Below, piece after piece: positions 1 to 64,000 of a DNA stretch of 64,000 nt. The stretch's first letter is position 1, and the number at the start of each line of letters is the position of its first letter. This stretch comes from an uncultured Spirochaetales bacterium. GTDB lineage: Bacteria; Spirochaetota; Spirochaetia; CAYLLE01. The stretch spans positions 9,125 through 73,124 of the forward strand of contig CAYLLE010000003.1 in NCBI GenBank assembly GCA_964384485.1. The letters run 5' to 3'. A program made the position numbers and the translations under genes. The notes beneath the pieces were generated by a model. That model had not been told where the DNA came from. It made no database searches and saw only the letters and a program-made list of their open reading frames with translations.

Positions 1-1144
1 TCCTGGAGAAAATCAGCCGGTGGAGATGGAGGCCGGCAGTATAGAAGTTATCGGGCTGTGTCCGCCCGAAACATATCCGCTTCAGAAGAAGAGGCACTCC
101 TTCGAGTTCCTTCGGGAGATCGCCCACCTCCGCCCCAGGACAAACACGTTCGGCGCGGTGACCCGGGTACGGAACACCCTATCCTATGCGATCCACAGAT
201 ATTTTCAGGAACGGGGATACTACTATATCCATACGCCGGTTATTACCGCGAGTGATGCGGAGGGCGCGGGACAGATGTTTCAGGTTACAACCCTGCCCCT
301 TGATAGAATCGATGCCTCCCGGTCTGTTGATTATTCAGAAGATTTCTTCGGAAAACGGTCCTTCCTGACGGTAAGCGGTCAGCTGAACGCGGAAATCTAC
401 GCCAGTGCTCTGGAACGGGTTTACACCTTCGGCCCCACCTTCCGTGCCGAGAATTCCAATACCGCCAGGCATTTGGCCGAATTCTGGATGATTGAACCGG
501 AAATCTCATTCTGCGATATACAGTGCAACATGGACATCGCCGAAGAGTTCCTGAAATACATCATCAATGCCGTCCTGACCGAATGCGTTGAAGATATGGA
601 GTTTTTCAACCTCCGGATTCAGAAGGGGCTCATAGATACACTGGAAAAAATAAAGGAAGCCCGATTCACCCGGATCAGCTATACCGAAGCGGTAGATCAT
701 CTTAAAAAATCGGGACGCGGTTTTGAGTTTCCCGTTGAATGGGGAAATGATCTCCAGTCGGAACATGAGAAATTTCTTACCGAAGAAGTGTTCCATGGTC
801 CGGTAATCGTTACCGATTATCCGAAAGAAATTAAAGCTTTCTATATGAAAATCAATGATGACGAAAAAACCGTCCGGGGAATGGACGTGCTGGTTCCGCG
901 GCTAGGAGAGATAATCGGCGGCAGTGAGCGTGAAAACAGGTATGAAATCCTGGAACGGAGGATAGCTGAAGAGGGGCTGAACAAGGAAGATTATTGGTGG
1001 TACCTGGAACTTAGGAAGTACGGATCGGTACCTCATTCAGGCTTCGGTCTGGGATTTGAACGGTTGATTCAATACGTTACGGGAATGCAGAATATCAGGG
1101 ATGTTATTCCGTTTCCAAGAGCGGTAAAAAGCATAAGCTTTTAA
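1..1144 (+). CDS. asnS: Asparagine--tRNA ligase, C-terminal ~380 aa; the 5' end lies outside the window
   Basis: The frame of ORF 20..1144 is open back to nt 2. Class II aaRS motifs [27 protein letters not shown] and [12 protein letters not shown] stop at 1142..1144. Confidence 0.9.
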
Positions 1145-1148
1145 ATGG

Positions 1149-1234
1149 GCAATTTCCGGTGATCCCGACATACGTAATTGTTTGTAATAAAACAATTAAT
1201 CAATTTTAATGCGAATGTGATCACCGGAAATTGC
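1149..1234. repeat. 86-bp palindromic intergenic element, full copy A. Terminal inverted repeats GCAATTTCCGGTGAT / ATCACCGGAAATTGC; inner palindrome AATTGTTT..AAACAATT.
   Basis: A second 86-bp copy with the same ends lies at 36587..36672. This copy sits 5 nt after the asnS stop and 11 nt from the convergent slyD stop, so it probably also acts as a bidirectional terminator hairpin. Confidence 0.8.
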
Positions 1235-1244
1235 TATATCAAGC

Positions 1245-1706
1245 TCAGGTTACCTGGTTTTTGGTTTTTTCTTCTTCCGTGGCCTCTCTGACATCCCGGA
1301 CATTCACGTCAAAATGAAGACCTATTCCCGCAAGGGGATGATTTCCGTCCAGAGTCACGTCTTTTTCTTTTACTTCGATTACGGTAAAGACATGGGGACC
1401 CGATCCGGTCTGGGCCTGAACCTGAAGCCCCGGCTTGATCTCCTGTCCCTCAGGAAACTGATCTTTGGAAACATTGACAATAAGATCATCTTTCCGCTGT
1501 CCGTAAGCCTGGTCAGGGTTAAGGTCTACAGAAACTTCGTCACCTTCTCCCTTTCCTTCCAAGGCGTTCTCCAAACCTTCTATTATCTTTCCATGACCAT
1601 GGAGATATGAAAACTGCTGGTCTTCTCCCGTCTTCTGCAGAAGATTTCCCGCTTCATCTTTCAGTTCATAATCGATAGTTACAACAGTATTTTTTTGTAT
1701 ATCCAT
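1245..1706 (-). CDS. slyD: FKBP-type peptidyl-prolyl cis-trans isomerase, SlyD-like (no His-rich tail)
   Basis: Colinear with SlyD: VVTIDYELKDEAGNLL, YLHGHGKIIEGLENALEGK, insert-in-flap region, LDGNHPLAG, REATEEE. Confidence 0.85.
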   Translation of the reverse strand: MDIQKNTVVTIDYELKDEAGNLLQKTGEDQQFSYLHGHGKIIEGLENALEGKGEGDEVSVDLNPDQAYGQRKDDLIVNVSKDQFPEGQEIKPGLQVQAQTGSGPHVFTVIEVKEKDVTLDGNHPLAGIGLHFDVNVRDVREATEEEKTKNQVT

Positions 1707-1841
1707 ATTATTTTTCCTCCTACTTATAGTGTACTAAAAACTGCTCATCTCACCAACCCGGAGACTGTTCTGCCGGTGTTGACCGGGAATTGCTGCTGTT
1801 CTGAGTTGCTTTACCGTCCCCTTTTTTAGTAAGTTTTTTAT

Positions 1842-2579
1842 ATGAAGCGCGGAATAACATGTTTTCTACTCATCCTAATAATTCCGTTTTCGGTTTTCTG
1901 CGGCGGCTCGGATGAAACGGAGGATGCTCCGGCCGGAGATCTCTACCAGAAAAAACGGGAAAAAATGGTCGAAACCCAGCTCAAGAGCAGGGGCATAACC
2001 GATCCGGGGGTTCTCAACGCTATGCGGTCGGTCCCAAGACACAAGTTCGTTGAACCGGACCTGAAGGACCGGGCATACGCTGATACACCTCTTCCGATTG
2101 AACATGGACAGACCATATCTCAGCCCTATATTGTCGCCTACATGACGGAAATGCTCGAACTCCGTGAAGGTCAATCGGTTCTTGAGATAGGCACCGGCAG
2201 CGGGTACCAGGCTGCCGTTTTAGCCGAAATAACCGATCACGTTTATACGGTAGAAATCATCAAACCCTTAGCACAAAAGGCTGCCGGGCTGCTCGAAAAC
2301 CTCGGCTACGAAGAGACGGCGGTAAAAAGCGGGGACGGCTACTACGGGTGGCCCGAATACGCGCCGTATGACCGGATCATTGTCACCGCCGCGTCCGGCC
2401 ACATCCCTCCGCCTCTGATCGAACAGCTTGCCCCGGGAGGCAGAATGATGATACCGGTCGGCGGGGTTTACGATATGCAGACCTTGATACTCGTCCGGAA
2501 GCTGCCGGACGGCAGCATTGAAACGGAACAGACAATACCGGTGCGGTTCGTTCCTATGACCGGAGAAGCACTGGAGTGA
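1842..2579 (+). CDS. pcm: Protein-L-isoaspartate O-methyltransferase with an N-terminal signal peptide and possible lipobox
   Basis: GQTISQPYIVAYMTE and SAM motif VLEIGTGSGYQAAVLAE. The N-terminus MKRGITCFLLILIIPFSVFCGG is hydrophobic and ends in Cys. Confidence 0.85.
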   Translation: MKRGITCFLLILIIPFSVFCGGSDETEDAPAGDLYQKKREKMVETQLKSRGITDPGVLNAMRSVPRHKFVEPDLKDRAYADTPLPIEHGQTISQPYIVAYMTEMLELREGQSVLEIGTGSGYQAAVLAEITDHVYTVEIIKPLAQKAAGLLENLGYEETAVKSGDGYYGWPEYAPYDRIIVTAASGHIPPPLIEQLAPGGRMMIPVGGVYDMQTLILVRKLPDGSIETEQTIPVRFVPMTGEALE

Positions 2580-5089
2580 GGGAAAACAAACCCGGGACTG
2601 CAAACTACCGGCTTCAGGCTCTCTCCGTATTTCTTGTGTCTTTGACCGTCATCGCGTATCAGATTGCTTTAATGCGGTCTCTCTCCATAACCCGGTATCA
2701 CCATTTTTCATACCTTATAATCAGCACCGCCCTGCTCGGGTTCGGATTCAGCGGTATAGTCCTCGGAGCTTCCCGGTTAAAGCTGATTCAAAACTACCGT
2801 AAGAGCAGTGTGATTCTGCTGCTCCTGTTTACCGTCTCGATACCGGTTACATTTGTCATAACCGGAAATATCGGAGTGGATATTTCATACCTCCTCCAAA
2901 CCGGAAGAGGTATCCTGCCTCTTGCCGCCTACATCATCCTGACGGTCATCCCCTTCTTTGTCGGAGCCCTCTACATCGCCCTGGTCCTAGCCCGGTTTCC
3001 GATCCGGAGCGGAACCCTCTACGGAGTAAACCTCACCGGCAGCGGAATCGGCGGAATAACGGTTATTCTCCTTTTTAACCATTTCGAGGCTCTCCTGTTA
3101 CCGCTTAAACTCGCGGCGGTTCCGGCAGCTGCCGCCCTGATTCTGATATTCCGGAACATAATCGTCCGGAAAAAATTATCCGTTGTACAGGTCATTTTTA
3201 TTCTGACCGCGGCGGCCGCGGGTATTTTTTCGGTCACCGGAAGACCGGAAATTAAAATAGACAGGATCAAGTCCCTCTACCGCATCCGTCAGCTGCAGGC
3301 ACAGGGAGACGCGGAACAAATCGCCCTCAGGGAAGGGGCCGGTTACCGGGTCGGTCTTTGGCGGTCCCCCAGCTTTCATCACACCCTTTTCGCCGGTTTG
3401 GGAAACCGTCATCTTCCCCCCGAGCAAATTTCTATCCTGCTTGACGGTGAAGAAGCCGGAGCTGTTTTCAATATCACCGGTCCGGAAGAAGCGCCCATTC
3501 TGGATTCACTTCTTCAGTCACTCCCGTACCGTATTGCACCGGATATCGGCTCGGTCCTTCTTCTGGGAGAAACAGGCGGGATCAACATCTGGCTGGCCCG
3601 AAGATGGGGAGTACCGAAAGCCGACGTAGTACAGCATCCGGACCTTATGGAAACTTTGCGGGAGGAAGCGGCCGGTTACGGCGGCACGGTATTCCGCCTG
3701 CCCGGGGTCCGGGTCGTCGGAACATCTCCCCGCCATTATACCGGCACTTCTACTGATCAATATGACCTAATACAGATAGCGGGCGCTGAGGGCATGCCCT
3801 CTACGGGTTCCGGTCTCTACTCCCTGCACGAAAATTACCTTCTAACCGTGGACGCGGTAAAGGAGTATATCGCTCTCCTTTCCGAGACCGGATTTATCAC
3901 CCTTACCCGGGGGATACAGGCACCGCCGAGAGACAACATCCGGATTTTTTACACATTCCACCAGGCCCTTAAGGAATCCGGATTCGATGAACCGGAACGC
4001 CATCTCATTCAAGTCCGGAATTATCTGGCTGTTAATACGATTATCTCCGCCTCCCCTGTTGATACCGATATGATACACCGGCTTAAGCGGGCTGTCCGGG
4101 AGATCCAGGCCGATTACAGCTACTATCCCGGGATCAGCGGAGATACAGCGTCGGTACAAAACAAAACCCCCGGACCGCCGGGGTATCCCTATTCCTATTA
4201 CCGGTACGCGGCCGGCAGAATCGTATCCGGAATAACCCCTTTAATACCGGATTGGCCGTACAAACTTGAACCGGTAACCGATAATTCGCCGTATTTTCAT
4301 AATTTTACCCCGTTCAGCCAGGCGCTGAAGGATCTTTTTACATCTGCCGGTGCAGCCGTTCCGGGACTTCCCGGTTATGAAGGGGGATACCTGATCCTGA
4401 TTCTATCCTTCCTCATTACTGCCGGTGTTTCCGCGGCTGTCCTGATCCTGCCTGCCGCCCTTATGACCAAAGGTAAGAAGTTCCGGCGGGGCCGGATTCT
4501 CATCCGGTATTCCGCGATCGGCTTTGGATTCATGTTTCTTGAAATGGTGCTGATTCAGGAATTCACCCTCTTCCTGGGTGATCCTATATACAGTGTCTCC
4601 GCGGTTCTTTCCGCTATTTTGACAGCCGCGGGTGCGGGAAGCATTCTTCAGAGAAAGATAAGAATTCGGCCTGTAATAAAAGCAGTATCCGCCGCGGTTC
4701 TTCTGATAATACTGATATTATCCGCGTTTTTCTTTCTTGATCCCCTTTTCAGCCTGTTCAGCGGCACCGGGCGGACGGCCCGTTTTATAGTGTCGTTTCT
4801 CCTCCTTCTCGGACCTTCCTTCCTCATGGGCTTTTTCTTTCCCTTAGGCCTGGAAATCCACGGCGGCGCCGAGGACGGGGATGACCGGGGCATCATTCCC
4901 GCTGCCTGGGGGGTAAACGGCTTTGCTTCGGTAACCGCGGCTCCCTTAACGGTGATCCTCTCTATCGCCTTCGGATTCCGGTTTGTCTTGGCCGCTGCGG
5001 CGGTCTGTTATTTTATCTGTGCCGCTGTCGACGGAAGCTCTGCCGCTGGCTCCGGGATATTCGGAAGAAAAACGGATAATGTAAAATAA
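2576..5089 (+). CDS. Polytopic membrane protein with a central spermidine-synthase-like (degenerate) domain
   Basis: 837-aa ORF. The GTG start overlaps the pcm stop (GTGA). There are about 7 N-terminal and about 5 C-terminal hydrophobic helices. The central soluble part carries LLLGETGGINIWLA and YDLIQIAGAEG, resembling aminopropyltransferase motifs. Confidence 0.55.
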   Translation: MRENKPGTANYRLQALSVFLVSLTVIAYQIALMRSLSITRYHHFSYLIISTALLGFGFSGIVLGASRLKLIQNYRKSSVILLLLFTVSIPVTFVITGNIGVDISYLLQTGRGILPLAAYIILTVIPFFVGALYIALVLARFPIRSGTLYGVNLTGSGIGGITVILLFNHFEALLLPLKLAAVPAAAALILIFRNIIVRKKLSVVQVIFILTAAAAGIFSVTGRPEIKIDRIKSLYRIRQLQAQGDAEQIALREGAGYRVGLWRSPSFHHTLFAGLGNRHLPPEQISILLDGEEAGAVFNITGPEEAPILDSLLQSLPYRIAPDIGSVLLLGETGGINIWLARRWGVPKADVVQHPDLMETLREEAAGYGGTVFRLPGVRVVGTSPRHYTGTSTDQYDLIQIAGAEGMPSTGSGLYSLHENYLLTVDAVKEYIALLSETGFITLTRGIQAPPRDNIRIFYTFHQALKESGFDEPERHLIQVRNYLAVNTIISASPVDTDMIHRLKRAVREIQADYSYYPGISGDTASVQNKTPGPPGYPYSYYRYAAGRIVSGITPLIPDWPYKLEPVTDNSPYFHNFTPFSQALKDLFTSAGAAVPGLPGYEGGYLILILSFLITAGVSAAVLILPAALMTKGKKFRRGRILIRYSAIGFGFMFLEMVLIQEFTLFLGDPIYSVSAVLSAILTAAGAGSILQRKIRIRPVIKAVSAAVLLIILILSAFFFLDPLFSLFSGTGRTARFIVSFLLLLGPSFLMGFFFPLGLEIHGGAEDGDDRGIIPAAWGVNGFASVTAAPLTVILSIAFGFRFVLAAAAVCYFICAAVDGSSAAGSGIFGRKTDNVK

Positions 5090-5137
5090 CCTTGAAAATT
5101 TCTGTTACTCCCGGGGAAATGTGCTAAATTCACCAGT

Positions 5138-6355
5138 ATGATACAGACCGGACGGGCCGATAGAATTCCTTACTTTCTGCTTATCTTTGATTTCCACCTT
5201 GCCTTTTTGGCCGTAATCACGGCAGTCCCGGGCGTATCGTATGCCCTATGGGTTCCGGCCTTTATCGTCTTTACGATATATGCCGCCGGAGGCTACTCCA
5301 TCTTTTCCGAAGCAAAACCGGTCCGGAATATCGGCGTCTTTATCGGTTCCCTGTTCCTTTTAGGGTTCGTTTTTCTCGGCTTCTTTCATTACTTAAAGGA
5401 TGATATGTACCGGGAAATTAAAACAGCAGCCGCGGCGGTTTTAGCGGCGGGACTTCCCGCGCTTCATTACAGCGCGAAATCATTTTTACTCAAAACGAGC
5501 CGGAATTATATCATCAGACTTCCTGATTATATGGAAGAGGCGGGAACCGAGCTGAAACGGCATATCATACAGACCGGATACCCGGCCCGGATAGTTAGAG
5601 ATGCTGATAATACGTCTGAGCTCACAATGAAGGTAATTTCAAGGACCCGGGAATTCGACCGGGGATACGATCCGATGGTATTCTCCGATAAGGTTCTTAA
5701 AGTCATTCCTCCGGCACTTTGGAAATACTACGAAGAACATACCGATTGGAAATCGTATTCATTCAAGCTCTACGATCCGGTAAAGCGGTGTGCCGATATT
5801 ATTATAGCCGGGATCCTCTTCATTCTCTCTCTCCCGCTCCAGGCAGCCGCCGGGGCAGGGATCCTGATCGCAGACGGCGGTCCGGTGCTCTTTAAACAGC
5901 AGCGTGTCGGCAGATTCGGAATACCCTTCACTCTTGTGAAATTCAGGACATTGAAAAAGGCGGACAAGAGGAATTCAAGCGAAAATCCAAATGACGGCAT
6001 AGAGAACAGGATTTTTGCCTTTGGATCTTTCCTCCGCAGAACCCGACTGGATGAACTGCCCCAGCTCCTGAATATTATTAAAGGCGATATGAGCCTAGTG
6101 GGACCGAGACCGGAGATGGAATTTTTCCACGAAAAATGGAGCAGACTCATTCCGCTCTACGACAAACGGCTGCTTATTAAACCGGGACTTACCGGCTGGG
6201 CGCAGGTCCGCTTTCCCCACACCACAACCGAACAGGATTACCGGGACAAGACAGCGCATGACCTGTGGTACCTTAAAAACAGAGGTGTTTTCACCGATTT
6301 AAAGATTGTTCTCCGGACTGCCGGGGTGATGATGCTGGCTCAGGGCTCACGGTAA
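5138..6355 (+). CDS. Polyprenyl-phosphate glycosyl-phosphotransferase (bacterial sugar transferase, WbaP/EpsB-like)
   Basis: C-terminal catalytic block KRCADIIIAGILFILSLPL, LFKQQRVG, TLVKFRTL, LRRTRLDELPQLLNIIKGDMSLVGPRPE, PGLTGWAQV. The N-terminal half contains transmembrane helices. Confidence 0.85.
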   Translation: MIQTGRADRIPYFLLIFDFHLAFLAVITAVPGVSYALWVPAFIVFTIYAAGGYSIFSEAKPVRNIGVFIGSLFLLGFVFLGFFHYLKDDMYREIKTAAAAVLAAGLPALHYSAKSFLLKTSRNYIIRLPDYMEEAGTELKRHIIQTGYPARIVRDADNTSELTMKVISRTREFDRGYDPMVFSDKVLKVIPPALWKYYEEHTDWKSYSFKLYDPVKRCADIIIAGILFILSLPLQAAAGAGILIADGGPVLFKQQRVGRFGIPFTLVKFRTLKKADKRNSSENPNDGIENRIFAFGSFLRRTRLDELPQLLNIIKGDMSLVGPRPEMEFFHEKWSRLIPLYDKRLLIKPGLTGWAQVRFPHTTTEQDYRDKTAHDLWYLKNRGVFTDLKIVLRTAGVMMLAQGSR

Positions 6356-6356
6356 C

Positions 6357-6393
6357 CAGCAATTCCCGTTGATGCCGATTCATGTAATTGCTG
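6357..6393. repeat. Partial (left-half) copy of the palindromic intergenic element; forms the hairpin CAGCAATT-21 nt-AATTGCTG
   Basis: TTCCCGTTGATGCCGATTCATGTAATTGCT matches 23021..23052 at 27 of 30 positions, and matches the left halves of copies A and B. It lies between convergent stops at 6355 and 6413. Confidence 0.65.
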
Positions 6394-6412
6394 CACGGTA
6401 ACAGAGAAGCTG

Positions 6413-7498
6413 CTACACAGGATCAATCGCTCCCTGGGTGTACCCGATCACGGTAACGGCAACATACGCGAGAAGTAAAAGAACCCCGTATGGACGCTTC
6501 AGCCGGTCCTTGGACGTTGCAATCCCAAGTCTGGCAATGAGCAGTATAAAAATCATTGCCGGAAAAAGGATAATGAAGAAGTTCGGCGGTACCATTAATC
6601 CGCCCTTTGTAACGGCAGTAGCTGTTCCGGCGACAAACAGCACATTCAGAATGTCCGCGCCGATCACATTGCCCAGCGCGAGTTCACCGTGCCCCTTCTT
6701 GATGCTTGTTAACGTTGTAACCAATTCGGGAAGCGATGTTCCGAACGCGACAAGGGTAGCTCCGATTATACTTTGGGGTATACTCAGTTTTACCGCGGTA
6801 ACCTGTACGGCAGGGATTACTATACGGGAGGAAACCACAACCATCAACACCCCGAGCACCAGTTTTAATATGATGATAAGGGGCGGACGGTTTTCCTCAG
6901 TACCGATGACTACATCGAATTCGTACACCCCGGTTTTGGTTTTCTTAATGGAATAGTAGATATACGCCGCTAAAAGGGCAATAAAAATAAAACCTACAAA
7001 CTGGGGAACCCGTCCTCCGGATGTAAAAATCCCGCCGATGTTTGTATAGGGAATACTAACCGCCACAAGGAGCAGAGCTGATCCGATCTTGATCCAGCCC
7101 TGTTTGTTTACCAGCTTTTTGACTATAGGAAGAGGGGATATCACCGTCCCTAATCCGAGTATAAGACCGGTGTTACAGATAATGGATCCTACCGCGTTTC
7201 CCATCGCGAGACCGGGATCGCCGGTTACAGCGGCGAACACCGAAACCGCGGCCTCGGGCAGGGTTGTCCCGATACTGACAATTGTTGCACCGATCAGCAT
7301 CTTGGGAACGCCCCATTTGGCGGAAAGGCTGACCGCTTCATCCACTAAAATATCAGCCCCTTTTCCGAGCACAAAAATAAAAACCGCAATTACACCGATA
7401 AGCCCGATAATGGGAAAAGTATTGAATGTTTCTAACAGTAACTGTTCCATGATTGGATGTGAGCTTACTAAATGATCTAGAAAATATCCATAGGACAC
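6413..7498 (-). CDS. Ca2+/Na+ (CaCA family, YrbG-like) antiporter
   Basis: Two alpha-repeat motifs, GNAVGSIICNTGLILG and GNVIGADILNVLFV. About 10 hydrophobic helices. Confidence 0.8.
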   Translation of the reverse strand: MSYGYFLDHLVSSHPIMEQLLLETFNTFPIIGLIGVIAVFIFVLGKGADILVDEAVSLSAKWGVPKMLIGATIVSIGTTLPEAAVSVFAAVTGDPGLAMGNAVGSIICNTGLILGLGTVISPLPIVKKLVNKQGWIKIGSALLLVAVSIPYTNIGGIFTSGGRVPQFVGFIFIALLAAYIYYSIKKTKTGVYEFDVVIGTEENRPPLIIILKLVLGVLMVVVSSRIVIPAVQVTAVKLSIPQSIIGATLVAFGTSLPELVTTLTSIKKGHGELALGNVIGADILNVLFVAGTATAVTKGGLMVPPNFFIILFPAMIFILLIARLGIATSKDRLKRPYGVLLLLAYVAVTVIGYTQGAIDPV

Positions 7499-8829
7499 AC
7501 AGAAACTATTTTGCCAAATACGGGCTGAGCAACTGACCGAGACCGGTTCTTTTATCTGTCCCGAGATCTCTTGTGCGTGGAAATCGGCATTGGAGCAAAG
7601 ATATATTCTTTCTTTCTTTATCTATCCTGTCTCAGGCTCGGATTCAATTTATCTCTACGGTTTGGATGTTACCTCTCAGAAGTATTATCAGGAACAGCTT
7701 AAATGCCAGGCGTATCACGATGCCTTAACAGGACTTCCCAACAGGCAGCTGTTCAAAGACCGGCTTAACATGGTCATAGCTTCCGGATCAAGACGGGACA
7801 TCAATGCGGCACTTCTTCTTTTCATGAAGCTGAGGATTCAATGGAATTCGCCCGGAAACTCATCGATACCTTTGCTTTACCATTCAAGCTCAATAACAAT
7901 GTCATTTATACTACCTTAAGTATCGGAATTACCGTTTTTCCCGATGATGCCCTTGATCTGATCCGGAACGCCGGCATGGCCCTATACCGGGCTAAACAGG
8001 CTGGAAAAAACACCTATTACCCGTATACCTCTGCTCTTATGGAAGCGGCGGTGTGGCGGTTGCCCGGGAAGAGTTCTAGGTGTATTACCAGCCGAAACTA
8101 AATATAAAAGAAAATAAAATTTCCGGCGCGGAGGCCCTGATCCGGTGGAACCGTCCGGACGGCACCGCTGTCGCTCCGGGTGTTTTTATACCTCTGGCCG
8201 AATCAAACGGATTGATCTATCCGATCGGAGAATGGGTAATGCGTCGAGCGTGCACCGACGCGCTGGAATGGATTAAAGAAGAACATGATTTATCTCTGGC
8301 GGTAAACCTTTCGGGGAAACAGTTCTACTGGGAAGAGATAATCGACGATATCGAAGCGGTTCTATCCGAGACAGGATTCCCGCCGGCGAACTTGAATCTG
8401 GAAATTACAGAAAACGCGGTCATCACCGACACCGAAAGAGCCATAGCTATCATGAAAGAATTAAGCCGGAAGGGCATTCAGTATTCCCTGGATGATTTCG
8501 GGACCGGATATTCATCTCTCAGTTACTTGAAAAAATTTCCCCTATCGGTCATAAAGGTGTATAAATCTTTTATTTAAGGAATTCCTGACGACCCGGATGA
8601 TGTCTCCATTTCCCAAGCGGTTATCGCTCTAGGAAAAAGCCTGAATCTTGTCATCGTCGCTGAAGGTGTATAGAACGGGAGTCAGCAGGATTTTCTTGAG
8701 AACCAGGGGTGCCATGAAATCCAGGGATATTACATCGGAAAACCGATGAATTCGGAAGATTTCACCCGTTTTCTCAAGTCAGGGCGGTACAGAGTAGGAG
8801 GAAGGAATGAAAAGCGAACTAAGATATAG
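7494..8829 (+). pseudogene. Decayed PAS-GGDEF-EAL (c-di-GMP turnover) gene: 5' truncated, GGDEF core deleted, at least 2 frameshifts and 3 in-frame stops
   Basis: Fragments in three frames: YHDALTGLPNRQLF, SIGITVFP..ALYRAKQAGKNTY, YYQPKLN..EALIRWNRPDG, EITENAVI, LDDFGTGYSSLSYLKKFPL, then AEGV(TAG) and QGYYIGKPM. In-frame stops at 8077, 8575 and 8671. Confidence 0.85.
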
Positions 8830-10837
8830 ACAGATCCATCTGGATTTTCACACATCGGAGCATATCGAGAATGTCGGTTCAGATTTTGATCCCGATCAGT
8901 TCGCCGGCACTCTTGAGGAGGGAAACGTTGATTCGGTGACACTCTTCGCCAGGGGACACCACGGCTGGGCGTACTACCCGAGCAAGATAGCGGCACCGCA
9001 TCCGAACTTAAAACGTCCCGACTTACTCGGGGACATGATCGAAGCGTGCAGGAAACGGGACATAAATACACCGGTCTACATCACCGTACAATGGGACGAA
9101 CGGACCGCCCGGGAGCATCCGGAGTGGCGGGTCATTAAGGCGGAAGGGAAACGGGGTACCGAAGACATGGACCAATTCCAGGCTGTTTGGCACACCATCT
9201 GCCTGAATAACCCGGAATATCTTGACTACATATCCGCGCAGGCACTGGAAATTATGGATTTATACAATCCCTCAGGATTTTTCTTTGACATCCTAACTCC
9301 CTGGCAGTGTGTTTGTCCCAAGTGTCTTCAATCCATGAACGAAAAAGGTCTAGATCCTGAAAAGCGTCAGGATCGGCTTATGAACGACAGGGACATAATC
9401 ATGAACTACTACCGCCGGATTACCGGAGCGGTTTGGGATAAAGATTCCGATATGCGGGTCTTTCACAACAGCGGTCACGTCTACCGGGGTGAACGGGACC
9501 GGTGGGAATTTTTCAGCCATTTGGAACTGGAATCCCTGCCCACCGGCGGATGGGGGTACAGTCATTTCCCCATTTCCGCCCGTTATACAGCCACCCTGGG
9601 TATGGAATTCCTTGGAATGACGGGGAAGTTCCACCGAAGCTGGGGTGAGTTCGGCGGGTTCAAGACTCCGGCTGCCTTGGAGTTCGAATGCGCCCTGATG
9701 TCCGCCATGGGAGCGAGGTGCAGCATCGGCGACCAGCTCCATCCTTCCGGCTGGATGGACCCTGAAACATACCGGATCATAAAACCCGCATATGAAAGAG
9801 TAGAGAAACTTGAGGAACATATAAAAGGTGCCGTGAACGAATCGGAAATCGGACTGATATCATCGGAAGCACACGGTACCTATTTCGGTAATTATTATCA
9901 GGACCGGAACAACCGTCATGATGAAGGCGCGGTGCGGATGCTCCTGGAAACCCAGACCATGTTCGATATTCTCGACATGGAAGCCGATTTTTCCCGGTAC
10001 CGGCTGCTCATCCTCCCCGACACGGTTACACTGGACGAGACCCTGACGGCAAAGTTTCAAGCCTACCTCGATAACGGGGGCAGGCTGATTTTATCCGGAG
10101 CATCCGGGATGAATACGGAATGTTCCGCCTTTACCCTAGATACCGGTGGGGAAGTAAAAAACGAAAACGGCACCTCCCGGTCGCCCTACTCACCGGATTA
10201 CCTTTATCTTGGAAGCCAGGCAAAAACGTTCGATCCCGGGCTCCTTTCATCTCCCTTCGTTATCTACGATCCGGCATATACGGTAAAGGCGGCGGACGGT
10301 GAAGTTATCGGACGCACCCGGCTGCCCTACTTCAACCGCTCCTGGAAACATTTTTGTTCCCATGCCCACGCGCCGTTCCGGACGGAGGATAACAGCATGT
10401 ACGACGGGATCATCGCTAAGGGCAGCATCATCTATTTCTCCCATCCTGTTTTCCTTTCCTATTTCCGGACCGGACAGCCTCTTTTGAAATATCTCTTCCG
10501 GGGAGCGTTAAACAGACTGCTCCCGGATAGGCAGGTAACGGTTGAAACTCCGTCTTCGGGTATCATCAGTTTAACCCGGAAAAAAAATAAGCTCCAGCTG
10601 CACCTTCTTTACGGTAAACCTGAGTACCGGGGCAGGGAGCATGGGGTGGAAGTACTCGAAGATACCGTTCCGTTAAAGGACGTAAAGTGCAGCATCAGAA
10701 GCGGCACGGCCCCGCGGAATATACGCGGGGTAATGCTCGAACAGGATATCCCGTTTGAATATAACAAAGGCAGGATCGATTTCACCGTTCCGGAAGTGAA
10801 AATTCACGAGCTCATAACGCTGGATTTCGGAGAGTAA
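8807..10837 (+). CDS. Putative glycoside hydrolase-like protein (GHL6 / GH42-trimerisation-domain type); family assignment tentative
   Basis: 676-aa ORF with RBS GGAGGAAGG. N-terminus RYRQIHLDFHTSEHI..VTLFARGHHGWAYYPS recalls the hypothetical-glycosidase TIM-barrel families. Confidence 0.5.
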   Translation: MKSELRYRQIHLDFHTSEHIENVGSDFDPDQFAGTLEEGNVDSVTLFARGHHGWAYYPSKIAAPHPNLKRPDLLGDMIEACRKRDINTPVYITVQWDERTAREHPEWRVIKAEGKRGTEDMDQFQAVWHTICLNNPEYLDYISAQALEIMDLYNPSGFFFDILTPWQCVCPKCLQSMNEKGLDPEKRQDRLMNDRDIIMNYYRRITGAVWDKDSDMRVFHNSGHVYRGERDRWEFFSHLELESLPTGGWGYSHFPISARYTATLGMEFLGMTGKFHRSWGEFGGFKTPAALEFECALMSAMGARCSIGDQLHPSGWMDPETYRIIKPAYERVEKLEEHIKGAVNESEIGLISSEAHGTYFGNYYQDRNNRHDEGAVRMLLETQTMFDILDMEADFSRYRLLILPDTVTLDETLTAKFQAYLDNGGRLILSGASGMNTECSAFTLDTGGEVKNENGTSRSPYSPDYLYLGSQAKTFDPGLLSSPFVIYDPAYTVKAADGEVIGRTRLPYFNRSWKHFCSHAHAPFRTEDNSMYDGIIAKGSIIYFSHPVFLSYFRTGQPLLKYLFRGALNRLLPDRQVTVETPSSGIISLTRKKNKLQLHLLYGKPEYRGREHGVEVLEDTVPLKDVKCSIRSGTAPRNIRGVMLEQDIPFEYNKGRIDFTVPEVKIHELITLDFGE

Positions 10838-11271
10838 TCGAGAGAAAGCCGGCTTTTCCGATACGCAGCAATCAGTTCCCGGTGGGTCTGAGCCCTGATA
10901 ATCTTTGTCAGGAGAATCTCTTCGTCCACCGGTTTTTTTACTAAATCAAAAATTATTCCTTCCCGGACATGTTTGATCACATTTCCGGTGCCGCCGGTAT
11001 GAACCGATATTACAAGAGGATCAGCGGCCGGATCGCTGCGCTTCAGCTGGTAAACCCAATCAAGATCGTCTTCCCACGAGTAAAAATCATATAAAAGCAG
11101 AGCAGGTGCTTTACGGGTAACAATCCGTTTTACCCCTCCCAGAGAGGAACACCGCAGCACCTCTTCTATTCCGAGAATTTTTAGCGTGGCATAGAGGCTG
11201 AACATGTACGCGTCATCGTCACCGGCAAGGAGAATAGACATTTTTTTGTGTCTGTCATTTTTTTTCAGCAA
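10804..11271 (-). CDS. Stand-alone receiver (CheY-like) domain protein
   Basis: ILLAGDDD, LLLYDF (putative acceptor Asp), VISVHT, LVKKP. The ORF-track start is TTG at 11271; the ATG at 11241 (MSILLAGDDD) is the more likely start. Last gene of the Che-like operon. Confidence 0.65.
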   Translation of the reverse strand: MLKKNDRHKKMSILLAGDDDAYMFSLYATLKILGIEEVLRCSSLGGVKRIVTRKAPALLLYDFYSWEDDLDWVYQLKRSDPAADPLVISVHTGGTGNVIKHVREGIIFDLVKKPVDEEILLTKIIRAQTHRELIAAYRKSRLSLDYSPKSSVMSS

Positions 11272-12649
11272 TGCCCACTGCCTCCCGGTACGGGTACTTT
11301 TTCTTTGATACTTCCGACAATATCCTGACAGCTTCGGGACAGAACTGAGAACCCGCGGCTTTTTCTATGACCTTCATGGCGTCTCCGTGTTTCTTCCCCC
11401 TGCGGTAAGGCCGGTCGCTTGTTAAGGCATCATACGCGTCGGCTACGGAGAGGAGGCGGGAGCAGAACGGTATGTCCTCTCCCCCAATACCGTCGGGATA
11501 TCCCTTGCCGTCAAACCGCTCATGATGATGACGGATTATATTCGCGGAATTCCTTAGACTCGGTACGGAGGAAATTATCTTTTCACCGAGAAGCGGATGT
11601 TTCTTGATCTCCTCAAACTCTTCATCAGAAAGGGGACCGGCTTTGAGCAGTATCTGATCGGGAATTCCGATCTTTCCGATATCGTGGAGTTCACCGCTTA
11701 TCCGATACAGATCAATTTCTTTACGGTCCAAGCCCAGGTAATCCCCGAATGAAACCATAATGGCGGAAACATTCCGGGAGTGACCCCGGGTGTACGGATC
11801 TTTCGCTTCCAACGCGGAGACCAGGCTCGCGATAATCCCGATAAAGGTGCGCTGTTCTTTCGTCAGCATTTCCCGTTCTTTCAGCAGAATAAGATAGTTG
11901 TCCGAAAGTATCCGTTCGATCATGCTCACTAGGTAATCACCGTCAAAGGGCTTCAGGATGTAGCCGGCACATCCCAGATTTATCATCCGTTTCATTCTTC
12001 CATGGCCGAAGGTACCGCTCATGACTATAAACGGAACAGTCCGCAGCTTGTCTTTTTTTAGTACCTCCCGGTAGAATCTCAGTCCGTCCATATTCGGCAT
12101 TTCAATATCGCTCAGAATCAAATGGACTTTATTGATGTCCAGGACCATAAGGGCTTCGAGACCGTCGGAGGCAGTAATAACCTGGAAACCGGCCGCGCCG
12201 AGGATTCGGAAAATAAGCTGCCGGGCCGGTTTGGAATCATCCACCACCAGGACCGTCTGTCCCCGCTTGAAGTGGTAATTCTGAAGCAGTTCCAGCACCT
12301 GTTCGGTAAGCCGGCTGCGGACCTCCTTCCGGGGAATATAGGCGGACGCTCCCTCCGCGAAAACAGCGTCAATTTCCTCTTCCCGATCAAAGTCCGAAAT
12401 AATGATAAGAGGCGTACCGGGGTTCAATGACGATTCCCGGAGACGACGGCAGACTCCCTCTATATCTTTGTCCCTGTCCTGATCCAGAATAAAGAGGGAA
12501 TACCTTTCCGCTCCCGCGGCTTTTACGGCATCGGCAGGAACGTGATGCAATGTCAACGAAGCTTTTACAGGAGCTAGGAAGGCAGCATACTTACTGCACC
12601 GGTCCTTATCCGGGGTCACCATCAGAATACTCACCGGTTCCCGGCTCAT
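11255..12649 (-). CDS. Response regulator with two receiver domains and an HD-GYP c-di-GMP phosphodiesterase domain
   Basis: REC1 (LFILDQD), REC2 (VLVVDDS..ILSDIEMPNMDG..ILKP). HD-GYP motifs: GHSRNV, ELHDIGKIGIP, HHERFDGKGYPDG. Overlaps the cheA stop by 4 nt. Confidence 0.9.
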   Translation of the reverse strand: MSREPVSILMVTPDKDRCSKYAAFLAPVKASLTLHHVPADAVKAAGAERYSLFILDQDRDKDIEGVCRRLRESSLNPGTPLIIISDFDREEEIDAVFAEGASAYIPRKEVRSRLTEQVLELLQNYHFKRGQTVLVVDDSKPARQLIFRILGAAGFQVITASDGLEALMVLDINKVHLILSDIEMPNMDGLRFYREVLKKDKLRTVPFIVMSGTFGHGRMKRMINLGCAGYILKPFDGDYLVSMIERILSDNYLILLKEREMLTKEQRTFIGIIASLVSALEAKDPYTRGHSRNVSAIMVSFGDYLGLDRKEIDLYRISGELHDIGKIGIPDQILLKAGPLSDEEFEEIKKHPLLGEKIISSVPSLRNSANIIRHHHERFDGKGYPDGIGGEDIPFCSRLLSVADAYDALTSDRPYRRGKKHGDAMKVIEKAAGSQFCPEAVRILSEVSKKKYPYREAVGIAEKK

Positions 12650-14742
12650 GACACCTCCATCGCGTATTCCAGCCCTTCTCCAATCTTATTGACGTCCAGG
12701 ATCAACGCCACCGAACCATCTCCGAGAATAGTCGATCCCGAAAACTCAGGTACCGACTGGAATCCTGAATCCATGGACTTGATGACGGTCTGATATTGTC
12801 CGACAATCTCATCAACCACAAAAACCATCCGTTTATCCCGGGAGATAATGACAACTGCGTTCTGCAGCTTCGGGTGATGCCCCGGAATCTCCAGTAATTT
12901 TCGCAGATTGATATACGGAACCGGATCACCGTGCAGGGAGGCTACGGTTGTAAGTTCTCCGGGTTTGGGTATCTGTTCCCGGTGGATAAAGCATTCGTCC
13001 ACGGATTGAAGATTGATAACATACTTTTCATTCCCCAGCCGAATCAGAAGACAGTCGATTATGGCCAGGGTAAGGGGTATCCTCAAAGTAAAAACCGTTC
13101 CCTTTCCTTCCTCGGATTCTACAGAAACTGAAGCAGAGATCGATTCGAGATTCCGTTTGACCACATCTAGCCCCACCCCTCGGCCGGAAATGGAAGTGGT
13201 TTTTTCCGCGGTGGAAAATCCGGGAGCGAAGATCAGCGCTCGGATCTGGTCGTCCGAGAGAACTTCGTGTTCCGTAACGATACCTTTTTCGACAGCCCTT
13301 CTGCGGATGCTTTCTTTCACCAGTCCCTTACCGTCATCAGAGACAGTAATCAGGACCGACGCTCCTTCGTACTTTGCCCCGATACTGACCTTGCCCTTCT
13401 CGGGTTTCCCGTTTTTCTTTCTCGTTTCAGGATCTTCCAACCCGTGGTCGATGCTGTTCCGTATAATATGAACCAGAGGATCCTGCAGCATCTCGATAAC
13501 GTTTTTATCGAGTTCTGTATCGGCCCCGGTTATTCCCAGGTCCACAGGCTTTTTAAGTTCGTTCGAAAGGTCCCGGACCAGCCGGTTATACCCGTTAAAA
13601 AGCTCAGTCAGGGGAACCAGACGGATATTCATGGCGCTTTCCCGCATCCTCACGGTGAGCATCTCCAGGTTTTCCCCGATATTGCTCAATTCCGCGTCTT
13701 CGGCGCTGGTAATCTTCTGACTCAGCCTTGTCTGGACAGTCACCAGCTCTCCCACCAGATTAACCAGTTCATCGAGCTTTTCGTTTCTCACTCTGATGGT
13801 TGAGGCGGATTTTGCTTTCTTCCTTCGGTTTTCCCGGATGTAATTCTGCTCCTCCAGGGCGGACTCCAGCTCCTCTCCTGATATCAAGCCCTCTTCCACC
13901 GCGATACCGCCGAGCAGTTTCTTTTCATCCAGGAGTTTATTCAGATCCCCCGCGGTAATGTCGCCCCGGTCGAGAAGAATCTCCCCGATTCTTTTGTAAT
14001 CCTCCCCGGTATTAATACGCTCCTTATCATCAATAATATCGATATTTATAAAAGATTGATCCTCAACAAAAATAAAGACATCTTTTACCGCGTTTATTCC
14101 GGCAGAAGTAGTTAGGATAACCGTCCATTTTACGTAACAGCTGTCGGCAGATATTTGATCCAGGGGCGGTACCTCCAGGGTCTGTGCCGCGCAGAGCATT
14201 TCTCCGAGACCGCTCAGCTCCTCCAGAATCATGGACGGACGGCCCCCCCGGGAAAAGATATCCATAGAGGGTTTAAATGTAATTCGGTAAGTAACTTCCG
14301 AGTCTGCCTGCTCAGACTCGCCGGGAGATTGCTCAGAACCTTCCGGCGGTTTCTTTTCACCTTGAGAGAGAAAGAAAGAAATTTGTTCTTTCAGGGATTC
14401 ATCCGGCTCCGGCTCGCAGCCGTCCTCCCGGAGACAAGTTATAAGCCCTAAAATATGATCTCTCGCCTTTAGTGTAAGGTCTATCAATTGGCGGGTGACC
14501 GGCAGCTCTCCCAGCCGGATGAGATCAAAAAGATTCTCGAACTCATGAGTAAATGCTGATATCTGGGAAAAACCAAACATGCCGGCGGAACCCTTTATCG
14601 TGTGCAGATTCCGGAAGACATTGTTCACCAACTCCATGTTCTCGGAATCGCCTTCCAGCTCCACCAGCATCGATTCGATATTGTCCAGCATCTCCATGGA
14701 TTCTTCAAAAAATAGTTCAATTCCTTTTTCACTTTGCAGCAT
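12646..14742 (-). CDS. cheA: Chemotaxis-type histidine kinase CheA with an inserted MshEN/T2SSE_N-like segment
   Basis: Hpt HTIKGSAGMFGF, dimerisation region, HATPase (HIIRNSIDHGLE, DDGKGL, GRGVGLDVV), C-terminal CheW-like domain. Insertion at aa 251..299: RIGEILLDRGDITAGDLNKLLDEK / LLGGIAVEEGLISGEELESALEEQ. Confidence 0.9.
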   Translation of the reverse strand: MLQSEKGIELFFEESMEMLDNIESMLVELEGDSENMELVNNVFRNLHTIKGSAGMFGFSQISAFTHEFENLFDLIRLGELPVTRQLIDLTLKARDHILGLITCLREDGCEPEPDESLKEQISFFLSQGEKKPPEGSEQSPGESEQADSEVTYRITFKPSMDIFSRGGRPSMILEELSGLGEMLCAAQTLEVPPLDQISADSCYVKWTVILTTSAGINAVKDVFIFVEDQSFINIDIIDDKERINTGEDYKRIGEILLDRGDITAGDLNKLLDEKKLLGGIAVEEGLISGEELESALEEQNYIRENRRKKAKSASTIRVRNEKLDELVNLVGELVTVQTRLSQKITSAEDAELSNIGENLEMLTVRMRESAMNIRLVPLTELFNGYNRLVRDLSNELKKPVDLGITGADTELDKNVIEMLQDPLVHIIRNSIDHGLEDPETRKKNGKPEKGKVSIGAKYEGASVLITVSDDGKGLVKESIRRRAVEKGIVTEHEVLSDDQIRALIFAPGFSTAEKTTSISGRGVGLDVVKRNLESISASVSVESEEGKGTVFTLRIPLTLAIIDCLLIRLGNEKYVINLQSVDECFIHREQIPKPGELTTVASLHGDPVPYINLRKLLEIPGHHPKLQNAVVIISRDKRMVFVVDEIVGQYQTVIKSMDSGFQSVPEFSGSTILGDGSVALILDVNKIGEGLEYAMEVS

Positions 14743-14745
14743 ACA

Positions 14746-15087
14746 TCAACTCCAGACTTCATTTTTCACCGATTCGGCGAAGTCGGTCCGGGCATGTTTA
14801 AAAAAACCGGTCAGCTGAATCATCCGCCGCAGCTCCCCGGATATTTCTCCGTTTAACAGGAGCGCTTTGCTTCTGTTTTCCGCGTATTTATCAGCACTGC
14901 ATAAAAGCTGAAGAAAGGAGGAATCAGCCTGCTTGACCCCGGAAAGATCAAGCAGGAATGTTTTCCCTCCGGCCAGTATTTTTAAAAACACAGCCCGCAG
15001 TTTTTCAATCCGGTCTACCGTCATGGCCCCCTGGAAAACAACCGCGATACTATTTCCGGATTTTCTGCAGCTAATTCTGTTCTTCAT
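14746..15087 (-). CDS. STAS-domain protein (anti-sigma-factor-antagonist fold)
   Basis: 113 aa. FLLDLSGVKQADSSFLQLL resembles the SpoIIAA/RsbV core. Lies between the MCP and cheA with 4-nt gaps. Confidence 0.75.
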   Translation of the reverse strand: MKNRISCRKSGNSIAVVFQGAMTVDRIEKLRAVFLKILAGGKTFLLDLSGVKQADSSFLQLLCSADKYAENRSKALLLNGEISGELRRMIQLTGFFKHARTDFAESVKNEVWS

Positions 15088-15091
15088 AATC

Positions 15092-17242
15092 TTAATACTC
15101 TTCGTAATCCTTATCGCTTATGTCTTTTGATCCCCGGTTGTTCTCATCGATAATGCCGGAAAGTTTTATTCCGGTTACCTGTTTTTCCTGCCTCTGATTT
15201 TTGACTGCTTCCCCTTTTACCGTGTTATTGCCGTTTCCATTCCCGCTTCCGCTGCTGTTACCATTACCGTTACCATTGCCGTTTCCGGTGTTGGGAGATG
15301 TCTGTTTAACTTCGATTTTCTGCTGTTTCGGTTTATCCAGGGATTTGATTTTTTCCTGTCCCGGCTGACCAGCGTAGTCCTGACCGACTTGGAAGAACGA
15401 TACAACAGACCGGAGATGTTCCGCCTGACCAGCCAGTTCTTCCGATGTCGCCGCCATCTCTTCGGATTGGGAAGACTGCTCTTCCGAAGTTGCCGCGACC
15501 TCTTCCGAAGATGCCGCGTTCTGCTGGATAATCGAATCCAGATCGTTCATTGCCTTATTTATCTGTTCGGCTCCGCTGTTCTGCTCCCTGCTCGCGGCGC
15601 TGATATCCTGGACGAGTTCAGCCGTTTTCTTAATATCCGGTACTATTTGCGTCAAAAGTTCTCCGGCCCGTTCCGCCACCGCTACGCTGTTGGTAGAAAG
15701 TTCGCTTATTTCTCCAGCCGCCTTCTGACTGCTCTCGGCCAGTTTCCGGACCTGGGCGGCAACCACGGCGAATCCTTTTCCGTGCTCACCGGCCCTGGCC
15801 GCTTCGATCGCGGCGTTCAGGGACAGCATGTTTGTCTCCCGGGCGATATCTTCGATGATGGTTATTTTTTCCGCTATCTTTTTCATGGCTGCAACAGTAT
15901 CGGTAACCGCCTGCCCCCCGTCTTCCGCGTCTTTAGCAGCCTTCAGGGATATCTTCTCGGTAACCGACGCGTTATCCGCGTTCTGCTTGATGTTAGCGGC
16001 CATCTCCTCCATGGAGGATGATACCTGTTCCACTGCCGAAGCCTGCTCCGTTGCGCCCTCAGACATCTTTTGAGCGGTGCCGGACATCTCTTCGGAACCC
16101 ACCGATACCTGCTGGGCCGCCTGGCTCATCTGCTGGCTTCCCACCGATACATTGGTGGAGGCTATCTGCACCTCCCGTATAACCCCGGCAATTTTCTCCG
16201 TCATATTGTTGAGGGAATTGGCCAAATCGGTAATCTCATCACCGCCGTACACATCCACGGTGGAATCAAAATGTCCTTCCCCCATTTTTGTGGCATGATT
16301 TATAACCAGTTTTGTCCGTCTGATGATAGTCCGGACAATGAGGAAGATAATGATACCGACCACAATGACGATTGCCGCGGTAGTTATTATTCCAACAAGC
16401 TGGATTTTGTTCACGTCGGAGAATACATCGGACAGGTCAGCACCTACAGCAATTATCCATCCGGTAACATCGGTCCCGGATATGGAAACGATCTTCTGTT
16501 CACCTTCCCAGGGATAAAAAACCATTCCGTTCTTTTTCTGGATCATCTCCTGACCCCAGTCATGGATAGATATGTCTAGAGACAGAATATTGTTCTTGTC
16601 CGGATGAGCTAGAATCACACCATCGGAATTCATCATATACGCGTATCCTCTGGTTCCAACCTTAATCGGTGAGATAAATTCATCCGAAAAACCAAAAAGG
16701 GGAATTGTTGCCAGAAAAACTCCGGTGGTTTTCCGGTCGACCTTTACCGGACTGGCGATCACAAAAATAGGATTCCCTGTTACTTTATGAAGCATCACAT
16801 CACTTATTACTGTTTCCCCACGAATAGCTTTCTGGAAATAATCCCTTTCACCTACATCAACCGTTCCAACATCAGTGGGATCATTAGAAGCCACCAACAT
16901 TCCGGTATTGTCGGCAACATGCATCGTTTCATATTGCTTATACCTGGATAACAGATACATGATCCGGTCATTCGCCCGTTCAGTTACCTCCCCGCCCGGA
17001 GCCGTAAAGAGGGACGTAAACTCATCATCTTCAGACCACACTTCTATATCATTGCGGTTCCGTACCAGGTACTCGTCGAGCTGCCGGACCGCGGTATCGG
17101 ATAACTGTTCCAGTTCGTGAATTGTCGCGCTTCTAATCGATTGCTGGGCTATAACAATGGATATAACCGCAAGCAGAACCATACCTGCTAATACTAAAAG
17201 CAGAGTTGGAATCAAAAACTTATTTTGAAGATTAAACTTCAT
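15092..17242 (-). CDS. Methyl-accepting chemotaxis protein (TM, dCache-like periplasmic domain, TM, HAMP, MA domain) with an Asn/Gly-repeat tail
   Basis: Signalling hairpin [45 protein letters not shown]-terminal [23 protein letters not shown], ending in DYEEY. Confidence 0.9.
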
Positions 17243-17291
17243 TTTCTTTCCTCCTGAAATAACCCGGGGGTTTTTAATTTCGTCTACCTAT

Positions 17292-17308
17292 ATCAAAAAC
17301 CGTGCCAA
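17292..17308 (-). promoter_or_regulatory. Candidate sigma-54 (-24/-12) promoter for the MCP-cheA operon
   Basis: Minus strand reads TTGGCACGGTTTTTGAT, compared with the consensus TGGCAC-N5-TTGC (the -12 GC is GA here). It lies about 50 nt upstream of the MCP start, directly downstream of an NtrC-type activator gene. Confidence 0.4.
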
Positions 17309-17507
17309 TTATTTTTACGGTATAATTGTTTTCAATAAAGGGAATTAAAGAGATTCAGAAAATCTATATAGGGATTCGAAGGTGTAAACTCTTTTAGCCG
17401 GAATCAGTACCGTAAAACGTTCGGCAGGAATAATTCCTTTGAGCATAAACAGTTATGATGCTGTAAAGAAAAATTTACATGGAAAGAAATGTGTCGCCCG
17501 GAAAATG

Positions 17508-18941
17508 CTATGGGGAAAGCTTCATGGACTTGAGCCTGTTGCCCAGGGCCTGCCGGGTCATTCCCAGGAGGGCCGCGGCCTGGGATTTGTTGCCGCCGCT
17601 CCGGCGCAGGGCTTCCTGGATGAGAAGCTGGTCGGCTTCTTTTATACTCGGGAGTACACTGAAACCGGAAAACGGAGTAACCGCGCTTCCGGATGCCTGT
17701 TCGGTTTCAGGCTTCCGCGGAAACAGCTGGGTTCTCAAATTCCTTACCGGTGAGGCCCCTGCCCGGTTTTGCAGAACCATGTCCTGAACGATTCCCTCCA
17801 GTTCCCGGATGTTTCCCGGAAAGTCATAAAGACTCATGGTCCGGTAAAATTCCGGTGAAACCGCCGGCACCTTCCTTCCGAATTCTTCCGCGGCCCGGTG
17901 CAGGAAATGATTCACCAGGAGGGGCAGATCTTCCTTTCGGTCCCGAAGCGGGGGAAGGTGGATCCGGTGGGATTTAAGCCTGTAGTAAAGATCGTTCCGG
18001 AATTTTCCCTCTGCCATCTGTTCTTCCAAATTCTTATTCGTCGCGAAAACAAATCTGGCGTCGGTGGACAGTGGGGAATCGGAACCGAGGGGATAATACT
18101 CCTTATCCTGTATAAGACGGAGCAGTTTTATCTGACTCTCCGGCTGAAGATCGCCTATCTCATCCAGAAATAAAGTACCCTGGGCGGCCTTCACGATCAA
18201 GCCGCTTCTGGAGGATTCGGCTCCCGTAAATGCCCCTTTTTGATGCCCGAACAGCGTATCCGAAAAAAAAGTGTCTTCCAGGCCGGCTATGTTGACCGGA
18301 ACAAACAACCCCGGCCGGCCGCTGCTGCGGTGCACGGACCTGGCGATAAGTTCCTTTCCCGTACCTGTTTCTCCGGTTATAAGAATGGGGAGCGACGACG
18401 GCGCTACCGCTTCAATGTACTTGAATATCGAAAGCATTCCCGGATCCCGGGTAATAATGTCGGAAAAAGCTTCCGGTTGGGACAGTTCTTTCTGCAGAAA
18501 TATATCATTCAGCCGCTCGTTTTCCGCGGTTATCTCCTGAAAATCCAGCGCCTTTCTGATCTGAAGCTTCAGTTCTTTTATATCCACCGGTTTTACCATG
18601 TAGGTAAAAGCCCCTTTTTTCATTGAATCCACAGCCGTTCCTACATCATCAACAGCAGTGATTATGATAACGGGGATACCCGGAAACTGTTCCCTTAGGC
18701 GGGGAAGAAGATCGTACCCGGAGACATCCGGCATATTCATGTCCAGCAGAATAAGAGAAGGACGGCGGCTTTCGGTGAGCTGCAGAACCTCCGAACCGCG
18801 GCTGCAGCTGACTGCGTTTGTGTATCCTTCCAGGGCCAGAGCGGTTTTGAGCGCAATCAGGGCCTGTTCCTCATCATCTACCACAAGAATTGGCGCTAAA
18901 GTCGATTCACCCACCGGGCGCCTCCTCCGATGATTGTCCAT
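17508..18941 (-). CDS. Sigma-54-dependent response regulator (NtrC family: REC, AAA+, Fis-type HTH)
   Basis: ILVVDDEE..LLDMNMPD, Walker A GETGTGKELIARSVH, GAFTGA loop, YRLKSHRIHLPPLRDR, C-terminal AAALLGMTRQALGNRLK. Confidence 0.9.
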   Translation of the reverse strand: MDNHRRRRPVGESTLAPILVVDDEEQALIALKTALALEGYTNAVSCSRGSEVLQLTESRRPSLILLDMNMPDVSGYDLLPRLREQFPGIPVIIITAVDDVGTAVDSMKKGAFTYMVKPVDIKELKLQIRKALDFQEITAENERLNDIFLQKELSQPEAFSDIITRDPGMLSIFKYIEAVAPSSLPILITGETGTGKELIARSVHRSSGRPGLFVPVNIAGLEDTFFSDTLFGHQKGAFTGAESSRSGLIVKAAQGTLFLDEIGDLQPESQIKLLRLIQDKEYYPLGSDSPLSTDARFVFATNKNLEEQMAEGKFRNDLYYRLKSHRIHLPPLRDRKEDLPLLVNHFLHRAAEEFGRKVPAVSPEFYRTMSLYDFPGNIRELEGIVQDMVLQNRAGASPVRNLRTQLFPRKPETEQASGSAVTPFSGFSVLPSIKEADQLLIQEALRRSGGNKSQAAALLGMTRQALGNRLKSMKLSP

Positions 18942-21360
18942 GCCTGGGTAGAGTTACCGTGACCGCGGTGCCCTCGCCTTCCCGGGATTCGAAACTGACG
19001 GTACCGTTCATCCGTTTCAGGATATTGTAAGAAACCGAAAGTCCCAGGCCGGTTCCTCCCCTTTCCTGTTTCGTTGTAAAAAACGGATCTACCGCTTTGG
19101 AAATGGTTTCACTGGTCATACCTTCTCCGTTATCCTGAAAGATAACCGTTACCGTGTCTCCTTCCTCCCTAATTACAATTCTGAGTCTTCCGCCGGAGGA
19201 TGACACCGCCTGGCACGCGTTCGCAATAATATTGATAAATACCTGTTCCAGCTCATAATAACTGCCTAAAACCATGACCGGGGACGAATACTCCACCGAA
19301 AAATTTTCGATATTCTTTTTTATGGTGTCATCGGTTATGAGCACGGCGGATCGGAGTACGGCGTTCAAATCCACGGGATACAATTTCCCGCCGTTTTCAT
19401 ACCGGATGAAATTTTTCAGGTTCTTGATCAGCTTTTCGATCCGGAACGCCCCTTCTTCTATCCCCTGAATCAGTTTAGGCACCAGGTTCCCGACGGAATC
19501 ATAATCCAGCGAACCTAGCCGCATATCCTTTAAACTTATTTCCTTTTTGCTGAGGTAATCGGTAAACTCGTTCCATAACCTGGAGAGATTCCTGGCATTA
19601 AGGGAGATAAAGTTATTCGGATTGTTGATCTCGTGGGCAATACCGGAAGCCAAAGTTCCGAGCGAGACCATCTTTGATATTCGGGCAAGCTCCTTTTCCT
19701 GGGTCCTCCTCTGAGCCTCAACCTTCATCCGCTCGGTTAAATCGATTCCTATTCCCAGGATGAGCTCTCCCTCCCCTTCCCGCGAAATAAGGGAATAGTG
19801 CCATTCCGCCGGAACGGGGTCTTCTTTGGACCGGAAGTTCAGCATCAGGCAGCCGACCTCGTTATCCCCGAGGGCGGCTATTTTTTCCCGGTATTTTTCG
19901 GCGGAATCTGAATCCATGAGCGAAAAGATGTCAGCCGAACGTTCACCCACCGCGCCTACGGTGTTCCGGAAGACCATATTCGTCATTATCAGCTTCCCGG
20001 ACATGCTATGGGCTGAGAACATTACCGGCATGGTAGACACCATCCGGTTGCTGAATTCGAGCTCTTTGCGGAGGGATTCTTCCGCTTTTTTGCGGTCCGA
20101 AATATCAATAGTGATTCCGGTTATTCGGACGGGTACACCTTTATTGTTCCGTCCGGTTATTCTCCCCCGGCTCATCATCCAGCCGACCGATCCGTCCCGT
20201 TTCTTAACCTGGGCTTCGGTATCGGCGCCGGAAAGAGCTCCGGATTTGAGCTTTTCAAACAGTTCATGAGTGGGGTCCACATCGTTCGGGTAAAGGATCT
20301 CTTCCCGCACTTTTTCTATTGTGATAACTGAATCATCCAACTCAAGCATATCCATGAGGATATCATTCACTTCGATTGTGTCCCGGACAAGATCCCATTC
20401 CCAAATTCCTATCCGGGCACCTTCTAAAACGAGGGTAAGCTGCTCTTCCAGACGCTGCCGTCTCGTTTCTTCTTCCTTCCGGGCATGGATATCCTGAAAC
20501 ACTCCGGCCATTTCCAGGATTCTGCCGTCCTCCCGCCGGTGGATCACCTTGCCGGATATTTCCAGCCACCGGTATCCCCGGTCGCCTGTCAAAAAACGGA
20601 GCTCGATTTTCGCGAGTTTCTCCACGGCTTCTTTCCGGACCATTCCAAGGCTCCGGATCCATTCATCCGCGGAAGGCATATCATCGGGATAAAGGATGCT
20701 TTGGAAATAAGAGATCGGAAATGATACAACATTTCTGTCCATACCGAGGAGGCGTGATGATTGATCATTTATAAAAACCTTCCCCGTCAGGCTGTTCCAG
20801 GTCCAGAATCCCAGTTCCGCGGCGGTTACAACCATATCCAGGTTATCCCGGGTCCGGGATAACTCTTCTAAATACGCGCCCAATTCTTCCCGGGCATTCG
20901 AAAGCTGTTCGTTTCTATCCTGTAAGTCCCTGTCTTTTGCTTCAATTTTTTCTGCGAGAAATTCTGATTCCCGTTCAACCTGTTCTTTTTTTCTGGCACG
21001 GTCTAATGCCCGATCAAGGGCTTTTCCGAGTACCTCAAAATCGGTTACAGGCTTCATGATATAATCCCATGCGCCGTATGTCAGGGTGTCAATCGCGTCT
21101 TCAATCGTCCCTTCCCCGGAAATTACGATAAGCGGCAGATTGGGATGTTTTTTACTGATTTCGGCAACGAGCTCTTTCCCGTCAATTCCGGGCATCCGGA
21201 GATCGGTAAAAACAGCGTCCGGAAGATAGGATTTGAGCATTTTCACCGCGTCCTCTCCGGAGCGGGCAGTCAGAACACTGAAACCGTTCCTTTTGAGATA
21301 CCGGCTTAAAATCTGGAGGATTTCCTGATTGTCATCGACAATAAGTACTGTCTTGTTCAT
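18907..21360 (-). CDS. Hybrid sensor histidine kinase (N-terminal REC, coiled coil, multiple PAS domains, HisKA, HATPase)
   Basis: VLIVDDNQ..FTDLRMPGIDG. PAS-like repeats ending in DIHARK and DISDRK. H-box GIAHEINNPNN. N/G boxes NIIANACQA, DNGEGM, GGTGLGLSV. Confidence 0.9.
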   Translation of the reverse strand: MNKTVLIVDDNQEILQILSRYLKRNGFSVLTARSGEDAVKMLKSYLPDAVFTDLRMPGIDGKELVAEISKKHPNLPLIVISGEGTIEDAIDTLTYGAWDYIMKPVTDFEVLGKALDRALDRARKKEQVERESEFLAEKIEAKDRDLQDRNEQLSNAREELGAYLEELSRTRDNLDMVVTAAELGFWTWNSLTGKVFINDQSSRLLGMDRNVVSFPISYFQSILYPDDMPSADEWIRSLGMVRKEAVEKLAKIELRFLTGDRGYRWLEISGKVIHRREDGRILEMAGVFQDIHARKEEETRRQRLEEQLTLVLEGARIGIWEWDLVRDTIEVNDILMDMLELDDSVITIEKVREEILYPNDVDPTHELFEKLKSGALSGADTEAQVKKRDGSVGWMMSRGRITGRNNKGVPVRITGITIDISDRKKAEESLRKELEFSNRMVSTMPVMFSAHSMSGKLIMTNMVFRNTVGAVGERSADIFSLMDSDSAEKYREKIAALGDNEVGCLMLNFRSKEDPVPAEWHYSLISREGEGELILGIGIDLTERMKVEAQRRTQEKELARISKMVSLGTLASGIAHEINNPNNFISLNARNLSRLWNEFTDYLSKKEISLKDMRLGSLDYDSVGNLVPKLIQGIEEGAFRIEKLIKNLKNFIRYENGGKLYPVDLNAVLRSAVLITDDTIKKNIENFSVEYSSPVMVLGSYYELEQVFINIIANACQAVSSSGGRLRIVIREEGDTVTVIFQDNGEGMTSETISKAVDPFFTTKQERGGTGLGLSVSYNILKRMNGTVSFESREGEGTAVTVTLPRHGQSSEEAPGG

Positions 21361-22982
21361 TTTCCTCTGTATGATTTTTTAATTTTTTCGTAGCTGATTC
21401 CGAACCGTTCAGCGATATCCCGGGCGTAACTCCGGCCGAGAGGAGGTCCCGGACTGATACGATAGGTCCGCTTTATTCCTGTTTCCTCGTCGGGATAGGC
21501 GCTCACTCCGGCCACAAGGCTCCCGGCGGCGGCGGCGGGAAATTGCTTGTTCAGAGTCTCTAAATCTTCAGCCAACTCATGCAGATGGGTTGCATAGATT
21601 CCCCGTACTCCAATGTGGAGAAACGATTTTAGAATATCCCTGCCGATATAAACCCCCTCTCCCGGAGCGGTGCTGGAAAGCGTTTCATTCAAAAAAACCA
21701 TACTCCGCGCGGTTATTTTATCAAACATTTGAGAAAGGCGCGATGCCTCCTCCGCGAGTCTGCCTTCCTGCCTCTGGGCGCCTTCCTCCGCGGGAAAGTG
21801 GGTTACCACCGTATCCGCGGGAGTTATCGATCCCGATTCAGCGGGAATGAACAGACCGGACTGGCCGAGGATTTGATAGATCCCGGCGGAACGGAGGAAC
21901 GTTGTTTTCCCTCCCTGATTAGGTCCGGTAAGTACCCAAAAAGATGATTCCCTGTTGTCGAAATAAAAATCATTTTTAACGATTTCCGATGCTTCCATCT
22001 GCCCCGCCAGCAGGGGGTTGTATAATCCCCGTACCCGGCCGGTTAATGTTTCGTCCCTGTTTATTTCGGGGACACAGACCGGCAGACCCATTCCGGTGAG
22101 CCGCCGTGCCGCATTTTCAGCGAAATCATAAAACCGGAGCTCCCGCGCGGCGTTTGAAAATGCTCCTGTCTGGACGGAAAGGTACTTGCTTAAAACACGG
22201 GATATCCTCCGGAACGCGGGTTTAAGAATATCGGCAAGGTCCTGGAACAGGGGAGAGAGGGGAAAATCTTTTCTGCCGGAAAATCCAAGGGACGGATCAC
22301 GGTGCATGGGTCCTTCCGGAGCATATTCACTTTTCCCGCCGAGAAGCCGGTCAATTAAAGGTGATTTCCGGAAAGCAGTCTCATTTACGGACAATAACGC
22401 CGCTTCAACGGGCCGAAGCCGTTCATTCAAATTAATTCCGACAGTGATACTGCGTTTTTTACGGATCCCTTCCTGCATCCCGGGCAGTTCATTTTTAAGT
22501 GATTGAAATTCTCCGCTGTGAAGAATCACCTCGATGATTTCCCGAAACCGGATTAAACCCCGGGATTCCAGGGGAACACCGTCTAAAGCGGATCCGAATC
22601 CTTCAACACACTGTCTAAAAAGTTCCAGTTCTCCCAACCGCCAAAGCATATCAAGTATGGGGGCTTCCAGATTCCGTCTGGTCTGTACTGAATACGATAT
22701 TTCTTCAACCTTCGGGAGGAGTTCCCGGAAATCATGTACCAGCTGCGGATGATCCATAAGGTCCCGGAAAATTTCCTGCCGATACCGGATCACATCGGGA
22801 TCGGAAGGCGGTGAAGCGAGTATGTTCTTTACGAAGGCCGCCTGGGTACCCTTGGGCAGAATTGAATTGATCAGACCGTCTATATCAAGATCCATAAAGG
22901 TCTGACCGGGAATACTGCCGTTTTTCCCATCTGTTCCCGCGGGTTTCAGAAGGCTCAGGGCGAAAAGTTGTTCTGTCATCAT
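21357..22982 (-). CDS. MutS-family ATPase (core and domain V only; no mismatch-binding or Smr domain)
   Basis: Walker A GPNQGGKTTFLRSAGI, FLNETLSSTAPGEG, ATHLHELA. Its stop overlaps the kinase start (ATGA). Confidence 0.75.
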   Translation of the reverse strand: MMTEQLFALSLLKPAGTDGKNGSIPGQTFMDLDIDGLINSILPKGTQAAFVKNILASPPSDPDVIRYRQEIFRDLMDHPQLVHDFRELLPKVEEISYSVQTRRNLEAPILDMLWRLGELELFRQCVEGFGSALDGVPLESRGLIRFREIIEVILHSGEFQSLKNELPGMQEGIRKKRSITVGINLNERLRPVEAALLSVNETAFRKSPLIDRLLGGKSEYAPEGPMHRDPSLGFSGRKDFPLSPLFQDLADILKPAFRRISRVLSKYLSVQTGAFSNAARELRFYDFAENAARRLTGMGLPVCVPEINRDETLTGRVRGLYNPLLAGQMEASEIVKNDFYFDNRESSFWVLTGPNQGGKTTFLRSAGIYQILGQSGLFIPAESGSITPADTVVTHFPAEEGAQRQEGRLAEEASRLSQMFDKITARSMVFLNETLSSTAPGEGVYIGRDILKSFLHIGVRGIYATHLHELAEDLETLNKQFPAAAAGSLVAGVSAYPDEETGIKRTYRISPGPPLGRSYARDIAERFGISYEKIKKSYRGK

Positions 22983-23020
22983 GTGTAACCTACTGCAGGA
23001 TACACCGGACGGTCAAATAC

Positions 23021-23052
23021 AGCACATTTTTTTTCCGGTGATGCCGATTCAT
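23021..23052. repeat. Partial (left-half) copy of the palindromic intergenic element
   Basis: TTTCCGGTGATGCCGATTCATGTAAATGCT; compare 6361..6390 and the left halves of the copies at 1149 and 36587. Lies 23 nt beyond the GH1 stop. Confidence 0.6.
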
Positions 23053-23074
23053 GTAAATGCTTGGTCAAATACTG

Positions 23075-24409
23075 TCAGAATACTTCGTTTCCGGCTATGA
23101 CTTCTCTATAATAATAATAACTGTCCTTCGGAATTCTCCTGTAATCGGTATAGTCACAGTATACAATACCGAACCGCCGGGTGTATCCGTAGGCCCATTC
23201 AAAATTATCGATAAAAGACCATAGATAATACCCCTTAAGCGGTACCCCGTCATCTATAGCCGCGAGACAGGCCTTGAAATGATCGTTCAAGTACGATATG
23301 CGTTCCGGATCGGACACCCTTTGAAGATCGATGTCGGGAATATCGTGAAAGGCGCATCCGTTTTCGGTCACGTAAAGGTCAAGACCCGGGCAATGATTTT
23401 TCAGCCACATGAGCTGACGGTAAAGCCCGGCCGGGACGATCGGCCAATCCATGGCTGTCTTTTTATGATACGTCGGGATTTTCCGGAACTTTTCCGGTGA
23501 ATCGGGATCGTACTCCGCGGCAAATTCGAAATAGTAATTCACACCGAGAAAATCGATCGGCTGAGCAATAATATCCATATCGCCGTCTTTAACAGGCAGG
23601 GTGATGCCTAGGGCGTCCAGGTGACGCTGGGGATACCCATTACCGATCAAGGGATCTAGAAACATCCTGGTCTGTTTGTCCGCTCCCCGGTCAGCCGCTT
23701 CAGCGTCATCCCGGTTGCTGCCGGCCGGTCTGGGAGTATCCAGGTTCAGTGTGGTGCCTATTCTGCCGCTGTATCCGTCGGAACGGTACTGTTTTACCGC
23801 GAGTCCGTGAGCAAGGTTCAGATGGTGAATCGCCCGGTACGCCTGTCCGAGGTCTTTTATACCGGGAGCGTGTACTCCGACTTCATATCCGAGAATGGAA
23901 CTGCAGAATGGTTCATTCAATGTTATCCAAAAGTCAACTTTATCCGAAAGTGCTTTAAAACATGCGTCGGCGTAATCAGAATACCGGTAGGCGGTATCCC
24001 GGTCCGCCCATCCCCCCCGGTCCTGAAGTTCCTGAGGCAAATCCCAATGGTATAAGGTTACGGCCGGTTTAATACCGTTTTCCAGAAGCGTGTCGATTAA
24101 CCGGTGATAATAATCGAATCCCTTGGGATTCTGCTCCCCTCCTCCCCGGGGGAAGATCCGGGGCCAGGCCAGGGAAAAACGGTACGATTGAACTCCAAGC
24201 TTCTTCATCAGCGCCGCGTCTTCCGCGTACCGGTTATACTGGTCGGCGGCAAAATCTCCGGTATGACCGTGAATCACCTTTCCCGGGGTACGGGAGAAGG
24301 TATCCCAAATACTCGGTCCCCGGCCGTCGGCCTTATGCGCGCCCTCCACCTGATAACTCGCCGTGGCAGTTCCCCATAAAAATCCTTCCGGAAATTGTGT
24401 GCTCTTCAT
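23075..24409 (-). CDS. GH1 beta-glucosidase
   Basis: FLWGTATASYQVEGA, acid/base TLNEP, nucleophile YVTENG, FIDNFEWAYGY. Confidence 0.92.
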   Translation of the reverse strand: MKSTQFPEGFLWGTATASYQVEGAHKADGRGPSIWDTFSRTPGKVIHGHTGDFAADQYNRYAEDAALMKKLGVQSYRFSLAWPRIFPRGGGEQNPKGFDYYHRLIDTLLENGIKPAVTLYHWDLPQELQDRGGWADRDTAYRYSDYADACFKALSDKVDFWITLNEPFCSSILGYEVGVHAPGIKDLGQAYRAIHHLNLAHGLAVKQYRSDGYSGRIGTTLNLDTPRPAGSNRDDAEAADRGADKQTRMFLDPLIGNGYPQRHLDALGITLPVKDGDMDIIAQPIDFLGVNYYFEFAAEYDPDSPEKFRKIPTYHKKTAMDWPIVPAGLYRQLMWLKNHCPGLDLYVTENGCAFHDIPDIDLQRVSDPERISYLNDHFKACLAAIDDGVPLKGYYLWSFIDNFEWAYGYTRRFGIVYCDYTDYRRIPKDSYYYYREVIAGNEVF

Positions 24410-24462
24410 TTTATAGTTGATTACTCCTTTTCTTTTTTATCCATGCCATGATACCATAAATC

Positions 24463-25482
24463 ATGACAAGAAAAGAAGTAGTCGCGGCGGCGCTGGATGG
24501 CAGCCGGCCGCCTTATGTACCTTGGCATCTGGATTTTACACAGGAAGCGGAAGAAAAACTCCAAAGACATTTCAATACCGCAGACCTAACCGGTGTCCTG
24601 CAGAATCATTTCCTGCCGCTGGGTAACCAGATTGTAAAATTTGAGCGTCTTGGCAACGGAAGAGTAAAGGATTATTTCGGCACGGTCTGGGACAGGAGTG
24701 TGGATAAAGATATCGGTGTCGTTGAGGAACCCCTCCTGGCCAGTCCGACTTTACAGGGGTACGAGTTTCCCGATCCTTACGGTGACGGTTCTTTCGAAAC
24801 GATCGAAGCCCGGATATCCGGACACCCCGAACTTTACGCCCTCTATTACATGGGTTTTTCTCTGTATGAAAGGGCTTGGATTCTCAGAGGAATGGAGAAC
24901 CTGCTGATGGATTTTTATCAAAATCCTGAATTTGCCCGGGAACTTCTGGAAACAATAACGGAGTACAATCTACAGGTAATACGTAAAGCACTCACCTATC
25001 CCATCGACGGTATATATTTCGGAGATGACTGGGGGCAGCAGAACGGATTAATTATGGGACCGAAGCTTTGGCGGGAGTTTATCTACCCTCAGCTGAAACG
25101 GATGTACGGTGAGGTTAAAAAAGAAGGGAGAAAAGTTTTTATTCACTCCTGCGGCGACGTGGATGAGCTCTTTGATGATCTCATAGAAATCGGCTTGGAC
25201 TGCTTTAATCCTTTCCAGCCCGAAGTGATGGATGTGGATTCCTTGATTAAGCAGTATTCGGGCAGACTTGCCTTCCACGGCGGATTATCCACCCAGCGGA
25301 CACTTCCCTACGGGACTACCCGGGATGTGGCGGCGGAAACCGCAAAACTGCTTAAGTTGGGTTCCCTGGGCGGTTATATTTTCGCGCCGGCCCATGCTGT
25401 TGAAGGAGATGTTCCCCTGGAAAACATGCTTACATTCATCGATCTATTGAAGGAACAGACCGGTTTCAGCACCGGTCCGTAA
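24463..25482 (+). CDS. Uroporphyrinogen-decarboxylase-family (URO-D/MtaA-like) protein
   Basis: 339 aa. IDGIYFGDDWGQQNGLIMGP, VFIHSCGDV, LDCFNPFQPE and FAPAHAV are typical of the URO-D-like methyltransferase/decarboxylase fold. Confidence 0.7.
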   Translation: MTRKEVVAAALDGSRPPYVPWHLDFTQEAEEKLQRHFNTADLTGVLQNHFLPLGNQIVKFERLGNGRVKDYFGTVWDRSVDKDIGVVEEPLLASPTLQGYEFPDPYGDGSFETIEARISGHPELYALYYMGFSLYERAWILRGMENLLMDFYQNPEFARELLETITEYNLQVIRKALTYPIDGIYFGDDWGQQNGLIMGPKLWREFIYPQLKRMYGEVKKEGRKVFIHSCGDVDELFDDLIEIGLDCFNPFQPEVMDVDSLIKQYSGRLAFHGGLSTQRTLPYGTTRDVAAETAKLLKLGSLGGYIFAPAHAVEGDVPLENMLTFIDLLKEQTGFSTGP

Positions 25483-25488
25483 AAACCG

Positions 25489-26043
25489 TTAGTTTCCAAA
25501 CGGAATGGAGTACATAATTCCCAGATTTACCTTTATCAATGTGAGGGCGGCAATAATCGCGCCTCCCACGGCATTCCCGATAGCTCCCCCGACATCGGTT
25601 GATTCTTCCAGTTCGAAACAAGAGGGGAAGGCGGTAAAGCCGAAGTTGAATCCAAGCTCGCCGGGTCCAAGGGGAATAAACGTGTTTGACAATCCCAGCA
25701 TTACCATGACCGGGGGATCCGGCAGGTAATAGTCGTAACCCGCCTTCTCATTTGGTCCTTTCACCGCTGGCGCAGCTCCGACGCCGAGATATAACCAGCC
25801 AAGCTGCCCCTTGATATAGGGAGCCAGATAAATCTCTTTATAATTTAATCCGAATACCGTTTTAACTCCCCCTCCTATTCCGAATATGCCGTTCCTGTAC
25901 ATTCCTGCCGCCTCCGGTACAAAATGGGCGGAATTCAGACAGAGTCCGAAACTCATCGTTGTATCTACACTAAAGTATCCGTCGGCAGAAGCACTAAAAG
26001 CGGAGAGCATCAAAATACATGACCCGAATGCGATCTTCTTCAT
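25489..26043 (-). CDS. Hypothetical exported Gly-rich protein (possible small beta-barrel)
   Basis: Start moved to the ATG at 26043, preceded by GGAGGAAG. Signal peptide MKKIAFGSCILMLSAFSASA. Alternating Gly/aromatic pattern. Confidence 0.5.
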   Translation of the reverse strand: MKKIAFGSCILMLSAFSASADGYFSVDTTMSFGLCLNSAHFVPEAAGMYRNGIFGIGGGVKTVFGLNYKEIYLAPYIKGQLGWLYLGVGAAPAVKGPNEKAGYDYYLPDPPVMVMLGLSNTFIPLGPGELGFNFGFTAFPSCFELEESTDVGGAIGNAVGGAIIAALTLIKVNLGIMYSIPFGN

Positions 26044-26076
26044 AACTTCCTCCAGGATACAATATATCACATCCGG

Positions 26077-27420
26077 TTATTTTTTTTCTTCCTTTTCCTG
26101 TTTATCTTGTTTATCCTTTCTATTTTTTGTCTGAATTGTGGTAATGAGCTTTTTGACCGTAATGTCTTTTAATTCCCGGTCCAGCTCTCTCTGCATTGTT
26201 TCGAGTACTTCCTTTGTACCGGGACTCAGGTAGGCCCGTGAAAAATCCCTCTTTCGTCCGATTATGACATCGATAAGCTCATTCATGGTGATGGAATCAA
26301 GGGGACGGGCGGGAACGTAGCCTTCCTCATCTCCCCGGACAGGCAGGATAAACTTTTCCTTAGAAAGAAGACTGATTATGGATTCTATTTCACTAGTGGA
26401 AAGGTTAAGGCGCTTCCCTACCGTAGTCGCCGTCGGGGGAACATCTTCCTTCTCATACTGATCCGCGATATGCAGAAATAAATCAATACCCGCTGCTATT
26501 CTGTCACCGGGGGAACGGAATGTTTCCTCTTCCCCGCTGGACGGGATTTTAACGTTTTGGTGTACATAAGCTACTTCCAGGGAAATCATAATGATGATCC
26601 ACCCTAGATACAGCCATATCAGGAAGATGGGAATGGCTGCCAAGGAACCGTAGACTACCGAAAAGGTTATGGATTTGCTCACAAAGAGGGTGAACAGCCG
26701 TTTTGCTATTTCCCATAAAATCGCCCCGATGATGGCCCCGATCACGGCGCTTTTAAAATGGACCTTCCCGTTCGGAACAACCATGATCATCATCACAAAC
26801 GCCAGAAAAATGAACAGCACGGGAAATATAGCCCGAAAAATCGTTTCGAAAATGCTGTAGCCCGGAAGCTCCGCCACCCCCCGGAAGGCGTCACGGATAA
26901 GGTTCGATATTGAAAAACTCGCTCCGATCAGGATACTGCCGAAAACAAGAACCGCGGTATACACTTTGACAATATCGATAAATGAACGGTCCGACCGGGC
27001 TCCCCAGATGATGTTGAAGTTCCGCTCAATATTATTCAGAAGCAGGATAGATGTCACAAGAAACATGCCGAGCCCCACTGCCCCTAGGGTACCGGTATTC
27101 TCCGTGAAATTCTCGAAGTACTCCAGAATCTGATCCTGCCGGGCGGGAACAAACATATCGATCAGAAACTGTTTAATGGACTGTTCGATAGATGAAAATG
27201 ATCCTACCGCGCTTAAAAAAGAAAACAGCACCACAAAAAACGGAACCAATGCGAGCAGGGATGTATAGGCAAGGCCGGACGCGCGGATAATGCAGTCATC
27301 CTTTATAAACTGTTTTCCAGAATGGTTTAAAAACTGCAGATCGAATACAAGGGTTTTTTTTACTTTCGGATAAGCATTCGGATCAGAGGTTAGAAGTTCG
27401 TTAATTATCTTATTGTTCAT
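26077..27420 (-). CDS. YihY/BrkB-family inner-membrane protein with a C-terminal soluble extension
   Basis: LAYTSLLALVPFFVVLFS plus six hydrophobic helices. The C-terminal ~130 aa look like a winged helix (VGKRLNLSTSEIESIISLL) and end in a Lys-rich tail. Confidence 0.75.
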   Translation of the reverse strand: MNNKIINELLTSDPNAYPKVKKTLVFDLQFLNHSGKQFIKDDCIIRASGLAYTSLLALVPFFVVLFSFLSAVGSFSSIEQSIKQFLIDMFVPARQDQILEYFENFTENTGTLGAVGLGMFLVTSILLLNNIERNFNIIWGARSDRSFIDIVKVYTAVLVFGSILIGASFSISNLIRDAFRGVAELPGYSIFETIFRAIFPVLFIFLAFVMMIMVVPNGKVHFKSAVIGAIIGAILWEIAKRLFTLFVSKSITFSVVYGSLAAIPIFLIWLYLGWIIIMISLEVAYVHQNVKIPSSGEEETFRSPGDRIAAGIDLFLHIADQYEKEDVPPTATTVGKRLNLSTSEIESIISLLSKEKFILPVRGDEEGYVPARPLDSITMNELIDVIIGRKRDFSRAYLSPGTKEVLETMQRELDRELKDITVKKLITTIQTKNRKDKQDKQEKEEKK

Positions 27421-27501
27421 GTCTTATAAGATAATGAGAATATACAGCAGAAGTGAAGCCGGCTCATCATTTATATACCAGGAGGCTGAATGCGGTATTG
27501 C

Positions 27502-27533
27502 AAAAAAAACCGCCTGTAACGGCGGTTTTTTTC
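27502..27533. terminator. Bidirectional rho-independent terminator downstream of rpsD
   Basis: A8-AACCGCC-TGTAAC-GGCGGTT-T7. The stem is flanked by an A-run and a T-run, so either strand reads hairpin followed by a U-tract. Confidence 0.8.
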
Positions 27534-27546
27534 GATTTATTGGATA

Positions 27547-28161
27547 CTACTTCGCGTAGTACTCGACCACGAGCTGTTCATCCGCGATGGTCGGTATTAA
27601 ATCACGGGTAGGCAGAATAGTGACTGATCCTTTGAGTTCATCCCGGGAAACATCCAGCCACTGCGGTACGGGCTGTGAACCTGTTTCTGTTAATATCCGG
27701 CGGGCTAAATCCTGGGATACCTTTCTGTCTTTAACGGCAATTTCATCCTGAGCTTTCACCACAAAAGAAGGAATGTTAACACGTCTTCCGTTTACCTGGA
27801 TGTGGCCGTGGTTAACCAGCTGCCGCGCCTGTGACCGCGTGGAAGCAAATCCCATCCGATAAACGACATTGTCCAGACGGCGCTCTAAAAGAATAAGCAT
27901 ATTATGCCCTGCCACACCTTTCATTGTTTTTGCTTTGGCAAAAAGATTTCTAAACTGTTTTTCCGATAAACCGTAAGCAAATTTCAGCTTCTGCTTTTCA
28001 CCTAACTGCCGGGCGTATTCAGTTTTTCGAATCCGGCCTCGCCGGACTTCACCCGGTCCCTGGGGTTTTCTTTTTAAGAGTTTATCGTATTTGGGATTCC
28101 CGTAAATATTTATGCCGAAACGGCGTACAACTTTTCCTCTGGCTGTTGAATTTCTTGCCAC
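27547..28161 (-). CDS. rpsD: 30S ribosomal protein S4
   Basis: MARNSTARGKVVRRFG.., YGLSEKQFRN, S4 RNA-binding domain LERRLDNVVYRMGFASTRSQARQLVNHGHI. Confidence 0.95.
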   Translation of the reverse strand: MARNSTARGKVVRRFGINIYGNPKYDKLLKRKPQGPGEVRRGRIRKTEYARQLGEKQKLKFAYGLSEKQFRNLFAKAKTMKGVAGHNMLILLERRLDNVVYRMGFASTRSQARQLVNHGHIQVNGRRVNIPSFVVKAQDEIAVKDRKVSQDLARRILTETGSQPVPQWLDVSRDELKGSVTILPTRDLIPTIADEQLVVEYYAK

Positions 28162-28429
28162 TTACTGCTCCTTTTCTCCAATGGAACTTGATTTAATTTC
28201 CGGAATCTTTAAGACAATCAAATTAAAACTTCAGTCGAAATACTGCGTGATGATTACATCTCAAGTTTCCAGGTAACTTTCAAATTTTTACTGACTAACA
28301 CCTTGCGGCGGTTTAAACATAAGACAACCCTCCCCGATAAAGCTTGAGTTCAGAGGATTGCTTGGACTAACATAAAACAGTTGAAAAAAACTGTCAAGAG
28401 AGGAGAATCCTTTTCCCAATATACAGAAT

Positions 28430-30010
28430 CTACTTCTTCCGGGATTCCCCGAAAAGTCTTTTAAGGAGTCCCGGTTTTTTCCTGTTTCCCTTCTTCTCCG
28501 CGGGAGAACGGTCCTTATCTGCCTTAAAATCTTCTCCGTATTTTTTCCGGTAGTAAGCCAGGCGGTCTTCCATGGAAGAGGAGCTGTCCGGCTTTTTCCC
28601 CAGGGCCTGGTTCACGTTGATATCCTTTTTCCGTTTCGGTGCGCCTTTTTTTGCTGCCGGTTTATGCTGGGATTTCCCCTTTGCTCCGGACGGTTTCCCC
28701 GTTTGCGCCTGGGATTTCGGTTTTTCCGCTCTTTGAGTTCTGCCGGCAGGCCGGCTGCCTGTCCCTTTCGACCGGGGTGACGAGGGTTTCCCCCGGGAGT
28801 CCCGTTTCCGGCTGCTCCTGCTCCCCTGTCTTTCTCCGTGCCGTTCAAGCTGGATGAACTGATCGGCGCTTTTATCCGCCGAGAGCATGGCGTCGGAAAC
28901 CGATTCTACCGGTATCTTCATGTTAATGAGTTTCTCGATCGGTTCAAGTCCGTAGACGTACCGCTCACAGGCAAAGGAAACCGCCTTCCCGGTTTTACCC
29001 GCCCGGGCGGTCCGTCCGATCCGGTGTACATAGTTTTCACAGTCTTCCGGCAGATCAAAGTTAATCACCATATCAAGGTCGTCCACATGGAGTCCCCTGG
29101 CGGCAACATCTGTTGCCACAAGAAACTGCAGCTTTCCCTGCTTTAGATCATCGATTATTCGCATCCGCTTTTTCTGGGGCAAATCTCCCATTATATAATG
29201 ACAGTTGTATCCGTTTGCTTTGAGCCGTTTTGCGAGAATCTCCACCATCTTTTTTGTGTTGGCGAATATCAGCGCGTTCTGCGGCTGCTCCCGCTCTAAA
29301 AGTCCCAGGAGAAACGGCAGCTTTTCATCTTTCCCTAAGTGATAGAGTTTCTGCTGAATAAGATCAACCGTGAGTTTTTCAGGTTCTACAGCTATTTCCA
29401 CCGGATTTCTCATATACTTCCATGCCAGATTTCTCACCTTCTGATCTAAGGTGGCGGAAAAAAGCATGGTGACCCGTTTATCAGGATCATCCATCCTTCT
29501 GAGCATCCACGTTATATCCGGATAAAACCCCATATCAAACAGCCGGTCAGCTTCATCAATTACCAGAATCCCGACTTCGGCAAATGAAAGCTTACCCGAT
29601 TTGTTCAGGTCGATCAGTCTGCCGGGTGTTCCGATCATTACATCAACACCATTATTCAGGAGTGACTCCTGTTTCCAGTATCCCACCCCGCCGTAAAAGG
29701 AGCCGATTTTCAAACCGGTTTTTCCGCCGATGGTGTTGCCGTCCCGTTCGATCTGCACTGCCAGTTCTCTCGTCGGAGCGATTATCAGTGCCGTTTTTCC
29801 TTTAAACTCTTTATTCTCGAGCAGAAGCTGAAAGATGGTTATCAGAAAAGCGGCTGTTTTTCCGGTCCCGGTCTGAGACTGAACAGCCACATCCTTACCT
29901 TGCAGACTATGAACCAGGGACTGTTCTTGAACTTCGGTACAATCCGTAAACCCCGCGTCCTCTATTCCCCCCATAACCTGGGGATTCAAATCAAATTCAT
30001 TAAATTTCAT
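28430..30010 (-). CDS. DEAD-box ATP-dependent RNA helicase with a long basic C-terminal tail
   Basis: Q-motif region, AQSQTGTGKTAAF-type Walker A (VQSQTGTGKTAAF), PTRELA, VIDEADRL, SAT, ATDVAARGLH, HRIGRTARAG. Arg/Lys/Ser-rich tail. Confidence 0.92.
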   Translation of the reverse strand: MKFNEFDLNPQVMGGIEDAGFTDCTEVQEQSLVHSLQGKDVAVQSQTGTGKTAAFLITIFQLLLENKEFKGKTALIIAPTRELAVQIERDGNTIGGKTGLKIGSFYGGVGYWKQESLLNNGVDVMIGTPGRLIDLNKSGKLSFAEVGILVIDEADRLFDMGFYPDITWMLRRMDDPDKRVTMLFSATLDQKVRNLAWKYMRNPVEIAVEPEKLTVDLIQQKLYHLGKDEKLPFLLGLLEREQPQNALIFANTKKMVEILAKRLKANGYNCHYIMGDLPQKKRMRIIDDLKQGKLQFLVATDVAARGLHVDDLDMVINFDLPEDCENYVHRIGRTARAGKTGKAVSFACERYVYGLEPIEKLINMKIPVESVSDAMLSADKSADQFIQLERHGERQGSRSSRKRDSRGKPSSPRSKGTGSRPAGRTQRAEKPKSQAQTGKPSGAKGKSQHKPAAKKGAPKRKKDINVNQALGKKPDSSSSMEDRLAYYRKKYGEDFKADKDRSPAEKKGNRKKPGLLKRLFGESRKK

Positions 30011-30051
30011 CTATTAATTTATTCTCCTTCTAAAAATATTCCCGGGAGCAT

Positions 30052-32082
30052 TTAAGCTTTTTTAATATTTACCGCGGTGTTCTTTTTCTTAACCCGCAGA
30101 AGCTTTCCCGGGGCATGGGTAAAAAAACGGCTTTGTCTGTACTTCAACCGCATTCTTGCGTTTACTGCCCATCCGGAAGCTTCAATAATTGAACTTATGT
30201 CCCTCTTCCTCAGCTTTAAAAAGGCGGATATCGAGGCCGGAATAACAACAGCTAAAGCCGCGCTGCCGAAACCGATCAGAATCTGCCACCAGGCGATTTC
30301 AGCCAATGTTTTCGTAATAAAAGCAAGAGCTGAACTAACAGCCGCGACAGCTACGCCTCCCGCGGCGATCATCCCCGCTGTCCCCCCCGGCGGGGTTTGT
30401 CTCGGAACTGAGACCGGCTGGGTTTCTCCGGGTTGAAGCCGGTCTACAGCGATTACGGTTGTATCGTCCAGCTTTTTTTCCGCCTCCATGGTAATCGATT
30501 CTATTTTTCCTGTCACAAGCCGGCCAAGCCGTTTAAAAGGCGCGGCAACCGCTTCCCGGATACTCACCGGATTTTCTATAATATCGACTACTTCGGCGTC
30601 CTGTTCCAACCCGTGGATATCATGAAAGATCCCCCGCTTTCCAATGCCGAGATTACCGACACCTCCGGAAGTAACCGGAATCGCTGCTACCTTTGAAACG
30701 GCCCCGGACTTGTCGTATATGGCCACGTAAAGTACATACATTCCGGAAGAAACGGCAGTCCTTTTGTGGAGTTCCCGGTTCAATACAGGCACGGCAAGAT
30801 TAAAATGCCGGCCGTCCATAATAAGTGTGCCTGTTTCAAACGCCGCTCTGCTGGAAATATTGTAGAGCTGAGGAAAACTCACAAAATTATTGGCAAAACA
30901 CAAAATGTTAGCCTGAGAAAGAACAAGTTTCTCCAGTAATCTTACCTCCTCTATAGTGTACGCGGATTTTTCAGACTCCGTCAGCAGCGCGTCTATCCCC
31001 CTAACCGCGTCGGTTAACTTTTCCCCGTTAAAAAAATACTTCGGCAGGGTCTCATAGGGACCCTGGGGCCGTTTTGCCATCCATTCCGAATACGGGACAA
31101 GAATCTCCTTAAGGCGCATCCAGAAAGATTCCGAAATACCAGTTTCCGTTTCGGAAGGAAACCACTTGCGGAGCGGCTCTGTGAGAGTATCGAACTGTCG
31201 ACGGTATTTCGGATTGACAGGATCGTTCATACGAATAATACCATCCGGCCTTACTTTCTGCAAGGGGAGTTTTTCCAGAAGCTCACCGGCCGCCGCGTCC
31301 TCACCGCCCAGGGGATCATAACTGTAATTCCGTATCTGAAGGGCCCCCGCGGCGGCAATTCCGCAGAGGAGATAAAAGCGTTTAACCTCCCCGTCCAGGG
31401 CGTCCACACCGTGTTTGACTGCCGCGGTATCATCTCCGAACGGCAAAATACTTTTTTTTGCTCCCGGTATATCAAGCTCTTTCTCCCACTCCTTATACAG
31501 CCCGATTCCGCTGGTAAATTCATTCAACTTCATCCGGTTAATGCCTGGCTTTCCCGAAGGATGAGGAACCCCGCCCGTGATCCTTATGGCTTCGGATATG
31601 AACTCAGCTTCCCCGGATTCTGTTTCTCCGGCTTTGGGAAGGATTACTCCAGCCCCGCTGATCGGGGAAGATAAAAGTTCAGCTTCCGCATCCCGGATCA
31701 TTTTTAGAGAAAGGGACGTACCGTCGCCGGTACATCCGCTTAACTTTCTGAAGGCATCATGTATCTGCCGGCCTTCGGCTGTGTCCTGATTAATACACGC
31801 GATATCAACCGTGTCCGACTCCTGTTCGATACCGTCATACCGGCAGAGGAGCCGGAAAAGATGGCGAATCTCCCTGCGGAGATCCCGGCACCGTATCCGG
31901 TCATCATTATCCGCGTCCAGAATTGCCAGAAAATCCTTATCCATATTGATGGTAGAAATCGGAGCGCTGGTGGCTATCCAGAGAGCTTCATCAAGCTCAA
32001 GAACCGCCGCCAAATCATCCGCGGTGCGCAGTCTGAGATGTTTCGTATTACCGTAGCGCTCGAAAGCTTGTTTTTTTTTCAT
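30052..32082 (-). CDS. Hypothetical 676-aa protein: EF-hand-like loop near the N-terminus, C-terminal membrane anchor
   Basis: DADNDDRIRCRD (aa 56..67) flanked by helices. Two or three hydrophobic helices near aa 580..645. Basic tail. I recognise no family. Confidence 0.5.
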   Translation of the reverse strand: MKKKQAFERYGNTKHLRLRTADDLAAVLELDEALWIATSAPISTINMDKDFLAILDADNDDRIRCRDLRREIRHLFRLLCRYDGIEQESDTVDIACINQDTAEGRQIHDAFRKLSGCTGDGTSLSLKMIRDAEAELLSSPISGAGVILPKAGETESGEAEFISEAIRITGGVPHPSGKPGINRMKLNEFTSGIGLYKEWEKELDIPGAKKSILPFGDDTAAVKHGVDALDGEVKRFYLLCGIAAAGALQIRNYSYDPLGGEDAAAGELLEKLPLQKVRPDGIIRMNDPVNPKYRRQFDTLTEPLRKWFPSETETGISESFWMRLKEILVPYSEWMAKRPQGPYETLPKYFFNGEKLTDAVRGIDALLTESEKSAYTIEEVRLLEKLVLSQANILCFANNFVSFPQLYNISSRAAFETGTLIMDGRHFNLAVPVLNRELHKRTAVSSGMYVLYVAIYDKSGAVSKVAAIPVTSGGVGNLGIGKRGIFHDIHGLEQDAEVVDIIENPVSIREAVAAPFKRLGRLVTGKIESITMEAEKKLDDTTVIAVDRLQPGETQPVSVPRQTPPGGTAGMIAAGGVAVAAVSSALAFITKTLAEIAWWQILIGFGSAALAVVIPASISAFLKLRKRDISSIIEASGWAVNARMRLKYRQSRFFTHAPGKLLRVKKKNTAVNIKKA

Positions 32083-32142
32083 TGAATATTTTATTAAGCA
32101 ACAGTACTGTTTTCAAAAATGTTCTGGAGAACCTCTGGAGCA

Positions 32143-32520
32143 TTACCCTTTCTTGTCAAAATCCAGAGAAACCGAATTGATACAGTACCTGAGCCCTGTC
32201 GGTTCGGGACCGTCGGAAAAAACATGGCCCATATGCGCGCCGCATTCAGCGCAATGAACTTCTTCCCTCACCGTACCGAAACGTGTGTCCCTTTCGGTTT
32301 CTATAACCCCCTCTTCTATGGGCGTATAAAAACTGGGCCATCCTGTTCCTGAATTGAACTTGTGTTCGGATGAAAACAGCGGTTTACCGCAGCACCCGCA
32401 CCGGTATATCCCGGTTTCGTGATGATTCCAGTAAAGACCGGAGAATGCGGGCTCTGTTCCCTTATTTAGCATCACCTCACGCTGTTTACCGGATAAATTT
32501 CGGTTGCAGTCCTTCTTCAT
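32143..32520 (-). CDS. msrB: Peptide-methionine (R)-S-oxide reductase
   Basis: GTEPAFSG, zinc CxxC pairs CGCCGKPLF and HCAECGAHMGHVF, GTGWPSF. Start set at ATG 32520; the ORF-track start at 32556 is TTG. Confidence 0.9.
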   Translation of the reverse strand: MKKDCNRNLSGKQREVMLNKGTEPAFSGLYWNHHETGIYRCGCCGKPLFSSEHKFNSGTGWPSFYTPIEEGVIETERDTRFGTVREEVHCAECGAHMGHVFSDGPEPTGLRYCINSVSLDFDKKG

Positions 32521-32620
32521 GTTTACAAATATAGCAATTGCTGAATTCCCGGTCAATATTGGTCTTGACGATGAGATTCAACCTGAGCTAAATTTAAACG
32601 CGTCATCCGAGGAGGAGAAA

Positions 32621-33760
32621 ATGGGAGATTATAAATCAGCGATTCGCGTCCATCAGACCAATATTGAAAAAGAGCGGCAGGAAATAGGCAGTCTATACAA
32701 GAAAATCGGAAATTATCTATTTGAAGAGAAACCGGAATTATCCGGGAATCCTTTACAGGAGATGAACTATACCAGCGGGAAAGAAATTACTTCCGATATT
32801 GAGACGGTTGATAACAGGATTGAAGAAATTATAGCAATTACTGAACATCAAACTGAACTCAGGAACCGGATAAAGACAAATACGGCTAGTATTAAGGCGT
32901 TAAAAACACAAAACCGGGAACAGTATGAACAGATCGGTGAAGCGGCGTACGAAGCCTACAAGAGAAACCCCTTCGTAGACAAGCGGTACAAAGACCTTTT
33001 TTTGGAACTTGAACAGAACCATCAGGAATTAAAAGAGATGGAAAACGATATTGACCGGAGTGAACAAAATCTGTCGGAGAAACCGTTTTTTAACAAGGTA
33101 GTGGAGCGGGGAAAGATTTTTCTGCTCCGCAACAAGAGAACAAGTAAGGTAAACGCCATCCCGCGGTTTTATAAGCATATCGGTGAACAGATATGCGAAA
33201 GCGATTTTCTGGAAACAACTGAAAACGAACTTATTAAACAGACCGCCCAGCCCTGCATCGAAAGACGGCGTACGATTCAGGACTTGGAAGCTAAAAATGA
33301 CATGCTTGAGAACGACATCACCAAAATGGATGAGGAGCTTTCGGAATTATGCCGCGGAAACCGGACAGACCGGGAATTGGCGGTGTTGAAAAAAGAGCGG
33401 CAGGATAAGGAAACCCAGCTCGAAGGGGTGTATGAATCAATTGGAATAGCCTTTGTCGCGGAACCTGATAAAACGATCGTTTCGGATCCGGATGTGAATA
33501 CTCCGCTGGACCGGATCCGGGTTCTCGAAGCAGATATACGGAAAGAGGAAGAGCAGGTCACCAAGTTAAGCGCGGCGGTAAAAGCGGAAGAACTCACCGC
33601 CTCGATAAAAAAGACCGAACTCACCATAGACAGTAAAAATAGTCAAATAGAAGCACTGAAAGAGGAATTAGCGAATCTAAAATCGGAGTTGGAAGAAACC
33701 GAAAAAGAACTCAAGCGCTTTGAATCCATCCGCGGTCCTGAAGAAGAGTTAGACGGGTAG
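32621..33760 (+). CDS. Hypothetical coiled-coil protein
   Basis: ATG at 32621 preceded by GGAGGAGAAA. Heptad-rich, Glu/Lys-rich sequence throughout. The ORF-track start at 32504 would overlap msrB. Confidence 0.6.
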   Translation: MGDYKSAIRVHQTNIEKERQEIGSLYKKIGNYLFEEKPELSGNPLQEMNYTSGKEITSDIETVDNRIEEIIAITEHQTELRNRIKTNTASIKALKTQNREQYEQIGEAAYEAYKRNPFVDKRYKDLFLELEQNHQELKEMENDIDRSEQNLSEKPFFNKVVERGKIFLLRNKRTSKVNAIPRFYKHIGEQICESDFLETTENELIKQTAQPCIERRRTIQDLEAKNDMLENDITKMDEELSELCRGNRTDRELAVLKKERQDKETQLEGVYESIGIAFVAEPDKTIVSDPDVNTPLDRIRVLEADIRKEEEQVTKLSAAVKAEELTASIKKTELTIDSKNSQIEALKEELANLKSELEETEKELKRFESIRGPEEELDG

Positions 33761-35995
33761 GTCCGGCATCTTTACTACAAGGGTTATACTTCTCTTTCCT
33801 CCGGTATCTTCTGAATAGAGTACCGAATCGGTTGTAGTTTCCATCAGCGGGATTCCGTAACCGGTCTCGCTTCCCGGAACCGGAAGATGATCAGGATAGG
33901 CCGTCCAGTTAAATGGTATTCCAAGGTAGGTAAGACGGAGAAAGCAGCACCCGGAATTCCGGTACATTTCTGTTTCTATTATTTGATCATCTCCTGAAAG
34001 ACCATGATTCACAATATTGGAAAACGCTTCGTTACCCGCTAAAATAAATCCTTCGATCCGGGATTCAGTCAAACCGCCGGAAGGCATACCTTCCCTGATG
34101 AAGTTGCGGAGTGCCGGCAGAGACTGGACGTTCCCCGGAAATTCAGTTTCTCTTCCTTCCCATTTCTCTCCGCTCTCCTCAGGTACCTTGATGCAGACCC
34201 CGGTAACATCATCCCGCAGATTTCCTCCGCTGTACTGAAAAATAATACCGGTAAGTGTTTCAATGAATTTTTCCGGTGCCGTTCCGCGCTGGGCAGCTAC
34301 AAATTTTAGAAGCCGGTCCATGCCGAACACTTCACCTGCCGAGTTTACCGCCTCTGTTACACCGTCAGAAAAAAAGAACAAAAGATCTCCCGGTGCTAAA
34401 GGTACAGAATACTGCTTATATTTTTCCCACTTTAGCATTCCTAACGGAACGTTAGCGCCCTTCATCAGCCAGCATGTGCCGGTGGATTCCCGGTAATGGA
34501 TTATGGGGGTATGGCCGCAGTCAACAAAATCAAAAAAACGGTGGACAAAAGAGTACCTTCCGTAATAGAGGGTGATAAAACTCCCCAAATCGAACAAGTT
34601 CCCTACCACCGATTTATGGGTTTCTTTTAAGATATCTTTCGGTTCCGGAAAAGCCCGTCCGCTGCTCCCTACCGTCAACCGGAGTTTTGACCGGAGGAGC
34701 ACGCTTTTTACCGCGGCACTGACCAACGCGGCGGAAATTCCTTTTCCCATGACATCACCTACCGCCATATCCATACTGGAATCATCAAAACAAAAAAAGT
34801 GATAAAAATCACCGTCTACCCGGTGGGATGAAAGACTCTTCGCGGCGATTGTTTCCGCGGAGAGACAAGGTTCATCCAACAGCAGTGTGCGCTGTATCCT
34901 CGCGCCGACCTCGAACTCATACTCCCGGACCTTCACCAGCTCCAGCTCGGTCTCCTTCCGTTCAGTGATATCTTCAATGATCCCGGCAGCTCCGGCCGTT
35001 CCGTTACTTCCCGGGACCGGGAACATCCGTACCCAAATCCACCGGACCGAACCGTCACCGCGGATAATACGGAACTCTTCATTAAACTGTTCAGCATCGT
35101 TACGGGCATACTCTAAAGCCGCGGCAATCCTGTCCGCGTCGCCCGGATGAACCAGAGAAATCCATGAACCGGGATCCCGGTACAGCTCTTCAATGGGTAT
35201 CTGCCACATTTCTTCAATGAGGGGACTAATGTAGATAAACCGTTGAAAATCCGATGATGTCATGAAAAACACTTCTTTTATGTTATCTACTATCTGTTTA
35301 AAGAATATTTCTTTCTCCTTCGGTGTTTCCGGAGGAATAAGCCGGGAAACACCGTCCGACACTAACCGGGATATCCGGGAAAAAAGGTTGAGTTCCGGTC
35401 TTTTCCATCTGCGGGGACGATCCGATTCCGCGCCGATGTATCCGATAACCCGGTTTCCGTCGAGAAGGGGAAAAGCCAGGGCTGCCCCGGTTCTCTGAGA
35501 CCTGAGAATCTTTTTCTCCCCTGCCGCGGACGGAGGTAGTTTTTCAGTGTCGTCAATAATTACCGGTTCCCCGGCCCGTATCCTGGCTTCCCACCATTGA
35601 AGAACCCCCGCCGGGCGCTCATGCAGTTCACGGATGTATTCTTTTTGCCCCGGCGCAGTCCATTCATGAGTGTTATAAAGCAGCCTGCCGTCTCCGGAAT
35701 ACAGAAACACATACCCGCGGACGGCGTTCAGTACTCCGCATAGATATCCAAGTATATCTTCGATACCGTCATCGATACTAACCATATTCTGCCCGATCAG
35801 CCGATCTTTCATAATATTCTGGTTTTTTGCCTCCGGTGACCGGAAAAACAAATAGTACGCGATGCTAATGAGAGCCCCCGCGGAATACAAAGGGAGCAGG
35901 GCGTATTCGGCGGAAATAAGGCTGTACAGAATAAGCCCGGTAAAGATAAGGAATGTAACGGGAAGGAAAAGGGGGCGGATTTTCTCCGGATTCAT
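33749..35995 (-). CDS. Partner-switching enzyme fusion: TM, GAF, PAS, PP2C (SpoIIE/RsbU-type) phosphatase, RsbW-like HATPase
   Basis: PAS ending DITERKE. PP2C motifs GDFYHFF, GDVMGKGISAAL and FFFSDGVTE. The C-terminal LAGNEAFSNIVNHG resembles the anti-sigma kinase N-box. Confidence 0.8.
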   Translation of the reverse strand: MNPEKIRPLFLPVTFLIFTGLILYSLISAEYALLPLYSAGALISIAYYLFFRSPEAKNQNIMKDRLIGQNMVSIDDGIEDILGYLCGVLNAVRGYVFLYSGDGRLLYNTHEWTAPGQKEYIRELHERPAGVLQWWEARIRAGEPVIIDDTEKLPPSAAGEKKILRSQRTGAALAFPLLDGNRVIGYIGAESDRPRRWKRPELNLFSRISRLVSDGVSRLIPPETPKEKEIFFKQIVDNIKEVFFMTSSDFQRFIYISPLIEEMWQIPIEELYRDPGSWISLVHPGDADRIAAALEYARNDAEQFNEEFRIIRGDGSVRWIWVRMFPVPGSNGTAGAAGIIEDITERKETELELVKVREYEFEVGARIQRTLLLDEPCLSAETIAAKSLSSHRVDGDFYHFFCFDDSSMDMAVGDVMGKGISAALVSAAVKSVLLRSKLRLTVGSSGRAFPEPKDILKETHKSVVGNLFDLGSFITLYYGRYSFVHRFFDFVDCGHTPIIHYRESTGTCWLMKGANVPLGMLKWEKYKQYSVPLAPGDLLFFFSDGVTEAVNSAGEVFGMDRLLKFVAAQRGTAPEKFIETLTGIIFQYSGGNLRDDVTGVCIKVPEESGEKWEGRETEFPGNVQSLPALRNFIREGMPSGGLTESRIEGFILAGNEAFSNIVNHGLSGDDQIIETEMYRNSGCCFLRLTYLGIPFNWTAYPDHLPVPGSETGYGIPLMETTTDSVLYSEDTGGKRSITLVVKMPDLPV

Positions 35996-36339
35996 GCGGA
36001 AAATGCCCGTACAGCGGCATCCACGGTATCACTTATTTCCATTATCCGGTTTAACCGCACCAGCTCAAAAAGAATTTTTACAGCACCGGTAACACCGGAA
36101 ACTTTCATTTCAATCCCCTTCTCGTTTAAGAACCTGAAAATTGATAGAACCGCACCGAGACCGGCGCTGTCAACAAACATGACCAAACTCAAATCAAGTA
36201 CATACCCATCGGCATCGGGGGATTGCTTGATTTGTTTCAGGATTTTATCCTTGAAGAGTGTATAATTACCGGCATCGAGATGCTCTTTATCTACAGCAAG
36301 TATTTCTATAAATGTCCCTGCCGGGGTTTGTTTCATCAT
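35992..36339 (-). CDS. STAS-domain anti-sigma-factor antagonist
   Basis: VLDLSLVMFVDSAGLGAVLSIF (SpoIIAA/RsbV signature with the phosphorylatable Ser context). ATGA overlap with the downstream phosphatase gene. Confidence 0.85.
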   Translation of the reverse strand: MMKQTPAGTFIEILAVDKEHLDAGNYTLFKDKILKQIKQSPDADGYVLDLSLVMFVDSAGLGAVLSIFRFLNEKGIEMKVSGVTGAVKILFELVRLNRIMEISDTVDAAVRAFSA

Positions 36340-36586
36340 TCCTCCCTTATCGTAAAAGGCCGTAAGGAGAATCCCAGGTCTGCACTTTTCCCAAAAAACC
36401 TGGAATCCTCCTCAGGTCGGGGGATCAAAACTTTTTTACATTCCGGGTAAGCCGAAAGGCTTTTTGTTTTCCCGTTCATGATATAGATGATAAGTTTGAG
36501 ATAAGGTATCCGCAATTATCCAATAGTATAAAAATGCAGGTATACCGGGGTATACGTGACAGCAAATTTTTTTTCGCGGAAAAATG

Positions 36587-36672
36587 GCAATTTCCGGTGA
36601 TGTCGATTTTGGTAATTGCTTGTAATAAAACAATTTATAAATTTTTATACGAATGTTATCGCCGGAAATTGC
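36587..36672. repeat. 86-bp palindromic intergenic element, full copy B
   Basis: Ends are GCAATTTCCGGTGAT..ATCGCCGGAAATTGC. Colinear with 1149..1234 (same length, roughly four-fifths identical by eye). Lies 26 nt beyond the stop of the 36698 gene. Confidence 0.8.
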
Positions 36673-36697
36673 TGTATACGTGACGGCAGTGCCGAGG

Positions 36698-38230
36698 CTA
36701 CATAAGGAAACGGATAGCGAGCCGAATAGACTGCTTTTCCTTTTCTTCCTGGAGCGGTTCTATCGATAAAATGTACTCCTCTCCCTGGACAAATCTGAAG
36801 GAGATATCCGCGTCAAGACCTAGTTTATCCATTGTACTGGAGAGTATATTCCGGGCTTTATCTTTAATTCGGAGAATTACGGGTGTTTCCTCCTGGGTAG
36901 GAAAAGAAATGAGGTAGGTACCGGTTTCGGGCGGGATAAAATGTACCTCCGTTCCCTCAGGCGGGAGTCCGATAGGAATATCCGCCTCCTTTGTCATCAG
37001 TACAGGTGGTCCCGTTTCTGATCCCGAATCAGGCAGCTCGTATTCTTCAGGACCAAGACAGAAGAGCGTCCCGCTTTCGGTTCCCACATATACGAGTTCT
37101 CCTTCCGGCACGGGCGCGGTTGATGGAACCCCGGTGATCTTTGTTTCCCAAACCAAGCTGCCGTCGGCCGGGCTGAGACACATGATCCTGCCGTCCCGGA
37201 GAGAAACATAGATATTCCCGTCTGAAAGAAGAACCGTTCCGACAGCGGAAGCCTCAAGTTCCTTCTCCCACAATACCGATCCGCTGTTCCCGTTAAGAGA
37301 CCGGATCATCCGCTCCGAACTGTATATGATACGGTTCAAACCGGAAACCGGAGGTATTCCGGACCGCTCCTGGAATTTTTTGTCCCAAAGTATATCTCCG
37401 GATATTCCTTCCAGGAGCGCCGTTCTGCCGTCAAACCAGACCACACAGACCCGGCCGTCAGCTCCGGTGATGCCGGTCACCGGAACATTTCCGTTCTCCA
37501 CGGAGAAAAGCTCTTCCCCGCTCTCCGCGTCGTTCCCCCGTATCGTGCCGCTCCCTGATCCGGTAATTACATTTCCGCTTACCATTACAGGACCCGCCGT
37601 AATTCCTTCTCCGAAAGTAACCTCCCACATCGGCTCCCCCTGCTGAACAGAAAGTGCGTGAACAGTTCCGTGGGTTGTCCCGGTAAATACGGCGGAATCG
37701 GTTATTACCGCGGAAGCCGCGGGAAATCCCCGCCCTTTAAACTGCCAGAGAAGTTCCCCGGTTAGATCGGAAACAGCATACAAAGATCCGTCGGCACTGC
37801 CGAAACATATCAGGTTGTTCCGCTTAACCGGAGGCGCAAGAATAACTCCTCCGGTACGGAAGATCCACCGGGGGCGTTCCGCGCCGGCGGACAGGGCGTA
37901 CAGGGTAAAGTCGTAGGAACTGCCGTAAACTGTGCCGTCAAAAACCGCGGGATCGGCTCCTATCCTGGCATCGGCTGAATAGGACCAGACAATTCTTGAA
38001 GGAACAGCCGCGGCTTCCGCCTGAAAAAAACGGTGATATTGTGAACCGCCGTTATCGGAGCCGGAAACATCACGGTCCGGACCGGGGTCCGGATCCTGGT
38101 CCCTGCCGATCTGTTCATTCTGAACCGTCTGCTGTTCCCTGTCCTCCCTGCTGCCGTCGCCGCAGGAGAAAACAGAAAAAACAAGAACCGCCAGAAACAA
38201 CCGCAGGAGTAGAAATATTCTATTCGGCAT
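36698..38230 (-). CDS. PQQ-like beta-propeller repeat lipoprotein with a C-terminal beta-sandwich-like domain
   Basis: Lipobox VFSVFSCG. Repeated motifs of the type G.LYA(L/V)s...G...W.. (LYALSAGAERPRWIF, LYAVSDLTGELLWQF, VHALSVQQGEPMWEV, and others). Confidence 0.75.
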   Translation of the reverse strand: MPNRIFLLLRLFLAVLVFSVFSCGDGSREDREQQTVQNEQIGRDQDPDPGPDRDVSGSDNGGSQYHRFFQAEAAAVPSRIVWSYSADARIGADPAVFDGTVYGSSYDFTLYALSAGAERPRWIFRTGGVILAPPVKRNNLICFGSADGSLYAVSDLTGELLWQFKGRGFPAASAVITDSAVFTGTTHGTVHALSVQQGEPMWEVTFGEGITAGPVMVSGNVITGSGSGTIRGNDAESGEELFSVENGNVPVTGITGADGRVCVVWFDGRTALLEGISGDILWDKKFQERSGIPPVSGLNRIIYSSERMIRSLNGNSGSVLWEKELEASAVGTVLLSDGNIYVSLRDGRIMCLSPADGSLVWETKITGVPSTAPVPEGELVYVGTESGTLFCLGPEEYELPDSGSETGPPVLMTKEADIPIGLPPEGTEVHFIPPETGTYLISFPTQEETPVILRIKDKARNILSSTMDKLGLDADISFRFVQGEEYILSIEPLQEEKEKQSIRLAIRFLM

Positions 38231-40616
38231 ACTGTTCTCCGTACGTATATAACAGCTTTTCGGAAGCCGTTATCAGCCCCCGGCGCTCCAACTCTTCTAT
38301 CAATATAGATGTCCTTTCAGTTCCAGCGTTATCTTCCGCCTTACCAAGGAAACGGATCAGCCAATGGCTCCGGAGTTCTAAATAATCCGGCCAGGAAAGG
38401 TTTCCTGAATCAAGTTCATCATTAAGAGTATTCAATAAACCGGTTGAAGCAGTTATGGCGTCCTTATCTTCGGATAAAATCGTTTCACCTTGGCGAGCAA
38501 GGCGGTGCAGATTGATCCGGGACTGATATTCATAAATCTCACGGATCGTTTCAATTCCCCGGCTCATATCTTTTATAAGAGCAGAAACCGCCGGGATGAG
38601 ACCTGTGTCACTGTCTTCGCCAAGCCAAATTGATGTCAGTACATATACTGCTTCATATAGAGTAAGATCCATGGAAGCAAGCAGCCTGATTATCTCGAGA
38701 GACTCCCGGGTTCTCCCGGAGATAACTGAGGAAGACGGCATCATTATTCCATTCAAAGCCGGAATCATTACGTCCCGGTAAATCCGGTCAAACTGAATAA
38801 GACCCCGGGAGACATACTCGTTCCTTCGGACAGGGTCTTCCGTCTCCAGCCCCAGCTTAATCCAAGGGAAAATCACATCAGTGAGGAGCTGACCAGTTTC
38901 ATCGTATTGAGATTCCACTGTTTCCGGCAGAGCACCGGATAAATATTCTGCCGAGTTTACCGGAGACTGGGTCAAATATGCCAGATTGTTCCAGCCTACT
39001 ACACCTTGTCCGTGCAGTTTGCCCCATTCTTCCCCGTCAAGTGTTATGGACGGCGGCTTTGTCTGCTGCGAAAATACTTTATATACAATATCTACCGACT
39101 CGGTGAAATCAAACTCTGTTTTAATCATCAAATTCCGAACGGTATAATCCGGAAACGAATCCCGGGGCAGAAATAATGCCGTGGACACTGAACCTGCCCG
39201 TTTCTCAAGTTCCCGTACGGTTTTCGCGTAAAACCTGGAAAAGAGCTGCTCCAGCTTTTCAGTCAGGTAGTTATTTATCTTTTTCCTGTTTTCTATTTTT
39301 ATTTCCAAACCCCAGCGGCCGGACAGCTGTCCGGATACAAGGACATGGGAGGCCCGGTTATTCAGAAAACGGAGAATGAGCCTTTCTGTTTCCAGGGCAG
39401 TACCGGTTTCGCCCTCGGCCTGCAGAAGAATGGAATTTAGTATGCTCAGTCCCTCGGTAACATACGATGATGTCCTGTTGTAGGCGGCGACCGCTTCGTT
39501 CGAATCACGGGCCCGGGCAATCTCCCTCTGCAGTGACTGTTCCTCGGTATCAAGACAGATGTCACCGCCGCTCTGCATTTTAATGAGCAGTCCCAAAACC
39601 TTTTCCAGATCAAGATGGAAATATTCTAGGGCGCGGGAAAAAATGATCCGGCCGGTATAGGTAAGTGAACTGAAACCGTAGACGCTCCGTGTCCAAAAAT
39701 GCCTGGTGATATTGTCGTATTCCATGAGCGCGCAAAACAGAACAGGATCAATGTTCTCGATAGTATAGAGGCAATTCCGGTACCCCGAAGCTGTCTCAGC
39801 CGGTATCTCCCCGGGGGAAACCATAAAGAAAGGAAGGGTCGCGACCACTGCCTGGGGCAAATATTCGTTAAGCATGGACTGTGCTTCATACAGAGTCCGG
39901 TACCAGTTAACGGACTTTTCCAGTTCCTCTTTTATTTCCGAAGAACCGGCAAGGGGTATCCGGTTAAGCAAGGACCGGTGGAATTCCATGCCTCTAAAGA
40001 GCCCCTCAAGTCCTCTAACCATGCTCCATAACCGCCACCGTTCAAGACCTTCCCGGTACGGGGGCACCTCCCGAAGATGTTTTTTTCCTTCAATATCCTC
40101 TACAGTCATAAGGTCGAGCAGCTCGTTTATGTATTCTTGCCGGATTTCGGGAGAATTTTCTCTTAAAAGACGGCTTATCTTTCTGTAGAAATTGTTAAAC
40201 CGTTCAACAGGTAACGCGGAATCAAGAAAAGCGCTGTTAATACGCTCCTGTACGGAGCTTTCAAAGCCGAAAGACGGTACTTTTACCGTGTAAACCGCTT
40301 CCCGAAGGTAATCCGTGACTTCCTGGATTTCTCTCCGGATATCAGGACTGCCTGTCATAATTCGCTCTATTTCACGGGCAGTCCGCCGGGCTATTTCCCT
40401 GACTGTTCCGGTCCCTGGAGAAGCAAGTTCTTCATCCGTTTTTTGAAGAAGAGCCTCAATGGAATCCGTAAGATGGGAATTATATTCTTTTTCTTTTAGA
40501 TTCAGGATGGTCAAACGATCGGCAAATTCATCGGCTGTACCAGACTGATTTTGGCATATTCCATTCACGGCAGCTATGAACATAAATAGCCAAACGAAAT
40601 AAAAAGTCTTTTTCAT
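38220..40616 (-). CDS. Hypothetical 798-aa secreted protein
   Basis: Signal peptide MKKTFYFVWLFMFIAAVNG. Mostly helical-looking, no recognisable motif. Overlaps the next gene by 11 nt. Confidence 0.5.
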   Translation of the reverse strand: MKKTFYFVWLFMFIAAVNGICQNQSGTADEFADRLTILNLKEKEYNSHLTDSIEALLQKTDEELASPGTGTVREIARRTAREIERIMTGSPDIRREIQEVTDYLREAVYTVKVPSFGFESSVQERINSAFLDSALPVERFNNFYRKISRLLRENSPEIRQEYINELLDLMTVEDIEGKKHLREVPPYREGLERWRLWSMVRGLEGLFRGMEFHRSLLNRIPLAGSSEIKEELEKSVNWYRTLYEAQSMLNEYLPQAVVATLPFFMVSPGEIPAETASGYRNCLYTIENIDPVLFCALMEYDNITRHFWTRSVYGFSSLTYTGRIIFSRALEYFHLDLEKVLGLLIKMQSGGDICLDTEEQSLQREIARARDSNEAVAAYNRTSSYVTEGLSILNSILLQAEGETGTALETERLILRFLNNRASHVLVSGQLSGRWGLEIKIENRKKINNYLTEKLEQLFSRFYAKTVRELEKRAGSVSTALFLPRDSFPDYTVRNLMIKTEFDFTESVDIVYKVFSQQTKPPSITLDGEEWGKLHGQGVVGWNNLAYLTQSPVNSAEYLSGALPETVESQYDETGQLLTDVIFPWIKLGLETEDPVRRNEYVSRGLIQFDRIYRDVMIPALNGIMMPSSSVISGRTRESLEIIRLLASMDLTLYEAVYVLTSIWLGEDSDTGLIPAVSALIKDMSRGIETIREIYEYQSRINLHRLARQGETILSEDKDAITASTGLLNTLNDELDSGNLSWPDYLELRSHWLIRFLGKAEDNAGTERTSILIEELERRGLITASEKLLYTYGEQYAE

Positions 40617-40713
40617 AAGCGCGTACAGCCTATCAAATATTCATGATAAGGTAAATTAGATTCACAGCGTTCCGGCAATTCCCTTAAAAAGCGGTTCCTG
40701 ATAAAATCCGGTA

Positions 40714-42921
40714 ATGGCCGATCTTTTCAGCAATGCCGAAACCGTTAACAGTGAACCTCTCGCGGCCCGAATGCGGCCAAGGACGCCGGATGAGTACATT
40801 GGACAGGAGCATATTATGGCTCCGGGAAGGCTGCTCCGCAGGGCAATTCAGGCTGATCAGCTCTCTTCCGTAATATTCTACGGTCCTCCCGGAACAGGGA
40901 AAACCACCTTGGCACGGGTGATAGCAAACTCGACCCGGAGCCATTTTATCGCTCTGAACGCTGTTTTGGGAGGCGTAAAGGAAGTACGCCGGGCAATTGA
41001 GCAGGCTGAGGAGCACCGCACCTACTACAGCAGGAGGACCATTCTTTTTGTGGATGAAGTCCACCGCTGGAACAAAGCACAGCAGGACGCGCTGCTGCCA
41101 TGGGTTGAAAACGGTACGATCATCCTTATCGGTGCCACCACGGAAAATCCTTTCTTTGAGGTGAACCGGGCTTTAGTTTCACGCAGCAGGATCTTCCAGC
41201 TGAAGCCGCTTTCACGGGAAAACATGGAGTCGATCATGGAAACCGCGCTGGATGACTCTGAACGCGGATACGGTAAATACGATATCGTCATTGACCGGGA
41301 CGCGGCACAACATCTGATTAAAACTGCCGATGGTGACGCCCGCAGTCTCCTCAACGCCCTTGAGCTTGCCGTAGAAACAACCCCTTCAGTCTTTCCCCCT
41401 CCGGAGGGAGAACAGATCCGGATTGATTTAAATACGGCTGAAGAAAGTATTCAGAAAAAGGCGGTGCTTTACGATAAGGACGGTGATTATCATTTTGACA
41501 CAATCAGCGCTTTTATTAAATCGCTCCGGGGTTCCGACCCCGACGCTTCCCTTTATTGGCTGGCAAAAATGATTCATGCCGGGGAGGACCCAAGATTTCT
41601 TTTCCGGCGAATGCTTATAATGGCTTGTGAAGATGTTGGACCGGCCGATCCTTCCGCGGTCATGATTGTTGAAGCATGCGCCGCGGCATTCGACAGAGTC
41701 GGTCTTCCGGAAGGACAGTTCCACCTCGCCCACGCCGCAGTCTATCTGTCCACCTGTCCAAAATCCAACTCCCTGCTCGGCTACTTTGACGCGCGAAAGG
41801 CTGTGGAGGAGGAGGAACAAGGAGAGGTTCCTTCTCATCTGAAAGACGGAAGCAGGGACAAGGGACTCGGACACGGTGCCGGGTACATCTATCCCCATTC
41901 CTACCGGGACCACTGGGCAGCCCAGCCTTATCTCCCGCAGAACATGAGGGGAAAACTTTTTTATAATCCCTCGGAACAGGGATACGAACGGGAAATCCGT
42001 AATCAGGTACTAAAACGCCGGGAGCTGCAGCTCTCTGCCATGGGAGAAGCCGATCAGGACGAAGTACTGACCGTATCTCCCGAAGACAGAAAAAGGGAAT
42101 TATGGTTTAAACGGATATCGGAGACCCGGATCGCCGCGTTAAACGCTGTAAGGAGCAGGATCTTTTCCGGAAACCTGATTCAACGGCACCATCGGGTGCT
42201 GGTTTCTGAACGGGGAAGCCCGTTCTTGGTATGGGAATCCTTGAGGAGGACTCCGGAGGGACTGACTGCCTACCTCAATCCGGAGCAGGAAAACCTTGAT
42301 GAAGTCGGAGAGTTTACCGCCGCGATGGCGTATCCGGAAAAACCGGTGCTCCTAAAGGGGGACGCGGAAAATATGAGTAAAATAGAAGGGCTGGCTCCGG
42401 ACACGCTGTTTGAACACTTCATCGGCAGAAACATACTTCCGGACCGGTCACACTTTTCCGGTTTTTTCACGAACCTTACCGGACTTCTTGAGCCGTCCGG
42501 GCTGTGTTTTCTTGCTCAAACTGTTCCCGGCAAAGCCCGTCCGATATCGGAACTCCTTTCGGAAGCCGGGGCGGAAAAAAGACTCACGGAGCGTCTTGAG
42601 GAAATCGACAGCAGGCTCCGGTCCGGCTCGGGTTCACCGCTTTTAAACTGGGACGGCAGGGTGATGACCGAAGCCGCGGTTTCCGCCGGATTCACCGGAT
42701 GTACCGAAACCTATGAAACATTCACCGAACCCCGGATCTTCAGGGAACGGGAAATATTGCACTGGTTCAGCCGGGAGGAGGGAATGAATTACGGCGCGCT
42801 CTTAAAAGAACTGCATCCCGGTAATTACCCGTCCATGATAGAAGAAATTGTCCGAGCTCTCAAAGAAACGGAGTTCCAATGGCCCAGAACGTACCTCTTC
42901 TTTACCGCTTGTCGGCCGTAA
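40714..42921 (+). CDS. rarA: Replication-associated recombination protein A (AAA+ RarA/MgsA) fused to a ~290-aa C-terminal domain of unknown function
   Basis: LAARMRPRTPDEYIGQEHI, Walker A GPPGTGKTTLA, FVDEVHRWNKAQQDALLP, GATTENP, GDARSLLNALE, HAGEDPRF, GYIYPHSY. RarA homology ends near aa 445 of 735. Confidence 0.85.
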   Translation: MADLFSNAETVNSEPLAARMRPRTPDEYIGQEHIMAPGRLLRRAIQADQLSSVIFYGPPGTGKTTLARVIANSTRSHFIALNAVLGGVKEVRRAIEQAEEHRTYYSRRTILFVDEVHRWNKAQQDALLPWVENGTIILIGATTENPFFEVNRALVSRSRIFQLKPLSRENMESIMETALDDSERGYGKYDIVIDRDAAQHLIKTADGDARSLLNALELAVETTPSVFPPPEGEQIRIDLNTAEESIQKKAVLYDKDGDYHFDTISAFIKSLRGSDPDASLYWLAKMIHAGEDPRFLFRRMLIMACEDVGPADPSAVMIVEACAAAFDRVGLPEGQFHLAHAAVYLSTCPKSNSLLGYFDARKAVEEEEQGEVPSHLKDGSRDKGLGHGAGYIYPHSYRDHWAAQPYLPQNMRGKLFYNPSEQGYEREIRNQVLKRRELQLSAMGEADQDEVLTVSPEDRKRELWFKRISETRIAALNAVRSRIFSGNLIQRHHRVLVSERGSPFLVWESLRRTPEGLTAYLNPEQENLDEVGEFTAAMAYPEKPVLLKGDAENMSKIEGLAPDTLFEHFIGRNILPDRSHFSGFFTNLTGLLEPSGLCFLAQTVPGKARPISELLSEAGAEKRLTERLEEIDSRLRSGSGSPLLNWDGRVMTEAAVSAGFTGCTETYETFTEPRIFREREILHWFSREEGMNYGALLKELHPGNYPSMIEEIVRALKETEFQWPRTYLFFTACRP

Positions 42922-44002
42922 GGAATCCCTCATAAACCCAGCCCATAGAACCGTCCGGAGACGATACCCTGTACCAGTACCCGGTATTTTTTCCCCAGGT
43001 TTTTTTCCGCGCAGTTCGATAGGAAAAAGTAAGCCCTGTGTTTCCCCGGATTTTTTCTATAAGCGCCGCGTATTCCGAGGGACAGGACCACAAAGGGAGG
43101 TAGTATAAAATCGATTTACCGGTTCCGGGTGTATAAATTACCGGTTCTCCGTCTCCATTGAATACGGAAGGAGAATCCGTGGAGACTACCCGGAAACCGA
43201 GAAACTCATCATGATACCGTGCCGAATTCCGGGAGCTGTACCGGCACTTCACTCCCAGCCGGCTCCTGCTGTGCATGTACGTCCATGCTCCTCTGACCGA
43301 ATATTGAGTCTGTTCCGGACCGAGGATGCTCAGCGGATTTTGTACAGGGGAATGCCGATAGAAGGCCGGATGATACCGGTCCATCACCCATTCCTGAACA
43401 TTTCCGTAACAGCCCGAGACATTGAACGGGCTAACGTCGCCGGTGATCTTATCCACCGGAAACACATGATCCCGGTATGTAAGGTTCGTTTCCTGTCCCA
43501 GGATCCGGCTGTCCCACTTTCTGAATTCTTCTCCCCACGGATAAAGAAAATTCTCTCCCCCCAAGGCTGCATATTCCCATTCCGCTTCCGTAGGAAGCCG
43601 GAAAAATCTCCCCGTTTTCTCAGAGAGCCACCGGCAGTATTCCAGGCAGTCCGCGCGGGTTATATTCACAACCGGCTTTTTGGAATTGCTGCCATGCAGA
43701 CGCCAGGTATCGCTGTCGTTAAACTTCTCCGGCTCGGTGGTATATCCGGTTTCGCCGATAAAGGCAGCAAACTGGCTGTTGGTTATTTCATACCTGGATA
43801 CAGCAAAGGAGGTTAGTTTGACCCGGTGGGAAAGATAGGACAACCGGGGTATACCGGTAGGTTCTCCCCCGGAACGGATGTACTGTTCCAGGGCTGTGTC
43901 ACCCATCATGAAGGCGCCGCCGTCTATGTTGATCATTTCCGGCAGATCCAGCGCGGAAAGGACTGCCGGGAGCAAAATCATAAAATACCATATTTTTTTC
44001 AT
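42902..44002 (-). CDS. Secreted FGE-sulfatase (SUMF1/formylglycine-generating-enzyme fold) domain protein with a C-terminal SH3b-like domain
   Basis: Signal peptide MKKIWYFMILLPAVLSA. GGAFMMGD, FAVSRYEITNSQFAAF, KPVVNITRADCLEYCRWLS, LPTEAEWEYAA, GNVQEWVMD. Tail YWYRVSSPDGSMGWVYEGFL. Confidence 0.8.
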   Translation of the reverse strand: MKKIWYFMILLPAVLSALDLPEMINIDGGAFMMGDTALEQYIRSGGEPTGIPRLSYLSHRVKLTSFAVSRYEITNSQFAAFIGETGYTTEPEKFNDSDTWRLHGSNSKKPVVNITRADCLEYCRWLSEKTGRFFRLPTEAEWEYAALGGENFLYPWGEEFRKWDSRILGQETNLTYRDHVFPVDKITGDVSPFNVSGCYGNVQEWVMDRYHPAFYRHSPVQNPLSILGPEQTQYSVRGAWTYMHSRSRLGVKCRYSSRNSARYHDEFLGFRVVSTDSPSVFNGDGEPVIYTPGTGKSILYYLPLWSCPSEYAALIEKIRGNTGLTFSYRTARKKTWGKNTGYWYRVSSPDGSMGWVYEGFLTADKR

Positions 44003-44034
44003 CTTATTCTTCTCCTTATACTGTTTAATTTTCG

Positions 44035-45759
44035 CTACTTTATTTTTTCCGCGGTAAAAATCTCCGCGGCCAAAAGATCAGAAGGATCAACCGTCAAGCG
44101 GTTTCTTACACTGGTATCAAAAACAACCAGATTTCCGTTTTCGTCAACATCCACGATGTTCACCCAATGGACGTACGTATTAGTGGCATCGTTCAGTGCG
44201 CAGGTGGTAATTTTGACATGGACATATACTTCCACCGATGTATCTTTATCCAATTCACATATTTTCTTGTATATTTTATCACCTTTTGTTTCAACCCGTT
44301 CCACGGATATTCCGATGTCTTCAGCCGCGGCCGCGATCAGAAGTTTAGCACCTTCTGTCGACAACGCTCCTCCGCCGCCGCAGTACAGTTTATTCTTTAA
44401 AGCCAGATCGTTCAGGCTTTTCGGAGTTTCATCCTCTTCCCCGATGATCGCATTAGCAATATTGGTAATCCCGGTAAGTTTACACCCCTCCTTTCCGATG
44501 GTTGTATCCTCCGTTCCCAGCTTGCAGTCCCGCCACCGTTTATCCTGCTGCCGCATGCCTTCCAGAATGCCCATAACAGTAAGGCCAAAAGGATCGGTGA
44601 AGTTAACCGGATCGCCGCCGGCGTAAATATACCAGTTGGTTCCGTCCCTGGCGGGATCCGGGGAAAAGAATCTTCCCGCCCTGGCGGAATAGATCCGGTG
44701 TCCCATATCGTAAAGTTCCGACTTCGGCAGATACAGACTGCCGCGGAATCCAGGAACAGGCAAAAAAGATTGATCAAGATCGCTGCCGGTCTGCCCGAAT
44801 AAATCATAACAGATTATGTCATTGTGCGATGATTCTGACTCCGATACAGCCCTTACGGTGTTTGTACCGTCGGCAACAAGATATCTTGGACCGGTCCCCT
44901 TGCGGGAAAGATGAAGCAGAGATCCCGGAGCCGGCAGCGCGGTAAAGCTCTTTTCTCCCTGTTTTCTTCCGTCTGACGGCAAGTACCGGTACCGGTACGG
45001 GACGGAATTCTCTTCCTTCCCCGTCCCGCCGGGTGTACCTGTCAGTCCCGATATCTCAGTAATGCTTCCCGATACCGGCAAACCGGACACCGGATCCCGG
45101 AACATCCAAAAAGAGCCTTCCGTTTCCGCTTCGCGGTATACTCCTCCCGACAGCCGCCCGAAGGGATCGTAGGAATAGGATACGGAGCAGGAACCGGTCT
45201 CTACGTTTACTATTTTACCGTCCGGTGAATATTGAAAATACTTGTCTCCGGTGCTTGAGATATTTCCGTTTTCGTAGGTCACTGGAATATTTCCCGCCTG
45301 GATCAACCGGGATTTCTTATCGTACCGGTAGACGATATCTCCAAGGGGTGTGGCTTTCTGAAGACGGTTTCCGTCCATGTCGTAGGTGTATTCAACTTTC
45401 CAGGCCCGGTTCATCCGCATGTAGTCTCTGGGGAGCATGAATCCCATGGAAACGCATGCATCGCTTATTTCATCAACACCCGGAGCATCAGCGGGATAAA
45501 AATTCCAATCCGGTTCATGGTACGGAATCAGCCCCCAACTTTCCAATTCTTTTCGGTTGATTTTATCCAGCCATGTACTCTCGGGATAAAACACCTCGGT
45601 GATTCTGCCTCCGCTGTACCGGTAGTATGTTACTTCTCCCTGATGGTTTACCGCCGCCCGTTTTCTGCCGCACGGGTCATACAGATATGCTTCCCCGAAA
45701 ACAATACCGGATTTTCCCCGGGATTCTTCCGAACAGACAATTCCTTTTAACCGGCTGCC
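44035..45759 (-). CDS. RHS/YD-repeat toxin, C-terminal portion: last YD repeats, RHS core end, and a 181-aa variable toxin tip. Same frame as 45760..49917, separated only by a TAA.
   Basis: My translation of 45595..45759 continues the YD repeats. Core-end motif IYSARAGRFFSPDP..YIYAGGDPVNFTDPFGL (DPxGL at aa 334..338 of the ORF-track protein), followed by an unrelated tip. Confidence 0.8.
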   Translation of the reverse strand, partial: GSRLKGIVCSEESRGKSGIVFGEAYLYDPCGRKRAAVNHQGEVTYYRYSGGRITEVFYPESTWLDKINRKELESWGLIPYHEPDWNFYPADAPGVDEISDACVSMGFMLPRDYMRMNRAWKVEYTYDMDGNRLQKATPLGDIVYRYDKKSRLIQAGNIPVTYENGNISSTGDKYFQYSPDGKIVNVETGSCSVSYSYDPFGRLSGGVYREAETEGSFWMFRDPVSGLPVSGSITEISGLTGTPGGTGKEENSVPYRYRYLPSDGRKQGEKSFTALPAPGSLLHLSRKGTGPRYLVADGTNTVRAVSESESSHNDIICYDLFGQTGSDLDQSFLPVPGFRGSLYLPKSELYDMGHRIYSARAGRFFSPDPARDGTNWYIYAGGDPVNFTDPFGLTVMGILEGMRQQDKRWRDCKLGTEDTTIGKEGCKLTGITNIANAIIGEEDETPKSLNDLALKNKLYCGGGGALSTEGAKLLIAAAAEDIGISVERVETKGDKIYKKICELDKDTSVEVYVHVKITTCALNDATNTYVHWVNIVDVDENGNLVVFDTSVRNRLTVDPSDLLAAEIFTAEKIK

Positions 45760-48700
45760 TTAATATATCCGTTCAACCGAAATACCGTTACCGTATCTCC
45801 GGAGGATTTCCCTGCCTGCCTTATCGTACCGGAAAGAAACGGTACCGGTCTCATCTTCCGCCGCAACAAGGTTTCCCCGCCGATCGTACCGGTATCCGAT
45901 TTCTCTTCCGGTTCCGGTACTGATCCAGGTCCGGTTTCCTCCGGGACCGTATCCAAATCCGTACTCCATACCCGAACCGTTCTCCGTCAGACCCGTAATT
46001 CTCCCCGCCTTATCGTACGCCAAAAAATACAGGCCGTCCCGGCTCGCCGCTTCCCGGAGATATCCATCCTGACCGTACCGGTATGAATAGAGCACCGTTT
46101 CTCCCTGCCGGATACCGGTAAGCCGGTTCATGCAGTCGTAACTGTAGGAGATGGATTTTCCGTCCGGAAAAGATACTTCGGCCGGGTTCCCCCGGATATC
46201 GTAACGGTATTCAGCTTCATAAGCGGCCGCCTCCTTTATAACCCGGCTTTGCGCGTCATACCGGAATACATATTCCCGTTCCTCAGGGGTAATGATGCTG
46301 ATACAGTTGCCTCCGGCATCGTACGTAAAGGTTTGGGCCGGTCCTTCATCGACCGCGAGGCTGACACAGTCGCCGGCCGGAGAGTACCCGTAGGTGATCC
46401 GGCTTCCGCAGCTGTCGGTCCGGGTTACAACGTTTCCTCCGGGACCGTAGGCGTAACGGATCTCCGCGCCCGAGGGATCACGCCTTACGGTCATCCTGCG
46501 GGCGGCATCGTATTCCCGGGTCCAGGTATTCCCCTCCGGGTCGGTCTCTGAAGCGGGATTACCATTTTTATCATATCCATAACTCCAGTCGTTTCCTTCT
46601 TCATCCCGGTACCCGGTGAGTCTCCGGGCACCGTCATAGGTGAAAGATACACTGCTTCCATCTGCTTTGCTGATCTTTTCCAGATGCCCTTCCGCTGTGT
46701 AGGTGTATTTTACCGTACCGAGTACCCGGTCATGCCGTTCGGTCAGTCTTCCTAATAAGTCATACCGGTACGATATTTCGTTCTTCCCTTCCGTGGTGAT
46801 CCCGGTAATATCACCTGCCGGGTTGTACCGGTACTGCCGGGTGCTTCCGTCTGGATGAAGGACTTCGGTGATTCGGGGTCCGTCCCTCCGGTACTCACGG
46901 CGGAACCCCTCCTGGTCGGTCCGGGACACCAGCCTGCCCATCCCATCGTATCCGAATCTGACCGTCCCGCCGTCCGGATAAACCCGTTTTACGCACTTGC
47001 CGTGATCTCCGTAGTATGACCGGGTAATTCCGCCGAGGGGATTTTCGTACCGTATACAGTTCCCCGATCTATATTCCCAGACGGAGACACCTCCCCGGGA
47101 ATTCTCTTTCCGAATTAGACGGCCCGACTTATCATACCCGTATCCGGTAATACCTCCGCCCGGATCGGTAACCTCGGTGACCCTGCCGCAGCCGTCATAC
47201 CGGAACCTTCTGATCCCGCCTGCGGAAAGCAGCCTTTCTTCGGTACAGTTCCCCCGGCAGTCGTACTCGAATTCGGTAACACACCCGTTTTCCGTTTTCC
47301 GGATAATCCTGCCGCAGCCGTTGTACTGAAGCTCCAGACTAATGCCCGAACCTTCCGCCCGTACCTGATTGTGCCGCGTGTCGTATCCGAATGTCACGGT
47401 TGATCCGTTTTTTCCGGTATACGAAATCATGTCGCCTCTTAGGCTGTAACTCCATTTTTCCGTTCCTCCGGCAGGATCAACAGCGCCGGTTAGTCTGCCC
47501 AGAGAATCATACACGTAGGTGTATCTGCCGCCGTACGGATTTACATATCCGGTACAGTGCCCGTAATCATCATAGAAGAACGCTTCCCGGCCTCCGCTGT
47601 CATAAAGAATCTTTTCCAATTGTCCATCAGGGCCGTACCGGTATTCAGTCAACCGGTTTTCTTCATCGGTGATTGTCTTTATGTTCCCGTTTCGGTCACG
47701 GGAAACCGTTAAACGGCCCCGCCACGAATTAACTTCTTCCGGAAACGCTGTAGCGCCGTAATCGAAATACACAGTCCGGCCTTGTAAGTCGGTTGCCCGG
47801 ATCATCCTCCCTTCCGTGTCAAATTCTCTTTCAAGGATTTCACCGGACGGCAGATAAACCGCGGTACGGTTATTCCGGGAATCATATGTAAACGCGGTGA
47901 CATTGCCGCAGCCGTCCCGCAGCCGGATTAAATTACCCCGGCTGTCGTATTCCCGGGCAGCTTCCGTGCCGTCATCGTACCGTCTGCGAATTTCCCGGCC
48001 CCGGTTATCGAAATAGTACCGGATCCGGTTACCGCATTTATCGGTAAAACAGGCCGATCCGTCCGCTTCGGAATACTCGTACGTTTCGCGGTACCCTTCC
48101 TCGTCGGTGACCCTCCGGACGCGCCGGGGTTCATGGGCGGTGTATTCATAGGTGATGGAAGAACCGTCTTCCCGGGAGATTTGTGTTAGATAGGGTCCGG
48201 TATAGGAAAATAATACGGTCACTCCCCCAGGATCAGTTACCGAGGTGAGTCGATGTTCCGGATCGTAACCATATATGTAAGCCCTGCCTCCCGGTCCGGA
48301 AACTTCTGTTATAAGTCCGAATTTATTCTTTTTTATCCGGCACCGGTTTCCGAAGGGGTCGGTTATTTCTTCCAGTTCTCCCGAAGCACCGTATGTATAG
48401 AGGTACGCTTTACCGGTGCTTTTTCTGTCGGCCGTCAGTCTTCCGAATTTGTCAAAATATTCCCGCGCAGTCTGTTTTTTTTTCAGGGTGATGGTCCCGT
48501 CTTCCAAAATTATTCCGGTTTCAGCACCGCTCTGACTCCGCAGAACTGTTTCTCCGGGGAGGAATCTGGCAATCCCCTCGCCTTTCGGCTCTGCGGATAA
48601 ATCTACATCTCCTAAATAGTAGATAACCGGAGTTCCGGCAGCGTCAATATAGGTTATGGTCCCGGTACCGGTCCATGAGAGTGACGGGTCAGAACCGGAA

Positions 48701-49917
48701 GGAAGGGTATACCGGTTGAGCTGCCCGATATAGCGGGAGTAGTTCTCCTCCTGGGTAAACCGGCTGATGGATTCGTCAGTTTCACTTCTCAAGTCATCTA
48801 TTACAGCGAGACGGCAGGTTGACCCGGATAGCAAATCCCTGTTCTCCCCCGCCGCTGTAAGCCGCCGAAAGATTTCGGATTTATACAATCCGAACACCTC
48901 AATCTCACTCAGGAGCCGCTCGTTCACCGGCGGCCGGGTTTCGGCAGCTATTATCGTCTCAAGCGCTTCTATTGTTTCTTCTATCTGTTCCAACCGGTCG
49001 CGGTAAAACGAGATAATATCATCAATGACGGTAAAACCGCGGGAATACATACCGAAGGCATCGTCTTTCTTCCGATCAAGTTCTTCCGACAGTAATTCAG
49101 AAAGCTCCTTCTTTTGCCCGCTTCCCGGATCATGGCCGAAAATGATGCGGCGGTCTCCACCGAATGCCCAGGACTCGCCAAACGAAATTCCAGTCCGGAT
49201 AAAGCTGCCGTAACTCCGCAGTACAGGTATTCCCCGTCCCTCCGTTACGTCTTCCTGACTGAACCAGAGCTCACCGGTTGAAACACGCACCGGATCACCG
49301 GTCAGGGGAGAGTTATACCCGTCACCCCTTTCCTCTGCATGTTCTATGGAATCAAGAAGAAGCTCATCCATTTCCCTGCACTGATCGAGGAAATCTTCGT
49401 ACAGATCAACACTTTCCTTCTCCGCTGTCTTCATTTTTTCGTCAAGCTCTTCCGGATCCGGGAATCCCGCTTCACCGGGATCATCTTCAAGGAAAAGGGA
49501 GATTTCGGACGGAGGTGTACCTTCGGAAATAAATACCGTTTCCCATTCTGCCGGATAACTTTTTACAACCGGAGGATTATATTCAACCCATTCAACGATC
49601 TCCTCGTATTCGGCATAGTACCCCCAGGTAATATGAAATATTCCGCCTTCTGTATACCAGAAGTATTCGTATCCCTCCTGTTCAAGGTTCAGTAAGTATT
49701 CATCACTGAATCCGCCGGGGTCGCTTGTTGTATCCTTTCCCGCCGTGACCCAGCCTTCTTTTATCACCGTTGTAACCCATTCACCTTCTATCACCTCTTC
49801 ATATGCTTCCTTAATCAGTATTTCGATGGGATATCCGCCGTCCCCCGCTCCCGCGGTCAGCGGATTGAACAAAAAATAGGAAAGTATTCCGCAGATAAAC
49901 AAGTAATAAAACCGCAT
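45760..49917 (-). CDS. RHS/YD-repeat protein, N-terminal 1385 codons: signal peptide, acidic N-domain, YD-repeat shell. Ends at an in-frame TAA.
   Basis: MRFYYLFICGILSYFLFNPLTAGA signal peptide, GDPVRVSTGELW plug motif, and dozens of YxYDxxGRL-type repeats. RBS AAGGAGGA lies 4 nt upstream. Confidence 0.85.
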   Translation of the reverse strand: MRFYYLFICGILSYFLFNPLTAGAGDGGYPIEILIKEAYEEVIEGEWVTTVIKEGWVTAGKDTTSDPGGFSDEYLLNLEQEGYEYFWYTEGGIFHITWGYYAEYEEIVEWVEYNPPVVKSYPAEWETVFISEGTPPSEISLFLEDDPGEAGFPDPEELDEKMKTAEKESVDLYEDFLDQCREMDELLLDSIEHAEERGDGYNSPLTGDPVRVSTGELWFSQEDVTEGRGIPVLRSYGSFIRTGISFGESWAFGGDRRIIFGHDPGSGQKKELSELLSEELDRKKDDAFGMYSRGFTVIDDIISFYRDRLEQIEETIEALETIIAAETRPPVNERLLSEIEVFGLYKSEIFRRLTAAGENRDLLSGSTCRLAVIDDLRSETDESISRFTQEENYSRYIGQLNRYTLPSGSDPSLSWTGTGTITYIDAAGTPVIYYLGDVDLSAEPKGEGIARFLPGETVLRSQSGAETGIILEDGTITLKKKQTAREYFDKFGRLTADRKSTGKAYLYTYGASGELEEITDPFGNRCRIKKNKFGLITEVSGPGGRAYIYGYDPEHRLTSVTDPGGVTVLFSYTGPYLTQISREDGSSITYEYTAHEPRRVRRVTDEEGYRETYEYSEADGSACFTDKCGNRIRYYFDNRGREIRRRYDDGTEAAREYDSRGNLIRLRDGCGNVTAFTYDSRNNRTAVYLPSGEILEREFDTEGRMIRATDLQGRTVYFDYGATAFPEEVNSWRGRLTVSRDRNGNIKTITDEENRLTEYRYGPDGQLEKILYDSGGREAFFYDDYGHCTGYVNPYGGRYTYVYDSLGRLTGAVDPAGGTEKWSYSLRGDMISYTGKNGSTVTFGYDTRHNQVRAEGSGISLELQYNGCGRIIRKTENGCVTEFEYDCRGNCTEERLLSAGGIRRFRYDGCGRVTEVTDPGGGITGYGYDKSGRLIRKENSRGGVSVWEYRSGNCIRYENPLGGITRSYYGDHGKCVKRVYPDGGTVRFGYDGMGRLVSRTDQEGFRREYRRDGPRITEVLHPDGSTRQYRYNPAGDITGITTEGKNEISYRYDLLGRLTERHDRVLGTVKYTYTAEGHLEKISKADGSSVSFTYDGARRLTGYRDEEGNDWSYGYDKNGNPASETDPEGNTWTREYDAARRMTVRRDPSGAEIRYAYGPGGNVVTRTDSCGSRITYGYSPAGDCVSLAVDEGPAQTFTYDAGGNCISIITPEEREYVFRYDAQSRVIKEAAAYEAEYRYDIRGNPAEVSFPDGKSISYSYDCMNRLTGIRQGETVLYSYRYGQDGYLREAASRDGLYFLAYDKAGRITGLTENGSGMEYGFGYGPGGNRTWISTGTGREIGYRYDRRGNLVAAEDETGTVSFRYDKAGREILRRYGNGISVERIY

Positions 49918-49926
49918 AAATCCTCC

Positions 49927-51258
49927 TTATTCATACCAGATACGGTACAGAAAACCGGGTCCCTCGGGATAACAGGGAACCCATTCTGAATCACTCACAA
50001 AAGCCATCGGAATCTCCACGGGAAAGTTTCTGAAGTACTCCGGATAATGCCGGGCGGGAAATCCTGAAGGATCAAGGGGTACAAGGTGTACCGAAAGCAA
50101 GCCAAGGGGACCAGGCATCTCATGATGGGCGCCGCCGAAAAGGAGAGCCCTGTCCAATACCCGGAGGAGTTCATCCGTTTTTGGTTTGATTTCGGGGAAT
50201 TCCTCGGCCAAAAGGGAGCATAGATGCTTGATGTCAAGATTCAGATCCCCGGGGATTTCATAAAATCCCGCGGTTCGCCGGAACAGTACCGTCCGGATCC
50301 GGTCTCGGGCGTCCGGCTCGGCGCAGATGCTGTAGAGGAGACCGGCAAGCTCATTAAACCGGACTGCCAGCTCATCAATCACAGCTAAATCAAAAACACC
50401 GTACGCGAATCCCGGATAGGAGCCGTACCGTTCCAGGCATACTTCACCGGCAAGAACTCCCGCCGATTCGGCACTGATCTCTCCGGAACCGCTTAATCTG
50501 GAAAAATATTCACCGTAGGGAATACCTTCTTCGGGCATTCGGCCTTCCGGGCCGGCCATTACCCGGGAGATATTCCGGAGCTCGTAAGCGGTTTCGATCA
50601 TGCCGGCATAACTCGCGTCGAAGACAATCAGGTCCGGACCGATTCCCGCCAAGGCCCGGGATATTTCCGGAATATCAAGCCCGTCTCCCCGGGCGGCAAC
50701 ATCGGGACAGTAGGTTTTTTCTCCCCCGGTTACTCCCGCCGGTCTTATTCCCGATCCGTGACCCCAGAGAATCAGTCCGTATTCTTCGGCGGGAAATGTT
50801 TCCCGGCCGTACCGCAGAAACTCCCGGAGTACAATAGAGGATCCAAGATTCAGTTCCGTGCCGGGGGGACAGAAGGGGGCATTCCGGACCGTTTCGAGTC
50901 CGTCCGGTGTTTTCAGAAGAAGTTCCGTCGATCCCGGAAACCTTCTGTCCGATAGAATGAGTATGGTAATTTGTTCCGGCTGAATTGCCGCGTTTTCTAT
51001 TTCGTCCAAATCCGCGGCAGCCTGGTCTTCCAAATTGTTATCGCCGCTCATGTAGATAAGGATGGTCATTTCGGGTATCTCTTCCGGCTCTTCTTCGGGC
51101 GGAGGTTCTTCATCGGGTTCTTCCGGCTCCGGTTCCGCCGGATCTTCCGGAAGCGGCTCAGTATCAGCGGGCAGTTCTGTCCGGTCCAAAATCCTGACGC
51201 CGCAGGAAATACATACTGCCGCGATAAGGATGACCGCAATAAGGGCGAGTTTATTCAT
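49927..51258 (-). CDS. Clostripain-like (peptidase C11, clan CD) lipoprotein with Ser at the catalytic-Cys position
   Basis: Lipobox AAVCISCG, then a Pro/Glu linker. ILIYMSGDNNL, LILWGHGSG (catalytic His context), LIVFDASYAGM where the family normally has FDAC. Confidence 0.65.
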   Translation of the reverse strand: MNKLALIAVILIAAVCISCGVRILDRTELPADTEPLPEDPAEPEPEEPDEEPPPEEEPEEIPEMTILIYMSGDNNLEDQAAADLDEIENAAIQPEQITILILSDRRFPGSTELLLKTPDGLETVRNAPFCPPGTELNLGSSIVLREFLRYGRETFPAEEYGLILWGHGSGIRPAGVTGGEKTYCPDVAARGDGLDIPEISRALAGIGPDLIVFDASYAGMIETAYELRNISRVMAGPEGRMPEEGIPYGEYFSRLSGSGEISAESAGVLAGEVCLERYGSYPGFAYGVFDLAVIDELAVRFNELAGLLYSICAEPDARDRIRTVLFRRTAGFYEIPGDLNLDIKHLCSLLAEEFPEIKPKTDELLRVLDRALLFGGAHHEMPGPLGLLSVHLVPLDPSGFPARHYPEYFRNFPVEIPMAFVSDSEWVPCYPEGPGFLYRIWYE

Positions 51259-51700
51259 GGACCGGCTCCCGCAGGGTGATCATTCCGGGGTATATACACA
51301 ATCCGAAAATATCGTCCCAGGTATCTTCTCCAAAACAGATCCGGGAAATTCTAAATTGATCGACCGTGGTTTCTGAGAGTATTTCACCGGTATATTCCAA
51401 CGGAATAATTCCGGTAAACTCACTCTCCGGCGGTATCGACCCGCTGTAGCTGAACTTTCTAGACAGATGTAAATCCGGTACATGTTCTTCTTTGCCGGGA
51501 TACAGATAAAAGGAACCGGAAAAACCGGTAATGGTACGGGAATCCCGATTGCGGATTGTATAGGAAATGAACGCCTGATCCGTTTCAATCAATGATGCCT
51601 TTGAAAATACCAGAGGGGGGTTCGGGACATAACCGCACCCGGAGAACATCACAGAGAGCAGTCCGCAGAAAAGACTCAAAACGGCTTTCTTCCGGAACAT
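51251..51700 (-). CDS. Hypothetical small lipoprotein, first gene of the RHS operon
   Basis: MFRKKAVLSLFCGLLSVMFSGCG lipobox. RBS AAGGAGG. 8-nt overlap with the C11-like gene. Confidence 0.6.
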   Translation of the reverse strand: MFRKKAVLSLFCGLLSVMFSGCGYVPNPPLVFSKASLIETDQAFISYTIRNRDSRTITGFSGSFYLYPGKEEHVPDLHLSRKFSYSGSIPPESEFTGIIPLEYTGEILSETTVDQFRISRICFGEDTWDDIFGLCIYPGMITLREPVHE

Positions 51701-51936
51701 AAAACGGCCTCCTTTCCGCGAACCTGTTCGGGGGAAAGAACAGGCCGCGGCAAAAATGTTTTCTTCACTTTTATTTACCGTTTCGGGATGGAGAAAAATT
51801 CAAAATTGATTAAAAAAGTTTTTTGATTATTGCGGAATTAGACAGTAAATCCCGGTCAAGCCCTTATGTGATATAGAAGCTGGCATGCCTATACATAACA
51901 CGGAAAAATAAATCGGATTGACCGGAAATTGCGGAA

Positions 51937-52602
51937 TTAAGTGGTTTTCTGCTCCAGCCCCGTCAGGATAAACCGGATAAACTGCCGGGTTTCGTTTTTC
52001 AGATCTTCCGGCGGAACAGGCAATGAGTATAATTCCCGGTCCAGTACATCCCGGTATGAAAAGTTATACTTATCACCAAGGTAATCTTCGAATTCTATGG
52101 ATAGATGGATAATGAGCAGAGCCGCTGTTTCAATATCCAATCCGTCTCTTAATTTTCCCCTTTCCTGGGCCCGGGCAAGAACCTGGCGCATCATATCATT
52201 TGCCTGCCCCAGGAGTCCGGCTGATATATCCGAAAGCACGGGATCGGAACGTTCCCTGGCGTTCCTGTAGAGAATACCGCTGGTGCGGGGATGACTCAGG
52301 TTGTATTCCATACTGCTGTAAAAGAGGACTTCAAGCACATCATACAGGGAGTCTTCCTCCGGTTTCAGGAGGGGGGCAAGATAAGCCAATTTTTCCCGCG
52401 CCGCGTATTCCACGAGATAGGAATAAAGATCCTTTTTGTCCCGGAAGTACTGATATAGACTCCCCTTCGGGATCTCCGCGTCCTGAACAATCTTGTCGAG
52501 AACCACCGAGGGATAACTGTATTTGGCAAACTCTATCAGCGCCGCGGATATTATCCTTTCTTTCTTATCTTCAGGTAAATGGAAAAATGTTTCTGTGGGC
52601 AT
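51937..52602 (-). CDS. TetR-family transcriptional regulator
   Basis: N-terminal HTH region KKERIISAALIEFAKYSYPSVVLDKIVQDAEIPKGSLYQYFRDKKDLY. Start set at ATG 52602 (MPTETFF), parallel to the paralog's MPKETFI. Confidence 0.85.
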   Translation of the reverse strand: MPTETFFHLPEDKKERIISAALIEFAKYSYPSVVLDKIVQDAEIPKGSLYQYFRDKKDLYSYLVEYAAREKLAYLAPLLKPEEDSLYDVLEVLFYSSMEYNLSHPRTSGILYRNARERSDPVLSDISAGLLGQANDMMRQVLARAQERGKLRDGLDIETAALLIIHLSIEFEDYLGDKYNFSYRDVLDRELYSLPVPPEDLKNETRQFIRFILTGLEQKTT

Positions 52603-52744
52603 ACCGGGAATATTACAAAAAAATGACCGAAAAGTCACTTTTTTTTTGAAAATTATTGACAGCAGCGGCGGAATACATTAGATTGTGACCATACAGTCAT
52701 ATGACCGATAAGTCATATGACTCAAAGGTCATAGAGGAAGGATT
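52603..52744. promoter_or_regulatory. Divergent TetR promoter/operator region
   Basis: Perfect 10-bp palindromes GTCATATGAC at 52696..52705 and 52712..52721, plus half-sites (ATGAC 52624, GTCAC 52634, GTGAC 52685, GTCATA 52728). Plus-strand TTGACA (52656)-17-TAGATT (52679). Minus-strand GTGACT-17-TAATAT ends 8 nt before ATG 52602. Confidence 0.6.
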
Positions 52745-53383
52745 ATGCCGAAAGAGACATTCATAAACTTAGATGAGGGCAAAAAGACACGAATCCGGGA
52801 CGCCGCGGCGGCCGAGTTCGCGGCCCGGGGTTACAAGGGAGCTTCCGTGGGCAGGATTGCCCGGGAAGCTGGAGTCGCGAAGGGCAGTATGTATCAGTAC
52901 TTCGAAAACAAGGAAGCCTTGTTCAATTATTTGATCGACTCCTCCATGGAGATGAAACTCGCCTTTTTCCGCTCCCGGGGAACGGAGATAACCGGAGATA
53001 ATTTTTTCAAACGGCTCCGGAGTCTGATAATTCTCGGTCTTGAGTTCGCGAGACTTCATCCTGACCTGCAGCAGATCGGAGAGAGCCTCCTGAAGAAAGA
53101 TGTCCTCCCCGCCGCGGTTTCGGAGCGGATCGATGCAAAATTGAAAGTCAAGAGTGATGAGATTTATCGGACAATGATCCTGTCCGGAATTGAGGAAGGA
53201 GATATCCGGAAAGATATCGACCCCGCCCTCGCCGCCTTCGCCGTAAATTCGGTGATGAAGGGCATGGGCGAGATGATCATGGGTGAACGGTTATCTGATG
53301 AAGAGATCAAATCCCTAAGCGGTTCGGTAACGGATTTTATCCGCAGGGGGATAGAAAAGGAAAAGGAGAAAATTGATGATTAA
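52745..53383 (+). CDS. TetR-family transcriptional regulator, first gene of the ABC-2 exporter operon
   Basis: KKTRIRDAAAAEFAARGYKGASVGRIAREAGVAKGSMYQYFENKEALF. RBS GAGGAAGG. Confidence 0.88.
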   Translation: MPKETFINLDEGKKTRIRDAAAAEFAARGYKGASVGRIAREAGVAKGSMYQYFENKEALFNYLIDSSMEMKLAFFRSRGTEITGDNFFKRLRSLIILGLEFARLHPDLQQIGESLLKKDVLPAAVSERIDAKLKVKSDEIYRTMILSGIEEGDIRKDIDPALAAFAVNSVMKGMGEMIMGERLSDEEIKSLSGSVTDFIRRGIEKEKEKIDD

Positions 53384-54233
53384 TGTGAAAAATCTGTATC
53401 ATGATTATGAAGGCAAGAAAAACTACGCGGTGGAAAATGTTTCGTTTACTATCGAGCAGGGGGAAATATTCGGTTTCCTCGGACCGAGCGGCGCGGGGAA
53501 AAGCACTGTCCAGGGGATAATGACCGGATTACTGCCGCTTCAGCAGGGGACAATTACCTACGGGGGAACATCAATCTCCCGGCAGTCCAAAAGTTTCTTT
53601 AACCGGATCGGAGTCAGCTTCGAGCATCCTAACCTGTACCTTAAGCTGACCGGTCTGGAAAATCTTAAATTTTACGCCGGGCTCTTTTCGGTTCCCACGG
53701 AAGATCCGGCAAAGCTGCTCAACATGGTAGGACTAAAAGCAGCGGCATACAAAAAAGCAAAATCATACTCAAAGGGAATGAAGCAGCGTCTCGTGTTCGC
53801 CCGGTCCGTGATAAACCGGCCGGATATTCTGTTTTTGGATGAGCCCCTGTCCGGACTCGATCCTACCACAGCCGCGGTTATCAAGGACATTATCCGGAAA
53901 AAGAAAGAGGAAGGATGCACCATATTCCTAACCACCCATAACATGTTCGTGGCGGAAGAACTTTGCGACCGGGTTGCCTTTATTAATGACGGTAAAATTG
54001 TGGCCATGGACGCCCCGAAGGAACTAAAGCTTGCCTACGGCGAACGGTCCGTTCGTGTGGAATACAAAAACAACGGGTCCGCGCCGGCGGAAGAAGTACT
54101 GTTCCTGGACCGGCGGGAAGACACGGAACGGTTTCAATATCTCTTAGCGCAGAAGGAAATACGGACGGTTCACTCCCAGGAAGCGACCCTGGAACAGATA
54201 TTCATGAAACTGACCGGAAGGGGGCTCGAATAA
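53373..54233 (+). CDS. ABC transporter ATP-binding protein (ABC-2/DrrA-like)
   Basis: Walker A GPSGAGKST, signature YSKGMKQRL, Walker B ILFLDEPLSGLD, H-loop TTHNM. Confidence 0.9.
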   Translation: MMINVKNLYHDYEGKKNYAVENVSFTIEQGEIFGFLGPSGAGKSTVQGIMTGLLPLQQGTITYGGTSISRQSKSFFNRIGVSFEHPNLYLKLTGLENLKFYAGLFSVPTEDPAKLLNMVGLKAAAYKKAKSYSKGMKQRLVFARSVINRPDILFLDEPLSGLDPTTAAVIKDIIRKKKEEGCTIFLTTHNMFVAEELCDRVAFINDGKIVAMDAPKELKLAYGERSVRVEYKNNGSAPAEEVLFLDRREDTERFQYLLAQKEIRTVHSQEATLEQIFMKLTGRGLE

Positions 54234-55300
54234 TGAAGCGGTTTATAACGTTATTAAAACAGGATTTTACCGTTTCCTTTAGAAACGGACATATATGGGT
54301 GATTCTTCTCCTCCTGGCAGTGATGATTACACTGGTCTACGTTATTCCGGAAAATATCAACACGGGGCACCGGGAACTCTTTCTCGACAGCACCGACTCC
54401 GGCTGGATATCGGAGAAACTCCAAGCCGCCGGAGTCGGCCGGGAAGCGATCTATCAGGATCGAGAAGGGATGATGGAAAAGCTGGAAGCGGAATCGGGAA
54501 TGATAGGGGTAATCGCGGAGGGTTCCGCCGGCGATCCCCGTTTTACCTTTGTCTATTACGGTGATATTCCGGAACAGAATTTGAACCTGCTGAAAGGCAG
54601 CATTGAATATGTCCTGGGAGAATCTGATACTCCGAAGTTCACTGTTGAATACCTCCGCTCCAAGGCTGATCCTGTACCCATGAATCTGTTCGGGATTCCG
54701 GTGTTTATTGTGTTTGAGGTAGTCCTCCTGGGTTTTCTTCTCGCGGCAGTACTGATTTTCCAGGAGAAACAGGAAGGATCTATCCGGGCTTACCGGGTGA
54801 GCCCGGGAGGAGCAGCGGGGTATCTCATATCGAAAACCCTTCTCTTTATGGTCTTGAGTATTTTCTACGGAGGCGTGCTCATAGCAGCATCTCTCGGAGC
54901 CGGAGTCAATTACGGGAAAGTTATCCTGTTGATCTGTATGGCTTCAACTCTGATGACCATGCTGGGAATTCTGGTGGCGTCTTTTTTCAACGGTTTATCG
55001 GACTGGTTTATAATCGGGCTGATAGTCCTCATCGGGAATATTCTGCCCTTTTTCAGTTACCTGATACCCAGCTTCGCGCCCGCTTACATTAAATGGATCC
55101 CATCGTATCATCTTATCTTTGCCATGAGGGAACTCCTCTTCCCCACCGGCGGAAGCGGGGCGTTCATGAAAGCCTTTACCGGGCTGCTCTGGCAGAACGG
55201 CATCGTGTTCATCGCGGCACTCTTTGTAGTAAAGCGGAAGCTGATGAGTGAACAGGGATTGTTTCATATTTCACGGAAGGAGAGTACTCGTTATGCTTAA
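54233..55300 (+). CDS. ABC-2-type transporter permease
   Basis: One N-terminal TM, an extracytoplasmic loop, then five clustered TMs. The start overlaps the ATPase stop. Confidence 0.75.
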   Translation: MKRFITLLKQDFTVSFRNGHIWVILLLLAVMITLVYVIPENINTGHRELFLDSTDSGWISEKLQAAGVGREAIYQDREGMMEKLEAESGMIGVIAEGSAGDPRFTFVYYGDIPEQNLNLLKGSIEYVLGESDTPKFTVEYLRSKADPVPMNLFGIPVFIVFEVVLLGFLLAAVLIFQEKQEGSIRAYRVSPGGAAGYLISKTLLFMVLSIFYGGVLIAASLGAGVNYGKVILLICMASTLMTMLGILVASFFNGLSDWFIIGLIVLIGNILPFFSYLIPSFAPAYIKWIPSYHLIFAMRELLFPTGGSGAFMKAFTGLLWQNGIVFIAALFVVKRKLMSEQGLFHISRKESTRYA

Positions 55301-56291
55301 AAGGATATACACATTTCTAAAACAGGACTTGGTAAATTCGTTGAGAGACAACATCCTGCTTTACATGATCATCGCGCCGATTCTGCTGTCTTTCGGAGCC
55401 AAACTGTTCATGCCTCAGGTGGCGCACACCACAGCCCGGATCGTTGTATCGGACAATGTACCTGAGGAGGTACGCGCCAGAATCGGGCAATACGCCGAAG
55501 TGACTGTTTTACCCGGGCCGGAACAGGTGGTCGAACGGGTTAAGGCAAGCGATGATGTAGGCGGAGTTATTTCCGAGTCAGGAAGTTACCGGGTAATTAT
55601 GGAAGGTAACGAGTCTGCCGACGCGGAGGAGGTTGCCCGGATTATCCTTTCCCGTGCCTTGGCCGGGGAGACAGCCGGGGAGTACACCTATCTGAAAGCG
55701 GGAGACAGGGATTCTTCACTGATCCAGTATACCACGGTTCTGCTCATTATGATGGGTGCCTTGATCGGCGGACTTGTGGCATCGTTTAACATGATAGAAG
55801 AAAAGGAGAACCGAGCCGTAAAAGCGGCCGCGGTTTCACCCCTCCGGACCGGTGAATACGCCCTCTCCAGGGGCCTGTTCGCTCTGCTTGTAAGTCTGAT
55901 TATCACCGTATTCTCCACGCTTATTCTCACCGGGACGGAATCATTAGGGGATGTACTATTAGCGTTTCTTTTTACCGCGCCCGTTCCCCTGATCCTTGCA
56001 CTGATCGTGGGCGGTTTTGCTGACAACCAGATTAAGGCTTTGGCGATTTTAAAGATCCTGCTGATCGTATACCTGACTATACCTGTGGTCAGCATTTTTG
56101 TAGCGGAGAAGTGGCAGTTCTTCTTCTATCCCCTTCCGAACTATTGGGCTTTCAAAGTATTTGAATCGGTTCTGGTGGAGGGAGCGGAAACGGCAGGCTT
56201 TTGGTTTTCATCCGCGGCAGCCGCCGTCCTGGGCGCCGGGGCTGTGGGTGCTTTAATGCCTATTGTAGGCAGAAGGAATTTCCGTGGATAA
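55293..56291 (+). CDS. ABC-2-type transporter permease (second subunit)
   Basis: ATG at 55293 preceded by AAGGAGAG, with an 8-nt overlap on the previous gene. Same topology as 54233..55300. Confidence 0.75.
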   Translation: MLKRIYTFLKQDLVNSLRDNILLYMIIAPILLSFGAKLFMPQVAHTTARIVVSDNVPEEVRARIGQYAEVTVLPGPEQVVERVKASDDVGGVISESGSYRVIMEGNESADAEEVARIILSRALAGETAGEYTYLKAGDRDSSLIQYTTVLLIMMGALIGGLVASFNMIEEKENRAVKAAAVSPLRTGEYALSRGLFALLVSLIITVFSTLILTGTESLGDVLLAFLFTAPVPLILALIVGGFADNQIKALAILKILLIVYLTIPVVSIFVAEKWQFFFYPLPNYWAFKVFESVLVEGAETAGFWFSSAAAAVLGAGAVGALMPIVGRRNFRG

Positions 56292-56371
56292 TATAATATA
56301 TACATATATTATATTTATATAATTTTTAAACATATTAGTTTAGAAAAAATTATTTGTTATAGGAGGATAAT

Positions 56372-56488
56372 ATGGAATGGTACTGGTGGGTACTTATCGG
56401 AATCGGCGTAGTTGCTTTAGGCTGGCTCAAACTTACCGTGTTTAACCGAATTATGAAAAAACGGAAAGAACAGCCGGCTGAGGAATAA
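56372..56488 (+). CDS. Small (38-aa) single-TM protein, not in the ORF track
   Basis: AGGAGGATAAT-ATG. Sequence MEWYWWVLIGIGVVALGWLKLTVFNRIMKKRKEQPAEE. Followed by a strong terminator. It replaces the antisense 66-aa ORF 56350..56550. Confidence 0.55.
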   Translation: MEWYWWVLIGIGVVALGWLKLTVFNRIMKKRKEQPAEE

Positions 56489-56508
56489 CCCGCCCAAACT
56501 AAGGCCAA

Positions 56509-56540
56509 GGGCTGCCAAAAAACTTTGGCAGCCCTTTTTT
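56509..56540 (+). terminator. Rho-independent terminator
   Basis: GGGCTGCCAAA-AAAC-TTTGGCAGCCC followed by TTTTTT. Confidence 0.85.
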
Positions 56541-56717
56541 CGCCCATCACTCTTGCCGGTCATCAATTAGTTTAAGGCAAAACTGGAAGCCGTCATCAGA
56601 CAGCATTTCCCGGTGAACACCTTGTGGGATTTAACTCGACTTCAAGTCCGAGAAGCAGCAGCTGAGGTTGAAGTGAACCAGTTACATTCGTAATCGAATC
56701 CCGGGTATAATGGTATC

Positions 56718-57110
56718 ATGCAAAAAGGCAGGATATCGGTAACAGCGGCCATAATAATGGAAGGCAGGGATATCTTCGTTGCCCGTCGAAACATGAACCA
56801 AGTCCGGGGCGGCAAATGGGAATTCCCGGGAGGGAAAGTGGAAGCGAATGAAGCACCACAGGATGCTCTCCGGAGAGAGCTCCGTGAAGAATTTGATTCG
56901 GAATCGGAAATTCGATCCCATGCCGTCACCGTTCAGCATCAATACCCTGATATCACCATCCTGCTCATCTGCTATTGGGCCCGGATCGAAAAAATTCCTG
57001 AAGTACTGAACGCGCACAGCGCCGCACAATGGATCAGCCCGGAAAAACTATTTTCCCTGGACTTGGCCGCGGCGGACCGCAAGGCGGCCGAATTACTTTT
57101 CCGGAGTTAA
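56718..57110 (+). CDS. Nudix hydrolase, MutT/8-oxo-dGTP-diphosphatase-like
   Basis: Nudix box GGKWEFPGGKVEANEAPQDALRRELREE. 130 aa. Confidence 0.85.
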   Translation: MQKGRISVTAAIIMEGRDIFVARRNMNQVRGGKWEFPGGKVEANEAPQDALRRELREEFDSESEIRSHAVTVQHQYPDITILLICYWARIEKIPEVLNAHSAAQWISPEKLFSLDLAAADRKAAELLFRS

Positions 57111-57111
57111 G

Positions 57112-58035
57112 ATGACCCTGGGAATGATACTTGATATAACAGGTCTGTTACTAGCTTTTTCAGGATTTACCTGGTCACTCATGTTCTTATTGAAAGGGGG
57201 AGAAAAATGGCTGTTCGGCTACTGTCTTGCAGCGGGGAACGCGTTATTCTATCTTGCCCTTGAACTTTTTATTTACGGATCTTTTCACGTTTTCGTTTCC
57301 CAAAACAATAGTGGGATTGTGTATTTATATTTTTTCCTGCGCACGGCGCTTCTCATAACTCTTCCCTATTTCGTTTTTACCCTCTTCCGGGAATCAACAA
57401 ATCAATTAAGAAAGGCATTGATTCCGTTTTTTGGGTTCTTCTTTTTAAACTCGGCGGTTTTGATACTTGCTGTGACAACGAAGCTGGAAACAGAATACAA
57501 ACAGATCGCTATAGCCGTGAACAGAATTTCACCTATTCTCCTGGCAAGCCATATCATCTATTACACCATAAATCGAAAAAACTTTTTCATCGGATCTGCA
57601 GGAAAGATAAACATGATATTTCCTGCCGGAGGGCTTGTGTTTATGTTTTTCTACACATATGACACGGTGATGATCTTGTCCGGAAAAGATACCATGACCA
57701 GAGGAGCTTTTTCTCTATCCCTGCTGCTTTACGGAATATGGAATCTGGTGTTCTTCTGGTTTCTCTTAAAACATCTGATTGTAATACCGGTGTATCACGA
57801 TATCAAAAAGCTCGACAAGATACTTCCGGATGAAGACAAACTGACACCGCGGGAGCGGGAAATACTGGACCGTGTTATTCAGGGCAGGAGTAATAAGGAG
57901 ATCGCCCACGGGCTCAACATTACAGAAAGTACCGTAAAAGTTCATCTATCCGGATGTTTCCGTAAGTTCGGCGTTCACTCCAGGGTGGAGCTGATGAACA
58001 GACTGTACGGTGTGGATCAGAAAACCAAAATCTAA
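57112..58035 (+). CDS. Membrane-bound LuxR-family regulator (about 7 TM helices plus a C-terminal HTH)
   Basis: LTPREREILDRVIQGRSNKEIAHGLNITESTVKVHLSGCFRKFGVHSRVEL. The N-terminal 240 aa are hydrophobic helices. Confidence 0.85.
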   Translation: MTLGMILDITGLLLAFSGFTWSLMFLLKGGEKWLFGYCLAAGNALFYLALELFIYGSFHVFVSQNNSGIVYLYFFLRTALLITLPYFVFTLFRESTNQLRKALIPFFGFFFLNSAVLILAVTTKLETEYKQIAIAVNRISPILLASHIIYYTINRKNFFIGSAGKINMIFPAGGLVFMFFYTYDTVMILSGKDTMTRGAFSLSLLLYGIWNLVFFWFLLKHLIVIPVYHDIKKLDKILPDEDKLTPREREILDRVIQGRSNKEIAHGLNITESTVKVHLSGCFRKFGVHSRVELMNRLYGVDQKTKI

Positions 58036-58104
58036 ACTAAAGTTTAGGAGCCGATATCGGATATTCGGAGGATCCTGCAGTAGCTTTTGAGTGCATGGAG
58101 GATA

Positions 58105-59475
58105 ATGATGAAAAAAATACCAAACAGAGAATTATCATTCGGAATTACTGTTATTGTTTTGATCCTGTCGGTCATCACCAGCTGTACCCTGTTTGAAAAA
58201 CCGGAATTCACCGTGTCCGGGACGGCCTTTGACGGCGTAACTGGGAACCCCCTGGAGGGAGTTACGATTATCTTTGGTGATGAAACAGTTACAACCGACG
58301 GAGCGGGAAGATTCAGTTACACGTATGAATCCGCCGATCCGGTTTCGGGTATGCTCGCGATTTATAAGTACGGGTACCAGTTCCAGATAATGGAAAACGT
58401 GGAAATAGCGGTGGAGGATAACCCGGAATATCAAATCGCGATGACACCGGACGATACCGGGAATTACACAACTAAAGAGGTGAGTTTTACCCTTACCGAC
58501 ACAGGCACTCCATTGGCCGAGAAAACAGTGGCTTTTATCATTGTGAATGAACAAAGCGGCACGTATTTACAGACCGGAGAATGGATTTTCGGAACCCAGC
58601 AGACCGACATATCCGGTGAAGTTACCATCAATACGCCGGTATTCGGTACGGACTGTATGGTTGCTGTCCAGATGATGGAGGACGGCGATCCCCACCCGGT
58701 TTTTTCCTACTGGTATCACACCGGTATTGACCTCAGCGGAACCGCTCCGGTTACGGTCTCCCTGGTAAAACCCCCGCTCACACCGGTTACAATGACAGGG
58801 TCAACAGAGAACTTGGTCATAGGACATCTTTTTAAAGAAGAAACCGAAGGAACAGCAGTGATTCCGTATTATTTCATGAACATTCTGTTTACGGACAGTG
58901 ATGATACAATCAACCTTTATCTACCCGCCGATTCCGGAGATACCTACGCCTACACCTACTACAACGGTTTTATCGGCGAAAAGGACAGCGAAACCGGCGC
59001 GGAAACAACCCGAATGCAGGTAACTGCACCCGCGGCAGTACCTGCGTCAAACGTGATCACCCTGCCCGAACTGCCCGATACTCCGTCGCTGCAGGCTGTA
59101 GCCGGTTCAAGCATCAATTATACAGCAAGTACACGCACCATCTCCTTTACCGATCCGAATACCGAAACAAACTCATACGAGCTGCTGTTTCAGGGAAAAG
59201 ATTCGGAAAGCAATCGGAAAAGGGGAATCCTGTTATTGGAAAGCGAAAGTTTTGTTTTCCCTCAGGATTTTATCGATACCATGATTGCCCCGGCAGTCAC
59301 GGAGGGATATACATTTGAAGTAACGGTAAAAGCCCGGCACCTGAATCCCCCGGATTTTTCTATTATGCTGTCTCAGTATCAGCCGGAAATGACCGGTTTC
59401 GCCATGGTGGAAACGGCGGACACGGAAACTCTAATCGATGAAGAGACTTCCAGGCTTACTCCGGTTTTCCAATAA
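58105..59475 (+). CDS. Hypothetical lipoprotein with a carboxypeptidase-regulatory-like (CarboxypepD_reg) domain
   Basis: GGAGGA RBS, lipobox LSVITSCT. FTVSGTAFDGVTGNPLEGVTIIFGDETVTTDGAGRFSY. Confidence 0.6.
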   Translation: MMKKIPNRELSFGITVIVLILSVITSCTLFEKPEFTVSGTAFDGVTGNPLEGVTIIFGDETVTTDGAGRFSYTYESADPVSGMLAIYKYGYQFQIMENVEIAVEDNPEYQIAMTPDDTGNYTTKEVSFTLTDTGTPLAEKTVAFIIVNEQSGTYLQTGEWIFGTQQTDISGEVTINTPVFGTDCMVAVQMMEDGDPHPVFSYWYHTGIDLSGTAPVTVSLVKPPLTPVTMTGSTENLVIGHLFKEETEGTAVIPYYFMNILFTDSDDTINLYLPADSGDTYAYTYYNGFIGEKDSETGAETTRMQVTAPAAVPASNVITLPELPDTPSLQAVAGSSINYTASTRTISFTDPNTETNSYELLFQGKDSESNRKRGILLLESESFVFPQDFIDTMIAPAVTEGYTFEVTVKARHLNPPDFSIMLSQYQPEMTGFAMVETADTETLIDEETSRLTPVFQ

Positions 59476-60712
59476 GGGTTCCTTTTTCCAGCTGTTCCAG
59501 GAGCTTCCGGTACTCCAGGGAGACGCAATTGCCGGCAAGCTCCTTGAAACGGCTTTCGCCCTGTTCTGTAAAAAAGGAGCGTTCCCGCTGTCCCGGAGTA
59601 CCCGTAACAAGGATACACCGGGCAGCCCGGGCCGCTAAATCCAGATTTCCCGTATTCCCCGGTCCCACGGGAAATTGGCACAGAAGTGTCAGGTCGGCGT
59701 TCCTGATCAACGATTCACCGGCAGAGACATCATCCGGGGTTATCGGCGCGAAAGGGTCTACCGCCGCGTGCTTTATCCCCAGGCTGCTCCATAACTGGGC
59801 ATCCGCGTCGTACTGATGTGCGATCCCGCCGGTCACGGTATAACCAAGCCGAAGCAGCTCCCTGGTAAGGTTGACCGCGCTGCCGGCGCCGCCGATCAAA
59901 TGTACCGTTCCCTGTCTTCTCTTCTTGATTGCAGGGATCACGTTTACCACCAAACTGCCGGTCGCGGTGTTGCGGGACACCGCCGTTTCGGTGCCGTAGA
60001 CGGCATCAAGAATTTCCGGCTTCAGAACAGCTTCCGGCGGACCCTGAGCGGCAACTTCTCCCCGGGACAGCAGGAGCAGCCTGCTGCAGTATTGGGAAGC
60101 CACATCCAGGTTATGCACCGCGGCGATAACCGCTTTCCGTTCCCCCGTAAGCTCCAGGGCCATGGAAAAAAACTGATCCTGATGACGGATGTCCAGGTTT
60201 GAAGTCGGCTCATCCAGAATCAGAATCCTGCTCTCCTGGGCCAGTACTTTTGCGAAAAGAACAAGCTGGCGTTCTCCGCCGGACAGCTCGTTGAAGTACC
60301 TGTTCTCGAGATGAGACATACCGACATATGATAACGCCCGGCGGGCAGTTTCCAGATCGTTCTCCTGCTCCCGGGAAAACCGGCCTCGATATGGATATCT
60401 TCCCATCAAAATTATATCGATCACAGGATAGGGAAACGAAGTAATAACGTCCTGAGAAAGATAGGCGCAGAGCTTGGCCCGTTCTCTCGGCTTTATTTTG
60501 GCAATCGGTTTTCCGGCGAGTTTGACCCCGCCCCGGGTTGGAGCATACAGACCCAGCAGGAGCCGGAGGAGCGTAGTCTTTCCCGCGCCGTTCGGTCCGA
60601 TAAGCCCGAGAAATTCCCCTTCCTGAACGGCCAGGTCTACGCCGGAGAGGATGGTGTTTCCGGAAACAGTGAAACCCAGATCCTCCGCGGTAATAACAGG
60701 TTTATGACTCAC
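59456..60712 (-). CDS. Cobalamin/siderophore-type ABC ATPase (BtuD/FepC-like) with a ~160-aa C-terminal extension
   Basis: GPNGAGKTTLLRLL, LSGGERQLV, ILILDEPTSNLD, VHNLD. After about aa 258 comes an unrelated domain, VHLIGGAGSAVNLTRELLRLGYTV... Confidence 0.85.
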   Translation of the reverse strand: MSHKPVITAEDLGFTVSGNTILSGVDLAVQEGEFLGLIGPNGAGKTTLLRLLLGLYAPTRGGVKLAGKPIAKIKPRERAKLCAYLSQDVITSFPYPVIDIILMGRYPYRGRFSREQENDLETARRALSYVGMSHLENRYFNELSGGERQLVLFAKVLAQESRILILDEPTSNLDIRHQDQFFSMALELTGERKAVIAAVHNLDVASQYCSRLLLLSRGEVAAQGPPEAVLKPEILDAVYGTETAVSRNTATGSLVVNVIPAIKKRRQGTVHLIGGAGSAVNLTRELLRLGYTVTGGIAHQYDADAQLWSSLGIKHAAVDPFAPITPDDVSAGESLIRNADLTLLCQFPVGPGNTGNLDLAARAARCILVTGTPGQRERSFFTEQGESRFKELAGNCVSLEYRKLLEQLEKGTLIGKPE

Positions 60713-61749
60713 AGAGACCGCACCCCCTTCCGCTGATACCGGATTATGAGCGCCAGGAAGTAGGGACTGCCCAGGATAGCGGTGATTATACCTACCCGTA
60801 TTTCGAAAGGCGGAATGAGCACCCTTCCAAGCAGGTCCGCCAGAATCAGCAGGACACCTCCCCCCAGCGCGGAAGCAGGTAATAAAACGCGGTGATCAGG
60901 ACCAACGATAAACCGGAACAGGTGGGGGATCAGAAGTCCCACAAACCCCACGGGGCCGCCGATGGCGATGGCCACCCCGGTGACAACAGCGCTGATGCTG
61001 AGGATTATCCGTTTAGTCCTTTCCACATGCATTCCCAAGGAATGGGCATGCTCTTCACCCAGGGCAAACATGTTAAGATCCCGGGCAAAAAAGAACAGCG
61101 CTCCGGCACCTGCCATAAGAAAGGGAAGCGGGATGATAATATGTTTCCACATCCTCCCTTCAAAACTGCCCATGGTCCAGAAGATGAACTGGCTTACTTC
61201 ATACTGCTTTGAAAACAAAAGTACCGCTGAAACCATCCCGTTGAAGAAGGAAGACACCGCCAGACCGGCCAGAACAACGAAAAGAAGGGAAGTTTTACCT
61301 TTATAACTAGCGATCGCGTAAATAAGAAAAGCGGCGGCAATAGCGCCGGTCATGGCCAAAAACGGAAGAAAGAGCGCGCTTACCGTATAAAGTCCGGTAA
61401 AGATCGCGATTACCGCGCCGAGACTGCCGCCGGCGGTTATCCCCAGGATGTCCGGGCTCGCCATGGGATTTCGGAACAGCCCCTGCATCACCGCTCCGCA
61501 CATTGAAAGAGTGGATCCCACAAGAAAAGCGGTCAGCGTCCGGGGCAGCCGGATATGCAGGGCAATAACCAAATCTCTCGGGACCGGTTCGGCAATTCCC
61601 CGGAATCCTATCAGGCGCAGCAGCTCTTTAATCAGGGTAAGGGGAGAAACCGCCACCGCGCCGAACCGGACCGAAGCGGCGGCGGATACAATTAAACCGA
61701 TAATGAGAACAGAGAAGATTATATTATTCTTCCTGCGGTCCTTCTTCAA
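60709..61749 (-). CDS. FecCD-family permease (BtuC-like)
   Basis: LPRTLTAFLVGSTLSMCGAVMQGLFRNPMASPDILGITAGG. About 10 TM helices. Confidence 0.9.
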   Translation of the reverse strand: MKKDRRKNNIIFSVLIIGLIVSAAASVRFGAVAVSPLTLIKELLRLIGFRGIAEPVPRDLVIALHIRLPRTLTAFLVGSTLSMCGAVMQGLFRNPMASPDILGITAGGSLGAVIAIFTGLYTVSALFLPFLAMTGAIAAAFLIYAIASYKGKTSLLFVVLAGLAVSSFFNGMVSAVLLFSKQYEVSQFIFWTMGSFEGRMWKHIIIPLPFLMAGAGALFFFARDLNMFALGEEHAHSLGMHVERTKRIILSISAVVTGVAIAIGGPVGFVGLLIPHLFRFIVGPDHRVLLPASALGGGVLLILADLLGRVLIPPFEIRVGIITAILGSPYFLALIIRYQRKGVRSL

Positions 61750-62681
61750 AACTTTTCAGGATATGCCTTTTCTGCGAGCCATTCGACGGCGTCAACAATG
61801 TAATGACTGGTAGTCGTCTTGAGCCGTTCCGGCATCATGTAGATCCGCTTGTTTCTTACCGCGGAGAGAATCTTCAAGGCGGGATCCTTGATGGTCTGGT
61901 TGTAAAACGCGTCCGCGCCGTCGGGATCGCCGTAAACCCAGCCCGGAAGTATCAGGATATCGGGATCGAGTTCGATCAGCTTTTCCTTGCTCAACGGTAC
62001 CTGGCCCCAGTCGTTCACCGGCAAATGTCCGACGCCGTTCTTGAGACCTGCCTTAACAACAATTTCATCCCAGGATGTACCCATGCCCTGGGCTGCGCTC
62101 CATACGGTGTAATCGATAACTTCAGGCTGTTCCTTTTCCGGGATGCCGGAAACTTTATCCGCTACATTTTTCAGGCGGCGGTCCATGGAGGCAAGCAGTT
62201 TTTCCCCCTGGTCCGTTTCTCCCACCGCTTTCGCTACAGTCATTATTTTTTCCTGGATCTCATCGATAGTCAGTCCGCTTGAGACAAGAAAAATTGTAAC
62301 GCCGGCATTCCGGAGCTGCTCGATTTTATCGGCGTCGCTCCAATTTGCCACGAATACCAGGTCGGGTTTCAGCGATAGAATGACCTCCACATTCAAAGTG
62401 ACTTTGTTAGGGACTCCTGCGGCTTTATTCGGAATGTTGGAAATCTCCTCATCCTCGGCAAAAGCGGTAACCGCAACGATTCTTTCTGCCGGAACCAGTT
62501 CAAAAAGCACATCGTCGGTAAACAGCGTTACCGATACGATCCTCTCGGGCTGCTCCTGAATTGTAACCTTTGTGCCGCCGTCGTCGGTCATGGTCAGTGG
62601 GAAACTGCCTTCTCCGGAAAAAGCCGGAAGAACAACAAAGGCTAATAAAATAACAAGTAGTGATAATAATTTGGATTTCAT
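61746..62681 (-). CDS. Periplasmic substrate-binding protein (BtuF/class III SBP)
   Basis: ATG at 62681 preceded by CAGGAGGA. Signal peptide MKSKLLSLLVILLAFVVLPAFS. ERIVSVTLFTDDVLFEL, PDLVFV, LDPDILILPGW. Confidence 0.85.
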   Translation of the reverse strand: MKSKLLSLLVILLAFVVLPAFSGEGSFPLTMTDDGGTKVTIQEQPERIVSVTLFTDDVLFELVPAERIVAVTAFAEDEEISNIPNKAAGVPNKVTLNVEVILSLKPDLVFVANWSDADKIEQLRNAGVTIFLVSSGLTIDEIQEKIMTVAKAVGETDQGEKLLASMDRRLKNVADKVSGIPEKEQPEVIDYTVWSAAQGMGTSWDEIVVKAGLKNGVGHLPVNDWGQVPLSKEKLIELDPDILILPGWVYGDPDGADAFYNQTIKDPALKILSAVRNKRIYMMPERLKTTTSHYIVDAVEWLAEKAYPEKF

Positions 62682-62699
62682 GTGAATCCTCCTGTAATT

Positions 62700-62900
62700 T
62701 AGCTTCGCGTACAGGCTTCCGGTGTAACCGGATGAGTTGCCTCTCTTTAACGCGGGATTCTGCCGTCTCCTGGCTTCCGGGTCTTCCTTCCGCTTCTCCT
62801 TCCCGGTTTCCCAGTGGGTCATTGAAGCGGTTGTCGCCGGTTACAGTGGCGCGTCCGCGGCGGATTTTCACCGCCTTCCGTAACAGAACCAGGAGAAAAG
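62700..62900 (-). promoter_or_regulatory. Cobalamin (B12) riboswitch
   Basis: Minus strand reads GGAAGGCGGTGAAAATCCGCCGCGGACGCGCCACTGTAACCGG, then GGGAAACCGGGAAGG, then the B12-box-like GAAGCCAGGAGACGGCAG. It sits immediately 5' of the btuF-like gene. Confidence 0.85.
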
Positions 62901-62933
62901 TACTACGCGATGATTATGATTGTCAAGGATAAC

Positions 62934-63854
62934 TCAAGGATAACATTCGCCGGGCCCGAGAATTTCCGGATAATACGCTCTCAACTCCCTCCTGGACCGG
63001 AAACAGAGCGCGCATTCATCGGGGAACCAGCCGGCGGGCGCACAGCCCTTTTCTTCGGCCAGACGGTACAAACCCTTCGGACCTTCTTCAGCCAAAGCGG
63101 ACAGCACCCGATTATTTTCCGGCCGGTATTCTTCCATTATCTGATTCAGTGAGCGGTCCCTTACGTTCCCGATGATGATTCCGTAGCAGATAAGCACGTT
63201 TCCGTAGGGGTCAATCCAGAGCATCTTCGGATCGAACGGTCCGGTCTCGCCTAAGCAGCAGGATAGATCCCTGCAGAGTCCCTGGGGTATCTCTCCGGTA
63301 CCGGCTCCCTTACGGGAGGCGCCTTTCCCGATGTTCCGCACCGCATTTTCCGCTAAAGGCAGTCCGCTTTCCCGGGATGCCTGCCGGGCCAGTTCGAGGG
63401 ATTCCGCGGAATCGCCGGAAGCCACGATCCAGCTGTGGTTCGTCATTCCCGCGTTCCTTACCGCCTTCGCGGCCGTAATCACCCGGTTGAGCGGGACCCA
63501 CCGCTGATGATACACATCAACGCTGAAGGAGATCCCGTCCACACCTTGATCCGCCAACGATGATACAAGCTTCGCGGTCTCTCCGGTATCCCGAGCCCAA
63601 TAGCCGTTGGTGGCGATTCCGATATGTCCCGGGTGATGCTCTCTGATTACAGAAATAATTGAAAGAAGTTCCGGGGGGTCTAAAAACGGTTCACCTCCTG
63701 AAAGGTGAACCCATTCAAGCGGACCGATCTCCAGGAAGGTTCTGCCTATCAGATGTTCCGCCAAATAGGGAGAATCGGAAACTCCGAAAAAGCAGTGACC
63801 GCACGACGCGTTACACCGGTATGTAGCGATAAAGGTGATTCCCTGTAGTTTCAT
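62934..63854 (-). CDS. Radical SAM protein with a Cys-rich C-terminal (SPASM/twitch-like) region
   Basis: ATYRCNASCGHCFF (CxxxCxxC), LSGGEPFLDP. Later Cys cluster CRDLSCCLG..DPYGNVLICYG..CALCF. Confidence 0.8.
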   Translation of the reverse strand: MKLQGITFIATYRCNASCGHCFFGVSDSPYLAEHLIGRTFLEIGPLEWVHLSGGEPFLDPPELLSIISVIREHHPGHIGIATNGYWARDTGETAKLVSSLADQGVDGISFSVDVYHQRWVPLNRVITAAKAVRNAGMTNHSWIVASGDSAESLELARQASRESGLPLAENAVRNIGKGASRKGAGTGEIPQGLCRDLSCCLGETGPFDPKMLWIDPYGNVLICYGIIIGNVRDRSLNQIMEEYRPENNRVLSALAEEGPKGLYRLAEEKGCAPAGWFPDECALCFRSRRELRAYYPEILGPGECYP

Positions 63855-63953
63855 GCTGCGGCATCATAACCGGCTTAAAACATTTCTGTAAAGTATCAAT
63901 ACCAGTTTTTTCGGCGGTATTCCTTGGGGAATATTTTTTTTATCTTATATCAT

Positions 63954-64000
63954 ATGGGTACTAAGGCAAAGATATCCGGGCTGGGCAGACCGCTTGATTT
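63954..64000 (+). CDS. Possible 5' end of a gene running off the window (MGTKAKISGLGRPLD...)
   Basis: ATG at 63954, open to the window end. The GLGRxLD string is reminiscent of ParB N-termini, but 15 codons are not enough to call it. Confidence 0.25.
   Translation, partial: MGTKAKISGLGRPLD

Follow-up and report, generated by a model that had tools for sequence, protein, structure and literature searches.

A short-linker MshEN_N homologue in a CheA histidine kinase encoded beside an HD-GYP response regulator

The c-di-GMP-binding unit MshEN_N, four helices formed by two half-motifs, was originally described for MshE of Vibrio cholerae (Wang et al. 2016, Nat Commun 7:12481, PMC5013675). The strict motif consists of two tandem copies of RLGxx(L/V/I)(L/V/I)xxG(L/V/I)(L/V/I)xxxxLxxxLxxQ, and a relaxed form with 11 constrained positions reads [RKPN]hGxxhhxx[GAS]hhxxxxhxxxhxx[QNKRYWST] (Wang et al. 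2016). In MshE, the mutations G11L and G40I abolish binding and changes to the leucines cost more than 10-fold, while changes at Arg9 and Gln32 cost less than 5-fold (Wang et al. 2016). The same study named CheA among the partners of MshEN in its main text, listed a CheA architecture Hpt-P2-MshEN_N-P3-P4-P5 in Supplementary Table 4, and gave in Supplementary Table 6 a c-di-GMP KD of 2.6 µM for residues 261-390 of Aeromonas veronii CheA (EKB11881); for Bdellovibrio Bd2402 (CdgA), a REC-MshEN_N-unknown domain protein, the KD was 0.04 µM (Wang et al. 2016, PMC5013675). Among CheA modules, the A. veronii segment 261-390 is the only one with a measured c-di-GMP affinity. In reviews on the subject, we found no follow-up of the CheA-MshEN_N idea, which has stood in a supplementary table since 2016.

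The known routes of c-di-GMP act on downstream targets, for instance PilZ brakes, MapZ/CheR, or the CheY-like Cle proteins. Direct action of the messenger on a histidine kinase has a precedent in Caulobacter CckA, which c-di-GMP switches by binding to the catalytic (CA) domain and not to a dedicated MshEN module; CckA is not a CheA. In the Wsp system, the CheA-like WspE phosphorylates the diguanylate cyclase WspR. To our knowledge, WspE carries no known c-di-GMP sensor, and we know of no direct feedback through the kinase in Wsp. A further article (PMC11253619) mentions Wsp-type chemosensory control of c-di-GMP. For the STAS protein CheS of Sinorhizobium meliloti, binding to CheA and an increase of about 100-fold in CheY1 binding have been described (Dogra et al. 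2012, as cited in PMC4214558, PMC8429497, and PMC12654446).

The CheA described here is encoded in a 64-kb stretch of DNA (the window), probably from a Spirochaetota MAG, whereas the A. veronii protein comes from a gammaproteobacterium. NCBIfam CheA models match its ORF at E 1e-125, and its domains follow the architecture given by Wang et al. (2016), as judged by Pfam, AlphaFold2, and the NCBIfam model NF053729 at aa 251-299 (Table 1). This segment occupies exactly 13846-13992 on the minus strand and reads half-motif 1, Lys275, half-motif 2; the plus strand at these positions is interrupted by a stop codon. The coordinates and sequence that a sequence-only reading had given for a tandem MshEN-like insertion are thus correct, and its placement between the P2-like and P3 domains agrees with the Pfam limits and an AlphaFold2 model of aa 150-385. 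In that model, a helix spans 289-313, confidence drops at a break at 313-319, and the P3 helices come next, at 320-347 and 350-374. The P2-like domain is modelled with two helices and four strands at a pLDDT of about 80. A Pfam scan gave no match to it, and Foldseek with the 236-residue model found generic ferredoxin-like/PII matches only, to this part, at E about 2e-3; because the domain has no family match, a CheY-binding role for it is an assumption.

Table 1. Genes of the chemosensory cluster and domains of its CheA, with positions in the window
Feature	Residues	Window position	Strand	Evidence or remark
Chemoreceptor, dCache-HAMP-MCP signalling domain		15092..17242	-	First gene of the cluster; Pfam (on the identical gene of a related locus), NCBIfam MCP
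Single-domain STAS protein, anti-sigma-antagonist fold		14746..15087	-	Pfam STAS_2, E 3.2e-15
CheA histidine kinase	698 aa ORF	12646..14742	-	P1(Hpt)-P2-like-MshEN_N-P3-P4-P5; Pfam and NCBIfam
P1 / Hpt phosphotransfer domain	aa 8-90	14473..14721	-	Pfam Hpt, E 1.7e-17
P2-like alpha/beta domain	aa 151-238	14029..14292	-	AlphaFold2 model of aa 150-385
MshEN_N half-motif 1, RIGEILLDRGDITAGDLNKLLDEK	aa 251-274	13921..13992	-	Predicted helices alpha1 and alpha2
One-residue linker between the half-motifs	K275	13918..13920	-	Alignment of homologues
MshEN_N half-motif 2, LLGGIAVEEGLISGEELESALEEQ	aa 276-299	13846..13917	-	Predicted helices alpha3 and alpha4
Basic helical connector, NYIRENRRKKAKSA	aa 300-313	13804..13845	-	Extends helix alpha4 towards P3; AlphaFold2 model
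P3 dimerisation domain	aa 314-373	13624..13803	-	Pfam H-kinase_dim, E 1.6e-11
P4 ATP-binding kinase domain	aa 420-558	13069..13485	-	Pfam HATPase_c, E 1.3e-18
P5 CheW-like receptor-coupling domain	aa 564-687	12682..13053	-	Pfam CheW, E 7e-23
REC-REC-HD-GYP response regulator		11255..12649	-	Pfam HD_5, E 1.6e-38; Response_reg, E 7e-28 (two stretches)
Divergent receiver-like protein, TTG start	155 aa	10804..11271	-	Last gene of the cluster; Pfam Response_reg, E 0.018

Judged by its sequence, the segment aa 251-299 is truly homologous to the c-di-GMP-binding module MshEN_N. Both half-motifs are present and in register, and each satisfies 10 of the 11 constrained positions of the relaxed motif, neither being perfect. 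The first half keeps R251, I252, G253, G260, L267, and L271 and deviates at D261 (position 11) and K274 (position 24), while the second keeps L277, G278, G285, L292, L296, and Q299 and deviates at L276 (position 1, Arg38 in MshE); D261 and L276 are the two misses against the relaxed motif, and K274 is permitted by that form only. The NCBIfam model NF053729.1, a 53-position MshE-related c-di-GMP motif, aligns from its first to its last position with aa 251-299. We regard the match itself as borderline, since the isolated segment scores above the curated cut-off of 38 (40.4 bits, E 1.9e-10) and the whole protein below it (34.1 bits, E 1.8e-8). All 63 family inserts match the same model (best E 9.6e-16), with secondary matches to NfrB and EpsG, both known MshEN carriers. 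A profile built from these 63 homologues, when searched against 177,635 PDB sequences, found MshEN-domain proteins only: PilF (6f8l, 1.7e-20), PilB (4e-8), and MshE (5htl, 1e-7 across both half-motifs). A phmmer search of the PDB with the single CheA insert likewise returned MshEN proteins only, each weak individually.

Short helical hairpin motifs are easily over-read, and the resemblance could in principle have arisen by chance from a P2-P3 linker that is helical and amphipathic and contains much Leu, Glu, and Gly. We consider this extremely improbable. Among 61,321 stop-free 24-mers in the six frames of the window, none matches the relaxed motif perfectly and eight match it at 10 of 11 positions, two of these being the adjacent CheA halves, in frame and 25 residues apart. 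Chance also sits poorly with profile E-values of 1e-7 to 1e-20 falling exclusively on MshEN proteins, and with a length and register that stay constant over hundreds of sequences from several phyla. The PDB profile search, the end-to-end match to the dedicated NF053729 model, and the window motif scan effectively refute it.

A point in favour of chance is the silence of Pfam. T2SSE_N (PF05157) has no match at E <= 1 in either the whole CheA or aa 236-310, where Pfam finds, besides the kinase domains, only weak matches to FumaraseC_C and DUF4388. However, the same model also misses nine proteins that match the insert profile strongly, so its miss here is not a refutation; seven of the nine are not CheA and carry one to ten MshEN_N-like stretches, and six of these seven match DUF4388 in place of T2SSE_N. 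What the miss excludes is the long T2SSE_N domain and not MshEN_N, because Wang et al. (2016) class this CheA type as "MshEN_N only, no T2SSE_N1 domain". The T2SSE_N search, proposed as the refuting test, would have discarded the idea in error. For annotation, the lesson is that stand-alone MshEN_N modules are missed by Pfam T2SSE_N and found by NCBIfam NF053729.

The closest described relative is A. veronii CheA, whose MshEN_N spans about 260-342 (Supplementary Fig. 3c of Wang et al. 2016). The two proteins share the domain order, the position of the module directly before P3 with about 13-14 residues from the last Gln to the IRV/VRV start of P3, and two tandem half-motifs with imperfect polar positions. 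They differ in the half-motif linker, which is about 9 residues in the published A. veronii segment and one here, and in the missing Arg, which is absent from half-motif 1 there and from half-motif 2 here. V. cholerae MshE (MshEN, PDB 5HTL) and Thermus PilF (6F8L, 8PDK) also carry the 24-residue half-motif twice. Of 15 mapped key positions of MshE, 12 are kept here (R9, L10, G11, G18, L25, L29, L39, G40, G47, L54, L58, and Q61), and I19, Q32, and R38 are replaced by Asp, Lys, and Leu, respectively. The guanine-contacting Leu clusters are retained at I252, L267, L271, L277, L292, and L296, together with G253 and G278, the equivalents of G11 and G40; the residues to which Wang et al. (2016) assigned a critical role in binding are preserved, and in the family they are invariant or nearly so. 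In contrast to MshE and PilF, CheA has neither an MshEN_C subdomain nor a secretion ATPase, the module is internal instead of N-terminal, and the unit is 49 residues long with a spacer of one residue, compared with 53 residues and a five-residue spacer in MshEN_N of MshE. Aligning the insert to MshE, PilF, and PilB requires a gap of 3-6 residues at the linker, depending on the protein. Bd2402 resembles the CheA module in being a stand-alone MshEN_N within a signalling protein and in having a short linker (3), a Lys at position 24 of half 1, and no Arg at position 1. It differs from CheA in not being a kinase, in its longer linker, in host protein, and in biology. Since Bd2402 binds at 40 nM despite this Lys and missing Arg, the corresponding deviations in CheA should be tolerated; K274 and L276 also fall in the tolerant class, as Arg9 and Gln32 changes in MshE cost less than 5-fold. 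Spacer length is a soft feature, given that it varies among proven binders between 3 (Bd2402) and about 9 residues (A. veronii CheA); the single residue of the CheA family lies outside this range.

The sequence-only reading treated the module as a special insertion of one CheA. We find it in 120 of the 120 closest CheA homologues and in 115 of 120 further genome loci, identified with a degenerate DNA pattern for LGEILVERGD, from Spirochaetota, Desulfobacterota, Nitrospirota, and Alphaproteobacteria; tblastn of the insert plus P3 against plasmids gave no match. The module is inherited, not newly inserted, and forms a constant part of a very large CheA class, most members of which sit in ordinary CheY/CheW/CheR/CheB clusters. 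Across 121 aligned homologues, the linker is one residue without length variation, G253, L256, G278, E298, and Q299 are invariant, I255, G260, A295, and L296 are nearly so, and the connector pattern Q-x-[HY]-[VI]-R is conserved. The same pattern of conservation recurs in 116 independent inserts from species genomes, where 109 retain the Gly residues and 108 the final Gln, and the second Gly lies at a fixed offset of +25 in 109. In most of the family, Asp replaces the core hydrophobic residue (I19) that MshE has at position 11 of half-motif 1. At the position of L276, 77 of the 121 homologues have Arg, and at that of K274, 55 have Gln; with K274 and L276, the copy in the window is among the more degenerate members. 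The claim to novelty fails, because Wang et al. (2016) had already listed the architecture and measured c-di-GMP binding by a CheA (PMC5013675). This CheA is a further, slightly unusual member of a design known since 2016 and not a discovery, though the short-linker subfamily of MshEN_N-bearing CheA appears to be new.

The homology, anatomy, and conservation of the module and the gene order of the operon are established. Beyond these, we lean, if only modestly, towards a reading in which aa 251-299 is a stand-alone MshEN_N unit that binds c-di-GMP and tunes kinase output, with a feedback loop within the operon; in the literature, the related module of A. veronii CheA has micromolar affinity for c-di-GMP. 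The two helical hairpins would hold one c-di-GMP molecule between them. Each guanine would rest on the backbone of an invariant glycine (G253 or G278) and on a Leu cluster (I252/L292/L296 and L267/L271/L277), and Q299 would contact ribose and phosphate. A short linker would tie the module to P2, and the basic helix extending from alpha4 would tie it to P3, and through these tethers ligand-induced tightening would alter the reach of P1/P2 to P4 or to the receiver. Cellular c-di-GMP would thereby tune CheA output. AlphaFold2 predicts four helices for the insert (pLDDT 88.4), and the top Foldseek match of the 59-residue model in the PDB is MshE with c-di-GMP (5htl_A). Because this match is not significant (E 5.1, TM 0.46, rmsd 11.9 Å), the packing of the two hairpins in the model may differ from the ligand-bound MshE bundle.

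This lack of fold-level significance would also suit a degenerate MshEN_N that does not bind c-di-GMP, like the N-domain of Xanthomonas XpsE/GspE, and that serves as a rigid spacer or docking surface between P2 and P3, with the co-conserved, CheS-like STAS protein or a receiver domain as examples of a docking partner. We judge this possible but doubtful. It accords with a linker cut to one residue throughout the family, with Asp at the I19-equivalent core position, with the loss of the Arg38 and Gln32 equivalents in the CheA here, and with the loss of the motif in many MshEN domains (Wang et al. 2016, PMC5013675). However, the positions that never vary in the 121 sequences, both Gly and the final Gln, are the ligand-contacting ones, and the non-binder XpsE has replaced exactly those residues (G11V, G40L, and Q61V; Wang et al. 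2016, PMC5013675). Moreover, the A. veronii module has a comparably imperfect motif and binds.

Docking of a STAS protein draws on gene neighbourhood as well, since kinases of this class usually have a STAS gene close upstream. A called STAS gene lies at most two genes upstream of CheA in nine of ten inspected loci, and tblastn finds a STAS match in 40 of 120 scanned loci. Here, as for CheS, a STAS-only protein is encoded adjoining cheA. In S. meliloti, where CheS binds CheA according to the articles cited above, the small STAS-only gene lies directly upstream in the order MCP-STAS-CheY-CheA; this order also occurs in Geotalea and Magnetoovum relatives of the CheA described here, while in the window no CheY gene separates STAS from CheA. 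In S. meliloti CheA, the site for CheS was reportedly placed by Dogra et al. in 2012 at residues 163-256, overlapping the start of P2, and not in the segment adjoining P3, which speaks against STAS docking on the module.

Another reading, which we consider improbable, is that the ligand of the module is another cyclic dinucleotide, such as 3'3'-cGAMP, or that c-di-GMP is just one of several ligands. Geobacter-type organisms with the same CheA class use cGAMP signalling, and the altered linker and polar position 11 could shift specificity. VcMshEN binds cGAMP weakly, with a KD of 3.3 x 10^-4 M (Wang et al. 2016). Nonetheless, nothing in the sequence of the insert indicates adenine recognition, and the conserved Gly-backbone contacts select guanine O6/N7 at both sites (Wang et al. 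2016).

Returning to c-di-GMP as the ligand, the gene context offers a candidate output. The five genes of the cluster, in the order MCP-STAS-CheA-REC-REC-HD-GYP-receiver-like, are packed with gaps or overlaps of 3-4 nt; the chemoreceptor and STAS genes are separated by 4 nt, and the start codon of the HD-GYP gene overlaps the CheA stop by 4 nt. As the sequence-only reading had it, the gene following CheA encodes a REC-REC-HD-GYP protein. Its translation contains LILSDIEMP, HDIGK, and HHERFDGKGYP with the HD and GYP motifs intact, and by these RpfG-like features it is likely to be a c-di-GMP phosphodiesterase. Its second REC is the best CheY-like sequence of the window (E 4e-22), and the protein is the probable phosphoacceptor of CheA; CheW, CheR, and CheB genes are absent from the 64-kb window. 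The operon output would accordingly be this phosphodiesterase, together with the small receiver-like protein, and not a flagellar CheY, the phosphotransfer from CheA being suggested by gene order. As in Wsp, a chemoreceptor-CheA pathway would have a c-di-GMP enzyme as its response regulator, but the Wsp output makes c-di-GMP (GGDEF) and the output here should degrade it (HD-GYP). CheA would integrate the chemoreceptor signal with the c-di-GMP level and set c-di-GMP degradation, closing a feedback loop. The wiring MCP-STAS-CheA-REC-REC-HD-GYP appears to be new.

An identical gene order was found at a locus whose CheA shares 74% identity, and related spirochaete clusters also contain HD-GYP response regulators. 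Such partners occur in four of ten inspected clusters and at three of 120 scanned loci, and most clusters carrying the module among these 120 have no c-di-GMP enzyme. We therefore reject the idea that the module evolved for an HD-GYP loop; as it occurs mostly in clusters lacking any c-di-GMP enzyme, its maintenance does not depend on the feedback loop. A more speculative extension, which we offer tentatively, is that the cluster is a self-contained c-di-GMP homeostat in which one kinase reads both an external dCache input and, through its short-linker MshEN_N module, the internal c-di-GMP level and phosphorylates the HD-GYP phosphodiesterase; c-di-GMP would then directly gate its own degradation and, by extension, be a general CheA input. 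If the module binds c-di-GMP, the central kinase of a very widespread chemosensory class would be a direct target of the motile-to-sessile messenger; with thousands of STAS-associated CheA carrying the module, c-di-GMP would be a general, overlooked kinase input across Spirochaetota, Desulfobacterota, Nitrospirota, and Alphaproteobacteria. The operon described here, whose only output appears to be an HD-GYP phosphodiesterase, would be a compact case of sensing and degrading one messenger.

With respect to classification, the literature hints at F8/F9, which have P2-P3 insertions, or F7, which is alphaproteobacterial and STAS-containing; a 2026 preprint on Vibrionales describes an unexplained P2-P3 insertion in F8 and F9 CheA proteins. 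The last gene of the cluster encodes the divergent 155-residue protein, in which NCBIfam recognizes receiver regions at E 6e-6, and four related loci each have a gene comparable to it in size and position.

The MshEN_N-like module of the window CheA is carried by the third gene of a tightly packed five-gene cluster, in which neighboring genes are separated or overlap by 3-4 nt and the last gene shares 17 nt with the end of the HD-GYP gene (see table). The module reads RIGEILLDRGDITAGDLNKLLDEK + K + LLGGIAVEEGLISGEELESALEEQ, as the sequence-only reading had described it, and the opposite (plus) strand there is interrupted by a stop codon, its antisense ORFs all being spurious. The next gene is indeed the REC-REC-HD-GYP protein that had been named. 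Under the relaxed search motif of Wang et al. 2016 ([RKPN]hGxxhhxx[GAS]hhxxxxhxxxhxx[QNKRYWST]), each half-motif satisfies 10 of the 11 constrained positions; the first half fails at D261 (position 11), the second at L276 (position 1). Among the 61,321 24-mers in six frames of the window, there is no perfect match to this motif and eight that reach 10 of 11, two of which are the adjacent in-frame CheA halves.

Features of the CheA gene and its cluster in the window (protein positions are CheA residues)
Feature	Position	Strand	Basis or remark
dCache-HAMP chemoreceptor	15092-17242	-	cluster gene
STAS-only protein	14746-15087	-	cluster gene
CheA kinase, 698-aa ORF	12646-14742	-	Pfam domains; NCBIfam CheA models, E about 1e-125
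Hpt	aa 8-90	-	Pfam
MshEN_N module	13846-13992 (aa 251-299)	-	exact coordinate match
H-kinase_dim	aa 314-373	-	Pfam
HATPase_c	aa 420-558	-	Pfam
CheW	aa 564-687	-	Pfam
REC-REC-HD-GYP response regulator	11255-12649	-	intact HDIGK and HHERFDGKGYP motifs
Divergent receiver-like protein, 155 aa, TTG start	10804-11271	-	Pfam E 0.018; NCBIfam receiver regions E 6e-6

The earlier reading had made the identity of the module depend on the Pfam T2SSE_N profile, which gives no match to CheA at E <= 1. We do not accept this as a refutation, because the profile models the long N-terminal domain of secretion ATPases and missed nine strong matches to a profile of the insert, and because Wang et al. 2016 (PMC5013675) class the CheA type as "MshEN_N only, no T2SSE_N1 domain". 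Of these nine, seven are proteins other than CheA that contain between one and ten MshEN_N-like stretches; six of the seven were matched by DUF4388 instead. A dedicated NCBIfam model, NF053729.1, aligns over its full length of 53 positions with the module, scoring 34.1 bits (E 1.8e-8, just below its curated 38-bit cut-off) against the whole CheA and 40.4 bits (E 1.9e-10) against an isolated 59-aa segment. A reverse search, in which all PDB sequences were queried with an insert profile derived from 63 homologues, recovered Thermus PilF (1.7e-20), PilB (4e-8), and V. cholerae MshE (5HTL, 1e-7), and no other match below E 0.1. The 5HTL match covers both half-motifs, and isolated PilF MshEN domains were matched too. 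As this search agrees with the NF053729.1 matches, homology of the module to MshEN_N is well supported by sequence comparison.

The module had been taken for an insertion in this particular CheA, a view that does not survive comparison with its relatives. More than 7,600 CheA homologues were found at E < 1e-30; in all of the best 120 of these (45-91% identity, about 700 aa), drawn from Spirochaetota, Geobacteraceae, Syntrophus, Desulfuromonadales, and Magnetoovum, the module sits at the same place with zero length variation. Their consensus is YK(K/R)LGEILVERGD(I/L)xxxDLxxVLxxQ-K-R(F/I/L)GExLVExG(L/I/V)VxxxxVxSALxEQxHVR; G253, L256, G278, E298, and Q299 are invariant in 121 sequences, and I255, G260, A295, and L296 nearly so. 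When one genome per species was scanned for DNA that encodes LGEILVERGD, at least 120 loci were returned; among those listed, 115 of 120 have the peptide within a collinear CheA (P1, P2, insert, P3-P5), and they extend to Desulfovibrionaceae, Desulfobacterales, Nitrospirota, Rhodospirillales, Caulobacteraceae, Magnetococcales, Acidobacteriota, and others. The second glycine lies at a fixed +25 offset in 109 of the 116 inserts read from the listed loci, and the final Gln is kept in 108. The complete consensus is present in Geobacter-type homologues, such as those of Geotalea toluenoxydans and Geomonas edaphica, and Maridesulfovibrio and Magnetospirillum are further hosts of the class. Judged by these alignments, the module is a feature of the family and not an insertion peculiar to the window gene, and the window copy is a somewhat degenerate member: the K274 position is Q in 55 and K in 46 of the 121 sequences, and the L276 position is R in 77 and L in 19. 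The insert profile also matches 13,695 proteins at E <= 1e-3 in a library of 1.84 billion representatives, many of them non-CheA MshEN_N repeat proteins. Two library matches (P0121 and P0123; 780-1180 aa) combine Hpt with up to ten MshEN_N-like stretches that carry only the Pfam labels DUF4388 or FumaraseC_C, one of them adding a dockerin and TSP3 repeats; we know of no description of such an architecture.

A CheA that both senses c-di-GMP and controls its degradation had been held to form an undescribed feedback loop. A c-di-GMP-binding CheA was in fact already reported, since Wang et al. 2016 (PMC5013675) name "chemotaxis protein kinase CheA" in their main text as an associate of MshEN, align residues 260-342 of Aeromonas veronii CheA in their Supplementary Fig. 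3c, and give a KD of 2.6 uM for binding of c-di-GMP by CheA residues 261-390 in their Supplementary Table 6. The proposal of an MshEN-like receptor stands as regards a genuine MshEN_N homologue for which binding is plausible, and falls as regards novelty of kind. Titles and abstracts of papers that combine MshEN, chemotaxis, and CheA yielded no follow-up on the CheA module, and neither did two recent receptor reviews, where "CheA" matched author names only. A 2026 preprint on Vibrionales calls the P2-P3 insertion of F8 and F9 CheA unexplained and asks for its characterisation (bioRxiv 10.64898/2026.05.11.724241); this insertion may be the MshEN_N module measured in Aeromonas CheA. What our analysis adds is modest but testable: a distinct CheA subfamily, very widespread, that has a short linker and a STAS partner, and a spirochaetal variant wired to an HD-GYP phosphodiesterase.

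The clearest difference from canonical MshEN_N lies in the spacer between the half-motifs, which is one residue in essentially the entire CheA family and five in MshE, so that aligning the CheA insert to MshE, PilF, or PilB requires a protein-dependent gap of 3-6 residues at the linker. Positions equivalent to ligand contacts are conserved, and 12 of the 15 key MshE positions are retained in the window CheA; the exceptions are I19 (D261), Q32 (K274), and R38 (L276). In MshE, I19 belongs to the hydrophobic core; 84 of the 121 family members have Asp at this position. G11 and G40 of MshE are essential, as c-di-GMP binding is abolished by G11L and G40I; it is weakened more than 10-fold by a single Leu change and less than 5-fold by changes of Arg9, Asp12, or Gln32 (Wang et al. 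2016, PMC5013675), which places the K274 and L276 deviations in the tolerant class. Bd2402, a proven 40-nM binder, has a Lys at position 24, no position-1 Arg, and a 3-residue linker, and the linker of NfrB has 4 residues, compared with one in the window CheA (Wang et al. 2016 supplement, PMC5013675). Given one CheA module with micromolar binding and the tolerance of similar deviations in that study, we lean slightly toward the view that the short-linker window copy binds c-di-GMP.

An AlphaFold2 model of the 59-aa segment, built with 63 sequences, has four helices (aa 252-259, 264-273, 277-283, and 289-303) at pLDDT 88.4. Its top PDB match in Foldseek is MshE with c-di-GMP (5htl_A), which is not significant (E 5.1, TM 0.46, rmsd 11.9 A), and the hairpin packing in the model may differ from that of the ligand-bound bundle. 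A longer model of aa 150-385 (pLDDT 71.6) places a P2-like alpha/beta domain (aa 151-238) and a short low-confidence linker (242-248) before the four helices, the last of which extends across a conserved basic stretch to aa 313 and is followed, after a 6-residue break, by two P3 helices (320-347 and 350-374). With helix alpha4 running this far and so short a linker to P2, the module is predicted to be closely tethered to both P3 and P2. Textbook CheA has a long flexible P2-P3 linker, and in the model the module replaces it. On the reading with the best support, a single c-di-GMP would be bound between the two hairpins through the backbones of the invariant glycines, the Leu clusters, and Q299, and binding would alter the geometry between P2/P1 and P3/P4. 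It would thus tune CheA output, with a sign that we can only infer.

Gene order at ten inspected loci gives this CheA class a recurrent partner: nine of them have a called STAS gene upstream of CheA, no more than two genes away. The order is MCP - STAS - CheY - CheA - (CheW - CheR) - CheB in Geotalea and Magnetoovum, and CheW - MCP - CheY - STAS - CheA - CheB in Spirochaetota. CheS of Sinorhizobium meliloti is a STAS protein, encoded in the order MCP - STAS - CheY - CheA, that binds CheA and raises CheY1 binding about 100-fold (PMC4214558, PMC8429497, PMC12654446). The STAS partner is reminiscent of CheS, whose gene order is also that of Geotalea and Magnetoovum. The main rival to a ligand-binding role is a module that, like XpsE, does not bind c-di-GMP and serves for structure or docking, the STAS protein being a possible docking partner. 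We consider this less likely, as the Gly and Gln residues lost in XpsE are the very ones that never vary in the closest 121 CheA sequences; moreover, Dogra and colleagues are reported to have placed CheS, in 2012, nearer the start of P2.

The output of CheA in the window operon is probably phosphorylation of the HD-GYP phosphodiesterase, by a phosphotransfer that we infer, and with c-di-GMP binding by the module a feedback loop would be closed. We judge this loop less likely than not, and it is confined to a minority lineage: a REC(-REC)-HD-GYP gene lies inside the cluster at four of the ten inspected loci (the window, a 74%-identical relative, and the loci of homologues P0027 and P0014), the named homologues among these being all Spirochaetota, and near CheA at 3 of 120 among the scanned loci listed. 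Spirochaetota are also the source of the closest named CheA homologues, and the identical CheA is present on three public contigs, two of them from NCBI metagenome-assembled genomes. No CheW, CheR, CheB, or stand-alone CheY is found within the 64 kb of the window, where the highest-scoring CheY-like stretch is REC2 of the HD-GYP response regulator (E 4e-22); the cluster is a stripped-down version of its relatives.

Several smaller observations concern these loci. Proline occupies position 1 of half-motif 2 at scanned loci L064, L120, and L132 (and L022), as KKPIGK, QEPIGK, and RKPIGE; the scanned loci with HD-GYP near this CheA type, which are too few to establish a link, all have Pro there, against 22 of 116 inserts overall. 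The 155-aa receiver-like protein keeps DDD, the Asp in LLLYD, Thr, and Lys at the expected places; it may act as another phosphoacceptor or be a pseudo-receiver. The cluster MCP ends, unusually for an MCP, in a low-complexity Gly-Asn repeat (residues about 655-680) and a charged tail. Directly upstream of it lie a sigma-54-dependent response regulator (REC-AAA-HTH_8; 17508-18941, minus strand) and a REC-PAS-histidine-kinase (18907-21360, minus strand), which may control expression of the cluster; the same pair occurs at the 74%-identical locus (L006), and a similar sigma-54 regulator at L009, the locus of homologue P0010. L009 also has a possible STAS kinase, encoded by a SpoIIAB-like HATPase_c_2 gene (2904-3464) upstream of its chemoreceptors, a PilZ-domain protein (13650-14654) about 3.5 kb downstream of CheA, and a 343-nt gap with no called gene before CheA, where the STAS gene would be expected. 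Just past the glycosidase gene that follows the window cluster, at 7590-8577 (plus strand; the same genes lie at 16166-17153 of L001), three short overlapping ORFs in different frames encode a truncated EAL of 165 aa and GGDEF fragments of 90 and 86 aa. They have the look of a GGDEF-EAL gene that has decayed or been frameshifted, or else of an assembly error, and the same region is broken slightly differently in a second MAG assembly (L002).

Follow-up and report, generated by a model that had tools for sequence, protein, structure and literature searches.

A spirochaete RHS gene cluster with paired lipoproteins, an exported FGE-like protein and a possible link to type II-like secretion

The RHS effectors of proteobacterial type VI secretion systems (T6SS), linked to PAAR or VgrG, share their basic design with the spirochaete RHS proteins considered here: a YD-repeat shell, an Rhs core with the PxxxxDPxGL self-cleavage motif, an N-terminal GDPV...TGE plug motif, exchangeable C-terminal tips and a downstream slot for a cognate protein. 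The spirochaete proteins differ in opening with a cleavable, predicted Sec-type signal peptide instead of a PAAR/VgrG-binding N-terminus, in being linked, among the relatives of our locus, to secretin, GspE, GspF and GspG and to two lipoproteins, and in having candidate immunity proteins that bear export signals. WapA of Bacillus subtilis and related Gram-positive RHS toxins are Sec-dependent, and there too a polymorphic toxin opens with a signal peptide and is independent of a T6SS; the spirochaete producers, however, are diderm, and the outer membrane has to be crossed as well. Conserved signature neighbours, namely a DUF5780-like lipoprotein, a clostripain-like (C11) protein and genes resembling those of type II secretion systems (T2SS), set the spirochaete system further apart, whereas for the "T2SS/Sec-dependent" class in PMC3482391 none are listed (on the Sec-dependent toxins of Gram-positives, see also PMC12704120 and Table 1 of PMC3482391).

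Layout of the four-gene locus

The locus lies within a 64-kb stretch of DNA from an uncultured Spirochaetales bacterium (hereafter the window, meaning the whole stretch analysed). Its features, all on the minus strand, are as follows.

51937..52638 (-), TetR-family gene (TetR_N, E 1.8e-8), 236 nt upstream of the cassette
51251..51700 (-), small DUF5780-like lipoprotein, 149 aa, overlapping the C11 gene by 8 nt
49927..51258 (-), clostripain-like (C11) lipoprotein, 443 aa (PF03415, E 4.6e-33)
44035..49917 (-), RHS/YD-repeat protein, 1,960 codons (RHS_repeat, E 2.7e-103)
45760..45762 (-), in-frame TAA in the RHS frame, codon 1386
44038..44580 (-), C-terminal tip of the RHS protein, predicted papain-fold cysteine peptidase, 181 aa
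42902..44002 (-), exported FGE-like + SH3b protein (FGE-SH3), 366 aa (PF03781, E 2.2e-39)

The overlap between the two lipoprotein genes is followed, in transcription order, by gaps of 9 and 32 nt. As the FGE-SH3 gene starts 32 nt past the RHS stop and its 3' end overlaps a convergent MgsA-type AAA gene by 20 nt, there is no space for a small immunity ORF. Gene order, spacing, domains and the in-frame TAA, all described in an earlier note made from the sequence, were borne out by the ORFs and Pfam matches, and so was its remark that the slot directly 3' of the tip holds only the FGE-SH3 gene. The note had also reported no T6SS or Tc gene in the window, and Pfam scans of 43 ORFs in the window agree, with no match to VgrG, Hcp, PAAR, SpvB, TcA or TcB domains, a further difference from the T6SS effectors. 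The cassette's neighbours in the window are housekeeping genes, and seven ORFs are without any Pfam match. The TetR-family gene keeps its position in three related loci (L004, L006 and L096; 63% identity) and may be the regulator of the four-gene operon.

The RHS protein consists, in order, of a signal peptide (~49849-49917; predicted cleavage ...PLTAGA/GD), a lineage-specific N-terminal domain, the plug motif GDPVRVSTGEL, a coiled-coil stretch, the YD shell, the Rhs-associated core (TIGR03696, E 6e-16), which ends in DPFGL (44581-44595), and the toxin tip. Along its whole length it shares 46% identity with intact orthologues of 1,960 aa. Export signals were identified by inspection and by a hydropathy heuristic; the N-terminal hydrophobic segment found in this way agrees with the earlier reading of a Sec signal peptide of the protein's own, and the heuristic gives such a segment in 43 of 44 C11-linked RHS proteins.

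The cassette and its secretion-gene neighbours in spirochaetes

We counted cassettes over 80 loci, each from a distinct GTDB species. Across Treponema and Spirochaetales, the DUF5780-like lipoprotein is followed by the C11 lipoprotein and an RHS protein of ~1,950-2,100 aa with a signal peptide (the triad); the RHS gene directly follows the C11 gene in 41 of the 80 loci, with gaps of -70 to +200 nt, and all four genes are present in the orthologous loci, at 44-52% identity. In 47 of the 80 loci a same-strand gene ~3 kb upstream encodes a homologue of the GspG pseudopilin, and 34 of these loci also have the RHS gene. In most triad loci the triad forms the distal part of a T2SS-like operon: that of Treponema bryantii reads Secretin, T2SSE, T2SSF, T2SSG, two unknown genes, a gene with a weak CarboxypepD_reg-like match, then the lipoprotein, C11 and RHS genes and one for an exported protein. 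The same holds for three distant loci with the same tip family (L092-L094), where RHS stands behind T2SSE/F/G, a lipoprotein gene and a C11-like gene. No T2SS-like gene was found in the 64-kb window or adjoining the cassette in the closest relatives; judged by gene order, the triad and the FGE-SH3 gene are, in this lineage, separated from the secretion genes.

On balance we favour, with reasonable though far from full confidence, the view that these genes encode the cargo end of an RHS toxin system that is specific to spirochaetes and works without a T6SS. Sec would take the RHS protein over the inner membrane, and in the periplasm it would fold so that the YD shell encloses the tip and cleave itself at the canonical DPxGL core. 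A T2SS-like machine, presumably encoded elsewhere in the genome, would then move it over the outer membrane, with the two lipoproteins acting as system-specific accessory factors. Use of such a machine in the window's genome is extrapolated, because its genes are absent from the window and from beside the closest relatives' cassettes. More broadly, the T2SS-linked cassette points to an export route for RHS toxins without a type VI system.

The small lipoprotein has the lipobox MFSG/C, read from the translation, and is 44% identical to its L006/L096 orthologue. A homologue stands directly 5' of C11 in almost every spirochaete locus (jackhmmer); Pfam DUF5780 is matched by 6 of the 16 members of the family profile, and the profile matches PDB 5TTA, a "putative exported protein," at E 1.7e-7. 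The C11 protein has the lipobox CIS/C, kept in its orthologue as TS/C. It retains the catalytic His (WGHGS, residue 167, 50758-50760), but has Ser at the position of the catalytic Cys (FDASY, residue 216, 50611-50613): FDASY aligns with FDACY of the C11 structures 6n9j and 6mzo, and the family alignment and an HMM alignment of 84 homologues give the same substitution. The orthologue lacks the catalytic His too, with Asn in its place, whereas the His/Cys dyad is complete in 37 of 44 RHS-linked C11 homologues.

The window's copy is therefore probably a pseudo-protease, and since its catalytic Cys is replaced by Ser, it is unlikely to carry out cysteine-protease processing. C11 would thus serve as a protease where the dyad is intact and as a non-catalytic adaptor here. 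The lipoprotein pair had been suggested to be a dedicated export or processing module; the triad in 41 of 80 loci upholds a dedicated partnership with a Sec-dependent RHS protein, whereas the processing half of the idea is weakened by the changes at the two catalytic positions. In three loci (L022, L023 and L029), moreover, the T2SS-like operon stops at C11 and has no RHS gene, so the lipoproteins may serve the T2SS-like machine generally rather than RHS specifically. Fragipain, a C11 peptidase like PmC11 and clostripain, whose structures are known, activates the Bacteroides fragilis toxin, and the window's cassette resembles this case in that a lipoprotein-type C11 homologue adjoins a secreted-toxin gene. 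It differs in the Ser at the nucleophile position and, in the orthologue, the missing His, and in that the spirochaete C11 is nearly always paired with the DUF5780-like lipoprotein and usually lies inside a T2SS-like operon.

The toxin tip and the exported protein downstream

The tip has no match in Pfam and nothing significant among PDB sequences (best E 0.057), and 45 relatives came out of an exhaustive HMMER search. Q11, C33 (44482-44484), H138 (44167-44169) and D155, conserved in the family alignment, are predicted to be catalytic. The AlphaFold model (pLDDT 94.4) gave Foldseek matches to Alr0975, the CdiA-CT 8ssm, the toxin of 9l5u and staphopain, and hhalign shows the tip to be homologous to the papain-like tips found on RHS proteins of Treponema (probability 98.3%, E 1.9e-14). 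By its modelled structure the tip is a papain-fold cysteine peptidase of a family without a Pfam model, and it likely acts as a cysteine peptidase or amidase in the cell envelope. Like 9l5u, a DUF4150/PAAR-like effector (Foldseek E 1e-4), and 8ssm, the Citrobacter rodentium CdiA-CT/CdiI (E 4e-5; both at probability 1.0), it ends a polymorphic toxin and combines a papain-like fold with a Cys/His active site; with identity of only 9-12% and TM-scores of 0.42-0.59, the likeness is at the fold level only. The two also differ from it in delivery, by T6SS or CDI against an RHS protein with predicted Sec export, and in that the candidate immunity protein here is the exported FGE-SH3 protein.

Between species the tips are swapped past the canonical DPxGL cleavage motif, and include Peptidase_M23, VanY/M15_4, YkuD, NlpC/P60 and papain-like domains. 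Among ten tips scanned against Pfam, four matched cell-wall-enzyme families and none a nuclease family, another difference from the WapA class, and the cassette tips appear to be mostly cell-wall enzymes. Swapped lytic or peptidase tips of this kind, often followed by orphan exported proteins, form the signature of a polymorphic toxin, and they tell against the improbable alternative that the RHS protein, rather than being a toxin, assists a type IV filament machine in a structural or regulatory role. That alternative draws on the linkage, in most relatives, to genes for secretin, ATPase and pseudopilin, on the clade of L011 and L092-L094, which keeps one tip family without an adjacent immunity gene, and on two proposed precedents, a Myxococcus YD-repeat protein and Bd0109 of Bdellovibrio. 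The latter, an RHS-like protein of the hit locus, has a proposed role in controlling how pili are extruded and retracted, not one as a toxin (PMC3818213). Bd0109 has in common with the spirochaete proteins the YD repeats and a genetic association with type IV filament machinery, but the spirochaete proteins have a canonical Rhs core, a cleavage motif and swappable enzymatic tips.

The FGE-SH3 protein, with its export signal (...VLSA/LD), combines an FGE domain (~43184-43945) and an SH3b domain (~42920-43084). The SH3_3 match is weak (E 0.003, short of the Pfam cut-off), and SH3_3 is on record for homologues at 32-35% identity (P0060-P0062). Both catalytic-cysteine positions of human FGE lack Cys, the first aligning with His, and this loss would fit a binding role. 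The same tip is followed by FGE-SH3 in four related lineages (the window, L006/L096, L010 and L095), across tight same-strand gaps of 32, 13, 24 and 27 nt (13-27 nt in the relatives). An orphan exported protein fills the slot 3' of RHS in ~20 of ~34 evaluable loci. The exported, non-catalytic FGE-SH3 protein is placed in the compartment that the tip would cross, and from sequence it is a plausible periplasmic immunity protein and the best candidate for neutralising the tip there.

A less probable but serious contender is that FGE-SH3 belongs to the neighbouring or accessory proteins of the envelope, as a peptidoglycan-binding factor for instance, and has stayed beside RHS because gene order is inherited. 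Protection of the producer would then come from the RHS shell, which would hide the tip in transit, or from the lack of the tip's target in the producer. Spirochaete peptidoglycan is of the ornithine type. As the four lineages are syntenic over >20 kb, including the whole 20-kb neighbourhood shared by the window, L095 and L096, the co-occurrence of tip and FGE-SH3 could reflect inheritance alone. An obligatory immunity partner is made less likely by the ~14 loci with no exported gene 3' of RHS, and by the distant RHS proteins of the same tip family (L011 and L092-L094), which have an NDK or cytidylate-kinase-like gene downstream. FGE-like homologues are, in addition, very common in other contexts, and 366 aa exceeds most slot proteins. 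Closely related tips do pair with related downstream proteins, but the test is confounded by phylogeny, and in three of the eight matching pairs the gene concerned encodes a conserved membrane protein of the neighbourhood, not an immunity candidate.

The in-frame stop codon

Past the TAA, the RHS frame runs on for 574 codons with no second stop or frameshift. The codons around the site read ATA TAT TAA GGC in the window and ATA TAT CAG GGA in L095; Gln is also found at this position in L006, where the codon is CAG, and L096. With the stop falling on a conserved Gln codon, the broken frame is therefore one of three things, a pseudogene that arose very recently, a strain variant or an error in the sequencing. 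The earlier note had offered a missing immunity gene as a consequence of the toxin having been switched off by the TAA; intact 1,960-aa orthologues share the four-gene layout, which refutes this.

Together with the impaired C11, the stop means that the cassette may be non-functional in this genome, and it is conceivable, if rather unlikely, that we see a decaying remnant, with RHS a pseudogene, C11 already inactive and no toxin system operating. Among ordinary stop codons in the window TAA is the most frequent (23 of 41 genes), the 1,385-aa RHS product is absent from the record as a called protein, and the C11 substitution and the detachment from T2SS-like genes point the same way. The 574 codons past the TAA, however, are 74% identical to L095 (tip, 83%), so any inactivation must be very recent. 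In the sister MAG, a 149-nt assembly gap spans exactly the TAA site, which would fit a site polymorphic in the population. The C11, small lipoprotein and FGE-SH3 genes, finally, are intact and diverge at the rate of the region's other exported proteins, which argues for ongoing selection.

The four-gene operon and its in-frame TAA

The cassette consists of four packed genes, given here from 5' to 3':
51700-51251, minus strand: small lipoprotein, an ORF of 149 aa with a Cys in the lipobox position
51258-49927, minus strand: C11 (clostripain-like lipoprotein), an ORF of 443 aa with a Cys in the lipobox position
49917-44035, minus strand: RHS, 1,960 codons including an in-frame TAA
44002-42902, minus strand: FGE-SH3, an ORF of 366 aa

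These minus-strand ORFs proved real and spaced as the earlier note described them, with an 8-nt overlap followed by gaps of 9 nt and 32 nt, and FGE-SH3 holds the slot after RHS across the 32-nt gap. Each of the four products has a signal-like segment at its start, as read from the sequence with a hydropathy heuristic rather than a dedicated predictor. The RHS protein has a YD/RHS repeat shell of 15 stretches (PF05593, E 2.7e-103; TIGR01643, E 5e-72) and an Rhs-associated core above the cut-off (TIGR03696, E 6e-16), which ends in the PxxxxDPxGL self-cleavage motif (sequence read: ...GRFFSPDPARDGTNWYIYAGGDPVNFTDPFGL). Its N terminus is a signal peptide, with no PAAR or VgrG-binding region of the kind expected of a T6SS effector; the hydrophobic signal-like segment, called by the heuristic only, agrees with the Sec/Tat export of type II substrates. 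A Pfam scan of the 43 window ORFs returned housekeeping, signalling and transport genes and no VgrG, Hcp, EagR-type, PAAR, SpvB or Tc component, which bears out the reported lack of a T6SS, PAAR or TcB/TcA-like context; TcA, TcB and SpvB partners were likewise absent from the operons of the relatives examined. Repeats, a core with a cleavage motif and tips that vary across the family are features of Rhs polymorphic toxins, and those of T6SS and Tc cargo are missing.

The gene order is shared with relatives of the source organism, whose record is labelled 'MAG: Spirochaetia bacterium'. In two syntenic loci, L006 (a microbial-mat contig) and L096 (a 142-kb JGI contig), two TetR genes, the lipoprotein, C11, RHS, FGE-SH3 and a convergent MgsA-type gene follow in the same order, which continues beyond them. 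The proteins of these loci are 44% (lipoprotein), 50% (C11), 46% (RHS) and 51% (FGE-SH3) identical to those of the window. Compared with L096, the cytoplasmic neighbours are 61-75% identical and the exported proteins, including the four operon products, 40-51%. In the closer relatives L095 and L010, FGE-SH3 starts 24-27 nt past an RHS gene carrying the same tip. Judged by gene order and sequence identity, the locus is inherited and conserved and is not an island.

The reading frame of RHS is interrupted by a TAA at codon 1386 (45762-45760), beyond which 574 further codons are open to the true stop. The window reads ATA TAT TAA GGC where L095 has ATA TAT CAG GGA, and Gln occupies the position also in L006 (codon CAG) and L096, in both of which RHS is intact and exactly 1,960 aa long. 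The 574 codons past the TAA show no decay, being 74% identical to L095, and 83% in the tip. Recoding of the TAA is excluded, as TAA is the commonest true stop in the window and ends 23 of 41 genes. In GCA_046542195.1, a sister MAG of the same species, two contigs end at window positions 45819 and 45669 and the 149-nt gap spans the TAA; the break may lie where the population is polymorphic, and a search for a DNA repeat behind it found only short, imperfect repeats. JGI metagenome contigs were scanned for further occurrences of the tip or of the TAA site: exact patterns gave no match, and the tip alignment gave 106 pattern matches, none of which was confirmed. The TAA may reflect a nonsense allele that arose very recently, polymorphism in the population or an error. 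The earlier note had considered a missing immunity gene to be consistent with a toxin switched off by the TAA; the idea that the switch-off explains its absence fails, since the intact orthologues keep the identical four-gene layout.

Several features were seen around the operon. A TetR-family gene (51937-52638, minus strand) lies 236 nt upstream of the lipoprotein gene and has the same position in L004, L006 and L096 (63% identity); it may be the regulator of the cassette. Another TetR gene (52745-53383), divergently oriented, is the first of an ABC-2 transporter operon. At 36698-40616 on the minus strand, a PQQ/BamB-like beta-propeller gene is overlapped by the gene of a 798-aa protein for which Pfam gave no match; L095 and L096 keep both genes, which are fast-evolving, at 40-46% identity versus 69% for MgsA. 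An ORF of 165 aa at 8080-8577 (plus strand) matches the EAL domain from profile position 15 to 179 only, of 236 in all, and could be an EAL gene that is truncated or has the wrong start called. Promoter and terminator scans of the window gave counts equal to the shuffle expectation and were uninformative.

The RHS tip and the downstream slot

The tip (44038-44580), the 181 aa that follow DPFGL, was matched by nothing in Pfam or NCBIfam and by no PDB sequence at a significant level. A word-indexed search among 5.8 billion proteins gave a single homologue, and an exhaustive HMMER search found 45 relatives, mostly the C-termini of signal-peptide RHS-like proteins of 1,800-1,980 aa. In an alignment of 24 sequences, C33 and H138 (tip numbering) are invariant and Q11 and D155 are kept in at least 90%. 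AlphaFold reached a pLDDT of 40 with a two-sequence alignment and of 94.4 with the 24 sequences. Foldseek matched the latter model to papain-fold proteins, namely the phytochelatin-synthase-like Alr0975 (E 3e-5), the CdiA-CT of C. rodentium (8ssm; E 4e-5), the toxin of the toxin/immunity pair 9l5u (E 1e-4) and staphopain, all with probability 1.0 and with TM-scores of about 0.5, which make this an assignment at the level of the fold only. On this model, the tip is a papain fold with conserved Gln, Cys, His and Asp, a predicted cysteine peptidase and the representative of a new papain-fold tip family. Within the clade of the window it is the best-conserved part of RHS (63% versus 46% overall), which is unusual for an Rhs.

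Among the RHS proteins linked to C11, we found at least five unrelated classes of tip, as in families with variable tips. Pfam identified Peptidase_M23, VanY/M15_4, YkuD and, weakly, NlpC/P60, and a large group of papain-like tips is homologous to that of the window (hhalign probability 98.3%). RHS-like proteins have been tied to type IV pili, an example being Bd0109 (PMC3818213), and a non-toxin role of that kind is an alternative here, against which the swappable enzymatic tips speak; we keep to the reading of the family as polymorphic toxins.

At about 20 of about 34 evaluable loci, the slot directly 3' of RHS holds a same-strand gene for a protein of 137-366 aa with an N-terminal hydrophobic segment. 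These genes start -20 to +225 nt from the RHS stop, and nine of the ten proteins tested have no Pfam family. No such gene follows RHS at the other 14 or so loci or in the clade of L011 and L092-L094, distant relatives with a tip of the window's family. Closely related tips share related downstream proteins, a pattern confounded by shared ancestry. The exported proteins downstream of YkuD or YkuD-like tips (L021, L025, L074 and L033) are mutually similar, those of L021 (17027-17908) and L033 having the Pfam F5/8 type C 'NADase_transloc' domain; the similarity suggests one immunity-like family for this class of tip. In the high-GC clade of L011, L092 and L093, RHS is followed by ndk and, in L092 and L093, a peptidase M3 gene after ndk; the tip ends in a conserved ...RYDVYAxSxCRxY motif and no immunity-like gene is adjacent.

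The protein in the slot of the window has the FGE fold (PF03781, E 2.2e-39; human and bacterial FGE structures, E 1e-19) and a weak SH3_3 match, and its full-length FGE+SH3 homologues of more than 50% identity are all within the syntenic clade. It has no Cys at either position aligned with the catalytic cysteines of human FGE, which we take to be C336 and C341, and the first aligns with a His; this points to a binding module rather than an oxidase. FGE-SH3 may be the immunity factor, judging from where it lies, from its export and by analogy to the slot of other cassettes. Modification of the catalytic Cys of the tip by an FGE enzyme was also considered and rejected, given the absence of the FGE cysteines and of a CxPxR motif in the tip.

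Linkage to C11, the small lipoprotein and T2SS-like genes in spirochaetes

We compared gene neighbourhoods by running a C11 alignment against a single genome of each GTDB species, which gave 80 loci, mostly from Treponema and Spirochaetales. At 41 of these the lipoprotein and C11 are syntenic with RHS, C11 being followed directly by an RHS gene of 1,690-2,114 aa, and by the heuristic an N-terminal hydrophobic segment is present in 43 of 44 C11-linked RHS proteins (a count that takes in the window, L006 and L011). At 47 of the 80 loci there is a same-strand gene for the pseudopilin GspG some 3 kb upstream, and 34 of the RHS-bearing ones are linked in this way. The operon of Treponema bryantii NK4A124, a cultured strain, runs from Secretin through T2SSE, T2SSF and T2SSG to two unknown genes and a weakly matching CarboxypepD_reg-like gene, after which come the lipoprotein, C11, RHS and, last, a gene for an exported protein. 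Even the distant RHS genes of L092-L094 are preceded by T2SSE/F/G, CarboxypepD_reg and homologues of the lipoprotein (E 3e-7 and 6e-6, in two of the three) and of C11 (E 1e-12 to 1e-23). This row of lipoprotein, C11 and RHS behind T2SS-like genes in relatives supports the proposal that the lipoprotein pair is an export module. No T2SS-like genes adjoin the cassette in the window, L006/L096 or the nearest relatives.

The lipoprotein of the window itself drew no match from Pfam, NCBIfam or PDB sequences; its family is DUF5780-like, and a homologue lies directly upstream of C11 at almost every spirochaete locus and at none of the non-spirochaete loci. The C11 protein has the domain and fold of its family (PF03415, E 4.6e-33; PDB C11 structures, E 6e-15). 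It keeps the His (WGHG) and has Ser in place of the Cys of the dyad (FDASY versus FDACY in 6n9j and 6mzo), a change for which we downgraded the idea that C11 processes RHS here. The dyad is intact in 37 of 44 RHS-linked homologues; L006 has both His to Asn and Cys to Ser, and L017, L053, L056 and L065 also lack the Cys. The otherwise conserved sequence of the inactive window protein argues for a retained, non-catalytic role, and the clostripain homologue seems to have turned into a pseudo-enzyme on more than one occasion. The local copy is atypical, being detached from secretion genes, with C11 inactive and RHS interrupted.

What is understood of Rhs toxins in diderms concerns T6SS cargo almost exclusively, and we know of no established route by which a signal-peptide Rhs leaves the diderm cell. 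The spirochaete proteins resemble WapA-type toxins in being Sec-dependent RHS proteins but differ in their diderm producer and conserved signature neighbours. The survey of Zhang et al. 2012 (PMC3482391) has 'T2SS/Sec-dependent' RHS toxins and gives no signature neighbourhood genes, and a comparison of treponeme genomes (PMC8049484, Table 2) reports RHS genes and 'complete secretion systems: 0'. The literature that we searched, with incomplete coverage, describes no cassette of T2SS-like genes, C11 and RHS. From gene content and order, the system is real and well conserved: a polymorphic toxin of the Rhs kind, with a set of partners not described before and a probable T2SS-like export route.

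A minimal T2SS-like machine (secretin, GspE, GspF, GspG and a few unknown proteins) would carry the encapsulated RHS toxin as its specific cargo, the C11 protease and the DUF5780 lipoprotein would be system-specific loading or maturation factors, and the exported orphan proteins, here FGE-SH3, would give periplasmic immunity. Taken jointly, a dedicated spirochaete nanomachine for RHS with these loading factors and orphan immunity proteins is a tentative reading, which we hold to be possible rather than probable. If true, it would be a previously undescribed route of Rhs delivery in diderms without T6SS. The conserved order ties Rhs to a secretin, an ATPase, a pseudopilin and two lipoproteins in dozens of Treponema and Spirochaetales species, and offers a testable secretion hypothesis for a phylum reported without complete dedicated secretion systems (PMC8049484). 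Cell-wall-degrading Rhs tips may serve treponemes of the gut, rumen and mouth in competition, and an FGE-like protein may have been co-opted for immunity.

Three Treponema loci (L022, L023 and L029) have the T2SS-like operon without RHS, which makes the lipoproteins core and RHS a frequent but optional last gene. Together with a CobW-like GTPase gene that flanks the slot in many Treponema, they point to RHS and its partner as a unit that can be inserted at one fixed place in the chromosome. The operon of the three loci ends (at about 9400-11300) in a longer C11 ORF with an additional match to the small-lipoprotein profile, and these matches suggest a fusion with a second DUF5780-like domain. 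A contig labelled Eubacteriales (L028, JAZNER010000011.1) has GspG, CarboxypepD_reg-like, lipoprotein, C11 and RHS genes, a cassette of the spirochaete type, and may be mis-binned or belong to a mislabelled MAG.

Follow-up and report, generated by a model that had tools for sequence, protein, structure and literature searches.

The 64,000-nucleotide stretch of DNA analyzed here (the window) carries a disrupted RHS toxin gene. The gene encodes a signal-peptide RHS/YD-repeat polymorphic toxin of a Spirochaetia bacterium whose normal product is one polypeptide of 1960 amino acids, and it is interrupted in the window by a single in-frame TAA at codon 1386 (45760..45762, minus strand). What interrupts it is either an ordinary knock-out mutation of recent date or an erroneous base; no new mechanism is involved. 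The most likely explanation, and one that we consider probable, is a very recent nonsense allele in which a Gln codon (CAA) became TAA and inactivated the toxin.

A single stop codon interrupts one reading frame

Translation of the minus strand from 49917 to 44035 gives 1960 codons and a terminal stop, and the sole internal stop lies in the context ...GTT GAA CGG ATA TAT TAA GGC AGC CGG... (TAA at 45762-45760). The two open reading frames of this region, 45760..49917 (1385 amino acids, ATG start) and 44035..45594 (519 amino acids and a stop, GTG start), share strand and frame, in agreement with the original prediction that one TAA splits an RHS toxin gene of about 1960 codons. The upstream fragment (1385 codons, 45763..49917, minus strand) begins at an ATG at 49917 behind a strong Shine-Dalgarno sequence, AAGGAGG, and encodes an N-terminus resembling a signal peptide, together with an acidic N-terminal region and the greater part of the YD-repeat shell. 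The downstream frame (44035..45594, minus strand) completes the shell, continues with the RHS core and toxin tip, and lacks a separate signal peptide. The stop is followed by 55 in-frame codons of YD repeats (45595..45759, minus strand; GSRLKGIVCSEESRGKSGIVFGEAYLYDPCGRKRAAVNHQGEVTYYRYSGGRITE) that include no ATG, GTG or TTG and lead up to the first candidate start. An earlier hand translation of these codons is identical to the computed one, the last V of the string being the GTG codon itself, and the further frame disruptions that it might have missed are absent, the frame being fully open from 45759 to 45595.

Domain architecture places the core and toxin past the stop

Residues 1-24 (MRFYYLFICGILSYFLFNPLTAGA, followed by GDG; 49846..49917, minus strand), read from the sequence by eye, form a predicted Sec-type signal peptide, and all 10 of the other family members whose N-termini were inspected likewise open with a short stretch of polar or basic residues ahead of a hydrophobic segment. 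The acidic N-terminal region of about 200 amino acids has no family match, and residues 207-259 match the DUF6531 plug (PF20148) weakly, at 19.9 bits, below the cut-off of 24.1. In characterised RHS proteins the toxin at the C-terminus sits inside a closed shell of YD repeats, and a core motif ending in DPxGL cleaves it free there. The multiple YD repeats of such toxins are present here: the upstream part matches Pfam RHS_repeat in 15 stretches (E 2.7e-103), the YD-repeat model TIGR01643 matches with E 5.3e-72, and RHS_repeat and TEN_YD-shell matches occur in the downstream frame as well. The RHS repeat-associated core is likewise present at residues 1704-1779, or 318-393 when counted after the stop (44581..44808, minus strand; TIGR03696, E 6e-16, 58.7 bits against a cut-off of 32.5), and ends in DPFGL (residues 1775-1779, 44595..44581), the predicted self-cleavage site. 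RHS toxins are also one continuous polypeptide, as the orthologue described below is and the window gene, with TAA at codon 1386, is not. The core, DPFGL and the tip all map past the stop, which bears out the earlier statement that the stop uncouples the shell from the end of the core and from the tip.

Scans with Pfam and NCBIfam found in this protein no PAAR or VgrG-linked T6SS delivery domain of the kind that marks T6SS effectors, and the immediate neighbours (a C11 peptidase, TetR regulators, an ABC transporter and an MgsA-like ATPase) include no T6SS genes.

The C-terminal tip (residues 1780-1960, about 180 amino acids; 44038..44580, minus strand) has no Pfam match and no PDB sequence match; an exhaustive search found 97 relatives. 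Among 22 aligned family members (alignment A1) Cys1812 and His1917 (C53 and H158 of the alignment) are invariant, and Gln1790 is near-invariant. The top Foldseek matches of its AF2 model (pLDDT 88.3, pTM 0.84) are all papain-fold enzymes or toxins, namely 2bu3 (phytochelatin synthase-like), staphopain, CdiA-CT 8ssm and toxin 9l5u, with probability 1.0, E from 6e-5 to 1e-3 and TM up to 0.54. The predicted structure thus combines a papain fold with a Cys/His catalytic pair, and the tip is a predicted papain-fold cysteine peptidase. This tip, shared by the family, lies outside Pfam coverage.

Neighboring genes

Nine nucleotides upstream of the RHS start lies a gene for a clostripain-family Peptidase_C11 of 443 amino acids (49927..51258, minus strand; PF03415, E 4.6e-33), which overlaps by 8 nt the first gene of the putative operon, encoding 149 amino acids without a family match (51251..51700, minus strand). 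The C11 gene adjoins the RHS gene likewise in the orthologue's locus (L005) and in a 26%-identical relative (L012), where the 149-residue protein has counterparts of 156 and 169 amino acids, respectively. Across the family the RHS proteins carry predicted signal peptides and measure about 1900-2000 amino acids, and a small protein without a family match and a C11 peptidase consistently precede them. On the other side, 32 nt past the RHS stop, lies a gene for an FGE-sulfatase-fold protein of 366 amino acids with a weak SH3 match (42902..44002, minus strand; PF03781, E 2.2e-39). It occupies the slot expected for an immunity gene, and is kept in L005 and in L006/L014 and absent in L012.

An intact orthologue and the absence of decay

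Alignment of orthologues at this codon had been proposed as a check, and it places a Gln codon (CAG) of an intact 1960-residue protein opposite the stop. The orthologue (P0125, locus L005, from another Spirochaetia MAG) is a single uninterrupted ORF of exactly 1960 amino acids, set in the same gene order as in the window: TetR, TetR, small hypothetical, Peptidase_C11, RHS, FGE-sulfatase, MgsA-like, 790 aa and PQQ. Global alignment of the two proteins needs 8 gap columns and pairs the stop with Gln1386. The full-length form occurs in 4 independent assemblies (NCBI, JGI, ENA and Logan), all of which read ...KRVYQDAQLKG..., and 18 more distant relatives that share the toxin tip are continuous single proteins of 1826-2159 amino acids; in distant homologues the residue aligned with the stop is mostly the D of a YD motif. 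A word-indexed homology search had missed this 46%-identical orthologue, RHS repeats having saturated the candidates, and the exhaustive search with the toxin tip found it.

The sequence past the stop is undecayed. Identity to the orthologue is 47.6% downstream of the stop versus 45.7% upstream of it, and 42% in the stretch between the stop and the GTG. Against a closer relative (L014) dN/dS is 0.19 in that same stretch (48 aligned codons), 0.21 across the shell and core, and 0.10 in the toxin. At the local base composition the chance that the 574 codons after the stop would stay open is 7.6e-14; over the same length the two remaining frames contain 22 and 31 stops. Because the downstream part is still open and undecayed, the mutation would be very recent. 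Frameshifting or ribosome hopping past the stop was considered and rejected: the zero frame is collinear with the orthologue codon for codon and has a dN/dS of about 0.19, and the +1 and -1 frames, read from the sequence, close within a few codons of the stop.

A probable recent nonsense allele

Of the three explanations put forward in the original prediction, a recent nonsense mutation fits best with the intact orthologue and the undecayed downstream part. A single codon, likeliest CAA (Gln, as is the orthologue's CAG), would have become TAA at codon 1386. Translation would then stop after about two thirds of the shell, and the exported 1385-residue fragment would carry neither core nor toxin. 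The remaining 574 codons, with neither a signal peptide nor a good start, would yield at best a cytoplasmic fragment that could be neither loaded nor exported. Judged from the RHS architecture, the allele would be a loss-of-function toxin gene, and the population may contain a second allele besides TAA. Three observations weigh against the nonsense reading. The CAG of the orthologue is two changes away from TAA, and a protein identity of 46% hides the codon of the immediate ancestor; TAA is seen in one assembly only; and the gap that a sibling assembly shows at this site (see below) could also reflect an assembly problem.

Coverage of the site and alternative explanations

The main alternative, which we regard as unlikely, is that the TAA arose in assembly or consensus calling, as a wrong base where coverage was low or strains were mixed, and that the real gene is intact. 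The source is a MAG, and the TAA codon is covered only by the window's own assembly; a clean in-frame stop in a MAG is, without reads, indistinguishable from a base error. No second assembly spanning the stop was found by exact look-ups of the 1385- and 519-residue products, in GTDB representative genomes (protein and DNA), in JGI metagenome contigs (which returned only a 24%-identical relative), or by searching 5.8 billion proteins with a 127-residue query that spans the stop; look-ups via both flanking genes gave only contigs that end before reaching the site. A literature search on the accession numbers found nothing. A near-identical sibling assembly, GCA_046542195.1, lacks 149 nt (45670..45818) with the stop inside the gap, one contig ending at 45819 and another starting at 45669, and the contig of the closest relative, L014, begins 7 codons (about 20 nt) past the stop position. 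These breaks suggest a stretch that is hard to assemble, and the complete lack of decay past the stop is likewise what an intact gene would show.

The quality of the assemblies argues in the other direction. The window differs from three near-identical assemblies by 15 substitutions and no indels over 24.3 kb, and real strain SNPs have a density of about 6e-4 per site, high enough that a gene of 5.9 kb should carry a few. The substitutions are at strain-SNP density and indels are absent; therefore the base-level data are accurate. De Bruijn assemblers invent no bases, so TAA must have been present in reads, barring very low coverage. The composition of the gap is ordinary (GC 0.48, the 21st percentile within the gene), and it has no repeat elsewhere in the window. 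RHS genes often break in these assemblies (other breaks fall at 47974, 44624 and 44581), and the coincidence of a break with the stop is only moderately informative. Other origins of the gap were rejected: the window holds no template-like repeat of 45600-45900 that would point to a diversity-generating retroelement or cassette variation, no meaningful inverted repeats flank the gap as they would an invertible segment, and no DNA repeat longer than 17 nt occurs that could cause mis-assembly within the gene.

A mixture of alleles would explain why a 99.9%-identical sibling splits into two contigs over the same 149 nt. We consider it doubtful, and decidedly improbable, that intact and TAA alleles co-circulate in the natural population as a standing on/off polymorphism.

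That the stop is functional, with low-level readthrough of TAA or re-initiation at the GTG at 45594 throttling or separating the toxin-bearing part, is very improbable. The intact downstream frame is consistent with such a role, as is a possible ribosome-binding site. The GTG had been described as lacking a properly spaced Shine-Dalgarno sequence; a GAG does abut it, but a GGAGG ending 13 nt upstream had been overlooked, and similarly long spacing occurs in at least two plausible genes of the window (starts at 30010 and 24409). Against this, the 55 codons past the stop hold no start, and a product begun at 45594 would be missing the signal peptide along with two thirds of the shell, and would be neither exported nor encapsulated. 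Regulated readthrough, the third of the original options, finds no support. Programmed readthrough or recoding would leave the stop conserved in orthologues or the codon reassigned; the orthologue has CAG, it is continuous, as is each of the 18 other long family members, and the rapid closure of the +1 and -1 frames leaves no route through another frame. Both release factors recognise TAA, which of the three stops is the least prone to readthrough. Reassignment or recoding of the codon is excluded because TAA is the commonest stop in the window, where it ends 24 of the 44 long ORFs.

Least probable of all is a natural two-polypeptide RHS shell whose halves are translated separately and then assemble: two-protein cocoons do exist in the BC subunits of Tc toxins and both halves are intact here, but the split is absent from every relative, no start codon lies near the stop, unlike in a Tc-like split, where each gene has its own, and the halves would end up in different compartments because Sec exports chains in the unfolded state and only the first half has a signal peptide.

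Implications and comparison with known systems

In annotation the two ORFs should be merged into a single disrupted RHS toxin gene, either a pseudogene or a strain-specific null allele, rather than kept as two genes. Beyond annotation the observation has little importance, since this is an ordinary disrupted gene. If the two-allele polymorphism were true, it would mean that 'cheater' genotypes of an uncultured spirochaete lose a costly secreted toxin in a frequency-dependent way.

Close parallels are found among Rhs/YD-repeat polymorphic toxins that form a beta-cocoon, such as Tse5 of Pseudomonas aeruginosa (PMC10684867) and Tse15 of Acinetobacter baumannii (PMC11461821). The window gene resembles them in its YD-repeat shell, its core ending in DPxGL and its variable C-terminal toxin after the core, and it matches their DUF6531 plug weakly, below the cut-off. 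It differs from them in having a signal peptide in place of a PAAR/VgrG-linked T6SS delivery domain, and in its acidic N-terminal region of about 200 residues, its operon with a C11 peptidase and the interrupting stop.

A signal peptide with YD repeats and a C-terminal toxin, independent of the T6SS, is the arrangement of WapA of Bacillus subtilis, a Sec-dependent YD-repeat contact-dependent toxin with a tRNase tip, a small immunity gene and a monoderm host. The window gene, unlike WapA, belongs to a diderm spirochaete, its tip is predicted to be papain-like and a 366-residue FGE-sulfatase-fold protein is encoded downstream. The tip is similar in predicted fold and in its invariant Cys and His to CdiA-CT of Citrobacter rodentium (8ssm), the toxin/immunity pair 9l5u, staphopain and Alr0975 (2bu3), and differs from them in sequence, with only 9-13% identity.

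The TcB/TcC proteins likewise enclose a C-terminal toxic domain in an RHS shell, one that naturally consists of two polypeptides. Their split is conserved and each part has its own start, whereas the split in the window is one non-conserved stop at a different position with no start after it. The disruption resembles that of ordinary nonsense pseudogenes and strain-specific knock-out alleles, in which one substitution interrupts an otherwise intact gene whose orthologues are continuous, and from ordinary nonsense-mutation pseudogenes it shows no difference in kind.

An RHS toxin gene interrupted by one stop codon

The minus-strand RHS/YD-repeat gene at 49917..44035 translates into 1960 codons plus a terminal stop, with a single internal stop at codon 1386, a TAA at 45762-45760 in the minus-strand context GTT GAA CGG ATA TAT TAA GGC AGC CGG TTA AAA. 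The ORF list places in the identical frame an upstream ORF of 1385 aa with an ATG start (45760..49917, minus strand) and a downstream ORF of 519 aa with a GTG start (44035..45594, minus strand), and the 55 codons from the stop to the GTG at 45594 translate as recognisable YD repeats. Sequence, ORF list and translation bear out the original prediction that an in-frame TAA splits the gene, and its hand translation of the 55-codon gap matches the computed one exactly. The openness of all 574 codons after the stop is not due to chance (probability 7.6e-14 under local base composition); the remaining two frames of this stretch hold 22 and 31 stops.

The upstream fragment matches Pfam RHS_repeat over 15 stretches (E 2.7e-103) and, below threshold, the DUF6531 plug domain, while beyond the stop lie additional YD-shell matches and a match to TIGR03696, the RHS repeat-associated core domain, which scores 58.7 bits (cut-off 32.5) and ends in DPFGL at residues 1775-1779. 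The N-terminus, MRFYYLFICGILSYFLFNPLTAGA followed by GDG, resembles a Sec signal peptide as judged from the sequence by eye, and all ten other family members with printed N-termini begin similarly. No Pfam family matches the final 181 residues. An exhaustive HMMER search recovered 97 relatives of this tip, and an alignment of 22 of them shows one invariant Cys, one invariant His and one nearly invariant Gln. Its confident AlphaFold2 model (pLDDT 88.3) finds as best matches among solved structures papain-fold enzymes or toxins throughout (Alr0975, staphopains, a CdiA-CT toxin and a papain-like toxin/immunity pair; probability 1.0, E from 6e-5), and the modelled tip is a new sequence family with a known fold. 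The Pfam and TIGR03696 matches, DPFGL, the N-terminus and the tip fold bear out the proposed description, an RHS toxin with a Sec signal that has its core end and toxin tip beyond the stop.

Rhs proteins that have been characterised enclose their C-terminal toxin in a closed cocoon of YD repeats, and the core motif cleaves the toxin off (PMC10684867, PMC11461821). By analogy, a product stopping at residue 1385 would be missing both closed shell and toxin. Repeats, core and DPxGL, the defining sequence features of the RHS/YD toxin family, are all present; one continuous polypeptide, a further feature, is lacking in this genome, and the gene is therefore a disrupted member of the family.

Ancestral state and age of the stop

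The toxin-tip search recovered an orthologue of exactly 1960 aa, P0125, whose locus in GCA_963991355.1 (L005) shares the window's gene order: TetR, TetR, small hypothetical, C11 peptidase, RHS, FGE-sulfatase-fold, MgsA-like ATPase, 790-aa protein and PQQ-repeat protein. Globally aligned with P0125, the read-through translation is 46% identical with only 8 gap columns, and the stop falls opposite residue 1386, a Gln encoded by CAG. The 90%-identity cluster of P0125 contains one partial and four full-length (1960-aa) sequences, the four drawn from different sources, and all have KRVYQDAQLKG at the site. Each of 18 more distant members with the same tip is encoded as one protein, 1826-2159 aa long; the ancestral state is thus one continuous ORF. 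Across these 18 members and 118 general RHS homologues the commonest residue aligned to the stop is the D of the YD motif, which places the stop, as far as alignment tells, at or beside the YD of one repeat. Cluster mates of the two ORF products come from MAGs labelled Spirochaetia bacterium. The simplest path to the stop is one C-to-T change from CAA (Gln) to TAA, CAA being a candidate ancestral codon, with CAG in an orthologue of 46% identity.

Identity to P0125 is 47.6% downstream and 45.7% upstream of the stop. A closer relative from JGI metagenome 3300037848 (L014), ~84% identical to the window in the toxin, starts 7 codons past the stop position and is open as far as the contig edge; in comparison with it, the 48 codons from the stop to GTG 45594 have a dN/dS of 0.19, the remaining shell and core 0.21, and the toxin 0.10. 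Undecayed identity and low dN/dS show that the start-less stretch evolved as coding sequence and that the interruption must be very recent.

Mutation or base error

We regard a genuine recent nonsense allele, possibly polymorphic, as the probable explanation. That the TAA is instead a consensus error in the assembly is less likely, a real but minority prospect: three near-identical assemblies show 15 substitutions relative to the window and not a single indel over 24.3 kb (99.92-99.95% identity), which argues for accurate data and for a density of true strain SNPs near 6e-4 per site. All three miss the stop, and protein and DNA database searches found no further assembly spanning it. The sibling MAG GCA_046542195.1 breaks off at window position 45819 in its contig 33 and resumes at 45669 in contig 3, leaving unassembled 149 nt (45670..45818) that include the stop; this stretch is of ordinary composition, with no repeat found elsewhere in the window and no flanking inverted repeats. 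Such a contig break would be expected if the sample held two haplotypes, for instance a stop and a sense allele. The coincidence of gap and stop, expected by chance in roughly a few per cent of cases, is suggestive and no proof, because the RHS gene also breaks in other assemblies, at 47974, 44624 and 44581 (the last immediately after DPFGL).

The locus is an ordinary case: either an RHS toxin gene was disrupted very recently or the sequence of an intact one contains a base error, and the collinear orthologue is intact, carrying Gln at the position. Single stops that are not conserved are a familiar kind of event in toxin genes; the sole reading of some interest is that the nonsense allele possibly reflects a standing polymorphism that switches the toxin on or off in a natural population. 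Separately, two independent same-strain assemblies begin inside the gene at the core/toxin junction (window 44581-44624; L009, L003/L008), a MAG contig at 44624 and a Logan contig at the final base of the DPFGL motif. Rhs toxins are classically swapped at this junction, and alternative shells or tips may coexist in those samples.

Functional readings of the stop

Functional readthrough, re-initiation and a functional split are improbable even taken jointly. Re-initiation would have to bridge 55 codons containing no ATG, GTG or TTG, and a product from GTG 45594 would have neither signal peptide nor two thirds of the shell. The claim that this GTG has no properly spaced SD stands for the directly abutting GAG but overlooked a GGAGG ending 13 nt upstream; no fewer than two plausible window genes (starts 30010 and 24409) have similarly long spacing, so weak initiation at this GTG is possible, and we consider re-initiation unlikely. 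Recoding of TAA is excluded by its use to end 24 of the 44 long ORFs in the window, and frameshifting or hopping is unnecessary, the zero frame being collinear with the orthologue and the other frames shut within a few codons.

Genomic context

Two genes immediately precede the RHS gene, one for a small protein of 149-169 aa that matches no family and one for a C11 peptidase of the clostripain family (443-484 aa), a pair found in the window (49927-51700, minus strand), beside the 46%-identical orthologue (L005, 1810-3685) and beside a 26%-identical relative (L012, 3039-4999). The conserved trio suggests a role for the peptidase in processing or maturing this RHS family. The immunity position after the toxin holds no typical small immunity gene at this locus; it is occupied by a protein of 366 aa with an FGE-sulfatase fold and a weak SH3 match at its C-terminus (42902-44002, minus strand), which also follows the RHS gene in close relatives, not in L012. 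Its gene overlaps by 20 nt the convergent MgsA-like AAA ATPase gene (40714-42921, plus strand; 735 aa), whose product has ~300 extra C-terminal residues without Pfam match. Within this extension the window and sibling MAG differ by four SNPs in 80 nt (42336-42414), three synonymous and one A551T, and two of the four recur in a third MAG; the cluster looks like a small recombination tract. At L013 (1-4957), the distant same-tip member P0131 (1946 aa) lies directly downstream of T2SSF and T2SSG type II secretion/pseudopilin-like genes, a possible hint to how some signal-peptide RHS members cross the outer membrane.

Elsewhere, a 97-nt intergenic element occurs in two copies of 84% identity (1143-1239, 36581-36677) and partially at 6363-6392 and 23032-23061; it is edged by the inverted motif AATTTCCGGTGAT...ATCACCGGAAATT, AT-rich at its centre and without an Rfam match at the gathering threshold. 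Candidate explanations are a REP/MITE-like repeat, a shared terminator or a shared regulatory site. On the minus strand at 62744-62903, a cobalamin riboswitch (RF00174, 83.4 bits) precedes genes of that strand that sibling-contig annotation gives as FecCD and components of an ABC transporter; they are probably an operon for B12 uptake.

Relation to known systems

A T6SS-type Rhs is ruled out: the protein has no PAAR or VgrG-linked domain, the neighbours include no T6SS genes, and a predicted signal peptide stands at its start. TcB/TcC form a cocoon naturally made of two proteins, whereas the relatives of the present gene are continuous, and these together with a signal peptide on the first half alone contradict such an arrangement here. 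The closest known analogue in delivery logic is WapA of Bacillus subtilis, a Sec-dependent YD-repeat toxin.
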